DNA of 64,000 nucleotides from Mobula birostris (Eukaryota): positions 180,189,487 to 180,253,486 of the forward strand of contig NC_092374.1 of the NCBI RefSeq assembly GCF_030028105.1. Direction: 5' to 3'. Below are positions 1-64,000 of the stretch, in pieces. The notes under the pieces were generated by a model. It saw only the letters and a program-made list of their open reading frames with translations. It was not told where the DNA came from and made no database searches. Position numbers and translations under genes: made by a program. Each line of letters begins with the position of its first letter. Positions within the stretch are counted from its first letter, which is position 1.

Positions 1-39
1 TTTCAAATTATAAACAATGTGTCTGCAGAACTGAGACTG

Positions 40-119
40 CAGGGGTTACCAATCTTTTTTACACCATGGACCAATACCATTGAGCAAGGGGTCAGTGGAC
101 CCTGAGTTGGGAACCCCTG
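40..119. mobile_element. 80-bp hAT-type MITE
   Basis: TIRs CAGGGGTTACCAA ... GTTGGGAACCCCTG. Same family as 56468-56546 and 59098-59177. No TSD visible here. Confidence 0.75.
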
Positions 120-224
120 GTCCAAAGTCTCACCCACTACACTACTACATTTGAAGCACCGATCCTGTCTTTTAATCAGAGGGTATTTTGGGAAGTGTGA
201 TCACAACTCCTTAAGGTTTAACAA

Positions 225-790
225 ACACAAAAAAATCTGTAAATGCTGGAAATCCAAAACAACACACCCAAAATACTGGAGGAACTCAGCAGAATAAAGC
301 AGAATCTATGGAAAAGAGTATAGTTGACGTTTCAGACCGAGACCCTTCATCGAGACTGAAAAGAAAGAGAAGTCAGAGTAAGAAGGTGGGGGGAGGGGAG
401 GAAGACGTACAAGGTGGAGGTGATAGGTAAAACCATTTCTCATTCCTGTTACCCTCTCTCACCTAGCCTCCTTACCTGTCCATCGCCTCCCGCTGGTACT
501 CATCCCTCTTCCTTTTCTTCCATGGTCTTCTATCCTCTCCTATCAGATTCCCCCTTCTCCAGCCTTTTATCTCTTTCCCTAATCAACTTCCCAGCTCTTT
601 ACTTCACCCCTCCCCCATCCAGGTTTCATCTTTCACCTTCCACTTTGTACGTCTTCCTTCCCTCCCCCCACCTTCTCAGTCTGACCTCTTCCTTTACCAG
701 TCCTGGCCAAGGCTCTTGGCCCAAAACGTCAACTGCTTGTTCTTTTCCAATAGATGCTGCCTAGCCTGCTGAGTTCCTCCAGCATATTAT
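225..790. mobile_element. Penelope-like element ends, inverted pair
   Basis: The 'aaatgctggaaatcc...ggaggaactcagcag...gacgtttcagaccgagacccttcatc' block is followed by its reverse complement (698-790). Both halves carry a decayed hammerhead motif. Confidence 0.75.
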
Positions 791-1460
791 GTGTGTTCCT
801 CACAGTTTAAGATAGTTATGGATAAATCTGGACCTTGAGAAGAATTAAATTGGGGCAGATCAAATTAGATCCCCTGCATCTTAATTTTCTGGATCAGCCT
901 CCAATGAGAGATCTTGTCAAATGCTATTGCAAGTTTATGCAGACAACAATTACTGTACTGTTCTCATCAATCACCTTCATCAGCTTCCTCAAGTCATGTC
1001 AGAGTCCGATGACATTTGGAAGATCATTAATAACGCCTCCACAATCTCAACTGCTACCTCTTGCAGAACGCTAGGGTGCGGTTCATCTGGTCCCGGTAAC
1101 TTATGTAGCCTTAGGTCTTTCAGCTTTTTGTGCACCTTGTAATAGTAACTGGACTCACTTCTCTTCCCTCACACCCTTCAACATCTGGCACACTGCTAGT
1201 GTCTTCCACAGTGAAGACTGACGCAGAATACTCATTTAGTTCACCAGCTATCTGCTTGTCCCCTGTTATTACTCTTCCAGCCCTATAGCTACTCTCATCT
1301 CTCTTATATTTTTTTACATTCTTGAAAAAGCTTTTATTATCCGCTTTGATATTATTTGCTAGCTTGCTTTCATATTTCATCTTTTCCCATCTAATGACTC
1401 TTTTAATTGCTCCTTGTAGGTTTCTAAAAGCTTCCTAATCCTATATAACCATATAACAAT
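790..1460 (-). mobile_element. CR1 LINE ORF2 fragment
   Basis: ORF 1120-1380 YESKLANNIKADNKSFFKNVK resembles the CR1 EN-RT linker. Confidence 0.7.
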
Positions 1461-1470
1461 TACAGCATGG

Positions 1471-2487
1471 TGTTACGTACCCCGTAACTGGGTTGTCAAA
1501 CCAGTAGAAACGGAACACTCGTTGGAGTCTGTGATTACTAGAAACTAGTAAAGTTTTATTAACAAAAATAAGTAATACAGTACACTAACCGCAAGGATAT
1601 AAATGTAACAGGTTAGCAATGATAGTACACAGACACAGGGTAATAGGAATCAACCAAGCTCTATTGCAATCTAGGGGTAAAATGATCAGTCTTAGGTGAA
1701 GCAGAGTTCAGTTCGAAGTAATCGCTGCGCAGTTNNNNNNNNNNNNNNNNNNNNNNNNNNNNNNNNNNNNNNNNNNNNNNNNNNNNNNNNNNNNNNNNNN
1801 NNNNNNNNNNNNNNNNNNNNNNNNNNNNNNNNNNNNNNNNNNNNNNNNNNNNNNNNNNNNNNNNNNNNNNNNNNNNNNNNNNNNNNNNNNNNNNNNNNNN
1901 NNNNNNNNNNNNNNNNNNNNNNNNNNNNNNNNNNNNNNNNNNNNNNNNNNNNNNNNNNNNNNNNNNNNNNGGTTTCAGGCAAACCTTTCGATGCCTTCCA
2001 ATCCCGCTGTGGTCACCGACTGTGACCCCTCTGGTCCGGATGTGACCATTCTTCCGTGGTGAAGCCGGCACCCAGGCAAGGGCGGACACACATCTCCCCA
2101 CCGGTCGTACCTTTACACCCTGTGAGCCTCTGACCGATTCCCACGAATCGGTCCTCCAAACTCCCACTAACTTGTGGGGCACAATACTCTTTCCAGGGTC
2201 TCGTGGCATGTGTACTGTGCCTTAGAAAACCTGCTATTTTTATTCCCCTGATGGGGTATCACCTGTCCATCAAACTTCACACTTCCTATTGTCTCAGCAG
2301 GATTATCAATGAACAGTTCAGGTTCAAAGCAAACTGTGGCAGACGCCAACATACTGAATTATGTGTCTCTCTCTCATTATCTCTCTCTTCTCTCTTATTA
2401 GCATTTTGAATGGCTCGCCGTTGTCTCTCGTTATCTCTCTCATTAACATCATCTGTTCTGCGGCTCTGCTTGGCTTCACACATGACA
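1471..2487. mobile_element. Solo LTR (contains an assembly gap)
   Basis: TGTTAC...TGACA termini interrupt the CR1 tail 'acaattacagca(c)gg|aaacaggcc'. Flanks ATGG/ACAG are consistent with a CpG-decayed ACGG TSD. Confidence 0.65.
1735..1970. other. Assembly gap
   Basis: Run of N. Confidence 1.
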
Positions 2488-2849
2488 ACAGAAACAGGCC
2501 ATCTCGTCCTTTTCTGTCTGTGCTGAACTCTTACCCTATCCTATTCCCACTGACCTGCACTCAGCCCATAACCCTCCATTCCTTTCCTATCCATATATCT
2601 ATCCAATTTAACTTTAAACAACATCCTCTGGCTTCTGACTAAATTTTGCTTTGTTGTATGCCCTCTCTTTTGCTTTTACAGTAGTTTTGACTTCCCTTGT
2701 CAGTCACAGTTGTACTATTTTGCCATTTGAGTGTTTCTTTGTTTTTTGAATACATGTATCTTGCACCTTAATGGCAGGAGGATTTTGGAGTTCGAGCTTA
2801 CAGAAAGAAATTTCTCAGTATAGTCTGGAAAAGATGGCTTTCCTTCATT

Positions 2850-3360
2850 GTTCAGGGTATTGAGTTTAAGACTAAAGGAGTTATGAAGAAAGATTAGGCT
2901 GCCCTTGCAGTATTGTGTACAATTCTGGTTGCCCCATTATAGGAAAGATGTGGAGGCTTTGGAGAAGGCGCAGAAGATGATCACCAGGATGCTTCCCGGA
3001 AAGAGGATACTTGCCGTTAAGCGGAGATTCAACAAACTTGGGATTGTTCTCTTTGGAGCATCGGAAGCTGTGGGGAGAACTGCAAGAGGTTCTAAAATTA
3101 TGCAAGCAAGGTAAAAAGGGGAAAGTGGAAAGATAATGTGAGGGGCAGAATAAGAGTAATCAATTGTCTCAGAGGACTGTGGAGGCCAAGCCACTGGGTG
3201 TATTTAAGGCAGAGTTTGGTAAGTGGATAGGTGAGGAGTTAAGCATTACATTGAGAAAGCAGGCGAATGGAGCTGAAAAACGTTGGTCAGAACTGAATGG
3301 CAGAGCAGATTTGAGGGGTGAAATGGCCAAATTCTGTTCCTATATATTTTATAGTCTCTT
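2850..3360 (+). mobile_element. CR1 LINE 3' fragment
   Basis: QYCVQFWLPHYRKDVEALEKAQ is the CR1 RT C-terminal signature. Confidence 0.8.
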
Positions 3361-4019
3361 ATAAAGAGGCAAAAGTGTTTTAACTTAGTTTGACGTTGTG
3401 TTCGGCACCAATATATCGGGTTAAAGGGCCTGTTCCTGTACTGCTTTGTTCTGTCCTCTACCCACCTACCCACTGAAATGACTGGGAAACCTGGGATCAC
3501 CTACACTCAGTGGAACCTGGTGTGTTGCTCTGCTGCTGCCCCGCAGGCCAACCCACTTCAAGGGTCTACGTGCTGCGCGTTCAGAGATGCTCTTTTGCGC
3601 ACCACTGTTGAAACGTTGATTATTTGAGCAACTGTTACCTCCCTGTCAACTTGAACCAGTCCGGCCATTCTCCTCTGACCTCTCTCATTAACACGGCATT
3701 TTCACCCACAGAACAGCTGCTCACTGGATGCTTTTTGTTTTTCGCACCATTCTCTGTAACTTCTGGAGACTGTTGCACATGAAAACCCCAGCAGATCAGC
3801 AGTTTCTGAGATACTCAGACCACCCCATCTGGCACCAACAATCATTTTCATGGTCAAAGTCGCTCAGATCACATTTCTTCCCCATTCTGGTGTTTGGTCT
3901 GAAAAGCAACTGAACCTGTTGACCATGTCTGCATGCTTTTATGCATCGAGGTGCTGCCACATGATTGACTAATTAGGTACTTGCATTAAAGAGCAGGCAT
4001 ACAGTGTGTACCTAATAAG

Positions 4020-5240
4020 ACCATAACATATAGGAGCAGAATTAGGCCATTCGGCCCATTGCATCTGCCACCATTCCATTATGGCTGATTAATTATCTCT
4101 CTCAACCCAGTTCTCCTGTCTTCTTCTGGTAATCTTTGGCACCCTGATTAATCAAGAACTTTCTGCCTCTGCCTTGAATATACCCAATGGCTTGGCCTAC
4201 ACAGCCGACTGTGGCAATGAATTCCATAGATTCCTGTGGCTAAAGAAATTTTTCCTCATCCCTCACTTTTGAGACTGTGCCCTCTGGCCCTTGACTCTCC
4301 CACAATAGGAAACATCCTCTCCACATCCACTGTATCCAGGTCTTTTTATATTTTATTTGTTTCAATTAGATCCCCACTCATTCTTCTAAATTACAGGCCC
4401 AGAACCATCAAATGCTTCTAATGAATTAACCTCCTCTCACCATCTCCAATACTTCAAGCGTAGTCTGACCAATGCCTCATAAAGCCACAACATTACATCC
4501 TTGCTTTTGTATGCTCATCCTCTCAAAATGAATGCTAATATTACACTTGCCCTCCTCACCACATTATCATGTTCTTCCCTCTGCTTACGTGTGACATAAG
4601 CAGCAATCGAGCTTGCCACCCTGGAGGTCCAGCTTTTCAGCTTTCCACCTACCTCCCTATATTCTCTCTTCAGGACTTCCTCCCTTTCCCCACTTAAGTT
4701 GTTGGTACCAATAGGTATCGTGACTTCCAGCTGTTCAATTTCCCCTTCAGAATACAACGGACCCTATCTGAGACATCTCTGATCACGGCATCTAGGAGGC
4801 AATATGCCGTCCAGGTGTCTCTTTCAGATCCACGAAATCTGCTTTCTGCTCCTCTAATTAAGGAATGTCCGATTACTACTACATTCCTCTTCTCCCGCCT
4901 TCCTCTCTAAGCTACAGTCATACTCAGTGCCAGAGACCTGGTCACTGCAGCTGTCCCTGGTGCGCCATCCAAAGCAGTACACTTATTAGAGAGGGGAATA
5001 GCACTGGCTGCCTATTCTCTCTCCCTCTCCTGACAGTCACCCAGGTACCAGTCTCCTGCAACTTAGGGGTGACTACCTCTCTGGAGCTCCTATCTATCAC
5101 CTCTGTACAAGGTGCAGGTCATCTATCTGCATCCCCAGTTTCTTAACATGGTCTCTAAGGAGAAGTGGCTCAATGTATTTTGTGTAGTTGTAGTTATCAG
5201 GGTGACAGGTAGTCTCTCAGAGTTCCCACATCTCAAATAA
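4020..5240 (-). mobile_element. CR1 LINE fragments (3' end plus ORF1/esterase-like part)
   Basis: CR1 tail 'ccataacatataggagcagaattaggccattcggccc'. ORF 4515-4757 (VTIPIGTNNL...EVLKREYREVGGKLKSWTSRV) resembles CR1 ORF1. Confidence 0.65.
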
Positions 5241-5459
5241 AGAACATGCCACTGCCTCAGCTCCATTCTCAGTGCACTAGATATGTATCATCAGAAGGGA
5301 AAAAAACACTGATCAGAAATTACTTAGAGCCTGCATCTGTGCTTGTCCAAATCTGTTCTCACCTCTGTCTGTTAAGCCAAAGCTGGATCACTCCAACACT
5401 GCCCCGCTCCAACAAGGTCCACTCTGCTTACACCTCCTTTCTATTTATTGGCCTTGCAC

Positions 5460-5650
5460 TGATCGTAGCCTGCCCAAAACAAAAGCCGAAAGCACCTGAG
5501 CTCTTCTTAAACCTCGTGCTGCATTATCATTGAAGACCTCTTGCGCTGATTGAAGCCTGCGAAAGAAAACCAAATTCTCCCAAGCTCCTTTTAAACCTCA
5601 CACTGTATCACCAACAAATGACCTCGCGCTCTGACTGCAGCCCAAAAAGC
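5460..5650. repeat. Degenerate ~86-bp tandem repeat (about 2.2 units)
   Basis: Units start tgatcgtagcc / tgattgaagcc / tgactgcagcc and share ttaaacctc and gacctc. Confidence 0.5.
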
Positions 5651-5717
5651 ACAGATTCAGCCTCAGCATGGCTTCAATTGGTAAAATGGGAATAAACATT
5701 GGAGATGGGGGACTCAC

Positions 5718-5975
5718 CACGTGAATGATTGGTTTGAGACATTATGAATGAAGCAAATTGTTTCAGTGTAATCTGCCGACTCTTGACAAATTCCAGCTTC
5801 CTCTTCCACCACTTGACCCCCTCACTCTTACTCATCCACTGGTCCTGGAGAACCAACGGCTGATCACTGTTGTAGGTCATGAACTTGACGCCGTCCACAT
5901 AGCCCACAGACAGAAACTGCGGGAAGTCGGGAATCTCAAATGTGGAGGTCACAAGAAATTGGAGGAGATGAGAGG
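5718..5975 (-). CDS. MHC class I heavy chain alpha1-domain exon (nonclassical)
   Basis: 258-nt phase 1-1 exon with acceptor ctctctttttcag| and donor |gtgagt. Encodes xSHLLQFLVTSTFEIPDFPQFLSVGYVDGVKFMTYNSDQPLVLQDQWMSKSEGVKWWKRKLEFVKSRQITLKQFASFIMSQTNHSR. Has the class I hallmarks P-x-F-x-x-VGYVD, W51, W60 and the N86 sequon (NHS). Confidence 0.95.
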
Positions 5976-6049
5976 CTGAAAAAGAGAGGGGATGAAATGC
6001 AGTCAGTTCACTGAATGAGATAACGTGTCAAGATGCAGACACCAAGTCA

Positions 6050-6880
6050 CAGTCTGTGACAGGTGAAGAGATGGGGGTTCAGCACCCCGTCCCTTCAACA
6101 GATGGGGGCAGGGTGTGAATGGCGGGGTGGGTAGTCTGTCTGGTGCTGTGTACCTTCCCCCTGACCTCAGTATGTGCCAAAGACACACACTTAAGGCTCC
6201 CAATCCCATCCCTAGTTTTCTTTCCTCACATTGAGCAGAGGCAGATCAGACATTCCCAGGAGTCAGTAGGGAATGCTGCATCTCCTCACTGAGTCTTGGA
6301 ACTTACCCTTGAACCTTTTCCTCTGCCCACTCGGAGATCTGATCTCCTGGACAGAGCTTGGGATGGGGTCTGGGGTAGGACTTGTGAATGAGGTGACTTG
6401 CCTCATCAGAGCGGACTCAGTGTGACCAGGGTCGCGGGATGAGGATGCATGTCTGGGATGGGTCGCTAATGCCAGTTCCCTGACCCTTCCCGTGGGTTCA
6501 GGGGATTCTGTGGTGACGGTGTTGGTGGTGTTTTCCAGCGCCAGGAGATGAGTAGCCCCACGTTTCAGAAGCACACACGAGGGCAGGGGTCACTGTTGTC
6601 CAGTCAACCACAAGTTTTATGCCACATCTGCAGCCTTGATCTTCACCCACCCTTCCCTTTTCCTGATTGACCAACTCTTGTTCCGCTCACAGAGGGTGAA
6701 GTACCATTCTCCACGTTTGCCGTCACCAAGTGCTGTTTTCTGGCACAAGGGAAGTAATCCATTTTCCAGGGTCTCCCCGTGAGCCCTTGGGGAGATCAGC
6801 TCTGGTGGTCAGTTCGTTGGAACGAGATGCAACATCAGAGAAAAGTGGGTCCTGAGGGAAATGACACTACACACCCTCAT
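6050..6880 (-). mobile_element. Old RTE-clade LINE 3' fragment in class I intron 1
   Basis: Frameshifted RTE motifs: cctgccctcgtgtgtgcttctgaaacgtgg (PALLYASETW-like) and RSPSGQRKRFK (RTE GGQRKRFKD-like), followed by an RTE-like C-terminus and 3' end. Confidence 0.75.
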
Positions 6881-6920
6881 CCAATACCGGACTTCACTGA
6901 GGTTAGTGCCGGTCCATGAT

Positions 6921-7260
6921 GAAACACACACACACACTCTCTCTCAGAGACACACACACACACACACACTCTCTCTCTCTCTCTCACACACACACTCTCT
7001 CTCTCTCAGACACTCTCTCTCTGACACACACACACAAACTCTCTCACACACACANNNNNNNNNNNNNNNNNNNNNNNNNNNNNNNNNNNNNNNNNNNNNN
7101 NNNNNNNNNNNNNNNNNNNNNNNNNNNNNNNNNNNNNNNNNNNNNNNNNNNNNNNNNNNNNNNNNNNNNNNNNNNNNNNNNNNNNNNNNNNNNNNNNNNN
7201 NNNNNNNNNNNNNNNNNNNNNNNNNNNNCACTCCCACACAGACACACGCACTCAGACACA
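6921..7260. repeat. (CA)n/(CT)n compound microsatellite spanning a gap (N 7055-7228)
   Basis: Direct reading. Confidence 0.95.
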
Positions 7261-7268
7261 AGCCTCAC

Positions 7269-7395
7269 CTTTTCTCCCGCTCCAGTCTCCAGCTGTATCT
7301 CGCCTCTCTCCCAGCCCCGTCACTGACTTTACACTTGTCTGAAAGCAGACATTCCACCTCTCCCGGAAGTTCCAGGAGTCTCGCGCATATCGATA
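7269..7395 (-). promoter_or_regulatory. Intronic CpG patch resembling a housekeeping promoter and non-coding first exon
   Basis: ETS/GABP CCGGAAGT at 7363-7370, TCTCGCG at 7379-7385, donor AAAG|gtgagg at 7269/7268, followed by a GT-rich tract. No productive ATG. Confidence 0.35.
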
Positions 7396-7439
7396 GTGGC
7401 TCCCTGACACCCGAAAATTATATACAATATCCCAGAAAT

Positions 7440-7863
7440 AGATTTTTTTGAGAGCGAGAGAATGTAAATGTCAGCCCAGATCAGAGGCGATTTGCATCGT
7501 CTCTGATCTGGGCCGATATTTACGTGCAGGGCGGCACCTAATCAATTAGCTTGTTTATTTCGGCTTTTTTCTTAAAGATGGGCTGGGTGCGTTCTGGCTA
7601 CCACTGCATGCTTCACGGCCCGGAGGTTTGGGACCACTGTTATGATTGACTTATCAATACATTCACGCGAGGAAAATATGTGCTGTGTGTTTAATATTAA
7701 ATTCGTTAGATTAAACCCCTTTAGGAACTAAATTGAGTGTATTAGCCACTTACTAGTGACTTACAGTTGACTTATCACCTCCGCCACCCCCGGGTCGGCC
7801 GGTCCGCGAGAATATTGCCAATATTAAACCGGTGCGCGGTGCAAAAAAGGTTGGGGACCCCTG
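7440..7863. mobile_element. Nested hAT MITE fragments
   Basis: TIR-like ends 'ggtttgggaccactg' (~7629) and 'ggttggggacccctg' (7863). The interior 'aatattgccaatattaaaccgg' is shared with 26821-27026. Confidence 0.7.
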
Positions 7864-8230
7864 ATTTAAACTAGCTGGCTAGCTGCCACGGAGCTACGCT
7901 ATTGATGTCCTACGTGATGAGGCCAAACTCCCTGTAGACTAGCTTAAAGTTGTAATAGAATAAACATAATATAAGTACATATCTTAATGTCACACATACA
8001 CAACTTGGTTTACAGATTAGACAAAATCACTAAACAAAGTATTACATACATCCTTGGAGGTCGAGGTCGACGGGGGGGGGGGGGGTGCAGATATGGGGTT
8101 GCGGACGGCGGAGTGCTACCTCCCTGAAATGGGTTTTTGCAGGGTGGGATGTCTGTGAAAGGAAACTCCTTCCCCAGGCTCGACCCCCCCCCCCCCCACC
8201 ACACTGACCCTTCCCCACACCATCACTTAC

Positions 8231-8294
8231 GTGCGGAGGCCTCTCCACGCTGGAAGACGAACACTATCAACACCGCTCTCAAGGACGCTTCCAT
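8231..8294 (-). CDS. MHC class I leader (signal peptide) exon
   Basis: ATG at 8294 encodes MEASLRAVLIVFVFQRGEASA plus 1 nt, then donor |gtaagt. Phase 1 joins in frame to the alpha1 exon. Normal n/h/c regions with A-x-A. Confidence 0.9.
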
Positions 8295-8321
8295 TTCTCG
8301 GAACTGAAAAAAATTCACGGC

Positions 8322-8417
8322 AGAAGCGAAACTAACCAGCATATAACCATATAAGGTTTTGGTCCAATCAGAAACATCAGTAGACGGCGTGTCACCAGTC
8401 TCCGGGTAGAAGAGCAC
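8322..8417 (-). promoter_or_regulatory. MHC class I promoter: X1-X2 box, Y box, TATA-like element, ISRE
   Basis: CTTCTACCCGGAGACTGGTGACACG resembles the HLA class I X1X2 as I recall it (CTTCTTCCAGGATACTCGTGACGCG). Y box CTGATTGG at 8364-8371, TTATAT near 8341-8353, ISRE-like AGTTTCGCTTCT at 8322-8333. Confidence 0.8.
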
Positions 8418-8439
8418 TGAGGACGCGGTGAGCTCAAAA

Positions 8440-9970
8440 CTTCAAAATAAGTTCATTACCAAAGCACGTTGTGTCATCATATACTACTCTAAGATTCAGT
8501 TTCTTGCGAGTAGAACAAATAAACATAGAAAACCTAGAGCTCAATACAGGCTCTTCGGCTCACAATGCTGTGCCGAACACGTACTTTAGAAGTTACCTCG
8601 GGTTACCCATAGCCCTCTATTTTTTTTAAGCTCCACGTACCTTGTACTGTTAAGAATTACAATCGAATCATTGAAAATATTACACACAAAGACTGACCAA
8701 CAACCAATGTGCAAAAGATGGCAAACTGTGCAAATACAGTACAAAAATAATATAAAATACAAACGTTTGTAATATCAAGGATATAAGTTGACTTGTAGAG
8801 TCCTTGAAAGTGAGCCCACAGGTTAGGGAATCAGTTCAGTGCAGAAGTGAGTGAGGTTATCCACACTGGATCAGGAGCCTGATTGTTGAAGAGTAGTAAC
8901 TATTCCTGAACCTGACGGTGTGGGACCTAAGATATCTGTACCTCCTTCCCAATGGCATCAGTGAGAATAGAGCTTGGCCCGGACTGTGGGGTTCCTAGAT
9001 GGCAGATGCTGCTTTCTTGTGGCAGTGTTCCTTGTAAATGTGCTCAGTGGTGGGAAGGGCTTTCCTCTGGACTGTATCCACTACTGTTCAGAGGCTTTTC
9101 CATTCTTAGGCATTGGAGTTCCTGTACTGCACTGTGAGGCAGTCAGGGTACCCTCCACAGTGCATCCACAAAGGCTGGTCAACGTTCTAGATGACATGCT
9201 GACTCTGCACAAACTTCCATGAAAGTAGAAGTACTGCCCGCGTCTTTGTGAATGGGCAAAAGATTTGAGCCTGGAATTTGTTTGCTAATGAGATTGAAAG
9301 ACACAGTCAGAGACCTGATTTGTGCTTCCTCTGTTGTGTTGTCATAATCAAAATCAAGTTTATTGCCATATACACAAATACAAGTACACGTACGCACGTG
9401 TGCAATGAAAATTTTACTTGCAACTGGTGACACTGCTTTGGAGCACCTGGACAACTGTAATACCCATGTCAGGCCAATTACAGAATGGCATTCAACACCA
9501 CCATCCCCTCTGTACTTACAACCAGGCTTCAGAACCTGGGCTTCTGAACCTCTGCAATTGAATCCTTGATTTCCTCACTGGGAGACCACAGTCAGTCCAG
9601 ATTGGAAATAACATGTCCTCACTGACAGTCAACAGAGGCATACCTCCAGTATGGGGGCTTAGTCCGCTGCTCTACGCTCTCTGCACACTGACTGTGAGGC
9701 TAAGCACAGCTCAAATGTCACCGATGATGCCACTGTTGGTAGAATCAATGAGCGAGGTAGATTGCATAGTTGAATTGTGTGGCAACAAGCTTGCACACAT
9801 CAGTACGATCAAGGAACTGAAATTTGCCTTCAAGAGGGGAAGTCAGAACACACACCAGTGCCCATTGAAGTCTTAAATGCAATCTTAAAGATAGCAAGCC
9901 AATGGCTATACTTCATTAAGAATTTGAGGAGATTCAATATGTCACTAAAATACTTGCATTTATGCAAGTT
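8440..9970. mobile_element. Rex1/Babar-type LINE fragments, both orientations
   Basis: Remnants of GxPQGxxLSPLLY-like and FYRCTxESIL-like segments plus the family 3' tails. Confidence 0.65.
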
Positions 9971-10084
9971 TTGTTTAGTTTCTGTTAATTCAAATTTATG
10001 TTAACTTATGCTTATCCTTGTCTTGTAACATACCATGTTACTGTTGCACAATGATAATTTTATGGCATTTATCCTGTGTAAGAA

Positions 10085-10560
10085 TGCCTAGAACCAGGTC
10101 AGGTCACTCGTCTGAGTGCTACTGGTACCACGGAACCCAGTACTACCCGTCGCATGGTCGGCGGTCAGCGTCTAAACCGGCTCCCCCAACAGGCTTGCCT
10201 GGTGAGGAGGGTAGTGAGACACCCTGCAGGACGAAAAACAAGACCTGTCAAAGGGAGGATGAACCCTCTCGTAGGGTCAACGGCCATCTAGCAAACATGT
10301 GCCGTGAAGTGCGGAAAGGGCATCCCTCGCATCGAAGGTTGGTCTAGCTATTCACTGCAACAGAACTTCTCCCAGCCGTCTTGGACCCCACTATGCCGCT
10401 GGATTGGGGAGGGCTCGTCGAGAGGGTGGGTCTGGACCTGTGCAACCCCCTACTCACCTAAAATCCACTCAGGCACACGCTGTTCCTTTCTGAGGAGCAG
10501 AGTGCCACCCCGCTAACTGACTGAAAGGAACCACCATCATCCTATGGGATGGATAGCCAG
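10085..10560 (+). mobile_element. Probable RTE-type LINE 5' UTR fragment
   Basis: GC-rich, non-coding, ending 'gggtctggacctgtgcaaccccctactcacctaaaa', which resembles RTE 5' ends. Confidence 0.35.
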
Positions 10561-10789
10561 AGAGAGATAACAATAGACTTGAACATGAAGAAATTTCTAC
10601 AAGCCTCGCTCTTAAGTGCACATCATGATCCTGGAGTCAGAAGTTCCTGTGTGGCCTCCACAGATACTGAGGGAGAAGGTTCCAGACGTCCCCTCCCTCC
10701 TGGTCAGAAAGACATACAGCCTGAAAACAGGCCCTTCAGCCCATCAGATTTGTGCTGATCCTCAACCACCCATTTACATTAATCCTATA

Positions 10790-11040
10790 GTTTTTTATTC
10801 TCCCCTCATTCCCATCACTTCCCCTCAGGTTCTACCCTTCAAATACACTCTGGGTCAGCGGCCAATTAATCTACCACCCTGCACAACTTAGGAATGTGGG
10901 AGGAAACTGGAGCACCTGGAGGAAACCCACACGGTCATGGGGAGAACATACAAACTCCTTACGGACAATGGCGAGAATCAAACTCTAATTGATAACTGCT
11001 GGTGCTCGAAAGTGACCGCACTGACTGCTAAACTACTGTG
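10790..11040 (-). mobile_element. V-SINE/HE1-like SINE
   Basis: Reverse complement of the V-domain core 'gggtttcctccaggtgctccagtttcctcccacattcc'. Confidence 0.75.
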
Positions 11041-11044
11041 ATGC

Positions 11045-11560
11045 ACGTTTGAAGTATTGTGATCAATTCTGGGCTCTGCATCTAATGAAGGACGTGCTGG
11101 TGTTGGGGAGGGTCCAGAGAAGGTTTACGAGAATGATCCCAGGATGAAAGGTTTAACATAAGAAGGGTGTTTGATGCCTCCAGGACTGTACTCGATGAAG
11201 TTCAGAAAGATGGAGGGGAGGTGGCATCTGCTTGAAAGCTACTTGATACTGAAAGGCCTATGTGGAGTGGCCATGGAGAGCATCAGAGGGCACAGCCTCT
11301 GTCCCTTTGGAACGGAGATGAGGAGGGATTCCTTCAGTGGAATGGTGAATCTGTGGATTTCCTTATCATAGGGGACTGTGGAGGCCAAGTCAATGAATGG
11401 ATTTAAGGCAGAGATTGAAATGTTATTGACTGGTGAGAAGGTTAAGTTTTACTGGGAGAAGGTGGAGAATGGGGTTAAAAATAATCAGCCATGATTGTCT
11501 AGCAGAGCAGACCATGATTGAACAGGCTAAGTCAGCTCCCGTTTCTGCTCTTATGGTAAC
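11045..11560 (+). mobile_element. CR1 LINE 3' fragment
   Basis: 'gtattgtgatcaattctgggctctgcatct...gagggtccagagaaggtttacgagaatgatcccagg' matches the CR1 3' RT region. Confidence 0.75.
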
Positions 11561-12499
11561 ACATGCAGTCATAGGGAGAAAATGAAAACTCCAGATAGTC
11601 AGTGCCGGGTATTTGGATCGAACGCAGGTCTTGGGGGTCGTGAGGGTGCAACTCTACCTGTCGGGCCACCGTGCTAACCCGCAGGAGTTCATTGCTGCCA
11701 CCTCCTTACTTTGCGGCTCTTCTTGGGTGTGTAGTAAAGAAAGGGGAGTGGACACAGGATCCGGGAGAAAAGGCATCCGTGCACAGTCCCACAAACCCGT
11801 GCAAGCACAGGGAACCCCGTTCCTCCAACACCCAAGCCAATGTCCAGATACTAAGCTTTTCTAGGGACCACAGTGTGTTCTGCCCTGCCTTGGAGATGAA
11901 GTTCTCTGTCACCTCCTCCCCCTTGAACCCTTCCTCAGCCCACAGGTCGCTCCGAGCTTCAGAAGCTGGTCTTCACCCTGTCGCCTGGTTGCCAGTAGTT
12001 GCCTCAATCTGTTCACTGGGCTCGGCCACAAACTCTCCCAGCTCATGAGCCCTCATCAGAGCTGACTTTTGAGAGTGTTGGCTTCCCACAAGATCCTGGG
12101 GATATCACTCTCTGTTCCTGAGTAGCACTTCCATTCCTATCCCGGAGCCCCAGGGGAAATGGGAAGCCCACCACTCTGAACTCGAGCAGTCAGACCTTTG
12201 AGCTGTTCCACCACTCAGTACTGTCATGGTTGATCCAATCTCGGCTTCAGCACCACCAGGGCACCCTCTCTCCATTTCCGCCCAGACTTGTTCAAACGCT
12301 TGCCTTGAAAATGTTCAGTGACTTTGCCTTCATATCTTTGATCTGTCCCACCTCAACTCCCCTCTCTCCAGCCTTTCTGTTTGTAAACTCTGTCACAACA
12401 AAGCCCAGGGCAAGTTGAGGAATAGCACCTCACCTTCCATCTGGGTACGTTGAAGTCTTCTGCATCTAATGCTTGATTCTACAACTTTAGCTTACTTTC

Positions 12500-13580
12500 T
12501 CTTTGTGCTGAGGGTCATACCATCACAGGCATGAGCCTCCCCAGCATTGAGGGCATTTTCAAGAGGCACTGCCTGAACTGGGCAGTGCCCCTCATTAAGG
12601 ACCCTCACCATCCCTCATCTCCCTCATCTCGTTACTACCATTGGGGAGAAGCTGGGCACATCCATCAAGAGATAAGGCCTTCCTCTTGACTTCAAAGTTC
12701 AAAGTAAATTGATTATCAAAGTAACCATATACAACCCTGAGAGTCATTTTCTTGTGGGCATACTCGGTAAATCTAATAACCATAGTAGAATCAATGAAAG
12801 ACTGCACCAACAAACTGTGTGTAAAAGACAACAAACTGCAAATACAAAAAGAAAGAAAAATAATAATCATAATAATAACATAAATAAATAAGCAATAAAT
12901 ATTGAGAACATGAGATGAAGAGTCCTTGAATGTGAGCCGATCGGTTGTGGGAACATCTCAATAAAAGGGCAAGTGAATTTGAGTGATTTTACTATATTCT
13001 CTTTGGTCCAAGAGCCTGATGGTTGAGGAGTAGTAACTGTTCTATAACCTGGTGGTGTGAGTCCTGAGGCTCCTGCACCTGAGAGCAGCAGTGGGACGAG
13101 AGCATGATCTAGGTGGTGGGGATTGCTGATGGTGGATGTTGCTTTCCTACGACAGCACTTTGTAGAGATGTGTAGAGTGGTGGGGAGTGGTTTAGCCATG
13201 ATGGACTGGTTGGTATCCATTACTTTTTGTAGGATTTTCCGATCTAGGGCATTGCTGTTTCCATACCAGGCTGTGATGCAGCCAGTCAATATGTTCTCCA
13301 TCATACAGAAATTTGACAAAGTTTTAGACGTTATGCCGAATCTTCACAAACTGCTAAGGAAGCACATGTGCTGCCTTACTTTTTTCAAAATTGCACTTAC
13401 ACACTGCACCCAGGACAGGTCCTCTGAAAAGATAAAACCAAGGAATTCAGAGTTGGTCACCTTCTCCACCTCTGATTCTCTGATAAGGACATGCTCATGG
13501 ATTCCAGTTTCCTCCCCCAAGTCATTAATCAGCTCCTTGGTCTTGCTGACATTGAGTAAGGGGTTTTTGTTGTGGCACCA
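12500..13580. mobile_element. Rex1/Babar LINE 3' fragments, mostly minus strand
   Basis: ORF 12867-13319 (ENILTGCITAWYGNS...HPxHALxxLLxSG) is the family C-terminus. Confidence 0.75.
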
Positions 13581-13584
13581 CTTA

Positions 13585-15470
13585 GCCAAATTTTCAGCCA
13601 GAAGAATAACGTGAGCTGCCTTAATGACTATCGCCCGATAGCACTCACATCTACAGTGATGAAAGGCTTTGAGAGGTTGGTCATGACTAGACTGAACTCT
13701 TGCCTCAGCAAGGACCTGGACCCATTGCAATTTGCCTATCGCCACAATAGGTCAACGGCAGATGCAACCTCAATGGTTCTTCACATGGCTTTAGACCACC
13801 TGGATAACACAAACACCTATGTCAGGATGCTATACTATAGCTCAGCATTTAATTATGATTATGATTATGATCATGAGGACAAGCAGTCCCCTTTTATTGT
13901 CATTTAGTAACACATGCATTAAGAAATGATAGAAATGTTTTTCCAGAATGATATTACGAAAACACATGACAAACCGACTTAAAAACTAACAAAAACCACA
14001 TAATTATAACATATAGTTATAACAGTGCAAAGCAATACCGTAATTTATAAGAACAGACCATGACACAGTAAAAGTCTCAGAGTCTCTTGAAAGTCCCATC
14101 ATCTCACGCAGGCGGTAAACCTCCAGAGCCGCCAACTTACCGATGCAGCATCCTGGAAGCATCCGACCACAGTCTGACTCCAAATCTGTCCGAAAAACTC
14201 TGAGCCTCCGACCACCTATTCGACACCGAGCACTGAGCACCACCTCTGCTGAGCATTTTGACCCCGGCAACAGGCGATGTGCAAAGCCGAGGATTTGGGG
14301 CCTTCATCTCTGGAGATTCTCGAATGCACAGTTGCAGCGGCAGCGAAGCAGGCATTTCAGAAGTTACGCCAGATGTTCCTCTGCACTTCTCAAGGCTGTC
14401 CCCATCAAATCCGGATTGTGCACGGCCCCCTAGTTACACATATTGATATTCATTCGGAACGGCCACCTGCGCTGCGTCACGCCACCATCTTCTCCTCCCT
14501 CCTTTATTTCCACAAACCTGATTGATAAGTTGCAGAACCTGGGCCTTTGTACCTCCCTCTGCAATTGGATCCTCAATTTCCTAACCAGAAGACCACAATC
14601 TGTGCAGATTGGTGATACCATATCCTCCACTCAGACGATCAACACTGGTGCACCTCAGGGGTGTGTGCTTAGCCCACTGCTCTACTCTCTATATACCCAT
14701 GACAGTGTGGCTAGGCATAGCTTAAATACCATCTATAAATTTGCTGATGATACAACCATTGTTGGTAGAATCTCAGATGGTGACGAGAGGGCGTACAGGA
14801 GCGAGATATGCCAATTAGTGGAGTGGTGTCCCAGCAACAACGTGGCACTCACATCAGTAAGGTGAAAGAGCTGATTGTGGACATCAGGAAGGGTAAGACA
14901 AAGGAACACATACCAATCCTCATAGAGGGATCAGAAGTGGAGAAAGTGAGCAGTTTCAAGTTCCTGGGTGTTAAGATCTCTGAAGGTCTAACCTGATCCC
15001 AACATATCAATGCAGTTATAAAGAAGGCAAGACAGTGACTATACTTCATTAGGAGTTTGAAGAGATTTAGTATGACAATAAATACACTCAAAAACTTGTA
15101 TAGATGTATTGTGGAGAGCGTTCTGAATGGCTGCATCACTGTCTGGTATGGAGGGTGGGGGGGGGGTGGTGTGGGTGCTACTGCACAGGACTGAAAGAAG
15201 CTGCAAAGGGTTGTAAATCTAGTCAGCTCCATCTTGGGTATGAACCTACAAAGTACTCAGGACATCTTTAGGGAGCAGCATCTTGGAATGGTAACGTCCA
15301 TTATTAAGGATCTCCAGCACCCAGGGCATGCCCTTTTCTCACTGCTACCATCAAGTAGGAGGTACAGAAGCCTGAAGGCACACACTCAGCGATTCAGGAA
15401 CAGCTTCTTCCCCATGGACATTGAACCCGTGAATAATATATATTAATAATAATAATTTTCCTTTCAACTC
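13585..15470 (+). mobile_element. Rex1/Babar RT fragment interrupted by a 650-bp retroposon
   Basis: [64 protein letters not shown]. Confidence 0.9.
13854..14497 (-). mobile_element. ~650-bp non-coding retroposon (family also at 32353 and 34705)
   Basis: 5' end GAGGAGAAGATGG and an (ATCATA)n tail. Collinear with 34705-35374. Confidence 0.75.
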
Positions 15471-15525
15471 ACAAGTGAGCATAGGCCATCAGAAGTTGCT
15501 GATGTTTCTGTAGCAATTTCTTTTT

Positions 15526-15657
15526 TTACGAGCTCGAGTTGCTAGCTCGATGCTCAACCCAGCACAGATGGAAAGCGTGCAAGGGAGCCGGCTGGATTCG
15601 AACTCAGGACCTTTCGCTCCGAAGTCCAGCACTGATGCCACTATGCCACCAACCAGC
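15526..15657 (-). mobile_element. tRNA-derived SINE
   Basis: A/B-box-like head (tggtggcatagtgg...gagttcgaatcc). Same family as 29889-30110. Confidence 0.7.
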
Positions 15658-15869
15658 AATAATATATATTATTTCTGCTTTTTGCACAACTTTTAAAAAC
15701 TTAATCAATATAAGATTACGTAATTGATTTACTTATTATTATTATTATTTTTTCTTCTTCTTCTATATTATGTATTGCATTGAACCGCTGCTGCTAAGTT
15801 AACAAATTTTACGACACATGCTGGTGATAATAAACCTGATTCTGATTCTGGTATGCTGATTTGTCACCA

Positions 15870-17090
15870 CCTTTGATTTAGCCAACAGCAGGGGTGTCAT
15901 CAGCAAACTTAAGTATGGCTTTGGAGCTGTGCTTAGCCACACAGTCATAAGTGTAAAGCGAGTAGAGCAGGGGGCTCAGCACGTAGATTTGTGGTGCAGC
16001 TGTGCTGATGGAGAAGTGGAGGAGATATTGTTGCCAATCCAAACTGACTGGGGTCTGCAACTGAGAAAATAGAGGATCCAATTGTACGATGGAGTATTCA
16101 GATATATGGAGGTAATCACCACAGAAGCATCTAGTTCTTACTTCAATACACTATCTAAAGAATGTCTAGGAATGAGTTAAAATCCAGGGACATTGTATTC
16201 TATTCAATCCTTTAAACAAAGTTAAATTAAGTTGAGTATGCAGAGCCTATTTATTAAAAACTGATGAGATTTAACCTAGTTGTCCGGGTATGGTCTGTTT
16301 GAATCTAGGTTGTGCAGTCTAGTGATACCATACGGGCAAAGGGAAATCCAGAGAGGTGGTCATTAATTACTCCATGTGTAGTAGGGGGAGAATTAACACC
16401 ATGGCCAATTTAGAGAAGAAACCTACACAGAGAAAGGGGGATCTGGAACTTAGACACAAGAGATTCTTCAGATGCTGGTAATCTTGAGCAACACACATTA
16501 CTTCCTATGATGCAAAACCAAGCATCATGAATGGCTGTGATGTTTCATCCCCAGATGAGCCCAACACCTTTTATGCACACTTTGAAAGTGAGAATAAAGC
16601 TGCACTTGTGCAAATCCCTGCAGCATCTGGTGACCCCATGATCTCTGTCTCAGAGGCTGACATCAGAACATCTTTCACGAGGCGTCAGGCCCTGATGGTG
16701 TACCCGGTAAAGCTCTGAAAATCTGTGCCAGCCCACAGGCAGAAATATTCAAAGACATCTTCATTCTCCCACTGCTGCAGTTGGATGTTCCCAAGTGTTT
16801 CAAAAGGGCAGGGTCATCTGCCTCGACAACTATCACCCAGTGGCACTCACATCCACTGTGATGAAGTGCTTTGAGAGGTTGGTCATGGCCAGAATCAATT
16901 CCTGTCTAAGCAAGGGCCTGAACCTGCTGTATTTTGCCTTTTACCACAATAGGTCTACAGTGGATGTAATCTCACTGGCTCTCCATTCAGCCTTGGATCA
17001 CCCGGACAATATGTCAGGCTGCTGTTTATTGACTACAGCTCAGTGTTCAATGCAATCATACCCTCAGTTCTAATCAACAAACTCCTGCTG
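15870..17090. mobile_element. Rex1/Babar RT fragments
   Basis: [25 protein letters not shown] on minus; [18 protein letters not shown] on plus. Confidence 0.8.
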
Positions 17091-17099
17091 CAGCTAGAT

Positions 17100-18390
17100 C
17101 CTCGACTTCACAGGGGACCACAGTACTCTTCCCTCGAAGCAGCACAGTGAAATGAAATGCTCCTGTGCACACTGCCTTTGTTACCATGCAGCTGGAGTTT
17201 TCTTTGTATAATGTTAATATAATTCCGAAAATAATTGCAGGAATTTTGTGATTTCAAATTTGTCATTTCTGAGAAAGTTGAGGCTGGTTCAATTAAGATG
17301 TTCACTGGTGTATTGAACTACATACTTAGAAACAAAAAATTTGATCTGTCATTTCTTGTTGATATTGTTGGAACATTTCAAGCTTCTAGTGCTGACTGCC
17401 AATGTGGATTCAGTCTTATGAACTCAATCAAATATAAATCCAGAAACAGACAAGAAGTGGAACACTTGGATGATCTAATGAGGATTAAGACATATACTTT
17501 ATTAGGAGTTTGAGGAGATTTGACATGTCAACCAATACACTCAAAAACTTCTATAGTCGTACCGTGGAGAGCATTCTGACAGGCTGCATCACTGTCTGGT
17601 ATGGAGGAGCTACTGCTCAAGACCGAAAGAAGCTGCAGACAGTTGTAAATCTAGTCAACTCCATCTTGGGCACTAGCCGACAAAGTACCCAGGACATCTT
17701 TAGGGAGTGGTGTCTCAGAAAGACAGCGTCCATTATTAAAGACCTCCAACACCCAGGGCATGCACTTTTCTCACTGTTACCATCAGGTGGAAGATACAGA
17801 AGCCTGAAGGCAGACACTCAGTGATTCAGGAACAGCTTCTTCCCCTCTGCCAATTGGACATTGAAGCTTTGGACACTACCTCATTTTTTTACTAGATACA
17901 GTATTTCTGTTTTTGCACATTTTTAATCTATTCAATATATGTAATTGACTTACTTGTTTATTTATTCTTATGTTTTACTTAATTTATTATTATTTTCTTT
18001 CTCTGCTAGATTATGTATTGCATTGAACTGCTGCTGCTAAGTTAACAAATTTCACGTCACATGCTGGTGATAATAAACCTGATTCTGATATCTTTCATCT
18101 GGATGTGAAATGAAGTTGGATAGTATTTATAGACAATGGATTTGTACTAAAGACGGATAGGAAAAGGTTTATGAAGGGTAAGATATTTTATTTTGTTTTA
18201 CTGTATTTCATTATACACTTCATTTAATAAATAAAATGAAAAGAATGTGATTTTTCAATTTTCATTCTAAATATTCATAGAATGCATATTATAAAAAATG
18301 TAATGCTTCGTACAATTTCATGCCATGTAAAATTTCCTGCTCAGACCGATGGTTGGTACGTGCAGCTGCAAAAAAACATCAGAGGGACCG
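17100..18390 (+). mobile_element. hAT transposase C-terminal relic, interrupted by Rex1 at ~17500-18090
   Basis: ORF 17235-17513 SSADCQCGFSLMNSIKYKSRNR resembles the hAT dimerisation-domain motif. Confidence 0.7.
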
Positions 18391-19637
18391 TTAGACCACA
18401 GTCTGTGTGGATCAGAAGTAACACCTCCTCCTTGTTGACAATCAACACTGGGGCACCCCCAGGACAAATGCTTATTCTACTGCTCTGCTCTCTCTACACC
18501 CATGCCGAGGCATTGCTCAAAAGCCATCCATAAATTTGCTGCTGACGCAACTGTTGTTGGCAGAATTTCAGATGCTGAAGAGAAGACATACAAGACTGAG
18601 AGAAATCAGCTGGTTGAGTGATGTCACAACAAAATATCAATAAGACCATGAGCGCCAGCTTCCCCAGCATTGAGGACAACTTCAGAAGGTGATGCCTCAA
18701 AAAGGTAGCATTCGTTATTAAGGACCTTCATCACCCAAGATGTGTCGTCTTCTCATTGCTACCATCAAGGAGGTGGTACAGGAGTCTGAAGACACACATA
18801 ATGTGTTTCAGGAACAGTTTCTTCCCTTCCACCGTCAGATTTCAGAATGGACAATGAAAAATGAATCAATGAACACTGCCTCACTACTTTTCCTCTCTTT
18901 TTGTACTAGTTATTTAATTTAATGCTTTATGTACACATCTTACTGAAATGTATACATTTTTAAATTATTATGTATTGCGATGTACTATTGCCACCAAACA
19001 ACAAATTTCATGACATATGCCAGTGATATGAAACCGGACTCAGATTCAATGTCTTCTGGCTGGTTAGTAATTTAATCTCTGTAGTTCAGTGGCATAGGCA
19101 CTAATCTCAGAGCTTTCTCTCTACATCTTCAGTTTCTGGTGCAATCTTTCCTCATTTCCAGTGGCTAGCTTCAGCTATATAAGAACTTGGTCATACCCCA
19201 CTTGGGGTACTGTGTTCAGTTCCAGTCACCTCACTACAGGAAGGATGTGGATACTGTAGAGAGAGTGCAAAGGAGATCTACAAAGATGTTGCCTGTATTG
19301 GACAGCATACCTTATGAGAATAGGCTGAGTGAACTCGGCCTTTTCTCCTTGGAGTGGTGGAGGATGAAAGGTGACCTGAGAGAGGTGTGTAAGATGAAGA
19401 GAGGCATTGATCATGTGGATTATCAGAGGCTTTTTCCAAGGGCTCAAATGGCTAACGTGAGGGGGCATAGTTTTAAGGTGCTTGGAAGTAGGTGCAAGGG
19501 GGATGTCAGAGGTATGTTTTTTACACAGAGAGTGGTTGGGTTCTTGGAATGCCCTGCCAGTGACAGTGGTAGAGGCAGATACAATAGGGTCTATTAAGGG
19601 ACTCTTAGAAAGGTACATGGAGCTTAAAAAAAATAGA

Positions 19638-21923
19638 TGTGACTCTCGCTTCAGCTAGTGGCTTAATATAGCGGGTGATAGCCCCCGGCCCAGCCAGACT
19701 TAACAAATCTTGTTTGGGTGGATGCTGCACGATATGTCTCCTGTTACAAATCAGTACCCTGAAATAACAAACAGTACACAATATGCGAGTAAACAATTGA
19801 GCCTTATAATTCTTATTTTGACTATATGGTTAGTAAAGAAACACAAAAAAGAAAACGGGCCCATTCTGGTGAAACACTGTATTGCGCAATGTTGGAGCTC
19901 ACTGATAAGCCGGTCATCCATCATCAACCTCCTCTGATCGTCGCTGCCCTTCGGAACCTCGCTCCAAGTCCACCCCGTCCGGCCGTCTACCAACTCTCTC
20001 CATTCACGTCTTCTCTCCTCATCTCTCCCCAGCAAAAGACTGTGAAAATCTCTCTTCCAGACTCACAAGAAAGAACAACAGCATTCCAAACCCCATTATC
20101 TCTAGTCATAACCCAAATATTGCTGCTACAGAGAAACCATTACACGAGCAGCGAAATTTTACAGCACGTTACACTCTCCCCCCCCCCCCACACCACCAAA
20201 TTTAGTCATATCCTCATGACATTGAGATAATTCACCAACCCTTCCTGCAAAACACAAAGCCCAAGCCAGGTGTAAAAGGCAGTGACTTAGCTCCCCAACA
20301 CAGTATGGGGTTACATTCTGTTGCCCTGGAGCTACGTAGGCCAGCGTATCCGGTGGTGTCCTAATTCTCTGAGACCTCCGCACCCCCTCATCTAACTCTT
20401 CAGGTTCTGACACTACTGGGGATAATTCCAGTATACCTGGCGAGGCCTCCCCCGAAGTATCACTCGTGCCCACCTGCAACTCGGAGCCCTCTTCCTGTAC
20501 CTCTCCGATCAGCTCAACAAAAGATGGAGGGGGAGCATTTTACGAGACTGTTGGAGACCCCAAGCAATCAGGTCATGGGACTGGGCACCCCTGGCTTCTG
20601 GTCCATTCTTAACTGATCCACCTCAGCCGCCTGAATGACCCCTCTGCGCTGCAAGCAATTTAGCTGCCCCTCTAGCCGAACAATAAAAGCAGAAAGCTTC
20701 TCCCCCTTTTTCTGACGCATGCTCTGAAACCCCACCATGAGCTCCATTGGGCTTCCTGTCAGGCCAAAAGCATCGTCCAGTGCTTGCAGATAATTGACAG
20801 CTGTCGCGACGGGAGATTGCAACCTGACGGCTCTCAGAATGTCAGCGGCCCGCACATTCGAACTTTCAAACAATCTCTGTCGCTTTACATCATCAGAGCA
20901 TCTAACAAATGAGAGGTCCATTCCGCCCAAGCCTCATACTCTTCCTCCCTTTAGGGGTGAGCGTTATTCCAGAGAATTGGTGGAGCCTGCTATTATTGGG
21001 ACTTTGAATCTGATTTTTCTATTTATTCACCAGAGAAGTAAGGGTGGATACCATCTCAGAATTCTCACTCTTCACAAGGGGATGTGGACTAATTAGACAT
21101 TCCAAATCCGACCACTCTTTCCCCTCACTCCTCAGGAATGAGAGAAACCTGTCTTTGAAATCTCTGCCCCCAGCTACCGCTACCTCAGTGCTGGTCTGCA
21201 TTAAAACGAGAGCAGCACCAGCCATTTTATCAAACCTCCACCCACAATCGCAACTTTAACAGCCCTTAACAGGCAAATTAACAATTCATCCAGAGTACAA
21301 ATATCTGCCCCACTGGTTCATTTCTCAGGGTAATCACACAGCATCCAATGGAATCAATCCCAGATGAGCCCCCACAATTGTGACCCTTGCTTTGACTAGT
21401 GGCTTAGTATAGGGGGAGATAGCCCCTGGCCTGGCCAAACTTAAGAAATCTTGTTTGGGTGGATGCTGCTCGACATGTCCCTGTTACAAATCAGTACCCT
21501 GAAATAACAAACAGTACACAATATGCGATTAAACGATTGAGCTTTATAATTCTTACTTTGACTGTATGGTTAGTAAAGAAAAAAAAAAAAAGAAAACGGG
21601 CCTGTTCTCATGAAACATGTAGGAGCTCACTGATAAACCGGTCATCCACCATCGATTTCCTCCAATCATCGCTGACCTTCGGACCCTCACTCTAAGTCCA
21701 CCCCGTCCGGTGGTCTACCAACTCTCTCCATTCGTGTCTTCTCTCCTCATCTCTCCCCGGCAAAAGGCTGCAAAAATCTCTCTTCCAGACTCACAAGAAA
21801 GAACAACATTCCTCTCATTGGATAGTCCCATCATTCTAAACCCCATTATCTCTAGTCATAATTCAAACATTGCTGCTACAGAGAAATCATTACGTTATCA
21901 GTGAAACCTTACAACATGTTACA
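19638..21923 (-). mobile_element. Internally deleted Ty3/Gypsy LTR retrotransposon
   Basis: Two LTRs (19638-20173 and 21379-21923) with TG...CA ends, a 4-bp TSD TAGA, PBS TGGGGGCTCATCTGGGAT (tRNA-Pro-like, 21357-21374) and a G-rich PPT (20174-20195). Confidence 0.9.
20568..20930 (-). pseudogene. Gypsy gag capsid fragment (PNMA-like)
   Basis: YLQALDDAFG...FQSMRQKKGEKLSAFIVRLEGQLNCLQRRGVI resembles Gypsy/PNMA capsid. Broken by frameshifts and lies inside the LTRs. Confidence 0.75.
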
Positions 21924-24900
21924 TAGAGGCTCTGCGGTAGGTATTTCTAGGCAATTTGTGGAGTAGGTTACATGGTCAGCACAACATTGTGGGCTGAGGG
22001 GCCTGTAATGTGCTGTAAATTTCCAAGTTCTATTTTCTAGTGTGTACCCACTTACATTTTCCTTCAACATTTAATGCTGAATTAATAATCAATGGGGGGA
22101 GTGAGGAAAGACAGCACCAGCGATTTTTGTAGATCCAGGCAACTTCCTCCAATTCATCCATGAGACAGCTTATTCTTCTTCTCGTGTCTTTCTTTTTTTC
22201 CCCAAGGCGGTTGGGATTCTGTCGGAGTTCGTGATCCACAGTTCATACTATGGTTCTTCGCAAGCAGTGGGTTTTCGGACAGGCTGCGCAACCTAGCACT
22301 TTACTATCTCCAGGAATGGCCTGGAAGACATGAGCCCTCGGGGAGTAGGCCAGTGGACGACCCAGTTCCCCGCCGACTTTACCGACTAACTCGTCGTGGG
22401 AGACTGAAACATTGAGAGCAGGAGGAGTGTTTTGCTAATCGCCGGCTGATATCAGAAGGCCCCTGTACTCAATCTCTCTTTTGATGGAGTTTGTCAGTCC
22501 CCAAGACTGGGGGCTTGGAGAAGCAACACGGACATTTGAACAGCAAGTTGCTGGTCTTCTGTTCTCGATGGTCCAGGATCAACCTCTCTCTCTAGAGAGA
22601 GAGAGCCTGTATGAGATAGTGAAGTGCTGGGTTATGGAGTGTCGTTTTGATGCACTCTGGATCAGGGTCTCTCTGTTGGGCTTCTGCTATTGCTTGCGTG
22701 GTGCGAAGGGTGGGGATGTTCGACGCTTCTGCTGGTTAAGTGTGGGGGAGGATGTTGATGCTTTTGCTGCTGCTTGTGCGAAGGATGGAGCGGGGGGCTT
22801 CGATGTTTCTGTCATTCATTCCATGGGGTTCTTGTTTCACGGATGACTGTGAAGAGTAAGAATTTCAGGTTGTATACCGTATACATTCTCTGATATTAAA
22901 TTGAGCCTTTGATAAGGTCATTCCTACCAAACCTCCAATAGCTTTTCATATGTGTTCTTGATCAGGACCTCCTCATATTAATCAAGGTGGTTCCTCCTTC
23001 TACTCGATTGCTCCAAGTGACAGAAACCTGTTGAGAAGCAGACTGGATAGCTTTACACAGTAGTCAATTAAGCCGTCTGTTAGAATGTGGATACCAGCCT
23101 TTCTCGGGTCAATTGGAGTGAGTAATGGGCTTGCCCCATCACCTCTCCAATGGGCTGAGCCTGGTTTTTTTGTTTGGGTTTGCTCTGATGCTGCGTAAGA
23201 CCATGGGCTATGTTACACCGTCCATGTGATACTCGGTCAGTTTTTGGTAGTCCCATTCATTCATTCCGCCTGTCCTGACAACTCTGGATGATGTGGACTG
23301 TTGGAAGAACTAATCAAGGTTCATGAGTCAGCATTGTGTGTCCCTCGCACAGAGTCCATGTGACACAGCAATCCACGTTTAGGGATGTAGTCGTTGATCA
23401 GAGTCTTTGTTGTATGCGTAGCAATGGCTTTCTTTAACTTGAGAACTCATACACTAATATCAGTAGTTTTGGTATCCTTGGCAAATTGGTAATATCATGC
23501 AGGCATTCCCAATCTGGGGTCTACGGACACCTCGGTTAATGGTAGGGGTGCATGACATAAAAAAGTCAGGAAGCCCTGCTGTATCCACTGTGGTTTCACT
23601 AATGGTCCAGGCGGGGCTGGAGTACTTAACGGAACGAGCATTTCAGCTGCTCTGGGTTTGTTGTCCAGCACATCATGCATCTCTCCAACATTGAGAGCTC
23701 TGGATTCCATCACTATTTGGAGAATCGGCTAGTTACCTTTTCAGTCCAGTATGTCCCAGGGAGTGTGTCTACTGTGTCAGATAAGAAATCAACATGTTTG
23801 GTGCTACGAGTTTGAGTATAATACAATATCTCCATGCTCCGTCAACTGTTTAAATTCCCACTATTCCCCATCAGGACCATTTGTCTTTGTTAAAGCATCA
23901 TTTACATTTCCTGAATATCCTGTATGTTTCAGTGTGATAGAGAGTTGGTTTTTTCTAATAACATCAGTTATCAGATTCAGTTTGTTTATTCCTTTTATCC
24001 CTTACTGCCCTTTTTGCTGCCTTGTCTGCTGACGGATTTCCATGGCATTCAACTGTGTCCATTTGGGTGTGGCTTTTCCATTTCAATTTAGATATTTCTG
24101 TTGGCAATCGTATAACATCTATTGATTCTTGTACCGATTGGTCATTTTTGATTGGGGTTCCTAGAGCAGGAAGAAATCTTTTTTTACTTCCACAAGTTTC
24201 TGAAATAGTGAACAACACCTAAAACATATCAGGCATCTGTGTAAACATTACTGACGTTCCTTCTGCCTTCCTACAGGCCTCAGTCAGTGCTTTCAGTTTG
24301 CCTGTTGTGCACAGGTACCAGGAGCCATACTTTGAGGCGTCAGCACTTCAGTTTCAAAGGCAATAGCTCATCTAGACATCCTATTTCCTCCTGTTGGGAT
24401 GTTTCTTTAAGGTGATTTGCATCTTCCTGGCATGTTATTATTCTTGCACATTCATGGTCATTATAATTCTCTAATGACAGCATTGTGGTTGGATCCACTG
24501 GACCCAATCTCCTCAGGAGGTGCATTAGGTGCCTCAGGAACAGTGGACCATTTGGACCACCAAGCAGCCAATACGCGAGAGACCCTATTCATCATGACTA
24601 AGATGCGCACAGAGCGTAGACATTGAACGTTCAAAACATGATCAAGCACGATGCTGGAAACAGACATGATTACCAGATAGATTACCTGCACTGCTCGTAA
24701 ACACAGACCCAATCTGAGTGGGGCATTATCCAATTTGGCAGAATAATGGCCAATGGGACACTGTTGGGCTCCTTGTTTTTGAGTCAAGACTGTTCCTCAT
24801 TATAAACGCTTTACTCATGTCAGGGACTCCTCATGCATCGACTGTGCATAATTCAGCATCGCTTCTCAGTCTTTTGGCTAAGATCAAGTGTAGCTTATAA

Positions 24901-25116
24901 AGTTTGAGATGCCTTCAGTTGTTCTTCAATGAAAGTCACATGATTGTCTGAGAATGTTATGCCCTTCAATAGATTGCTGAATGACTGCCTGACTTTAGTC
25001 CACAAATTGACCCACACTCGTTTGTAGTTACCTAAACCCAGAAATGATCTGTATTGCTGGACTGTTGCAGGGAGTTTAGTTGATTTGACAGCCTTCATAC
25101 GATCCTTGTTGGTTTC

Positions 25117-25754
25117 TGTCGGGGTGCTGGAGCAGGGATCCAATCGCAGACCCGGTACTGTGCACTCAGTGATATTAATTGAGTAACAAATCCGGAGGTG
25201 CAAACAAAGTCAGCATCAAAGTTGAGGCAGAGATCAAAACATCCAGAGAAATCCAAAAACCAGAATCGGGAAACAGGCAGAGTGGATATTCAGACAGACA
25301 GAGTAGAAACCCAAGGTGCAAACGAAGTTGACATCAAAGTTGAGGCAGAGATCAAAACATTCAGAGAAATCCGAAAACCAGAATCGGGAAACAGGCAGAG
25401 TCAATATTCTGATGGACAGAGTACAGATACAAATGCTGGAAAGGCTCAGGAAAATTCACTGGCACAATCTGGCAACAAACAAGTGAAAACACAGGACTAA
25501 AATATACTGAGCAATAAACAGAGGCAGACGACAGGCGGAGCACAATGAGACAGAAGTGGCAGAAAAACAGGTAATAATGAGAAACAGGTGAGAGACGGAG
25601 TACTCAGTAATACAGGGGCTGGAGTAGGGCAGGGGCAGGGACAGGAGCACATGGGGCATGAAAACAAACAAGAGCACATGGCAATACAAAACCACAGACT
25701 GACGGCTAGGGGGAAAACACACAAAAAGACAAAGTTCAACTGGAGGTACTGACA
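25117..25754. mobile_element. Solo LTR inserted in the ERV RT
   Basis: TGTC...TGACA termini, near-matching 5-bp flanks gtttc/atttc, and an internal ~130-bp tandem duplication (about 25205-25400). Confidence 0.7.
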
Positions 25755-26079
25755 ATTTCCCACCTACTTCGGGAAATTATTTGTCCCAAGTAAGTTACTT
25801 CCTCTTGTTACAATTGTGTTTTGTCCAAACTTTCCTTGAGGATAAATGATCAGGTAAGGAGAGTCCATCGCATTCATACTGGTCTGCAGTGTCAGATGCA
25901 ATCAGGCTGTATCATGGTCAACTCATTGGTTGGCAAGTCCCTCAGATGTTGTCTCAGATCCATGTGGCAGACAGTTGGGCTGTTGGACAATCCTTCTGGC
26001 AATTGCATCCACTGGTATTGCTGTCCATTGACTGTAAAAGCCAACCAGGGATAGTGTTCAGGCACCAGGGGTATAGATC

Positions 26080-26560
26080 AGAAAATCTGCAGATGCCAGA
26101 AACCCAAGCAACACACACAAAAGGCTGGAGGAAATCAGCAGGCCAGGCAGCATCTATGGAAAAGAGTACAGCTGATGTTTCAGGCCGAGACCCTTCAGCA
26201 GGACTGGAGAAAAAAAGGATGAACAATCAGAGTTAAAGGGTTGGGGGAGAAACACAAGGTGATAGGTGAAACTGGGAGGGGGAGGAGTGAAGTAAAGAGT
26301 TGGGAAGTTGATTGGTGAAAGAGATACTGGGCTGAAGAATGGGGGGGGGGGTAGGTTCTAATAAGAGAGGACAGAAGGCCATGGATGAAAGAAAAAGGGA
26401 GGAGGATCACCAGAGGGAAGCAATGGGCAGGCAAGGAGATAAGGTGAGAGAGGGAAATGGGAATGGAGAATAGAGAAGTGGTGGGGGGAGCATTTCCAGA
26501 AGTTCGAGAAATTGACATTCATGCCAACAGGTTGGAGACTACCCAGACAGAACATAAGGT
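26080..26560 (-). mobile_element. Penelope-like 3' fragment
   Basis: EHLMFCLGSLQPVGMNVNFSNF (GIY-YIG C-terminus) and a terminal repeat with a mutated hammerhead core (CTGCTGA). Confidence 0.8.
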
Positions 26561-26820
26561 GTTCTGGCAATCACATCCACTGGTGTTGCTGTCTACTGAC
26601 GTTGAAAGCCAATCACAGAAAATGTTCAGGCACCAGGGATGTAGGATAGAAACTGTTGGTCATCTCAGTGACTGTGAGGCACTTCAGTGATGATTTCAGT
26701 GCAGTGAAAATGGTTGGTGGGTCGGCCACGAAAAGAGTTAACCTGTCAGTACGTTAATTGGCAATCCTAAAATCCACGTTAGTCTCCAGGTATTCTTTGC
26801 TTTCTTAACAGGCCATAAGG

Positions 26821-27026
26821 CAGTGGTCCCCAACCGCTGGGATGCGAGGAAACGATATGATTTGGCGATATGAAACGATATGAGTCAGCTGCACCTTTCC
26901 TCATTCCCTTTCACGCCCTCTGTTGAACTTGAACACCCCTCCCCCCCACCCCCCCGTTGGCCGGACCACAAGAATATTGTCAATATTAAACCGGTCCGCG
27001 GTGCAAAGAAAGGTTGGGGACCCCTG
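26821..27026. mobile_element. hAT MITE with a perfect 8-bp TSD
   Basis: TIRs CAGTGGTCCCCAACC / GGTTGGGGACCCCTG and TSD CCATAAGG on both sides. Confidence 0.9.
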
Positions 27027-27849
27027 CCATAAGGGACTGTTTAATAGACTGTGAGTTTTGATAAGAATCCCTCATTCCTCCAGCTAGTGAACAATAGGTA
27101 AAATACCTTCCACTGACGTTCTATTAAGATTATACTGCTTAGAACACGGGGGACACATTTCCTATAAATGTAACAGGCTCCATCTTCAACAGGCTACAGT
27201 CATTTGCGTCTTTTCGGCATACCGGCTGAATTGTGGCTCAGATGTGATGACCACATGAAGTTTCAGGCATCCTGACCCCTCTCAAGCTCAAGTGTGGAGT
27301 TTAAAATCAACAAGACATCCATTACAAGAAGAGGTTGGGAAACGTCTTCCAGCCAAAACTGTATTTTCTGCAGGACCAAGCTGCACTTCAACTGGTCTGC
27401 TTTAGAATCAGAATCAGAATCAGGTTTATTATCACCGGCACGTGTCATGAAATTTGTTAACTTGGCAGCAGCAGTTCAATGCAATGCATAATATAGAAGG
27501 AAAAAAAAAAAGAGATAATAATAAATAAATAAATCAATTACAATACAGTATATGTATATTGAATAGATTAAAAATCGTGCAAAAAACAGAAATAATATAT
27601 AGGCCTGATCTTATTCTCACAGATCAATGAATATGTTGTAAAAAAAAATCTCTCCCTACTTGTACATAGTTTTCTCCTTTTGCTTGTTCTTTCTTTCCTC
27701 TCTTTTCTATAAGTGTATACCTCAGATAAATATTAAGTGGAGATTTGTGGCAAATTATGACTATATGATATATATGTATAGTATCTGAAATACACCTTGT
27801 TGAAATGTTTGTTTGATGATGAACTTCAATAAAAAATAAATTACAAAAA

Positions 27850-29015
27850 AATTGAGGTGGTGTTCAAGGGTTCAATGTCCATTTAGGAATCAGATGTCAG
27901 AGAGAAAGAAGCTGTTCCTGTATCGCTGAGTGTGTTCCTTTTGGCTTCTGTACCTCCTACCTGATGGTAACAGTGAGAAAAGGGCGTGCCCTGGGTGCTG
28001 GAGGTCCTCAATAATGGACGCTGCCTTTCAGAGACACTGCGCCTTGAAGATGTCCTGAGTACTTTGTAGGCTAGTACCCAAGATGGAGTTGACTAGATTT
28101 ACAACTTTCTGTAGCTTCTTTCTGTCCTGTGCAGTAATCTCACCCCCATACCAGACAGTGATGCAGCCTGTCAGAATGCTCTCCACGGTACATTATAGAA
28201 GTTTTTGAGTGTATTTGTTGAAGTGTAGTCATTGTCTTGCCTTCTTTATAACTGCATCGATATGTTGGGACCAGGTTAGATCCTCAGAGATCTTGACACC
28301 CAGGAACTTGAAACTGCTCACTCTCTCCACTTCTGATCCGTCTATGAGGATTGGTATGTGTTCCTTCACCTTACCCTTCCTGAAGTCCACAATCAGCTCT
28401 TTCGTCTTACTGACGTTGAGTGCCAGGTTGTGGCTGCAGTACCATTCCACTAGCTGGCATATCTCACTCCTGTACGCCCTCTCGTCATCATCTGAGATTT
28501 TACCAACAATGGTTGTATCATCAGCAAATTTATAGATGGTATTTGAGCTATGCCTAGCCACACAGTCATGGGTATATAGAGAGTAGAGCAGCGGGCTAAG
28601 AACACACCCCTGAGGTGCACCAGTATTGATCATCAGTGAGGAGGATATGTTATCACCAATCCGTACAGATTGTGGTCCTCCAGTTAGGAAGTTGAGGATC
28701 CAATTGCAGAGGGAGGTACAGTGGCCCAGGTTCTGCAACTTACCAATCAGGATTGTGGGAATAATGGTATTAAATGCTGAGCTATAGTATAGCATCCTGA
28801 CATAGGTGTTTATGTTGTCCAGGTGGTCTAAAGCCATGTGAAGAGCCATTGAGATTGCATCTGTTGTTGACCTATTGTGGCGATAGGCAAACTGCAATGG
28901 GTCCAGGTCCTTGCTGAGGCAGGAGTTCAGTCTAGTCATGACCAAACTCTCAAAATATTTCATCACTGTCGATGTGAGTGCTACCAGGCGCTAGACATTA
29001 AGGCAGCCCACATTA
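27850..29015 (-). mobile_element. Rex1/Babar RT fragment (245-aa open stretch at 28229-28966)
   Basis: RT core motifs [15 protein letters not shown] and FKFLG. Confidence 0.9.
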
Positions 29016-29179
29016 TTATTCGAGTCATTTTCTGTTCTCCAGCACCAAGTGCACATTTGCACACTCTGTATTGCTCAGTGGTACTTTGCAGCTTTGGGCA
29101 ATGGTTTTACTTACACATCTTCCCTCTGCTCTGGTACCTAATGAGAATTCAGCACATTCATTTCTAATCTGTTTTTTTT

Positions 29180-30620
29180 TACTTTATCAGGGAAAGCAAG
29201 AACTGCAAGAAAGGATTTAGTCATTTTCTGTTATTAAGATTACGATGTTCATGTCAAAAAGTTGTGTTTGTTGATCAGCAATCATTTACTGAACCCTGCC
29301 ATCTGGTCTGGATCCCCGGACATTGTTGGTGTGGATGATGGAGCTTGTGGTTGAACCAGTGACTGTTGACCACCTTGTTTCCTGCTCCAACAGCTTTTAG
29401 ACCAATGTCTCATTTTATCACAATAAATCCTTTGGGGACTTGGTCTCTCTTCTGTCCTTGGTCAATGGGTAGTACTGCCTATGATGCTCTTACTTCAACT
29501 TCTAACTGACTACATGAAGTGCTAAGTTAGTTCCAATTTGATTTTATTAACCTGGCCATCCTCGAAGACTGACTTCAGTGAGCCATCATCAAATCCCTCT
29601 ACCTTACTTTCATTTACTCTTGGAACTCCGGAGTTGCTCGACTACACTGCTCTGAAGTGTTCATCATATTCAGGGACATCCATGGAATTCCTCTGCTTGC
29701 AATCAAGTACCTTTCCCCAGTTTGTTAATGTTGGGGCCTGTTCTTTCAAACACGACCTCGTAGCGTTCCAATCACCTTATTGACTTTGCTTATCATTTCC
29801 CATGCCAGTACACGCGACATGTTAACTGTCTGACTTAACGAGGAAACGAGACAGACATCAGAATTTGGATGGAGGTCATATGTAGTTTTGGCTGGAGGGA
29901 TCGTGGCATCAGTGCCAGACTTTGGAGCGAAGGCTCCCGAGTTCAAATCCAGCCGGCCCCCTTGCACGCTTTCCGTCTGTGCTGGGTTGAGCGTCAAGCT
30001 AGCAACTCGGCCTCCTAAAAATAAGAAAGCCTGCAAAAAAAAAAAAAAACGCCGTCACGACAGCATCCCGATGACTCCACTCGGAGTTAAGGGCTTTCTT
30101 CTTCATATATTGTTTTAATATGCAGAAGATCAGCCCAGGTCTTCAAATTTCCTTTGTTTGGACATGGACAATCTATTAATTTCTCAGGTTCGGTAGATTG
30201 GTGAGAAAACGCTTATCTTCTTTCATGGGATCCGTCTTTGTTCCTGTGCATCTTCACTTGTTTGGTGTTTAATGGAGCTAGTTGAGACTTGCCTCTTTGT
30301 TGTCATCACCACTTGGACCACTAGAGGTAGCTGTAATATCTGGGTCATGTCTGTTCTGCAAACTCGCTAAACTTTTCAGACAGACGCTCTTTCAGATTAT
30401 TGCCAAATATAGGTGATATTTTGCGCGAGGAGGGGAAATCAGTGACAGAACCACCCATCTGAGCTCCTTTTTACTGTTCTTTCTTGTCTTTGAGCACCAA
30501 GTAGTTCATTTCAATTTTATCACAATTCTGCTGTAGTTTTTCCCTTGCTCAGTAAACACACAGATTTGCTCTTTCAGATTTTGTTTACTCTCTCCATCAT
30601 ACTGACTTTGTAGTCTGTCA
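29180..30620 (-). mobile_element. ERV gag relic, upstream of the pol relic
   Basis: Zinc-knuckle remnant YCDKMRHWSKSC near 29390-29440, in the same orientation as and 5' of pol. Confidence 0.5.
29889..30110 (+). mobile_element. tRNA-derived SINE
   Basis: B-box gagttcaaatcc, an A-rich segment and a (cttct) tail. Homologous to 15526-15657. Confidence 0.7.
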
Positions 30621-31309
30621 TAATTCTCCTTCCTCTTCCTCACTTGTTCATTGGCGCAGATTTGCTCCTTAGATTTCCCGTAGTTTTTATCATGGCTGAC
30701 TTTGTAAATGAATACACTCTCTCTTTGTCACAACATGCGCTGGCAACATCAGTGTGGAGGAAAGCCAGACTCCCAAGTAGAGACGGCAACGAGAGTTTAT
30801 TAATAATATTTCCAAACGAACATCGGTGGTTCAGCTAGTGACATTACGAGAAGTAACATTCTCAAAACTAGAACCCCGCGATTAGCACTAATCGGGTGTC
30901 CCCTTGAATACAAGAAACATGAAATCTCCAAGCCTATCAAAATAAGCATAACAATCTTTAAACAGAAAGCACCAGGAAACCACATTACTAAGGACAAGAC
31001 ACTTAAGCAAAACACAAAGATGATTAATGATTAATGATTAATGATTAATGGCTCTCATTAAGCAACAATTAACCTCAGGGCCGATGCTCTCTGGCATTCC
31101 AGACAGGCACACAGAGCTCATGACACTCTTCCTTAGTTGTTATAAAACTGCTAAGGTCCATTTCGATTCCTTCTGTCCCTTGGGCATTCTTTGGATCTTA
31201 CCCAATGCCTTTTAATATCTTCCAGCACTCTGATTCCATCAGGCTCAGCACTGAAGATGTATTTCATTCTGATTTCTTCACTAGACTTATCTAGTTAGAA
31301 TAATTTGTT

Positions 31310-31740
31310 TAGATATGGTGCAATATGTATCACTAACAAAATGCTGGAGGAACTCAGCAGGTCAGGCAGCGTCCTTGGAGGGAAATGAACAGTCAATGTA
31401 TGGGGCTGAGACCCTTCATCAGGACCCGAAAGAAAGAGGGCGGAGGCCAGAATCAAAAGGGTGGGGGAGGTGGAGGAGTGCACATTTTCAGGTGCTAGGT
31501 GGGTCCAGGTGGAGGGCAAGGTGGGTGGGTTGGGAGAGAAGGGATGAAAATGAATGATGTGAAAAGCTGAGAGGTGATGAGTGGAAGCTGAATGGCTGAA
31601 GAAGAAGGAATCGGACAGGAGAGGACAGTAATCCGTGGAATAAAGGGATGGAGGGGGGGAATCAGGAAAATGATGGGCAAGTCATGAGGGCAGGAAAAGG
31701 GAAGAGAAGGGGTAAGACAGAAAGTGCAGATGCTGTTAAT
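31310..31740 (-). mobile_element. Penelope-like terminal fragment
   Basis: 'aaaatgctggaggaactcagcagg...gagacccttcatcaggac'. Confidence 0.7.
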
Positions 31741-32352
31741 TGCCTCTGACTGTTGGGTATGGCAGCACACCCCACACATCACCACCCAATACTCACCAAT
31801 GTTAGACATTCCCGTAGATCCTGTACAAACACGCACCCTTTTCCAGGAATGAAGTTCAACATGATGTTCCGATGACTAATTCCTTTCCCGCATTTACTAT
31901 TTTGAAGGAAATCATGGACAACGATGATCATGTTCATGATACAACATCTTGTTTCAGATCATTCGTGCTAACAAGTTTGCCCTTTTTGATGGAGTTATAT
32001 GGAGTCCGGTGCTACCCATGTTGCTGCGCGAGGTCCATGATAACACTATCACGCCCTTTCAAGGGTTCACAGTGAAGGCTGCCTTTGCATGGTTTTGTAA
32101 GGCAGAGTTTGAGTGACGCAATGCACCCGTGTTCTAAATGGAATACTGATTCTGGGATTTTTAATCACAATGTCCTTTGCAAGGATTGTTGCAATTCAAC
32201 AAAGTTCTTGTCAATAAGAAATAGCTTAAAATAATGGACCAATATGTATTTTATGTCACAAACAAGAGAGAATCTGCAGATGCTGGAAATCCAAGGCAAC
32301 ACACACAAAATACAGCAGGAACTCAGCAGACCAGGCAGCGTCTATGGAAAAG

Positions 32353-32870
32353 CTGCTACTGTGTGGTAACCGGAATCTCCGGAGCTGAAGGCCCCGAAAT
32401 CCTCGGCTTTGCATGTTTCAGCGGCCGGGGAGAGGTTGAAGGCGCTCGGCAGAGCATGGCGCTCGGGAGGCTGTATTGGAGAGGCTGCTCGGAAGCTCAG
32501 AGTTTTCGGACGGATGGACTCAGGGTCGGCTGAGGTCGGCTGCTTCCAAGGTATTGGCAAGTTGACGGTGCCTGGAGGTTTATGGCAGGGAGTTTCTCCC
32601 TTTTGCCGCCTGCTATCGGGGACTCAGGAGTCGATCGACTCAGAACTTTGAGGCTTTTTTTACCGTGCCCATGGTCTGTTCTTCATCAAATTATGGTATT
32701 GCTTTGCACTGCTTTAACTATATGTTCTAATTATGTGGTTCTGTCAGTGTTAGTCTTTGGTTTGTCCTGTTTTCTGTGATATCACTCTGGAGAAACACTG
32801 TATCATTTCTTAATGCATGTATGCATTTCTAAATGACAATAAGAGAGGATTAAGTGTTCTCATAATCTAA
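32353..32870 (+). mobile_element. 5'-truncated copy of the 650-bp retroposon
   Basis: Collinear with the 3' ~500 nt of 34705-35374 and ends ctcataatctaa. Confidence 0.75.
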
Positions 32871-32877
32871 GAGTACA

Positions 32878-32915
32878 CAGTCGACATTTCAGGTCGAGAC
32901 CCTTCATCAGGACTG
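32878..32915 (-). ncRNA. Minimal type I hammerhead ribozyme motif (Penelope)
   Basis: CAGTC-CTGATGA-AGGGTCTCGACCT-GAAA-T-GTC-GACTG. Stem I CAGTC/GACTG is perfect and the core is intact except 15.2 C>T. Confidence 0.6.
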
Positions 32916-34480
32916 GAAAGGAAGGGGAAAAGTCAGAGTAGGAAGGTGGGAGGAGGGGAGGAAGAAGTACAAGGTGGCAGGTGAAAGGTGAAACTGGAGA
33001 GGGGGAGGGGTGAAGTAAAGAGCTGAGAAGTCGATTGGTGAAAGAGATAAAGGGCTGGAGAAGTGGGAATCTGACAAGTGAAGACAGAAGTCCATGGGAG
33101 AAAGAAAAGGAGGAGGAGGACCGGAGGGAGGTGATGGATGGCTCAGGAGATAAGGTGAGAGAGGGAAATGGGATGTTCATGTCATCGGGTTGGAGGCTAC
33201 CCAGTTGGAATATAAGGTGTTGCTCCCCAACCTGAGTGTAGATTTATCATGACAGGAGAGGAGGACATGGACTGACATGCCGGAATGGGAATGGGAAATA
33301 GAATTGAAATGGATAGCCACTGGGCGATCCCGCTTTTTCTGGAAGATGGAGCCTGGGTACTCAGTGAAGAGGTCTCCCAATCTATGTCGGGTCTCACCGA
33401 TATACGGGAGGCCACACCAGGAGCACCGGGCACACTATATGACCTCAACAGACTCACGGGTGAAGTGTCGCCTCGCCTGGGAGGACTGTTTGTGGCCCTG
33501 AATGGTAGTGAGGGAGGAGGTGTAGGGGCAGGCGTAGCACTTGTTCTGCCTGCAAGGGTAAGTGCCAGGAGGGAGATCAATGGGGAGGGTCAAATGGACA
33601 AGGGAGTGGCCTCGGGAGCAATCGCTGCAGAAAGCAGAAAGTGAGTGGGGGCAAGGGAAAGATATGCTTGGTGGTGGGATCCTGTTGGAGGTGGCAGAAG
33701 TTATGGAGAATTACGTGCTGGACACGGAGGCTGGTGGAGTGGTAGGTGAGGACAAGAATCCTATCACTGGAGGGGTGGCGGGAGGAGGGGTTGAGGCAGA
33801 TGTGCAAGAAATGGAAAAGATGTGGGTTTGGCAGCATTGATGGTGGAGGAAGGGAAGACTCTTTCTTTGAAGAATGAGGACATCTCATTAGATCTGGACT
33901 GAAAATCCTCATCCTGTGAGCAGATGTGGTGGAGGTTCAGGAACTGAGAGAAGGGGATGGCATTTTTACGAGTGACAGGGTGGGAAGGGGTAGCTGTGAG
34001 AATCGGATAGTCAAATATAATGAAAGCCTCCTTCTCATAACTGACATCTCTCTTCTCCTTCCTCTCATCAGGCAGTAGCTACAAGTGCTTGAAACCACGC
34101 TCCCTCAGGCTCAAGGACAACTTCGATCCCCATATAATAAACTTCAACAGACTTCTATAGATGTGCGGTGGAGAGTATATTGACTGGCTACATCATAGTC
34201 TGGCATAGAAACACCAAAGCCCTCAAACGGAAGGTCGTGGATACGGCCCAGTTCACCACAGGTAAAGCCCTCCCCATCACTGAGCACATCTACACAGAGT
34301 GTTGTTGCAGGACAGCAGCATCCGACATCAGGGACTGCCACCGACCAGGAAATGCTGTCTTCTCACTGTTACCATCAGAAAGAAGGTAGAGGAGCCTCAG
34401 GACTCGCAACATCCGGTTCAGGGATAGTTATTACCCCTCAACTATCACATTCCTGAACCAAAGGGGATAACTTTACTCAA

Positions 34481-34609
34481 ACAACAGGAATTCTGCAGAT
34501 GTTGGAAATTCAAGCAACACACATCAAAGTTGCTGGTGAACGCAGCAGGCCAGGCAGCATCTCTAGGAAGAGGTACAGTCGACGTTTCAGGCCGAGACCC
34601 TTCCTGACC
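34481..34609 (-). mobile_element. 129-bp Penelope terminal-repeat insertion with a 10-bp TSD
   Basis: TSD CTTTACTCAA at 34471-34480 and 34610-34619. Confidence 0.8.
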
Positions 34610-34704
34610 CTTTACTCAACTTCACTTGCCTCATCGTTGAAATATTCATACAATCTATGGACTCACTTTCAAGGCCTCTTTGTCTCATGTTCTTGTTATT
34701 AATT

Positions 34705-35374
34705 GAGGAGAAGATGGCGACGTGATGCAGCGCGCAGTGGCCGCTCTGGTGATGAATACCTATTATCTGTCACGTAGGGTTCCGTGCACAATCTTGATTT
34801 GATGGAGACGGATGTGAGAGCATGGAGGAACATCTGGTGAAACTTCTGAAATGCCTGTTTCACTGCCGCTGCTACTGTGTGATCCGAAATCTCCGGAGGG
34901 GAAGGCCCCGAGTCCTTGGCTTTCCCTGCTGCTTGGCGGCCGGGGCGGGGTCGAAGCGCTGGGCAGAGATGGTGCTCGGTGTTTGGTGTCGGAGGGCTGG
35001 TCGGAGGCTCGAAGTTTTCAGATGGACCCAGAGTCAGTTGTGGTCGGGTGCTTCCAATGGCGCTGCATCGGCAAGTTTGCGGCGCTAGAGGTTCATGGCA
35101 GGGAGAGTTTCTCCCTTCTACCGTCTGCATGAGATGATGAGGCTATCGGGACTTTGACACTTCTTATTTACCATGCCCATGGTCTGGTCTTTATCAAATT
35201 ATGGTATTGCTTTGCACTGTTGTAACTATATGTTATAATTATGTTGTTTTTGTCAGTTTTAGTCTTGGTCTGTTCTGTGTTTCTGTGATATCATACTGGA
35301 GGAACATTGTATCATTTCTTAATGCATGCTTTACTAAATGACAATAAACGAGGACTGAGTGTCCTCATAATCTA
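34705..35374 (+). mobile_element. Full-length 670-bp non-coding retroposon
   Basis: TSD ATTAATT, 5' GAGGAG-AAGATGGCG (YY1-like) and 3' ctcataatcta. Confidence 0.8.
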
Positions 35375-35639
35375 ATTAATTATTATTTCTTTCTTTCTGT
35401 ATTTGCACATTGTTGTCTTTTGCACACTGGGTTGAACACCCAAATTGGAGCGGTCTTTCATCGATTCTATTATGGATTTATTAAGCGTGCCCACAAAAAA
35501 ATGAATCTTAGGGTTGTATGTGGTGACATATATGTACTTTGATAATAAATATACTTTGAACTTTGAACCTTAACCTCATATTCTACCTTGTAATAACCCT
35601 AGCACTTTGTTGTTTGCATGAACTGTAACACTTTATTGG

Positions 35640-36700
35640 AATCAGAATCAGTTTTAATATCACCAGTATATGTCGTGAAATCTGTTAACTTTGCGGCAGC
35701 AGTACAATGCAATACACTTATATTAATAAAACTAAGTTACAATAGAGATATATATGCATCAAATAGTTCAGTTAAATAAGTAGTGCAAGAACAGAAACAA
35801 AGACATGTGAGGTCGTGCTCATGGGTTCAACGTCCATTCAGAAATTGGATGGCAGAGGGGAAAAAGCTGTTCCTGAATTGCTGAGTTTGTGCCTGCAGGC
35901 TTCTGTACCTCCTTCCTGATGGCAGCAACCAGAAGAGAGCACGTAGGGGATGGTCGGGCATGGTAGGGGTCCTTAATGAGGCACCACTCCTTGAAGATGT
36001 CTTAGATACTACAGAGGCTAGTGCCCATGATTGAGCTGGCTAGTTTGTCAACTCCCTACAGCTTACTTTGATCCTGTACAGTAGCCCCCCACCGACCCCA
36101 CAGCGGACAGTGATGCAGTCAGTCAGAATGCTCTCCACAGTATATCTGTAAACATTTTTGCGTGTTTTGGGTGATATACTAAGTCTCCTCAAACTCCTAA
36201 TGAAATACAACTGCATCAATATGCTGGGATCTGGTTAGGTCTTCAGAGATATTGATACCCAGGAACTTGAAATTGCTCACTCTCTCCACTTCTAATCCCT
36301 CTATGAGGATTGGTTCATGTTCCTTCATTTTACCCTCTGAAGCCTACAACCAGCTCCTTGGTCTTACTGATGTTGAGTGCCAGGTTTTCGCTGCTTCACC
36401 ACTCCACTAGCTGGTATATTTTACTCCTAAACGCACTTTCATCTCCATCTGAGATTCTGCCAACAATGGTTGTATCATCCCCAAATTTAGAGATGACATT
36501 TGAGCTATGCCTAGCCACACAGTCACGGGTATAGAGAGAGTAGAACATTGGGCTAAGCACATGTCACTGGAGGTGTGCCAATGTTGATTGTCAGCAAGAT
36601 GGAGATGTTACTACCTATCCGCACAGATTCTGGTCATCTGTTTAGAAAGTTGAAGATCCAGTTGCAGTACAGAGGCCCAGGTTCTGTAGCTTTTCAATCA
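35640..36700 (-). mobile_element. Rex1/Babar RT 3' fragment
   Basis: Reverse of [27 protein letters not shown]-like sequence with a ttctgatt tail. Confidence 0.75.
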
Positions 36701-38489
36701 GGCCTTTATACTGCATTCTGTTATTGTTTTCCCTAGAACTATCGCAATGCACTATTGTAATTAAATTATTTGTATGGATGACATCCAAAACAAAGTTTTT
36801 CACTGTGCATTGGTACACATGACAATAACAAACCAATTATCTGCATGGAACAAGCTACAAGAGCAGGCTGCAGAGGTTAGTATAGTTGCTTAAATATTTT
36901 GGCCTCTGTATCTGAGGAAGGAGGTAGTGGCCTTGGAAAGTGTCCTGAGGAAGTTCACAAGAATGATCCAAGGAACGAAAGGCATAATAAATGAAGAGCA
37001 TTTGACATCTCTGAGCCTGTACTTGATGGAGTTCAGAAGGATGATGCAATGCCTGACTTCAAAAGGCAGCATCCATCCATCATTAAGGATGCCCATCACC
37101 CAGAACACACCCTCTTCTTGTTGTTACCATCAAGAAGGAGATACAGGAACATGAAGATGCGCACTCAACATTTCAGGAACAGCTCCTTCCCCTCTGCCAT
37201 CAGATGTCCGAATGGACAATGAAATCATGAACACTTCTTCAGTGTTATTATTTTAGCCCCCTTCTCTCTTTTCGCTACTTATTTAATTTACTATTTTATA
37301 TATACTTTAATTTATAGTTTTTATTGTGTATTGCAACGTACTGCTGCTGCAAAACAACAAATTTCTCAAAATATGCTGGTGATATTAAACCAGATTCTAA
37401 TGAAGGGATAATCTCATTGAACTCAACTGAACATTGAAAGGGGCTGGTTAGCATAAACGTACAGAGGGTGTCTTCAGTTGTGGGAGAGTTTAGGATCCGA
37501 GGGTACATCTGATGTACCTTTAGGACTGAGATGAGGAAGAATTTAATCAGCCAGAGGGTTGTGGATCTGAGGACTTTGTCGCCAGAGATGGCTCTGAAGA
37601 CCATGTCATAAGGCAGAGACTGATTGGTGGGGGAAGTTAGGGGGAAGAATTGGGATTGAAAAATCGGTCATGATTGAATGGCAGAGCAGACTCGATGGGT
37701 TGAGTGGCCTAATTTGCTTCTATAGCTTATGGCCTTATCTGAGGATCTGAGACAAATGCAAGCACAAGACATTGGTGAGATGACACCTGGAACATTATGT
37801 GTGGCTCTGCTTACTCTGCTCGAAGATGGATGTGGTTGAGTTAGGGAAGATGTGGAAGAGTTCCATCAGGGTGTTGCCTGGATTTGAGGTTTTGAGTTAC
37901 AAGGAGAGGCTGGGTAGGCGAGGACTTGAGAGACTGCAGTTTTTTTCTCTAAGGGGTACGACCTCAGATAGGAACATAAAATCAATTTCCAAGTTCAACT
38001 TCACCGTTGCCATCGGATTGTCAAACACACTCACGGTATTAAAAAGTAGTTTTTGCTGCATAAATTATACATGTTTAAAAATAACCAAAATGAACATAAA
38101 GATGCCAGTTGAGAAAATAAATTTTGTCTGAAGTCGATTTGAGGGTTCTCAGGTCAGTTCAAGAACCTGGCAGTAGTGGGGAGGGAGCTGTGTTGAACCC
38201 GGAGGTGGGAGGGCTCAGACTCCTGTATCTCTGAGGTGAGAGGCTCCAGACTCCTGTCTGATGGCGGCAGTGAGAAGAGGGCAGGGCCCAAATGGTGAGG
38301 GCGCCCGATCTCAGAAGCAACATGATGGTCACAGTCCTTTGGTCAGGGAAAGCTAGAGGGCACCGAAAGGTTTATAGGACCTGAGGGGCAACTTTTTCAT
38401 GCAGAGGATGGCTGGTAAATGGAAGGAGCTGCCAGAGGAAGTGGTAGAGGTGGGAACAATTACAATGATTAAAGGATATTTGGTGAGAT

Positions 38490-39350
38490 ATGTGGATAAG
38501 ATGTTTAGAAGCCACACACAGCTCCAATCTGCTGATCAAATTTGCAGATGACACGACATTGATAGGCCTTATTTCCAACAATGATGAGGCAGCCTACAGA
38601 AGAGAGGTCAACGTCCCGACACAGTGGTGCCAAGAAGACAACCTCTCCCTCAATGTCGAAATAACAAAGGAGCTGGTTGTGGACTACAGGAGGGATGGAG
38701 ACGAGCTAGCCCCTAATGGCATCAATGGGACTGTAGTTGAGAGGGTGAGTAGTTTCAAGTTCCTCGGTATATACATCACCGAGGATCTCACCTGGGCTGT
38801 ACACAATGGCTGTGTGGTGAAAAAAAGCACGACAGTGCCTCTTTCACCTCAGGCGGCTGAAGAAGTTTGGCATGAGTCCCCAAATCCTCAGGACTTTCTA
38901 CAGGGGCACCGTGGAGAGCATCCTGATTGGCTGTGTCTCTGCCTGGTACGGGAACTGTACTTCCCTCAATCACAGGGCACTGCTGAGAGTGGTGCGGACA
39001 GCCCAGTGCATCTGTGGATGTGAACTTTCCTCTGTGCAGGACACGTACAGCAGCAGGTGTGTAAAACGGGCCCGGAGGATCATTAGGAACTCCAGCCACC
39101 CCAACCACAAACTGTTTCAGCTGCTTCTGTCTGGCAAACGGTACCGCAGTATTAAGGTCAGGACCAAAGAAGCTCCTGGACAGCTTCTATCACCAAGCCA
39201 TCAGGTTTATCAACACACATTGATCTGATTGCATATCTGACTGCACATACATGTATACAGAACAATTATGTATACAATGTTAGTATCTGGGCAATATCCT
39301 CCCACACTTCCCTCTTTATTGCTTGTACATAGCGATGGAGATGCAACGTA
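38490..39350 (+). mobile_element. Rex1/Babar RT 3' fragment
   Basis: IKFADDTTLIGLIS...FKFLG...FYRGTVESIL. Confidence 0.85.
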
Positions 39351-39944
39351 AAGATCTTTACTCCCTCATGCTGTAAGATGAATGTAAGAAATAAAACTCG
39401 ATTGCCTATTGTTGCTGTGCTGTATTACTCCGACTCAATACCACATTAACCTATTTGGTCTCACCCTGTCTGAAGTATTTCCTCTGTCCTCCCAATCCCT
39501 ACTTTACAAGAAATTCTTCGTCACAGGGCTAGCTCAGAAATGGGCCCTTGGACTCACTGGGTCCACCTTAACCATCAATAAATATCCCATTTCAGAATCA
39601 GGATTATAATCGTTGAGATAGGTTGTGAAATTTATTGTTTGTGGCAGCAGTACTGTGCAAGATATAACAAATTACTATATTATATAAATTACTAAGCATT
39701 ATAAGTTATAATAAAATAAATAAAGAAATAATGCAAAAAGGTAATAACTCTCCCTCCTACGATCCTGTGTATTGGTGACTCCATATGAGGCAGTGGTGCA
39801 ACCAATCAGAATGCTCACATCTGCAGAAATTTGGTAGAGCCTTTGGTGGTACATCAAATCTCAAATTCAAGTTCAACTTCAAGTTTATCATCATTCAACC
39901 ACACACCAAGTGAAACAACATTCTTCAAGACCAAGGTACACATA

Positions 39945-40830
39945 CAGTGGTACGCAAAAGTTTGGGCACCCCTGATCAAAATTTCTGTTACTGTGAATAG
40001 CTAAGAGAGTAAAAGATGAACTGATTTCCAAAAGGCATAAAGTTAAAGCTGACACACTTCTTTAATATTTTAAGCAAGAAAACTTTTTTATTTCCACCTT
40101 TTACAGTTTCAAAATAACAAAAAAGGAAAAGGGCCCGAAGCAAAAGTTTGGGCACCCTGCATGGTAGTACTTAGTAACACCCCCTTTGGCAAGTATCACA
40201 GTTTGTAAGCGCTTTTTGTAGCCAGCTAAGAGTCTTTCAATTCTTGTTTGGGGGATTTTCACCCATTCTTCCTTGCAAAAGGCTTCTAGTTCTGAGAGAT
40301 TCTTGGGCTGTCTTGCATGCACAGCTCTTTTGAGGTCTATCCACAGATTCTCGATGATGTTTAGGTAGGAGGACTGTGAGGGCCATGGCAAAACCTTCAG
40401 CTTGCTCCTCTTGAGGTAGTCCATTGTGGATTTTGAGGTGTGTTTAGCTTCATTATACTGTTGTAGAAGCCATCCTCTTTTCATCTTCTGCTTTTTTATA
40501 CACGGTGTAATGTTCACTTCCAGAATTTGCAGGTATGTAATTGAATTCATTCTTCCCTCTATCAGTGAAATGTTCCCTGTGCCACTGGCTGCAACACAAG
40601 CCCAAAGCATGATTGATCCACCCCTGTGCTTAACAGCTGGAGAGGGGTTCTTTTCATGAAATTCTGCACCCTTTTTTCTCCAAACATACCTTTGCTCATT
40701 GCAGCCAAAAAGTTCTATTCAAAAGGTTCAAAGGAACATCTAAACAAGTCTGATGCATTTTGGAAACAAGTCCTGTGGACTGATGAAGTTAAAATAGAAC
40801 TTTTTAGCTGCAATGAGCAAAGGTATGTTT
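39945..40830 (-). mobile_element. Tc1-like transposon, truncated (IR/DR type)
   Basis: TA|CAGTGG end. The inner DR caaaagtttgggcacc is repeated at ~39955 and ~40141. ORF 40101-40610 contains WPSQSSYLNIIENLW (Tc1 DDE C-terminus). Confidence 0.9.
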
Positions 40831-40834
40831 TGGG

Positions 40835-41320
40835 AGTGTTCCATGGTTCATCCATTTTGGTGTAAAGTTCTTGATCTGTTGGGGAACTGGTCGGGTTCCA
40901 CACTGCCCTTGTGCCCACGGCTTTGTCTCTTGGGTGATAGGACAATGATACCTAATGTAAACAATGACATATTTACTATTTTAAAGGTGGGTCTCATCAC
41001 AGTTGCAAGAATTATATTGCAAAACTGGAAAAAACCCAGATGTCCCACTGTGAAGGAATGGACTGAGGAAATGATTAAGATTTCATCATATGATCACGTG
41101 TTGGAAAGAATTAACAGTGAGGGAAAAGTGCAAGATGCGTGGGATCAATTTTGGTTGTATGTTAATTTAAACTTGAATTAGAACTTCTTTCTGTCTCTAA
41201 GTTTTATTTGTTTTCCATCATGGGATGGCTGTGTAAATATGCTGTACTGTATCTGCTCTGTGCTATGCTGTGCTGCTTTGTAAAATAAGAATAAATAATA
41301 ATAAAAATTGGAATTAAAAA
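40835..41320 (+). mobile_element. L1/Tx1-type 3' fragment
   Basis: ARIILQNWKKPRCPTVKEW ORF2 C-terminus with an A-rich tail. Confidence 0.7.
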
Positions 41321-42335
41321 AATGTTCAGGGGGTATTGTATGTCTGTGGAAAAGGAAAATGTGGCATCAATGGATACCATAGAGGTGTTTCAGGACCGTT
41401 GGGCACTGCAGGGGTTAAATCCCATCCTTGTAGAGGATGGGAATGTATTAGTTTGGTCTGTGCTAGTCATGATTTGTTTGGTTTTTGTTTGTAATATGAT
41501 TGTACAAACTGTAATGGTTTAAATTTATAATAAATGTATTTTTGTAAAAAAAGGGGACTGTTGCTTTTCCTTCCAAATTCCACAATGCATTTCGTGGTCT
41601 TGCTAATGTTAAACACAAGGTTGTTGTTTTGACACCACTCAACTAGCCAATCTATCTCACTCCTTGTCACAATCTATGATTCTGCCAACAACACTTGTAC
41701 CATTGGTAAGTTTATAGATGGTGTTTAAGCTGTGCCTAGTCGTGAATATAGAGAGAACAGCGCAGCAGTCGAAGGACACATCCACCTCAAAATCCTAATG
41801 AAGTCCAGCCAGTGGCATGCCTTTGTCGTAACTGCACCGACGTGTGGGCCAGGGCCCAGGATAGATTCTCTAAGACATCGATGCCCAGGAACTGGAATTG
41901 CACTCAGCCTGTATTTTGGTTCTCTGCACATCTCCGTCACCTCTCCCCAGACTCTCGCCCACATCCACACACTCAGGGCAATTCACGGCAGACAATGATC
42001 CCACTAACCCTCAGGGATGTGGGAGGAGCATTGTTCTGCACTCTGTCACTGCTTTTCCAATGTACAACCTCAGTGTAGTTACGTATGGAATGATCTGAAT
42101 GGTATGCAAACACAGGTTTTTCACTGTACGTGTGGGAATATTAAACCAATCAGCAATTGGACCAGGTGGGGAATGTTAATGACATCAGGATGGAGCTGGA
42201 GACCAACAGCTGCTCCCTTCAGTCCACATCGGATCTCGAGGGAAGCACAGAGCATTCCTCTGATTGGGTTCACTCATTTATCAAACACAGTATCAAAGAG
42301 ATTAGGGCTAAGGCTTCATCTTCAGAGCATTCTCC

Positions 42336-42642
42336 GTGTTCTTCTACCTGGAGACTGGTTATACACTTCTTTTGATGATGTTTCTGATTGGGGTGCAAGC
42401 CCCCTCATCGGTTACAGTACCCGGTTAATTTCACTTCCTCGGTGGATCCAGGTTCTGGAGATGGAGGAGGTACGCTCTCTAGCAGTGGGGTCGACAATGT
42501 CGGGGGGGGGGGTGGTGGTTCTCTGTTAGCAGGTGACGGTGACAGATGGGATGAGGCACTCCGCTAGCTGGTGACGGTGACAGATGGGGTGAAGCTCTGA
42601 GCCTCAGTGTGTGTTGGGGAAAGGGGTGGTTTCCCTCAGACA
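42336..42642 (+). pseudogene. Orphan paralogous MHC class I promoter, decayed leader and intron-1 start
   Basis: 25/29 identity to the X box at 8389-8417 (opposite strand), a 16/16 tgatgtttctgattgg Y-box block and a 13/16 ISRE block. ATG at 42461 with an in-frame TAG at 42527-42529. 42615-42642 resembles 8150-8176. No class I domain exon follows. Confidence 0.75.
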
Positions 42643-42869
42643 GTGATTTGGGGAGGGGGGTGTTGGGTGGGTCAGTGTCAAGGTGAGTAAGGTGGAGTGA
42701 CAGGGCTCAGGAATGGGGCCAGGGAGATCAAGATGGAGCTGGAGACCAGGGCTTGGGTGTGGGTGTTAGTGCAAGAGGATGTGGGGTCGGTTTAGTGAAT
42801 CAGGGCTCCTGTCTAAAGTACAGGACTATAAATCTATATCTCCTTCCGGTAAAAAAAATCCCTCTCATC

Positions 42870-43200
42870 CCCTCTTTTTCTATTCCCCATTCTGGCCTCT
42901 TACCACTTCTCACCTGCCTATCACTTCCCCCTCAGTTCTCTCCTACTTCCCTTCCTCCTATGATCCACCCTCCTCTCCTCTCCTATCAGATTTCTTCCTC
43001 TCCAGCCCATTACTTTTCCCTCCCACATGGATTCACCTATCACCTTCTAGCTCTCCTCCTTTCCCTCCCGCCACTATCTTATTCTGTCGTCTTCCCCCTT
43101 CCTTTCCAGTCCTGATGAAGGGTCTCGGCCTGAAATGTCGACTGTTTATTCATCTCCAGAGGTCTGCTGAGTTCCTCCGGCATTCTGTGTGTGTTGTCTT
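42870..43200 (+). mobile_element. Penelope-like terminal repeat
   Basis: 'ctttccagtcctgatgaagggtctcggcc...gagttcctccggcattctgtgtgtgttg'. Confidence 0.8.
43107..43144 (+). ncRNA. Minimal type I hammerhead ribozyme motif (Penelope)
   Basis: CAGTC-CTGATGA-AGGGTCTCGGCCT-GAAA-T-GTC-GACTG. Confidence 0.6.
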
Positions 43201-43622
43201 TGGGACCTCCAGACGCAATTAGTCTGCCTTCACTCAATCTTGCCTCGTTCTGATGAAGGGTTATTGTCCTGAACTATGATCCCATTCCCCTCTGCACAGA
43301 TACTGCCTGATCTAGGAGTATCCACTATGTTTTATCTCGCTGTCCCTGACTTGTGGTGGGTGGATCTAATGGGCTTCCCTAGGAGTGGGGCGAGGAGGCT
43401 GCTGAAGTTTACTGTGGAGAGCTGGTGATGGGAGGGAAGGGATTGCTGGGGGAAGTGGAGGAGGAGAGAAAGGGTCTGAGGGAGGGGAGGGGATTGAGGC
43501 GGTGGGCAGGAACTGTGAGGGGAAAGGGTGTAGTTGACACTGGGCCTGATCGTCTGCTTAACTCTGACATGACCAGTTTCTGTCCCTCGGTGATCTGAGA
43601 GGGCAAGAAACTCTCAGAGGAG

Positions 43623-44183
43623 GATGATTGCATTTCTTACATTAATGGCTAGAAGATCCATTTTACTGAATTGGAAAGAGATCAATCCTCCCACCACATT
43701 TCATTGGTTCTCTCAAACTATGTTGTGTTTAAATTTAGAAAAAATTAGAAGTATCATTTATGATCCTTCTATTAAATTTGAAAAGGCGGAAGCCATTTAT
43801 TCAACACTTCCATATGATGTAATTTGGCCTTTTCCAAAGCTATTCTATTTCTTTTAAAAATATACAGACAGGAGTGGAGTCAATGACATTAATGGTTCTT
43901 TTTGATGTTATACAACAGCCCATGTCTTTTCCTTTTCCTTAGTTGAGCATTGTTAGATTAGTTTATTTTTGGGGGTATTTTTATTTTTTTCCTTCTTCAT
44001 GCTATTTCTGTTTTTTTTTGTTTATTATATTTGTATTTTGTATGATTTTGGGAGGTTTTAATACCTGTGTGCCAAGTGAGTTTATATTTATATATGTTAA
44101 TTATTAACAATGTAATCCTAATAACTTTGTATTAATACTATGTTATGTTTAACATTTTGATATTAATAAAAGGATTGAAAAAG
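43623..44183 (+). mobile_element. 5'-truncated L1 with an 18-bp TSD
   Basis: TSD AAGAAACTCTCAGAGGAG at 43605-43622 and 44184-44201. IAFLTLMARRSILLNWK...LNLEKIR is an ORF2 C-terminus. Confidence 0.9.
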
Positions 44184-44974
44184 AAGAAACTCTCAGAGGA
44201 GAGAACCGAGAGTCTCTGGGAATCATTCAGATCATCATTCCTTGACAACCCCTCCAGATATGTCAGTTCCATCAGCTCTCACAAACTGCAGCTGCTGTAC
44301 CTACCTGCCCTGCCATTGTTGGCTTAACCGTTGTGGATATTTGAGCTGTGTTTAACTCTCCATATTCAGTTGAAGTTTCTAATTCAACAAATCATGCCAC
44401 CAGTCCACATGTTAATCCTCCCTTCATGCTGTACTGAACCAAATGGAATTAGTCCTCTCTCTATTTTCTCTCTCTCTGTCTGTCTCCACTCTCTCCCTTC
44501 CCCACCTCCACAGGTTTTGTTTTCTTACCTTTCCCAATTCTGATGGAGGGTCATTCACTTGAAACATTAACCATTTCCTGCCCCAGTGCCTGCCACAGAC
44601 AATGTACTGATCCCTCAGAGTGCCATTCATAAACAAATTGAAATTTTGTAACTATTTCCCAATGATTCAATGTGTACAACTCAATAAAGTTTTGGTATCA
44701 ATGCTGTTGTTTCTTGGTGCTGTGTCGTTGATTGGACTGTTCATAGTTTGAAACCTTTACCAAAGAAACATCTAAGGCCCACAATTCTCCATTGAAAGAA
44801 TTCACCTGCACTGACAGAGAGGGAAGACCTTGAAAGTGGGGCAATGGAAGTTGGGTGTGGATGCTAGGGCAAGAGGATGTGGGGAGGGGGGATTGCTCTG
44901 AGAGCCAGCAGAGACTTGGTAGGCTGAGTGGCCTTATCTATGTCATGGGGAACTTGTGGACAAAGTGATACAGC

Positions 44975-45200
44975 AAGTCGATCCGCCACCTCACAGTTCC
45001 AGAGACAGTTTGATCCCGAGCTCTGGTGCTGTCTGTGTGGACTTTACATTGTCCTTGACACTGCCTGGGGGCTGTGGGTTCCTCCCACGTCCCAAAGACA
45101 ATGCAGGTTGGTGGGTTACTCGACTGCTCTAAATTGCCCCCTAGTGTGCGGGTGAGGGGTGGAATCTAGTGGGGAGATGATGGGAATGTGGGGAGGGTGG
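44975..45200 (+). mobile_element. V-SINE/HE1-like SINE
   Basis: 'ggttcctcccacgtcccaaagac...taaattgcccctagtgtg'. Confidence 0.65.
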
Positions 45201-45685
45201 CTTACAGGGAAATATTGAAATGAATGGGATTGCTCAGAGCAAGGTTGGCATCAATGGATCAAATGGCCTACCTCTGTGCCAAGAGGAAATGTGGGAAGCC
45301 AGGTTCGCGGCGTGGAACAGACCGAGTCGGGGGTGTGCTGTGAGCTGGTTTAGCCCAGAGACAGGGCCTCGGTGTATCGTAGATGGGGTAAGGGGTAGTG
45401 GGTGTGTCTGTGTGCCCTGTTCCAGGAATCCTCACTCACACAGCACACCCCCTCTCCTGTAGCAACAGCAGGGAGAGGGCACAAGGCAGGTTAGGGGAGG
45501 TGACTGGAGGTCTTCCTCACCTTCTCTGGAGGTCTCACAGCAACTGTACACTGACATCTGCCTCCCTCCAACAGCGCCCATCAACCCGGGGATCTTTCTG
45601 TGCCTAAAATGTCACACCGTAGCTAGTGACTGTATGGCTGATGCTGGTCAGGGGTGTGCAGAGGAACCTGGAGTAAAAACAAGTA

Positions 45686-46400
45686 AGAGAGGAGGAGAGT
45701 GTGGTGAAGAGGGGTGAAGGGGGGGAGAGGGGATAGAGAGTGGGGAGAGGGCTTGGGGAGCAGGGAGAAAGGTTAAGGAGAAGAGGGAGAGAGAGGGGGA
45801 GAAGGTGGAGGGGAGAGAGGGATGAAGGAGGAAAGAGGGGATAGAGAGAGGGAGATACAAAGAGAGAGGAGGAGAGAGGTGAAGGGTGAAGAGAGAGTAA
45901 GAGGGGAAGTGGGGAGAGAGGTTGGATGAGTGGGGGAGAAAGAAGAGGGGAGGGAGAGAGAGAGGAGAAGGGGAGAGGGGAGAGGGGGAGGGGGAGAGGG
46001 GGAGGGGAGCAATGAGGTGGGAGAGGAGGGGGAGGTGGGGTAGGGGAAAGGGGGAGGGGAGGGGAGGGGGAGAAAAAGACAGAGAGAGAATCTGTAGAAG
46101 TTGTGTGTGAGAGGGAGGATTGTGAAAGCAGGGGTAGAAATATGTGGAAGATGGAGATAGTGTGTGTGAGAGTTTGTGAGTGAAGGAGGGTCAGAGAGTA
46201 TTACAGAGAAAGTGAGGTATCTCATGTGAAAGAGAAAGAGATAGAGCGAGGGAGTGTGAGAAAGAGAGAGAAGAAGGGTATCAGAGGGAAAGAGAGAAAG
46301 ACTGTTTCAGATGGAGACAGTGTGTGTCAGTGAGAATGTGTGAGGGAGTGAGAGTGATGGGGTGTGAGGGTGATAGATTGAGGTATCACAAGTGAGAGTC
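45686..46400. repeat. Polypurine (GA/G-rich) low-complexity tract
   Basis: Direct reading. Many GGG(G) runs, so G4/H-DNA potential. Confidence 0.9.
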
Positions 46401-46924
46401 TGTGCATGAGATCCCTCTGAATCTAATCTTGAGTGAGTGCAGGTGGAACGGACCCAGTCTCTCCCCATACGTCAGCCTTCTCAAGGGTCAGTCATGGTGA
46501 ACAATTCCTGCACTCTCTCCATAGCAAAAACATCTTTCCTTGGATAAGGAGACCTGGACTGCACACACAGATTGCAATGGGGTTTCCCCAGGGCCCTGTA
46601 CAGCTGCAGTAAGCATCCCGGCTCCTGGCTGCAAATCCTCATCTAAAGAAACAATACATACCATTTCCTTCTGTAACAACCTGCTACCTCTGAACACATC
46701 CACCCAGTGACCCAGGTCCCACCACGCCCAGATCCCATTCCACCTGCCCTCCTTCCATCATCAATCAGCTAATATTTGCCTTTCTGCCTTAATAAAACCA
46801 AAGTAGTAAACCTCACATTTGCATCTGCCTTGTTTTTGTTCACATACCGTAAATTACACAGGAACCTTTTTACATAATTCTCACAGTTCACCGTTTCACC
46901 TGTGCATGTCAATGTTTCCTCTAA

Positions 46925-46944
46925 GGTGGGGTGGGTGGGTGGGT

Positions 46945-47007
<63 letters not shown>

Positions 47008-47374
47008 CGCAAACTTTTCCTACTAACACACAAAAGAATTTAAACTGCACACAAAATGTTGTCACTCTCTACCTCGTTGGCATATTAAGCATATTTCACG
47101 ATTGTACACAATCACATTTCTTTTTCTGATTTCTGCTGCGGATGGTATTAACAAGGTGGAGTTTGCGATGATTTGTCTGCAGATTTTAGAACTGGCTTAT
47201 TTATACTGTTTTTATTGGGAGAAAAAAATTATTCAGTGCACATGTGTCGTTGTCACTGGGCAAAAAAATTGTACAGCACAAGATTTTTGCGCACACTGGT
47301 CATTACAAATTAGAGGGAATGTTGGTGTGTGTGCGTGTGCACTGGTATGTGTTGGTGTGATTATGCTGGCATTG

Positions 47375-47460
<86 letters not shown>
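46925..47460. repeat. Two (GT)n microsatellites (~46947-47000 and ~47376-47460)
   Basis: Direct reading. Confidence 0.95.
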
Positions 47461-47465
<5 letters not shown>

Positions 47466-47796
47466 CCGTTTGTCTATGGATACCTAGCCAACAACACTAC
47501 CTATGCCAGGCCACCCTTTATCGATTATAGCCTGGTGTTCAACAAACATGAGAAAATCTGTAGATCCTGGAAATCCAAAGCAACACACACAAAATGATGG
47601 AGGAACTCAGCAGGCCAGGCGGCATCTATGGAAAAGAGTGAATAGTCAATGTCTTGGGCCGAGACCCTTTAGCAGGACTGGAAAAGAAGTGGGAAGAAGT
47701 CAGCTTAAGAAAGTGGGGGGAGGAAAGGAAGAAGTACAAAGTGATAGGTGATAGGTGAAACTGAGAGAGGGGAAGGGGTGAAAGACTAAGGAGCTG

Positions 47797-48545
47797 GTGG
47801 TAGACCTGAGGAGAGCTAAGATACCGGTGACCCCTGTTTCCATCCAGAAGGTCAGTGTGGACATCGTGGAGGATTACAAATACCTGGGGATAATAATTGG
47901 CAATAAACTGGACTGGTCAAAGAACACTGAGGCTGTCTACAAGAAGGGTCAGAGCCGTCTCTATTTCCTGAGGAAACTGAGGTCCTTTAACATCTGCCGG
48001 ACGATGCTGAGGATGTTCTACGAGTCTGTGGTGGCCAGTGCGATCATGTTTGCTGTTGTGTGCTGGGGCAGCAGGCTGAGGGTGGCAGACACCAACAGAA
48101 TCAACAAACTCATTCCTAAGGCCAGTGATGTTGTGGGGATGGAACTGGACTCCCTGACGGTGGTGTCTGAAAAGAGGATGCTGTCTAAGTTGCATGCCAT
48201 CTTGGTCAATGTCTCCCATCCACTACATAATGTACTGGGTGGGCACAGGAGTACATTCATCCAGAGACTCATTCCACCGAGATGCAACACAGAGCGTCAT
48301 AGGAAGTCATTCCTACCTGTGGCCATCAAACTTTACAACTCCTCCCTTGGAGGGTCAGACACCCTGAGCCAATAGGCTGGTCATGGACTTATTTCATAAT
48401 TTACTGGCATAATTTACATATTACTATTTAACTATTTATGGTTCTATTACTATTTATTATTTATAGTGCAACTGTAACGAAAACCAATTTCCCCCGGGAT
48501 CAATAAAGTATGACTATGACTATGACTATGACTATGACTACAACT
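47797..48545 (+). mobile_element. Rex1/Babar 3' end with a (TATGAC)n tail, inserted in a Penelope fragment
   Basis: YKYLG..NKLDWSKNT..KKGQSRLYFLRKLRSF. Penelope sequence flanks it on both sides (47545-47795 and 48545-48900). Confidence 0.85.
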
Positions 48546-49379
48546 AAAGAGCTGGGAAGCCAATTGGTGAAAGAGATAAAGAAAAGGGGGAATTTGATAG
48601 GCAAGTGTAGAAGATAGGGAAGGAAGGGAAGGGTGAGGAACACCACAGGGAGGTGATAGGCAGGTAAGGACTTAAGGTGAGACAGGCAAACAGGAATGGA
48701 AAATGGTGAAGGGGGGGATTCATGCCATCAGGTTGGAGGCTACCCAGATGGAATATAAGGAGCTGCTCCTCCAATCTGAGTGTTGCCTGATTGAGGAGAC
48801 CATGGACTGACATGTTGGAATGGAAACTGTAACTAGAATTGTAATGGGTGGCCACCGGGAAATCGTGTTCAACACAATCATCCATTCAGGACCGATAACC
48901 AAGTTTCAAAACCTGGCCCTCTGCAAATCGATTCTCAGCTTCCTCGATGGGAGACCACAGTTTATTACAGATCGGTAACATCATCTCATCCTCGCTGACA
49001 ATCAATGCTGGCACAGCACAAGGAAGCATACTTAGCCCGCTGCTCTACTCTCTCTTCACTCTTGACTTTGTGGCTCGGCACAGCTCAAATGGCAACTGGA
49101 AATTTGCTGATAACAGCGCTGTTGTCAGAATCTCAGATGGTGATGAAGCAGCAAATGGGGAACAAGATGCTGTAGATCAGCAAGTTGAGTGGTGTTGCAA
49201 CTCAGTGTCAGCAAGACCAAATAATTGTGAACTTCAGGAAGGGGAAGTTGGGAGAACAGTCAGCAGTCCTCACTCAGAGGAAAGGATGGGAGAGCACTTC
49301 CAAGTTCAGGGTGTCAATATCTCATAGGATCTATCCTGGGTTCAGCACATTGTCAGATTCACGAAGACACAACAGCTGC

Positions 49380-50480
49380 TATACTTATACTTTATACTTC
49401 ATTGTCGCCCAACAATTTGATACATACAATCATCACAGCAATATTTGTTTCAGCGCTTCCTGCTCCCTGGATTACAAATCAATAGTAAATATTAAAAATT
49501 TAAATTATAAATCATAAATAGAAAATAGAAAAATGGAAAGTAAGGTAGTGCAAAAAAACTGAGAGGCAGGTCCAGATATTTGGAGGGTACGGCCCAGATC
49601 CGGGTCAGGATCTGTTCAGCAGTCTTATCACAGTTGGAAGGAAGCTGTTCCCAAATCTGGCCGTACGAGTCTTCAAGCTCCTGAACCTTCTCCCAGAGGG
49701 AAGAGGGACGAAAAGTGTGTTGGCTGGGTGGGTCGTGCCCTTGATTATCCTGGCAGCGCTGCTCCGACAGCGTGCGGTGTAAAGTGAGTCCAAGGACGGA
49801 AGATTGGTTTGTGTGATTTGCTGCATCGTGTTCACGATCTTTTGCAGCTTCTTCCAGTCTTGAATGGGACAACTTCCATACCAGGTTATGATGCACCGTA
49901 GAAGAATGCTTTCTACAGTGCATCTATAAAAATTAGCGAGGGTTTTAGGGGACAGGCCAAACTTCTTTAGTTTTCTCAGGAAGTAAACGCGCTGGTGGGC
50001 CTTCTTGGCAGTGGACTCTACTTGGTTGGACCAAGTCAGGCCATTTGTGACATTGACCCCGAGGAACTTAAAGCTTTTGACCTGTTCCACTTGCGCACCA
50101 CCGATGTAAATTGGGTCGTGTGGTCTGCTACTCCTTCTGAAGTCAACAACCAATTCCTTCGTCTTGCTGACGTTGAGGGATAGGTTATTGTCTTCGCACC
50201 ATGCCACCAGGTTCTTAATTTCCTCTCTGTACTCAAACTCATCATTATCCGAGATACGGCCTACAATTGTTGTGTCATCAGCAAACTTATATATTGAGTT
50301 TGATGGAAACTTAGCTACCCAATCATGGGTGTACAGTGAGTACAGCAGGGGCTGAGCCTTGTAGGGCACCGGTGCTCAGAGTGGTGGTAAAGGAGAGCTT
50401 GTCCCCTGTTTTTACAGCCTGGATCCTGTCTGTGAGGAAGTTGAAGATCCAGCTGCAGATCTGAGTGCTAAGGCCCAGGT
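49380..50480 (-). mobile_element. Rex1/Babar RT 3' fragment (254-aa open stretch at 49605-50369)
   Basis: [32 protein letters not shown]. Confidence 0.9.
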
Positions 50481-51279
50481 TCCGGAGCTTAGGAAGCAGT
50501 TTATTATGAGTTTGAGGAGATTTGGTATGTTGCCAAAGACAAATTTTCTATAGATGTACCGTGGAAAGAATTTTTAATAGCTGCATCACAGCCTAGTGTT
50601 GAGGCCTCTGTGCACAGGATCTCAAGAAGCTGCGGAGGGTTACTGACTCCCTCCGGCAGCTCCATCACACGCACGACCTTCTCCATCATCAAGGACTCTT
50701 CTAGAGGTCGTATCTCAAGAAGGCTTCGTCCATCACTAAGGGCTCTCCCCATCTGTCAGTGCCCTCGTCTCATTACTATTATCAGTACAGGAGCCTGAAG
50801 CCCCAAACACAACAGCTTCTTCCCCTCCTCCATCAGATTTCTGAATGGTCCATGAGCCCTACCTCACTATTCCTTTCCTTCCTTTATTTACTTCTGTGAT
50901 TTACGGATTCTTGTCTTTGCGCTGTACTGCTCCTGTAAAACTACAAATTTCATGTGTTAATGATAAAGCACTGATTCTGCGTATGTGCCTTGACCTGTCG
51001 CTTAGTGTGTGTTGGTGTCTCTCAGTGTGTGTACTGGTATATGTCAGTGCGTGTGTTTTTGTTGGTGTATGTTAGTGTGTGCATTGTGTGGTGTCTGTGC
51101 ATGTGTTCATGTGTTGGCTTCTGTCAGAGCGTGTGTGTGTGTGTGTGTGTCTATCTGTCGGTCTGTTCGCCTGTCAGTCTATTTCGATGTGTCAGTGTGA
51201 CAGGGACAGCGTGTCTGTGTCTCGGTGTGTTAGTATGTGTGACAGTGCGTGTGTACTGGGTTATGGTCAGGGAGCATGT

Positions 51280-52060
51280 CCTTGTAACTCGGGCCCGGCT
51301 GTCCGCCGCGAAGCGCTGCGGCCACTGCGCTCCGCCCCTCCGGGAGCCGATCTTCGCCACTCCCACCTCCCTCCTCGTCGCCCCAGCACCGTTTCCTCCT
51401 CAGTGTGTGAGAGAGGACGCGGGTAGCTTCTGTGCAGCGCCTGCCCGACAGCTCTTCTGCAGTGCTGTTGAAAGAGAGAGAGAGAGCAGGAGTCGGGGAC
51501 CTCTGCAGGGACTGAGTTTGCTGACAGTTTTCAGGAGGTTATCTCACTCTCTCTGCAACTCTCTGATCAGATGAGAGCCGAACTAGACAGGAGTGTGCTG
51601 ACGCCACTTTGAAGAGCGGGGCAGGGAGTCCCGGGCTGATGTCCCGCCGGAGGAAGACAGTGGCTGCTGTTACCATGAAGGCTCCGGGACCCGGGCAGGG
51701 TTAGCCGGACTCATCAGCCGGCTCGGGCAGAGGAGGAGAGGTTGCCAGACCCCGGAGGAGTCTGGGTAGGGTCCTGCTGCCCCGGGACACCTCATGCTGG
51801 CTCGAACGGTCCGTCACCTCCTGGACGGGGTGAAGCTAGAGCTGTCGGGGGACCCCGACGTGGTGCTGAGCGGCTACAGGGCGAGGGACCCGGACCAGGA
51901 GACACCGCTGGTAAGTTTCGGGCACCTGCACATTTTCCGCGGACAGAGCCGTGGATGGGAGGATGGTGGTGGGTGGGGGGGCGCGGGTGAGTAGAGACAT
52001 GGGTCTCTCTCGGCCCATCCACATCCTGTTCAGAAGAGCATAGCTCGTCTCCGCCCCGCG
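51280..52060 (+). promoter_or_regulatory. RGL2: CpG island, promoter and 5' leader of RGL2
   Basis: Sharp rise in CpG and GC content, a GC box CCGCCCC at 51332-51338, and it precedes the RGL2-like ATG. Confidence 0.8.
51794..51910 (+). CDS. RGL2: Ral guanine nucleotide dissociation stimulator-like 2, first coding exon
   Basis: MLARTVRHLLDGVKLELSGDPDVVLSGYRARDPDQETPL|gtaagt (phase 0). Matches the human RGL2 N-terminus as I recall it (MLPRPLRLLLD...VVLSSFRSRDP) and RalGDS (WDAVRLEV...VVL...DPD). RGL2 is an MHC-region gene. Confidence 0.8.
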
Positions 52061-52100
52061 GTCTGCAATGTTCCACAGAACCCGGAATCCACCACCCCCA

Positions 52101-52134
52101 CCCCAACCCCAACCCCAACCCCAACCCCAACCCC
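52101..52134. repeat. (CCCCAA)5 CCCC repeat
   Basis: Direct reading. Confidence 0.9.
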
Positions 52135-54229
52135 GGATCATCGGTGTCCCCTCCCTCAGGAACAGAGGGTCACTGTCTTTCGAGATACCTTACAACGGTC
52201 CCACGGACCCCCCCCCCCCCACACACACACACACACAGGCACACAACGGCTCACCCTGTCACTCTGTGACACTCGGATTCTCTGGCTGTTAGTCTCTCTC
52301 GCTGTCACTCTCACTGTCTCTCATACCCATTATTTCCAACACCCTTTATTGTACAACGGTGCCAAGACCCTTTATTGTACAACGGTGCCTCCACATCCAG
52401 ACGAGATGAGTGCAGTTCATCCCTCCCCCGGTGCTGCCACTTCCACATCTGTTACCCCACCCGCACGTAAGTACCTCCCTAGAACTCCTCCACAAAACTG
52501 TCTTGTGCTGTGGAACGTGTTCCCCAGAACCCTGTGCTGACTGACCTGGTTAGGCTTCGCCGTTATATTAAAGCTCCCCACCCTAGTGTTCAGTTCCCTC
52601 ATAGTCTCCCTTTATATGGCACCACCTTGTAACCCTGAGGTAACTGCCCTCAGGTCGTGGCCTCAATTTTCCAGCGTGTTGCTGGGGAGGTGAGAGAGGG
52701 TGAGGAGAGATTTCAAAGGGGCTCAAATTCCTCTTATTGACGGCATGCAGGGGGGAAAGTTGTTGCCACTGACTCAGTGGGTGGATCTTGCTGGGCTGCG
52801 GAGACACTGGATCAATTGCAAGACCTTTTACTGAGGCAGCTATTGCTGTTCTGGATGCCTGAAGCAAGGCCCAGTAGGAACTCTTGAAAAATGGAACTGG
52901 GTTATGTGAAGCACAAGGGCAGCATCTAAAAGGACAAATTGTTCTGTAGACTCAACCAGCTCCATGATAGGTGCTAGCCTCTCCACCATCAAGGGCATCT
53001 TCAAAAGGCAATTGCTCTAAAGGCAGTGGAGGACCCCCACTCCCAGGATATGCCCTCTTCTCATTACTACCATCAGGAAGGTGGTGCACACTCAACTCCT
53101 GTCCAGATTTCAGAACCCAGACGGTGCACCCACGAACATTTGTCCGTTATGTGCCCTGTCATATGATGTAGGTGATCATGGTCTTTCCATGATGATGATT
53201 GTTTGGCAATGTTTTCTACTTAAGTGGTTTCCCATTGCCAGCTGCTGGTACGCCCATCCACCACCCGCTGCCGTGGCTTCACGTGACCCTGATCAAAATG
53301 GGGGGGGGGGGCTAAACAGGTGCTACACCTTGCTCAAGGTGACCCGCAGGCCAGCAGAGGGAAGGAGAGCTTTGTATCTCCTTTGATGGAAACGTATCTC
53401 CACCCCACCACTTGAACATTATCTTACTATTTTTGCTCCCTTTCTGCACTATGTATTTAATCTTAATCCACAAAATAACAAATTTCATGACATATATCAC
53501 TGATGATGAACCTGATTCTGAACAAGAGATAGCTGGGAACCTATTGAAACCTAAAAGTCTAGGGCTGGAAAGACTCAGCAGGTCAAGCAGTATCTGTGGA
53601 GAGAGAAACGGAGCTAACATTTCAGGTCAAATGTGGAAAGACTCTGTGGAGAGGGGAACAGAGTGGATCTTCCATATCCCAGGAAAGTGAAAAAGCAAGT
53701 TATTTTTCAAGAACGGAGGGTAGGACTAAGGGAACATCTCTGATAGGGTCAGATTGGCATTGGAATCTCATACTGGTGCTTTGTTTGGGAAAAGTCTTGC
53801 TAACACCAGGGCAGAAGGGCAGAGTCTGACTGTGTTGACAGGGGGTGAAGTAATCGGGCTGTTGATTTAAGGAGTCAGAACCAACACAGTGGCTTCTGGG
53901 CCCATCGTTCATAGTGGCCAACCCCTTTGTCCTCATAGGAGACTATTGCTGCATGCAGCCCATAGATAAGGGGACCACGTTCGTATGGGGCTGATCTCAC
54001 TAACACCGAGGTCCCAGCTCCCCTGTGACGAAAGCCAACTTGTCCTTTCTTAATCGTGCACAGTACCTCATATACTTAGCCTCTCCCACAGTGTAGTTGG
54101 CCATTTGGCCTGTTGAGACTATGCCAGCCCTCAGCGTGATCCCTTCAGCTGCTGTGTTCTGTTCTGTATGAGGGAAATCAGGACCTTCTCAGCACCACCA
54201 TCGAGACGTCACACTGTTTAAATAATATA

Positions 54230-54720
54230 CAGAAGTGGCACACTAGAGGAGGTTTACAAGATGAAGCCAAGAATGAAAGGGTTAATGTATGACGAGCACT
54301 TGATGGCTATGGCCTGTATTTGCTGAAGTTTAGAAGAATGAAAGGAGGATCTCATTAAAACCTATTGAATATTGAAGGTAGAGTGGATGTCGAGAGGATG
54401 TTTCCAATAGTCTGGGATCAGAGAGCACAGCTTCAGAATAGAAAGACATCCTTTCAGAACAGAAATAATGAGGAATTTCCTTAGTTAGAGGGCGGTGAAT
54501 CTGTGGAATTCATTGTCACATTTGGCTGTGAAGACAAGTCATTGGGTATTCTTAAAGCAGACTTTGGTAGGTTCTTGATTAGTAAGGGTGTCAGAGGATA
54601 TGAGGAGAAGGCAGGAGAGTGGGATTGAAAGGGGAAATAAATCAGTTATGATTGAATGGTGGAGCAGGCTTGACTGGCTGAATGCCCAACTCCGCTTCTG
54701 TGTTTCATGGTCTTGAAGAT
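54230..54720 (+). mobile_element. CR1 3' fragment
   Basis: 'gcctgtatttgctgaagtttagaagaatg...gaatctgtggaattcattgtcaca'. Confidence 0.75.
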
Positions 54721-56467
54721 CAGAGCGGACTTGGTGGACCAAGTGGCCTTCTGTGCTGTAGTGACCATCAACTCTTTAAATCCATTTTGTTACATTGAAA
54801 TTACAACTGCTGACTGGTAAAACTTACCATAAAAACCACATTCAAAGAATGTTAAGAAAGAAAGGACTCGCGTTGTTCCAGAGGATTTTTCGCGATCAAA
54901 CTGCTGTCAGTGAGGTCACTGTCGTGGTGTAGGAACTGCAGGGGCTAATTTGTACACAGCAAGATCCAATATCTTCAGGACCAGATCAGCTATATTACTA
55001 ACACTGTTGGGGGATAACCATCAGTGGAAAGGACCTGTAGTAACGCACTGTTTGAAGTAAGCCTGAGGGTATGGACCTTTCTTGTAAATTCATTTAGGGA
55101 CAGCACCCTGACTCTGCTGTGCTGGTGGGATTCGATGGCTCTAGCCTCGGGGACAGAATGCCAAATTCCCATTGCTCTGCAGGCTATTCTTTGTATGTGG
55201 CTTCAGTGGGTTGTCCATTGAAAAGGTACCAGGCAAGCCATTGCACATTGGTCTAAAAAGGCTCAGGAAACAGCTTTGTCAGTGGTCTTGGCTAAAGAGT
55301 TAAACTATTTATTTTAAGACAGCAAGCAGTCACTACTGATGCTATATTAATGCACCAAGCAGTATAACACTCGTTAGTTCACTTATAAAGGGGAAGTTTA
55401 GATTTCCTATAACACTGCAGCTTGTAACTTTATTTTTAATTTTCTGTTCACTGTCAGTGGGACAGTTCTGCATGTTGTCGTTTAACCAGTTGACATAACA
55501 GGGAAGTCCATTTGATAGGCTCACCTGCAGGCACCCCTAGACAATGAGCCTTTATACAAATAGGCTGCTCTAACAGCTGGATGTCAACACTGTTTAACCA
55601 CAGACGTTCACACTCATTTCCCTGTAATGGGCAGTTCCTCAAAGACTGACATTGAAGTCAGTCTTTAGGGGGGGGGCAGAACTGTGCTGTGACTGGGGTA
55701 AGCGAAGGGGATAGGTTGGTACACAAGTTTTGTGCCATTTACTTCTCTTTCAACTTGAGGGGAAGAGGAGACATCCAGACCCTTCATCCACTGGGACAGG
55801 ACTCACCTTCTCCTGCTGAAGGGTCCTGGCCTGACATATTCATTCTTTACCCGTTTCTATAGGTGCTGCTTGATGTACCAAGTTCCTCCAGCATTTTGTG
55901 TGTGTTTATCCACCCTCTCTGCCTACCTTAGTGTCATGTTCCAAATGCTTAGGAACACACAGCAACAGAGTCAACAGTTTCTACCCCGCTGTTATCAGAC
56001 TTTTGAATAGACCTCTTGTACAGTAAAGAAAAACTCCTGATCTGTCAGTTTAAATCATCGTAGGCCTTGCCTCCGTATTGCCTGCCCGCACTGCACTTTC
56101 TCTGTAACGCGATATTCTGCTATCTACTTTCCTCTCGCTGCTTTGATATACTGATGTATGCCGAGATCTGTCTGGATGACATTCAAAACCAAAGCATTTC
56201 CACTGTATCTTGGGTCATAAGACAATAATAAATCAGTGACCAAACAAAAAGGTGGGGGGGGGGGAAATCAAGGTGAAGTTCTCCACTTTGAGATAGAAAA
56301 CAGGAACAGCATATTGTTTATAAGGTCATGGGATCAAACAGCACAGAAACAGGCCCTTCAGCCCACTATGTTCATGTCGACTCTTTTACTCATCTCCACT
56401 TTATCCTATTTTCCCTCATTTGGACTATGTATTTCTATACCTTGCCTATATAAGAGTCTGTCTAAAT

Positions 56468-56546
56468 CAGGGGTTCCCAACCTTTTTGTGCCATGGACCA
56501 ATACCACTAAGCAAGAGGACTGTGGGCCCCAAGATGGGAACCCCTG
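56468..56546. mobile_element. 79-bp hAT MITE
   Basis: CAGGGGTTCCCAA ... GATGGGAACCCCTG. Confidence 0.75.
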
Positions 56547-56549
56547 GCA

Positions 56550-58880
56550 TGTTTCTTAAACCTAGTATTTATATTTAATTCCTCTGTCAGTGCATTCTAG
56601 ATATCAGCCACTCTGTTCACAAAAATCTTACCCCTTTTAATTTATTTCCCCTAACCTTAAGCCAATGTGCTCTTGTTTTTGATACCTCTACCACGAGAGA
56701 AGGATACTGACTCTCTACCCTACCTATGCCTCTCATAATCTTATGCCCCTCAGCCTCCTTCACTCCAGGGAAATTGAGTCCAGCCTGTCCAATCTCACCC
56801 ATCACTCGTCCTCCAATCCAGGCAACATCCTGGTGAATCTCCTCTGCAATCGCTCCAATACAACTCCATCCTTGCAGTGTTAGATTGGGAACTGCAGACG
56901 CACATAGAGTCTTGGATATTCCTGTAATAGCAGTCACCCAAAGGAAATACGCAAGTACACCAAGTATTAAAGAAGACCGTAAGACATAGGAGCAGAATTA
57001 GTCCATTCAGCCCATCGAGTCTGCTCTGGCATTCCATCATGGCTGATCCAGGACCCCACTCAACCCCATACACCTGCCTTCTCAGCATATCCTTTGATGC
57101 CCTGACCCGATCAGGAAACGATCAACTTTCACTTTAAATATACCCAAGTGTGGACTTGGCCTCCACCACAGTCTGTGGCAGAGCATTCTACAGATTCACT
57201 ACTCTTTGACTAAACAAATTCCTCCTTATCTCTGTTCCAAAGGGTCGCCCCTCAATTTTTAGGCTGTGCCTTCTAGTTCTGGACACCCCACCATAGGAAA
57301 CATCATGTCCACATCCACCCTATCTAGTCTTTTCAAGATTTGGTAGGTTTCAATGAGATCCCCTTGTATCCTTCTAAATTCCAGTGAGCACAGTGAAGAC
57401 AAGTGACGAGTTGATTTTCATATCAAGAAGATTTAAAGTCATAGAATACTACAGCACAGAATCAGGCCCTTCAGCCCATCTCATCCATGCCTTTTGTGTG
57501 TAGGGGAGTGGGAATTTGAGTACCGATGCAAAACCTCTGGCCAGCATTATATGGGGACACACTGGGAGTACAGTGTACAGCTTGGGTCTCCTTAACTAAG
57601 AGAAGTTATTAGAGGGAGGGCAGTGAAGTTTCACCAGACTGGTTCCAGTGCATGTGAAGAGAGAGTGAGTCAACTGGCCAGTATTCACTGGAGTTGGGAA
57701 GAATGTGATGGGATGGTACATTTTCAGTAACGTGAGAGTCTCAGTCTTTTCTCTCTGGAGCAGAGGAAGTTAAGAGGGGTTGTGACTGAGATGTGTAAAA
57801 CTGGGGGTTGTAGTTAGTGTAGGTTGCAGAAATCTGCCTCCTCTCAGAGGCAGAGGACATAGATCTAGGGTAAGGGAGAAGAGATTTGGTGGGAATTTGG
57901 GGGAATCTTCTTCACACAAAGAGTGATGAGTACCTGGAGCACACTGCTGGAGAGAGTGAATGTAGAGCATTACTGCACAGTTCAAGCCCTTTGGCCCACG
58001 AAGCTGTGCCAACATTTTAACGTGCTCTAAGATTGATCTCCCCTTCCCTCCTATATAACCATTCATACTTTTATTATTCATGTGGCTAGCTAAGAGATTC
58101 TTAAATGCCCTCAATGCATCTGCCTCTACCACCGCCCCTGGCAGACTTGGATTGTCCAGGCGTGGAAGGCGATGGACCAAGTGCTGGGAGGTGGGTTGAA
58201 TGTGGATGGGTGCTCAGTAGTTGGCATCGACGTGTTGGGCTGAATGTCCTGGTGGAGGCCGTTACAACAAAACGAGGGGTTCACACTTAGGAGTACCCGA
58301 TAAGGCACTTGGGAGTGAGATGGGGAGAAAAGCATCTTCAACATTTCGGTATGGCTTCTTCCCCTCTGTATTCACATACATCGCATTTCCGATCTTTCTG
58401 TGAACGCCACTTCACTATCCCTCTTTTGCAGTACTCATTTATTTTTATTGTAACTTATAGTAATTTTTATGTTTTGCATGGTACTGCTGCCACAAATCAA
58501 CAAATTTTATGACAACGAGTATACCAGTAATATTAAATGGAATTCTGATTCTGAACCAGAATTTCTAGCTGTGACCAAGTGTGTAAGGACCAGGGTGTGT
58601 AGCCACAGAACAGAGGGACATCCCTTTGGAATGGAGATGAGGAGGAATTTCTTTAGTCCGAGGGTGGTGAATCTGTGGAACTCATGGCGACAGATGGCTG
58701 TGGAGTCCAAGTCACGGGATATATTTAAAGCTGAAGGTGATGGGTTCTTGTTTAGTAAGGGCATCAAGGATTATGGGGAGAAGGCCGGAGAATGGGCTTG
58801 AGATGGGTAACAAATCAGCCATGATGGAATGGTGGAGCAGACTCAATGGGCCAAACGGCCTAATTCTGATCTTGTGTCTT
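56550..58880. mobile_element. Cluster of CR1 3' fragments, mixed orientation
   Basis: Repeated CR1 3' RT and tail segments (e.g. 56620-56940 minus, 56975-57390 minus, 58560-58880 plus). Confidence 0.7.
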
Positions 58881-59097
58881 ATGGGTTTCCCTGGAGGCCT
58901 CCGGTTTTCCCCACATGACAAAGATGTGTGGGTCGTGGGGTTAACTGGCTGCCGTAAATTACCCCTGGTGTTAGAATGGTGGGAGAGTTGATGGGACTGT
59001 GGGGAGAATAAAATGGATTGTTGTAAATGGATGGTCAGTACGGATTTGGTGGGCCAACGGTCCTGTTCCCGTGCTTTCTCTCTCGATGACTCCAGAT

Positions 59098-59177
59098 CAG
59101 GGGTTCCCAACCTGGGGTCGATGGGCTCCTTGCTTAATGGTAATGGTCCCTGGCATGAACAAGGTTGGAAACTCCTC
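59098..59177. mobile_element. 80-bp hAT MITE
   Basis: TIR CAGGGGTTCCCAA and near-matching 8-bp flanks CTCCAGAT/TTCTAGAT. Confidence 0.75.
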
Positions 59178-60859
59178 TTCTAGATCGAGGTGAACTTTCC
59201 TAAAGGACTCGGTCATCCTCACCCGGCATACTGTGACCTGTTCTGGGAAAGAAGCAAAGGCTCTGGAGAGAGTGCGGGAGAGAGCAATGGAATCGGTTCC
59301 AGGGATGAGGACGTGGAGAGAGCGGACGGGATGCTGGAACAGGGACGGTTGAGAGGAGACCTCTTGATTTACAGATCGAGGGAGACAGTTCCTGTCGGCG
59401 AGTGGCCAGTGCCAGAGGATAAAGGAAAGGAGATTGTGGGGAGGGTGGGCAGCATTTCAGTCTGACGACTGTAAAGGTGGGTGGGGAGTGGACGCGGGTT
59501 TGATGGTGCTGTTTGAAGACAGCTGTACACGTGGCTAAGTGTCAGTATCTGGGATTCATTTCTGGTAGCTGTTTGGGTTCCTGATAGCCACCAACCATTG
59601 TCTCCCATCTTCAACCTTGTCCCCACACCCCCCACCTTGCTCTGTCTGTTCTCCCCCTCCCCCTCTCATTCACTAACCATAGTCTCCCAACTTCACCCCC
59701 GCTTCCCCTCTCCAACCTGGCACAATCTGCCAGTTACCCTGCACCCCTCCTCAGTCCCCCGATCACCTTCCTTGCCTCTCCCTTTCTCCCCTCTGTGCTG
59801 GCAATCTTCCCTCTCTGCTGTCAGTCCTGATGCTAGGTCTCACGCCAAACATTGTCGATTCCTTTCCCACCACAGATGGTGCTTGACCTGCTGAGTTCTT
59901 TCAGCAGATTGGGTGTTGCTGCACCCTCCAGTATCTGCAGTCTCTTGTGTCTCCGGGGTAATGGGATCAGCTGGGTTGGTTTTGCCTTGAGCTAGTACAA
60001 GCTGAAGGGAATGAATGGCTTCTTGTGCAGTGATCTGCCTGTGACTCTGAACTTTCGAAGGTACTGTGATTCAGATCCGAGAGGGTCACTGATCTACGCT
60101 CTTGCACGAATGCACGCACTCCCTCTCTGTTTCCTTTCCCTTCCCCCACCCTACATCTCCCGGCTGCTAGCTCCATAGTTTGTTTTAACCGATGACCTTG
60201 ACCTCTGCGTGGAGAAAACAATGGAGCACAGGATATTGTTTGAACAGACACAAAGTGGCTGTTACTGTACTGAGTGTCACCATGGAGAGAGATTAAGTGC
60301 ATGCATCTGAATTAAGGGAAGGAGTTAGAATCCAGATTCCTCTCCAACTCTATTGTCAAGGTCATTCTGCGCTGAGATGTGATTTTAATGAGTCAATTTG
60401 TTGTTCGATTTTTATCTAAGTGACTAAATGTCATCAACAGCATTTTTCCACCCTTTGTAGCTTCCATCCAGCTTGTGGATTTGGCCCAGTACATGGGTAA
60501 AGCCCTCCCAACCTTTGAGCACATACATGGATATGAAATGCTGCCATAGGAAAGCAGCATCCATCATCAGAGATCCCCACCCCCCAGGCCATGTTCTTTT
60601 CTCACTGCTGCCATCAGGTAGAAGGTGCAGGAGCCTCAGGACCCGCACCACCAAGTGCAAGAACAGTTACTACCCCTCAACCATCAGACTCTTGAACAGA
60701 AGAGGATAACTACACTCATCCATTGAGATATTCCCACAACTCTGGTTGATCTTTCATTGATCCTGTTTACAGTTACTATTCTATAGATTTGCTGAGTATG
60801 CCCACAGCATAAAGAATCTTGGGGTTATATGTGGTTGAAGAAATAAATGCGCAGAATAT

Positions 60860-61595
60860 TTTCTAAATGGGGACAAAATCCAAAAATCTGAGATGCAAAG
60901 GGACTTGGAAGTCCTTGTGCGGAACAACCTAAAGGTTAACTCGCATGTAGAGTTGGTGGTGAGGAAGGCAGATGCAATGTTAGCATTCATTTCAAGGGGT
61001 CCAGAATACAACAGCAGGGATGTGATGCTGAGGCTTTATAAGGCACTGGTGACGCCTCACCTTGAGTATTGTCAGCAGATTTGGGCTCCTCATCAAAGAA
61101 AAGATGTGCTGGTATTGGAGATGTCATCAGAGGTGGGTCACAAGGATGATTCCGGGAATGAAATATGAGGCACTTTAGATGACTCTGGGCCTGTACTCAC
61201 TGGAATTTAGGATGAGGGGGGATCTCTTTGAAATCTTACAAAATTTGAAAGGCCTAGACGGAATAGATGCGGAAAGGATGTTTTCCAAGGGAGTCCAGGC
61301 ACAGCCTCAGGATTGAGGGTCATCCATTTAAAACGGAGATGTAGAGAAATTCCTTTAGCTAGAGGGTGGTAAATTTGTGGAATCTATTACCCCAAGAAGA
61401 TGTGGAGGCCAGGTTGGGTGTACTTAAGGCAGAGGTTGATAGATTCTTGATCGGGCATGGCATGAAAGATTACAGGCAGAAGGCCGGGGAGTGGGGCTGA
61501 GGAGGGGGACTAAAAAGTACCAGCCATGATTGAATGACGGAGCTGACTCGAAGGGCCAAATAGCCTAATTCTGCCCCTATGGCTTATGGTCTAAC
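60860..61595 (+). mobile_element. CR1 RT 3' fragment
   Basis: QRDLEVLV...KADAMLAFISRG..LRLYKALVTPHLEYCQQIWAPH. Confidence 0.85.
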
Positions 61596-63579
61596 ATGTC
61601 TGTACCCTGATGATAAATTTTACTTTGAACTTTAGTAATTGAGAACAGCACATGCTGGAGACACTCAGCAGGTTAGGCAGCATCCATGGAGGGGCATGAA
61701 CAGTGGACACTTTAGGCTGAGACAGGATTGCTAGTCTCCTTATTAGGGGGTGGGGGTAAGGTTCAAGCCTTACTCCTGAGAGGTTGGGCGTTTAAAATCG
61801 CAGTGGAAGTTCATGTCACACTGAGGGAGGGTGTCAATTGAGGTGTCCGTGGCAAGTTGTGATTTGAATGTTCCCTGTCCTGATTTTAATTACAGCATTG
61901 AACCATTCAGCAAAGTGAGTCGCAGATAGCAGGGAAAATAACAGAAAGTGCTGGGGTTTATTTTTTATGAAGGAGCAAGAGACATTGCTCAGCTTTCAAG
62001 TTTTTTTGCTGTTACTGACATACAGCACAGAACGCTACCTCACTCCTTTTTTATATAATTCTGTTTTTTGCACCACCTACTTTCACTTAACTATTTAATA
62101 TACATATATGTAATTAATGTAATTCAGTTTTTTTCAATATTTATGGTGAATTGCATTGTACCGCTGCTGGAAAGTTAACAAATTTCACGACATTTGCCGG
62201 TGATATTAAACCTGATTCTGGTTCTGCAAAGGCCCTTTGAGCCTTGCTGCCCAGCAATCCATCAATTTAATGCTAACTTAATCACGGGACAATTCACAAT
62301 GACCAATTAACCTTCCAACTGGGACGCCTTTGGACTGTGGGAGGAAACCCGGAGGAACCCATGCGGTCACGGGGAGAACGTGCCATCTCCTTACAGGCAG
62401 TAGTGGGAAATTGAACCCCGGTTGCCCATACCGTGAAGCGTTGGTGCTGCCCCTTACAAGTTTATTGTGGGCTTGAAAAATTGTCAGAGCTGTGGAGCAC
62501 ACTACATTCCTGGATGAGGACAAACCTAGGTTAACGTGAGCTTAAATGAAGATAAATTGTGTAAAAACATGCCCAAAATGGTGACACAAGTGCAAGGCTA
62601 AGAGAGGGTAAAAGAAAAAAAATTATAGTTTGAGATAGCGTTAAAATTTCACAGGATTGTGGACATTTTAGGTCAAATCAGGAAAAGTTAAAAGTCAAAC
62701 ATTCTATGTTCTCCGGTTTGGGGAGGCAATGGGCGAGATGGTGTGACTGAGTGGGACTGATTAACAGGACTGGAGCTGGACCAGAGAGAGTTTGTTAACT
62801 GTCCGCAGTGGGTATAAATGGAGGGAGCTGGACAAGGAGCTGAGTGGGAAGGAGAATAGTGTTATGGTGAATTACAAAATACTGATGTTATTGGAAAAAT
62901 ACAAGTATTCCGAGCAAAGGGAAAGAGTGGCTCCTCTTTGGGACCAAAGGGGTGCTAAATGGATACTTCACTTAAGGAGATGTGGAGGACAAGGAGCTCA
63001 GGGTGGAGTATATTGGAAGAACATAGAATGTAGAACAATATGGCCCAGCTTCAGTCTGCAATGCCGGTAACGACCATGATTTCAATTTCCACTAATCCCA
63101 TCTGACTGCACGTGGTCCATATCCCTCCCCGCCTAAGATTTTTGCACAGGATTGTATCTGCTTCCGCACCTCCCCTGTGCATTCCAGGCACCCACCTCTT
63201 TGTGTAAAAGAAAACAGTCACATAAATCTTAAAATTTTACCTTTGTATTAGATATTGTTGTCCATGCCAGTATTAAGAAGGTGGAGGTCTTGATCTGAGG
63301 AGGTTGGGTAAATACTCAGATGGAAGATATGAGAAGTGAAGGAGGAGAGATCTGGGGCAGCGATGAAGATTTTTGCATCGCCGTTAGCTACAGGTGAGGC
63401 TCCAGAGGACGGGAGGACAGATAATGTTGTTCTTTTATTGAACAATGCAACAGGAATAAGCCAGGTAACTGCAGCAGTGGAAAGAGAAACTGAGTTCAGC
63501 ATGGAATCACTGAAACTGCACAGACTATCAACCAGTCACTTACACCGATCCCGTTTTATCCCCCCCACATTCCCATCAA

Positions 63580-63775
63580 TTCCCCCGATTCTACCTCTCA
63601 GCCACCCACTGGGGGCAATCTCTAGCGACAAATTAACTGACCAACCCGCACGTACCTGGGATGTGGGAGGAAGCTGGAGCAAGCTCCACACACGGCAGAA
63701 CCAGAGGTCAGGATCAAACCCGGATCTCTGGAGCCGTGAGGCAGCGGCTCTGCCAGCTGTGCCACCGTGCTGCTG
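63580..63775 (-). mobile_element. V-SINE/HE1-like SINE
   Basis: Head gcacggtggcacagctggcagagccgctgcctcacggctccagagatccgggtttgatcc on the minus strand. Confidence 0.75.
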
Positions 63776-64000
63776 TGTGGCTTGGAGTTGGGATGGTGTG
63801 CGCTAAGAGCATGGGGGCATGATTCTGGATGACCGAGCATTTGGAGTAAAGGCCAAAATGCAAAGGTCCGAAACGTCGACCGTTCATTCCTCTCCATAGA
63901 TGTTGCCTGACCTGCTGAGTTCCTCCAACATTTTGTGTGTGTGTGTGTGTGTGTTGTTTCAGAGAGACAGTGAGAGTACCCCAATGGAGTAACTGTGTCT

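Follow-up and report, generated by a model that had tools for sequence, protein, structure and literature searches.

A manta ray class Ib gene placed in the UBA lineage, in the cluster beside C4, has replaced most of its peptide-end anchors

The UBA genes of sharks are an expanded family derived from UAA, a family credited to a 1997 paper (2025 review, PMC12562908), and they form a separate multicopy cluster flanked by C4, apart from the B2M-to-COL11A2 cluster (PMC10751288). The sawfish Pristis pectinata shows an order of RGL-like, three class Ib genes and C4 (PMC10751288 supplement). The class Ib gene adjoining C4 there, LOC127586083 on chr34, encodes XP_051899850.1, and among relatives outside Mobula it stands closest to the manta gene described here (62% identity overall, 58% in alpha1). 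Shark UBA is a non-classical family whose members keep Y7, R84 and Y171, and usually W147 and Y159 as well. As UBA references we took the sequences O19479 (Ginglymostoma) and O19480 (Heterodontus), which we understand to be those of Bartl 1997. No explicit UBA label for Gici-11 or Hefr-19 was found in the sources searched, and neither the XP accessions nor the term 'UBA' was found in the MBE supplement.

The manta gene was read from a 64-kb stretch of the Mobula birostris genome (the window), on its minus strand (Table 1). We consider it likely that the two exons found there, with the promoter in front of them, belong to a non-classical class I heavy-chain gene of the UBA lineage, situated next to C4 in the class Ib cluster; of the identity and lineage of the gene as such we are highly confident.

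Table 1. Parts of the class I gene that lie within the 64-kb window, listed in the direction of transcription.
Feature	Position	Strand	Description	Evidence
Proximal class I promoter	8295..8425	-		Blocks conserved in the sawfish upstream region
Exon 1, coding part	8231..8294	-	Signal peptide, 21 codons plus phase-1 base; ATG at 8294, end at 8231, donor gtaagt	Read; 100% match to XP_072115084.1 residues 1-21
Intron 1	5976..8230	-	2,255 nt as assembled	Bounded by the donor and acceptor sites seen in the sequence
Assembly gap	7055-7228		Inside intron 1, in a TG/GA-type simple repeat (microsatellite)	
Exon 2, alpha1 domain	5718..5975	-	258 nt, phase 1 at both ends	100% match to XP_072115084.1 residues 23-107
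Intron 2, first 5.7 kb	1..5717	-	Transposon debris; second gap at 1735-1970	

Exon 1 encodes the leader peptide MEASLRAVLIVFVFQRGEASA. Exon 2 is preceded by a pyrimidine tract and the acceptor ttttcag, holds two bases, 85 codons (SHLLQF...SQTNHSR) and one base, and is followed by the donor gtgagt. The two exons are in frame, because the codon split between them as C and CC encodes proline (Pro22). Their joint product is identical (100%) to residues 1-107 of XP_072115084.1, a 351-aa RefSeq protein of M. birostris. With good splice sites at hand as well, this bears out the original prediction, made from the letters of the window, that leader and alpha1 exons are unbroken and join without loss of frame. 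The alpha1 exon alone scored 37.5 bits against Pfam MHC_I, for which the cut-off is 28.3 bits, and its best solved relative was nurse shark UAA, 6LUP.

In intron 1 the assembly gap is separated from exon 1 by ∼1.0 kb and from exon 2 by ∼1.1 kb; TRF places dinucleotide arrays of AC and CT at its low-coordinate flank, and by eye the letters at its other flank are TG-rich. Since the gap is within the intron, the reading frame across it is irrelevant. Continuity of exon 1 with exon 2 is supported through one line of evidence, the M. birostris and M. hypostoma models, which come from separate assemblies and make the same exon join. Rfam gave no match on window positions 1-12000, intron 1 included. 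Exon 2 was the sole class I-like exon that tblastn found in the window. No alpha2, alpha3 or TM exon turned up in the 64 kb, whether by motif scans or by tblastn, for which the query set was 95 and later 224 class I proteins, and the gene's own product, used as the tblastn query, matched only exons 1 and 2. The annotated gene spans 16,239 nt, so it continues ∼8 kb beyond the window start and its intron 2 is at least 5.7 kb long.

What follows alpha1 is therefore given from the RefSeq model, in which the leader and alpha1 of XP_072115084.1 lead on to alpha2 and alpha3, then to a membrane anchor and tail. RefSeq auto-named this protein 'zinc-alpha-2-glycoprotein-like'. It has class I architecture, an alpha1-alpha2 unit (Pfam MHC_I, 115 bits) followed by a C1-set Ig domain (46 bits), and alignment finds the cysteine pairs C101-C164 and, in alpha3, C203-C259 (GCDL...KECVQW and LSCLATGF...FSCRVEH). 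The N86 glycosylation sequon is present (NHS), and it alone among these sequence hallmarks is encoded within the window. In the annotated model the membrane anchor is the hydrophobic stretch ILLIVGLLAILMVLAITIGAVY and the tail is VKRKYNATRTTDD, in which there is no YXXphi endosomal sorting motif. A TM-less isoform, X2, of 319 aa has the same leader and alpha1 (100% over 85 residues). An AlphaFold2 model of XP_072115084.1 takes a normal class I fold with a mean pLDDT of 86. M. hypostoma has a 94%-identical orthologue with a complete frame and equal gene layout. Going by the RefSeq models of the two Mobula species, the downstream exons are apparently intact, and the missing or broken exons that the original prediction had named as a mark of a pseudogene are not what the annotation gives.

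Positions in the groove come from aligning the protein with 6LUP and with class I sequences of sharks and rays, not from coordinates. Residues at 7, 59, 84, 143, 146, 147, 159 and 171, the eight peptide-end anchors, are F, W, Q, I, Q, C, F and Y in the manta gene; F, W, Q, I, Q, C, F and F in sawfish XP_051899850.1; and Y, Y, R, T, K, W, Y and Y in classical UAA. The manta gene thus keeps one anchor of eight (Y171), short of what a classical molecule keeps, and is non-classical. The original prediction had inferred as much from alpha1, and the full protein agrees. The residues it had assigned by hand were also found in our alignment: F7, W59, Q84, N86-H-S, K63, R70, F66, V67, L74, F77, F80 and I81.

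It had further described the groove as mostly hydrophobic. The residues behind that description are correct, but they do not set this molecule apart. Hydrophobic residues occupy 26 of 44 groove positions, vs 17–25 in classical UAA and 25–30 in the ray relatives; the count falls within the relatives' range, and hydrophobicity is therefore not distinctive. The groove is instead unusually basic, with R62, K63, R70, R152 and R155 against one acidic residue, for a net charge of about +4. All five basic residues are common to sawfish XP_051899850.1. Cys147 has no obvious partner cysteine and, as judged from sequence, is presumably a free thiol.

A careful maximum likelihood (ML) tree was built from 79 class I proteins of sharks, rays and outgroups, with support given as ultrafast bootstrap / SH-aLRT. 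The manta gene and its M. hypostoma orthologue paired at 100/100, and both Mobula genes joined sawfish XP_051899850.1 at 95/87. These fell in a ten-member ray clade that includes the protein of the neighbouring manta gene, XP_072115087.1 (100/100), and this in turn lay within a thirty-member clade that also holds O19480 of Heterodontus and O19479 of Ginglymostoma (100/99). The larger clade leaves out shark UAA and ray UAA alike, so the manta gene is outside both UAA groups. At 0.51 the branch to the Mobula gene is long, perhaps a sign of relaxed constraint. An alpha1-only tree, an analysis that the original prediction had proposed, gave the same placement as the full-length tree; the window exon was therefore not shuffled in from elsewhere, and alpha1 exon shuffling from another lineage is ruled out.

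Membership of UBA is well supported in this tree, which held no labelled UCA, UDA, UEA, UFA or UGA references. Membership of UEA/UCA is made unlikely indirectly, in a tree without labelled UEA/UCA sequences, because the manta gene sits within a UAA-derived clade. A search with alpha1 alone against 1.84 billion representative sequences gave a different impression, the closest being ∼40–46% identical over short stretches. Among the members of the matched clusters we found the annotated manta protein itself, in a cluster represented by its paralogue, and for that reason the search of representatives is misleading. The sawfish gene likewise came to light among cluster members.

Gene order is in keeping with the tree. 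In the manta, the XP_072115087.1 gene comes next after this class I gene, and after it, on the opposite strand, a C4-like gene; the arrangement recurs in M. hypostoma. The manta gene thus lies in a class Ib cluster beside C4, as expected of a UBA locus. The sawfish gene stands directly beside C4, whereas in the manta the XP_072115087.1 gene stands between. The latter is a paralogue from the same ray clade, adjacent, on the same strand and 52% identical; unlike the gene studied here it lacks residue 59 and the N86 sequon, and it has an 18-residue insert before the membrane anchor.

Likeness to the sawfish gene extends beyond its location in the same cluster. The anchor pattern is near-identical, the five basic positions are shared, intron 2 is long in both (∼6 kb in sawfish, read from genomic DNA), and promoter blocks are conserved. 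The two differ at position 171 (Y in manta, F in sawfish) and at many positions of the alpha1 helix, differences that are reflected in the long Mobula branch. With shark UBA the manta gene has in common the 100/99 clade, R62-K63 and often R70, at 43–48% identity; whereas shark UBA keeps the anchors named above, the ray members, this gene among them, have lost almost all of theirs. Classical UAA (6LUP) has the same fold and domain order at 36–37% identity, and it keeps all eight anchors where the manta gene keeps one. UEA/UCA and the CD1-like UFA/UGA resemble the manta gene in having lost peptide anchors, with less polar residues in their place. Those genes cluster between B2M/BRD2 and COL11A2/RXRB and the manta gene lies elsewhere; in our tree it groups with the UAA-derived UBA clade, and it has no endosomal tail motif.

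For XP_072115084.1 the best match in both Foldseek and sequence searches was shark UAA 6LUP (sequence 2e-59), and the top-ranked matches by fold and sequence were shark, chicken and fish class I and MR1. MR1 ranked high, at ∼31–32% identity, and has aromatic and basic groove residues alike; on alpha1-alpha2 alone its score did not exceed that of class I from chicken or carp, and no evidence of orthology was found. The position that we take to be the ligand-binding Lys43 of MR1 is Leu in the manta gene, by our own alignment to MR1. The 50 Foldseek matches listed were classical class I and MR1 chains with no CD1-type chain among them, and there was no CD1 in the top 60 PDB sequence matches. A CD1-like fold was rejected on the lack of CD1 among the matches listed; on that ground and on the lack of YXXphi in the tail, a CD1-style endosomal lipid sampler is not favoured.

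The proximal promoter carries the X1/X2-like block CTCTTCTACCCGGAGACTGGTGAC, the Y box CTGATTGG and, ∼30 nt upstream of the ATG, the ISRE-like GGTTAGTTTCGCTTC. Blocks conserved between manta and sawfish over the upstream 130 nt are CTCT.CTACCCGGAGACTGGTGAC, CTGATTGG and GGTT.GTTTC.CTT, which we read as X/Y-box and ISRE-like elements on the assumption that these are the MHC promoter motifs. A second copy of the promoter blocks is found at 42.3 kb of the window. The window carries an orphan promoter-plus-leader remnant.

A working product of this gene could be pictured as follows. An SXY/ISRE-type promoter would drive transcription; the protein would pair with beta2-microglobulin and reach the cell surface, as suggested by its classical-like alpha3, WVTP loop and tail, the last without YXXphi. 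Its groove would be unable to clamp peptide ends, given that Tyr has made way for Phe or Trp, Arg84 and Lys146 for Gln, and Trp147 for Cys. Conventional peptide clamping is unlikely because seven of eight anchors are replaced, at both groove ends. The groove would instead offer an aromatic and aliphatic surface together with R62, K63, R70, R152, R155 and a presumably free Cys147. We tentatively favour a small hydrophobic or anionic molecule as ligand in place of a conventionally bound peptide, or no ligand at all. Receptors of innate-like T cells or of NK type may recognise the molecule. The anionic lipid or metabolite that the original prediction had named as ligand is speculative: the groove is indeed positively charged overall, but classical class I and MR1 chains lead the fold and sequence matches, with no CD1-type chain among those listed.

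The main rival to this picture, which we regard as rather unlikely, is unconventional peptide presentation, in which hydrophobic or N-blocked peptides would be loaded in the ER as in classical molecules and held without end-clamping. It draws on the descent of UBA from classical UAA (PMC12562908), on the WVTP loop shared with UAA, on Y171 and the classical-like alpha3 and tail, and on the best structure and sequence matches being peptide-binding class I molecules. The replacement of seven of eight end-anchoring residues, at both ends of the groove, weighs against it. As a rule, most peptide-end anchors are retained in those class Ib molecules for which peptide binding is known. A more specific proposal, speculative and in our estimate quite improbable, makes the manta and sawfish sub-branch a long-conserved ray class Ib for small anionic or thiol-reactive metabolites; this would be a functional analogue of MR1 in animals lacking MR1, and its ligand would be captured by Cys147 or by the basic residues. 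Features common to the sub-branch are W59, Q84, the five basic groove residues and Cys147, which in this proposal is free and points into the groove.

The gene could also be a pseudogene or silent relic, of which promoter, leader and alpha1 survive while the rest is unexpressed or broken downstream. The window offers some grounds for this, in that it lacks alpha2 and alpha3 exons, has transposon debris and a gap in the 5.7 kb downstream of exon 2, and has in its orphan remnant a demonstration that such fragments occur; moreover, protein searches found no transcript-derived copy of XP_072115084.1. Yet the frame is complete in the RefSeq models, at 351 aa in M. birostris and with 94% identity to it in M. 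hypostoma; the sawfish gene too has a long intron 2, so that such a length is ordinary here; and the promoter blocks are conserved with sawfish. Alpha1 of the manta and sawfish genes also differs at a dN/dS of 0.42 (dN 0.27, dS 0.64, 85 codons). We therefore think a relic improbable. Least probable of all, to the point of being scarcely tenable, is the reading proposed at the outset, a new, unassigned or UEA/UCA-like class I lineage with a lipid-binding groove. Its appeal lay in a very divergent alpha1, at most ∼46% identical to anything among the 1.84 billion representatives, and in the loss of all three alpha1 anchors. Against it stand the sawfish gene, at 58% alpha1 identity; the nesting of the gene at 100/100 and 100/99 in a clade of ray and shark sequences that includes those of Bartl 1997, recovered by full-length and alpha1-only trees alike; a groove hydrophobicity equal to that of its relatives; and the lack of a CD1-type chain among the top matches listed and of an endosomal motif in the tail. 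The proposed novelty of the lineage thus falls away: the gene nests in a described lineage, has in sawfish a relative with nearly the same groove residues, and maps to the class Ib cluster that adjoins C4.

The gene, already present in public annotation, is a member of the known UBA family, in the expected cluster beside C4. What it adds concerns the family in rays, whose UBA genes have discarded peptide-end anchors much further than those of sharks. Among them the manta and sawfish sub-branch, which spans two ray orders, has kept an unusual groove signature (W59, Q84, C147 and five basic residues) and, with it, a conserved promoter. Because groove signature and promoter are conserved over that distance, this sub-branch is a reasonable candidate for ligand-elution work on UBA molecules.

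The promoter blocks found upstream of the UBA-type class Ib gene (X1/X2-like, Y box and ISRE-like stretches) occur a second time in the window, near 42.3 kb on the forward strand. There they are followed by ATGGAGGAG and then by a decayed leader-like ORF, which reads MEEVRSLAVGSTMSGGGVVVLC before reaching a stop. The promoter of the sawfish (Pristis pectinata) counterpart aligns with this second set of blocks as well. A tblastn search of the 64-kb window found no alpha1 exon besides that of the main gene. The segment looks like an orphaned 5' remnant of a class I gene whose remainder has been lost. In the sawfish, intron 2 of the counterpart gene carries a partial duplicate of its alpha1 exon, covering the 3' third and matching residues 78–110 of the protein (XP_051899850.1) at 100%.

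Features mapped in the manta window and in the sawfish DNA carrying the counterpart gene (L001)
Feature	Location	Strand	Sequence
Second copy of class I promoter blocks, with the decayed leader-like ORF	window 42330-42545	+	CTTCTACCTGGAGACTGGT, CTGATTGG, GGTTAATTTCACTTCC
Long reverse-transcriptase-like ORFs and one Tc1/mariner-like transposase ORF	window 28232-28990, 49608-50375, 47782-48372, 40104-40718	-, -, +, - (respectively)	
GC-rich open stretch	window 51770-51991	+	contains VVLSGYRARDPDQE
Partial duplicate of sawfish alpha1 exon (3' third), intron 2	L001:13566-13664		

Many repeat families, inverted and direct, are spread over the 13–37 kb region; together with the reverse-transcriptase-like and transposase ORFs, they indicate that the window is mostly transposon sequence. 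The GC-rich open stretch may resemble the N-terminus of RGL2, and a putative RGL2 at this position would fit the sawfish gene order of RGL-like, class Ib, C4.

The neighbouring class Ib gene (P0212, XP_072115087.1) spans 20.4 kb and lies outside the window, ∼10.5–31 kb before its start. Ahead of the membrane anchor it encodes an 18-residue insert, IQPDLLSSSSIFSGLCWI. This insert is shared by Hemitrygon, M. hypostoma and one Logan-assembled ray sequence, and is therefore old. For the main gene, the RefSeq annotation lists a 319-aa isoform X2 (P0217) that skips the connecting-peptide/TM exon, itself located outside the window; this predicted isoform would give an anchorless form.

Follow-up and report, generated by a model that had tools for sequence, protein, structure and literature searches.

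Upstream of the RGL-like gene in the manta ray Mobula birostris lies a stretch of MHC class I promoter sequence that has no class I gene behind it. This raises the question of whether the stretch is what remains of a gene that once stood there, a fragment brought in from elsewhere, or a promoter that has been taken over by its new neighbour. We addressed this question in a window of 64,000 nucleotides of transposon-rich vertebrate DNA (assembly GCF_030028105.1, contig NC_092374.1, positions 180,189,487 to 180,253,486), and all positions in the ray refer to this window. A first-pass annotation, made from the letters of the sequence, had described an inverted duplicate of the promoter of a class I gene located at 8.3 kb and had proposed that a dead class I gene donated an immune-responsive promoter or enhancer to RGL2, a Ral-GEF gene, giving rise to an isoform with the N-terminus MEE.

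The orphan block and its paralogue at 8.3 kb

In blastn searches, positions 42322-42447 of the plus strand aligned to the class I promoter at 8431-8313 on the minus strand over 126 nt with 69.8% identity (E values of 1.5e-11 to 2e-10). The local alignment score of the orphan against the gene promoter amounted to 40, as compared to 8.4 +/- 1.4 obtained with dinucleotide shuffles (z = 22.5), so that neither chance nor convergence can account for the similarity. The orphan is the sole match to the 8.3-kb promoter within the 64-kb window, and the X1 18-mer and the Y 15-mer occur at two sites each, i.e. in the orphan and in the 8.3-kb promoter. A recount from the sequence confirmed the earlier description of a plus-strand copy of this promoter, with 25/29 identical positions in the X block, 16/16 in the Y block and 13/16 in the ISRE block. 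The additional similarity that had been claimed for intron 1 did not hold up, since local comparison with the class I gene yielded z = -0.4 and anchored global comparison P = 0.8-0.9. Similarity of the leader to that of the gene was not significant when taken alone (P = 0.12), and the stretch of 20-odd bases between the end of the core and the ATG showed marginal similarity (P = 0.04). Upstream flank, leader and intron of the orphan compared with the gene at noise level, restricting statistically supported homology to the 126-nt core at 42322-42447. The upstream sequence at 42080-42321 was also considered as a second, degenerate SXY copy, a candidate that we rejected as no significant similarity was found.

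The paralogue of the orphan is the promoter block of the class I gene at 8.3 kb (8313-8431, minus strand), which carries S, X1, X2 and Y boxes and an ISRE-like element. The SXY region of mouse H2-K, as reconstructed from primer sequences given by Ludigs et al. 2015 (PMC4374748), was compared with all tiles of the window on both strands. The 8.3-kb promoter agreed with it in 24/30 positions across S, X1 and X2, reaching a score of 18 versus 7.0 +/- 1.3 for all tiles (z about 8.5). As this was the top match to H2-K in the window, we regard the 8.3-kb block as a true class I SXY module. A repeat adjoins the gene promoter from about position 8437 (8437-8523 matches 35564-35477), about 6 nt away from the limit of homology at 8431. 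Downstream of the promoter, the minus strand encodes a leader exon (8231-8294; 64 nt, phase 1, donor gtaagt) and an alpha-1 exon (5716-5973), which was recognized by Pfam as MHC_I with 38 bits at a cut-off of 28.3 and whose top match among solved structures is 6lup, designated 'MHC class I protein'. No alpha-2 or alpha-3 exons of this gene were found in the window, as none of 33 minus-strand pieces of 1-5716 contained a class I domain according to Pfam. A search for homologous proteins with the alpha-1 ORF yielded no candidates. We also looked for a second, hidden class I body in the window, but the alpha-1 ORF had no tblastn match elsewhere in it and this candidate was dismissed.

In the orphan block, which lies on the plus strand as do all of its motifs, the S and X1 boxes occupy positions 42333-42359, within which TTCTACCTGGAGACTGGT (42342-42359) is identical to the gene in 17/18 positions. 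The S-X1 stretch agrees with that of mouse H2-K in 15/20 positions, i.e. the class I form of S and X1 is present. The Y-box block TGATGTTTCTGATTGG (42376-42391) is identical to the gene throughout and retains the inverted CCAAT (CTGATTGG) that defines a Y box. At the position of the X2 box (42358-42364) the orphan reads GTTATAC, where the gene has GTGACAC and mouse H2-K has TTGACGC, and the CRE-like core (TGACGC/TGACAC) is gone. Mutation of X2 from GTGACAC to GTTATAC had already been noted and stands as a reading of the sequence, the alignment with the mouse SXY region ending ahead of the orphan X2. The observation that the X-Y spacing is 2 nt longer in the orphan than in the gene was likewise correct: by manual count, the distance from X2 to ATTGG is 21 nt in the orphan, 19 nt in its paralogue and 18 nt in H2-K. 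Spacing within the SXY module is reported to matter for recruitment of NLRC5 (Ludigs et al. 2015, PMC4374748). The orphan resembles the NLRC5-controlled SXY module of H2-K (PMC4374748) in how S, X1 and Y are arranged and in their sequence, but differs from it in that X2 is gone. A further difference concerns the ISRE-like element, which lies downstream of Y in both ray promoters but upstream of S in H2-K, according to the primers in PMC4374748. In the orphan, the ISRE-like block extends from 42423 to 42438 and includes TTTCACTTCC (GGAAGTGAAA on the opposite strand), for which the positions 42429-42438 had been given correctly.

The leader vestige and the region up to the RGL-like gene

Downstream of the core, an ATG is present in the homologous place at 42461, which had been located correctly, and opens a leader-exon vestige of 72 nt (42461-42532, plus strand) that ends in phase 0 ahead of a donor-like gtgacg, as compared to the 64 nt and phase 1 of the gene leader. 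The vestige contains a run of 11 G (42502-42512) and an in-frame TAG at 42527-42529, one codon ahead of the donor-like site, in agreement with the stop that had been reported for it. The leader peptide (MEEVRSLAVGSTMSGGG...) is devoid of a hydrophobic core. Two tandem units of 38 nt, which are 79% identical (42510-42585, plus strand), span the TAG as well as the donor-like site. Altogether, donor-like sites had been listed after positions 42469, 42532 and 42682, coordinates that proved right. The last of these has the consensus form AAG/GTGAGT (42680-42688, plus strand). The motif AGGTRAGT is found three times in the window, where 5.6 occurrences are expected by chance, and the probability of encountering one in the correct orientation no further than 230 nt from the ATG is about 1%, the donor being located 220 nt downstream of it. 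The site at 42682 is mildly unusual in this respect, but was chosen post hoc. Block and vestige reside in a non-repetitive island of ~960 nt (41898-42858), which according to repeat matches is bordered by a LINE/reverse-transcriptase fragment on the left (41564-41897) and a SINE-like repeat on the right (42859-43225).

Behind the vestige, Pfam detected neither MHC_I nor C1-set domains in 56 plus-strand ORF pieces of 42687-51766, the only genuine Pfam matches being reverse-transcriptase remnants. In addition, tblastn searches with all ORF pieces from around the class I gene returned nothing but repeats. Both searches bear out the earlier statement that no class I domain exon lies in the 9.3 kb separating the orphan from exon 1 of the RGL-like gene. 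The orphan does not sit directly upstream of a class I coding gene; it shares homology with a part of such a gene and has lost the coding body, as is characteristic of a class I fragment.

The first coding exon of the RGL-like gene (51794-51910, plus strand) starts with an ATG at 51794, is followed by gtaagt and, as had been stated, ends in phase 0; its 5' region is rich in CpG. We presume this gene to be RGL2 by resemblance to the human N-terminus, and a gene named 'RGL-like' is also found at the matching position in the sawfish. Exon 1 shares 73% of its nucleotides and 76% of the encoded amino acids with chiPu_0017020 of the bamboo shark, a hypothetical protein and the one relative obtained when protein representatives were searched with this exon. 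A search for homologous proteins with the exon-1 ORF gave no candidates, the bamboo shark protein found only itself when used as query, and a protein atlas search with exon 1 returned chance-level matches only. Exact look-up of four ORFs of the window showed that none is on record. At the bamboo shark locus, no SXY-like match was obtained outside a 4.4-kb N gap located directly upstream of exon 1. The bamboo shark is too distant for alignment of noncoding sequence.

Possible origins: gene loss in place, insertion or misassembly

Elasmobranch MHC-Ib genes are clustered within the MHC (Verissimo et al. 2023, PMC10751288). The gene table of this study includes the contig NC_067438.1, which we assume to be that of the sawfish, since the sawfish is the only ray genome in PMC10751288. 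On this contig, an RGL-like gene is encoded on the minus strand (12,131,430-12,244,443), and a locus termed 'uncharacterized' (12,252,782-12,304,448), which lies upstream and is oriented alike, has an MHC-Ib gene annotated within it (LOC127585854; 12,287,889-12,292,528), while MHC-Ib genes of the opposite orientation follow from 12,319,324 (PMC10751288). Thus, the window and the sawfish table have a gene order in common, consisting of a divergent class I gene, an MHC-Ib gene or the orphan in the same orientation as the RGL-like gene, and the RGL-like gene itself. The MHC-Ib gene annotated in the sawfish occupies the position and orientation that match those of the orphan, which at the level of gene order supports an origin of the orphan in situ.

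We conclude that the orphan is probably the decaying 5' stub of a lost nonclassical MHC class I (MHC-Ib) gene, which, judged from the synteny with the sawfish, would have been lost in situ and whose remains would be without function at present. Accordingly, the premise of the first-pass annotation, i.e. that the block is a remnant of a dead class I gene, is upheld by the homology, by the lack of class I exons behind it and by the sawfish MHC-Ib gene in the matching place. The former gene would have been located at the border of the MHC-Ib cluster, beside the RGL-like gene and in head-to-head arrangement with the class I gene that survives at 8.3 kb. Its body, comprising alpha-1 to alpha-3, may have been lost through deletion or transposon turnover, which would have left behind the S-X1-(X2)-Y-ISRE block, the ATG at the homologous position and a badly damaged leader.

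One feature of the surroundings fits an inserted fragment better than a relic in situ. The orphan is flanked by a 25-nt direct repeat, whose left (42181-42205) and right (42724-42748) copies on the plus strand are identical in 23/25 positions and have no further counterpart in the window. Block, leader vestige and donor-like sites all lie between them. Outside of the repeats the sequences of the two sides are unrelated to each other, and hence do not reflect a simple tandem duplication. It is conceivable that the ~520-nt segment in between (42206-42723) was copied from another class I gene and inserted with duplication of the target, in which case a class I gene would never have existed at this site. 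Divergence amounts to 8% between the two repeat copies and to 27% between the core and the 8.3-kb promoter (Fisher P = 0.07). Provided that the repeats are as old as the insertion, the segment must have come from a different class I gene that is more diverged. In its extent, encompassing promoter, leader and the start of intron 1, the segment is also reminiscent of other class I 5' fragments such as HCP5 (PMC6562477). However, 25 nt would be unusually long for a target duplication, and neither a poly-A tail nor a terminal inverted repeat nor a transposon end is present beside the segment. Moreover, a promoter is normally outside of any retro-copied transcript, and from the layout in the sawfish a class I gene is expected at precisely this position and in this orientation. 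We therefore consider an insertion quite unlikely. The right copy of the repeat was also evaluated as a second leader exon (MELETRAWVWVLV...) and discarded, as it has no similarity to either leader (P = 0.8).

Could the stub simply reflect an error in the assembly? Assembly of MHC class I clusters is difficult, and an intact class I gene could have been collapsed or misjoined at this position. In a weaker form of this explanation, only the stop in the leader would be due to an erroneous homopolymer length, as a one-base error in the 11-G run would shift the frame and phase downstream. Yet, no run of N interrupts the sequence from 7228 to 64000, and the intervening 9 kb consist of ordinary, diverged transposon sequence. 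The leader is devoid of a hydrophobic core in the other frame as well, and loss of X2 and of CpG is independent of the homopolymer. An artefact appears highly improbable.

Probable decay of the stub versus its possible reuse as a promoter

Recognition of the block after loss of the gene may be accounted for by its partner. Core identity of 73% corresponds to a Jukes-Cantor distance of 0.33, and doubling this distance predicts an identity of about 56% for sequence that is free to change on both lineages, which in the presence of indels would be undetectable. The block would be recognizable mainly through constraint acting on the promoter of the surviving gene: changes in the core would have occurred mostly on the orphan lineage, while the unconstrained flanks would have diverged on both lineages, beyond detection. 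Constraint on the gene promoter alone would therefore suffice to explain the pattern of survival, without any selection on the orphan. Along the core, matching positions are not significantly concentrated at the motifs (P = 0.14 for the longest run and P = 0.30 in a runs test), and selective conservation of motifs over spacers is not demonstrable with this single pair of orphan and paralogue. The CpG content (observed/expected) of the orphan segment is 0.35 and equals the background of the window, in comparison to 1.09 for promoter plus leader of the gene and 0.61-0.63 for the 5' region of the RGL-like gene; the shortfall relative to the value of the gene is significant (Poisson P = 1.3e-6). 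Destruction of X2, the additional 2 nt of spacing, a leader with a stop, the wrong phase and no hydrophobic core, and CpG at background level all make the sequence point to decay. Some observations run counter to a decaying stub: X1 (17/18) and Y (16/16) are nearly intact and a match to GGAANNGAAA is present, so residual factor binding or activity may be possible. The consensus donor 220 nt downstream of the ATG is another such observation.

GGAANNGAAA is the consensus of the Ets-IRF composite element (EICE), which is bound by PU.1 together with IRF4 or IRF8 (PMC3121741, PMC4334403). The orphan carries a perfect match on the minus strand at 42429-42438, which represents a putative site. As compared to the ISRE-like block of the paralogue there are three substitutions, only one of which affects a fixed position of the 10-mer, namely the final T to C that completes the GGAA core. 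This 10-mer, which has 8 fixed bases, occurs nine times in the window, where 3.3 occurrences are expected. Furthermore, the promoter of the extant gene has its own match, TTTCAGTTCC (GGAACTGAAA), at 8309-8300, five bases 5' of the ATG and in the same orientation as that of the orphan. Given the nine occurrences in the window and the one in the gene's own promoter, the "perfect EICE" weighs little, and the match in the orphan need be no more than a product of chance or inheritance. The proximal match of the gene is absent from the orphan, which has gained the other one 20 nt upstream. Loss and gain may reflect turnover of sites while the gene was still alive, and the change is not evidence of a new function.

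These data bear on the idea that the stub has been reused, the S-X1-Y boxes and the IRF/Ets-type sites still recruiting RFX, NF-Y and IRF, and that it would serve as the promoter of a noncoding RNA that extends into the downstream transposon sequence, in the manner of HCP5, or would provide the RGL-like gene with an immune-responsive enhancer or an alternative first exon. X1 and Y being almost intact and GGAAGTGAAA being present speak for such a role, and replacement of the gene's GGAACTGAAA (8300-8309) by another match 20 nt upstream could also be turnover in an active promoter. The consensus donor at 42682 would provide a splice site, and ATG GAG GAG followed by gt matches exon 1 of the RGL-like gene in ending in phase 0. 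In the sawfish, the 'uncharacterized' locus runs from the MHC-Ib genes towards the RGL-like gene in the same orientation. Finally, there is an expressed precedent in HCP5 (PMC6562477). On the other hand, X2 is destroyed and the spacing is altered, CpG is at background in contrast to the active-looking promoter of the gene, and the motifs show no excess of conservation over the spacers. In addition, GGAANNGAAA is present nine times in the window, the RGL-like gene owns a CpG-rich 5' region, and a match in phase is expected by chance in one third of cases. We regard reuse of the stub as unlikely. Donation of a promoter to RGL2, as originally proposed, is unsupported, and the sequence leans against it in view of the loss of X2, CpG at background, matches that are not clustered, a common EICE and a phase agreement of one in three; the specific MEE-RGL2 protein isoform has at most a very low probability.

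Truncated class I fragments and pseudogenes occur in the class I duplication blocks of the mammalian MHC. Human HCP5 (P5-1) consists of an HLA class I promoter with the leader and part of intron 1, joined to ERV16 in antisense orientation, and is expressed (PMC6562477). Similar to HCP5, the ray orphan combines a class I promoter with sequence at the place of exon 1 and of the beginning of intron 1, lacks class I domains, has transposon sequence downstream and is located inside the MHC. However, HCP5 has retained high similarity to the promoters of HLA class I genes and is documented as a transcript under interferon regulation (PMC6562477), whereas the orphan is recognizably homologous over only 126 nt at 70%, has lost X2 and shows background CpG. 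Retention of the stub as a promoter or enhancer that responds to interferon and NF-Y/RFX, and that would drive either a noncoding RNA or an alternative first exon belonging to the Ral-GEF gene, is very unlikely; if true, it would constitute an independent counterpart of HCP5 in the ray lineage and tie MHC-type regulation to Ral signalling. The orphan would be notable only if active in RNA or chromatin. It resembles mammalian class I fragments such as HLA-S (PMC6562477) in being a partial and presumably functionless gene that would result from duplication or deletion in a cluster. Unlike most mammalian fragments, which keep exon sequence, it retains the regulatory block and a vestige of the leader only, and its host is a ray.

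Fragments of class I genes are of a known kind in MHC clusters, and the orphan is best taken as a commonplace outcome of gene turnover in such a cluster. The paralogous promoter at 8.3 kb demonstrates that the S-X1-X2-Y arrangement of H2-K is recognizable in a ray, and the orphan itself provides a natural X2 knockout for work on the SXY module of rays. As the probable stub of a lost MHC-Ib gene, it would mark the loss of a class I gene beside the RGL-like gene in this ray lineage, and would serve as a breakpoint marker for the change of the MHC-Ib cluster between sawfish and manta.

Direct repeats around the orphan promoter segment

The orphan block (42322–42447, plus strand), a class I promoter remnant with no class I exons behind it, lies between the two copies of a 25-nt direct repeat, which also enclose the vestige of a leader exon (42461–42532, plus strand) and the donor-like sites following positions 42469, 42532 and 42682. 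The repeat copies (42181–42205 and 42724–42748) are identical at 23 of 25 positions and have no other counterparts in the window, and beyond both of them the sequence is unrelated. Judging from the sequence, the repeats may represent a target-site-like duplication around an inserted segment of 518 nt.

Of the eight matches to CTGATTGG (Y-box/CCAAT) in the window, three cluster in a 250-nt stretch that includes part of the orphan block (Poisson P ~5e-4). Two of these, at 42146–42153 (minus strand) and 42260–42267 (plus strand), are located upstream of the orphan SXY block, i.e. the S, X and Y boxes of class I promoters, and the third one is found at 42384–42391 (plus strand). No additional similarity to the SXY block was detectable at the two upstream matches.

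Two 38-nt units are arranged in tandem at 42510–42585 (79% identical) and correspond to a duplication of the end of the leader vestige, in which the TAG and the donor-like site gtgacgg are contained. The vestige carries a homopolymer of 11 G residues (42502–42512), and frame and splice phase 3' of this run depend on its exact length.

Neighbouring DNA and the RGL-like gene

At a distance of 1.6 kb, the island that harbors the orphan block is preceded by a remnant of a Tc1/mariner-type transposase (Pfam DDE_3, 42 bits), present on the minus strand at 40104–40718. Downstream, the 5' portion of the RGL-like gene (51000–52200; first coding exon 51794–51910, plus strand) resembles a CpG-island promoter, with a GC content of 60% and a CpG o/e of 0.63. 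Intron 1 of this gene contains a (CCCCAA)n run at ~52090–52135.

In sawfish, a 52-kb locus annotated as 'uncharacterized' (NC_067438.1, 12,252,782–12,304,448) runs from the MHC-Ib genes towards the RGL-like gene in shared orientation and ends 8 kb before the latter (supplement table, PMC10751288). This locus might represent a transcript under the control of a class I promoter. The orthologous locus of bamboo shark (BEZZ01001198.1) is uninformative on the presence of a class I stub, because a 4.4-kb N gap (5496–9943 of the retrieved locus) immediately adjoins RGL exon 1 upstream.

The promoter of the extant class I gene

For the extant class I gene (minus strand), neither an alpha-2 nor an alpha-3 exon was found within the 5.7 kb (1–5716) downstream of its alpha-1 exon (5716–5973); the remainder of this gene is outside the window or missing. 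N runs are present at 1735–1970 and 7055–7228. Repeat elements occupy 8437–9238, starting ~6 nt upstream of its S box, and any upstream enhancer A or ISRE is thus displaced.

When the S-X1-X2 sequence of mouse H2-K, as given by published primers, is compared with the window, its best match overall is the extant ray class I promoter, with 24 of 30 positions identical (8382–8411, minus strand). In mouse H2-K an ISRE-like element precedes S, whereas in both ray promoters, extant and orphan, it follows Y. The extant promoter also possesses its own perfect GGAANNGAAA match at 8300–8309, reading TTTCAGTTCC on the minus strand, which is located 5 bases before the ATG and downstream of the ISRE-like AGTTTCGCTTCT (8333–8322). 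By its motif content, the promoter of this family may comprise two IRF-type sites between Y box and ATG.
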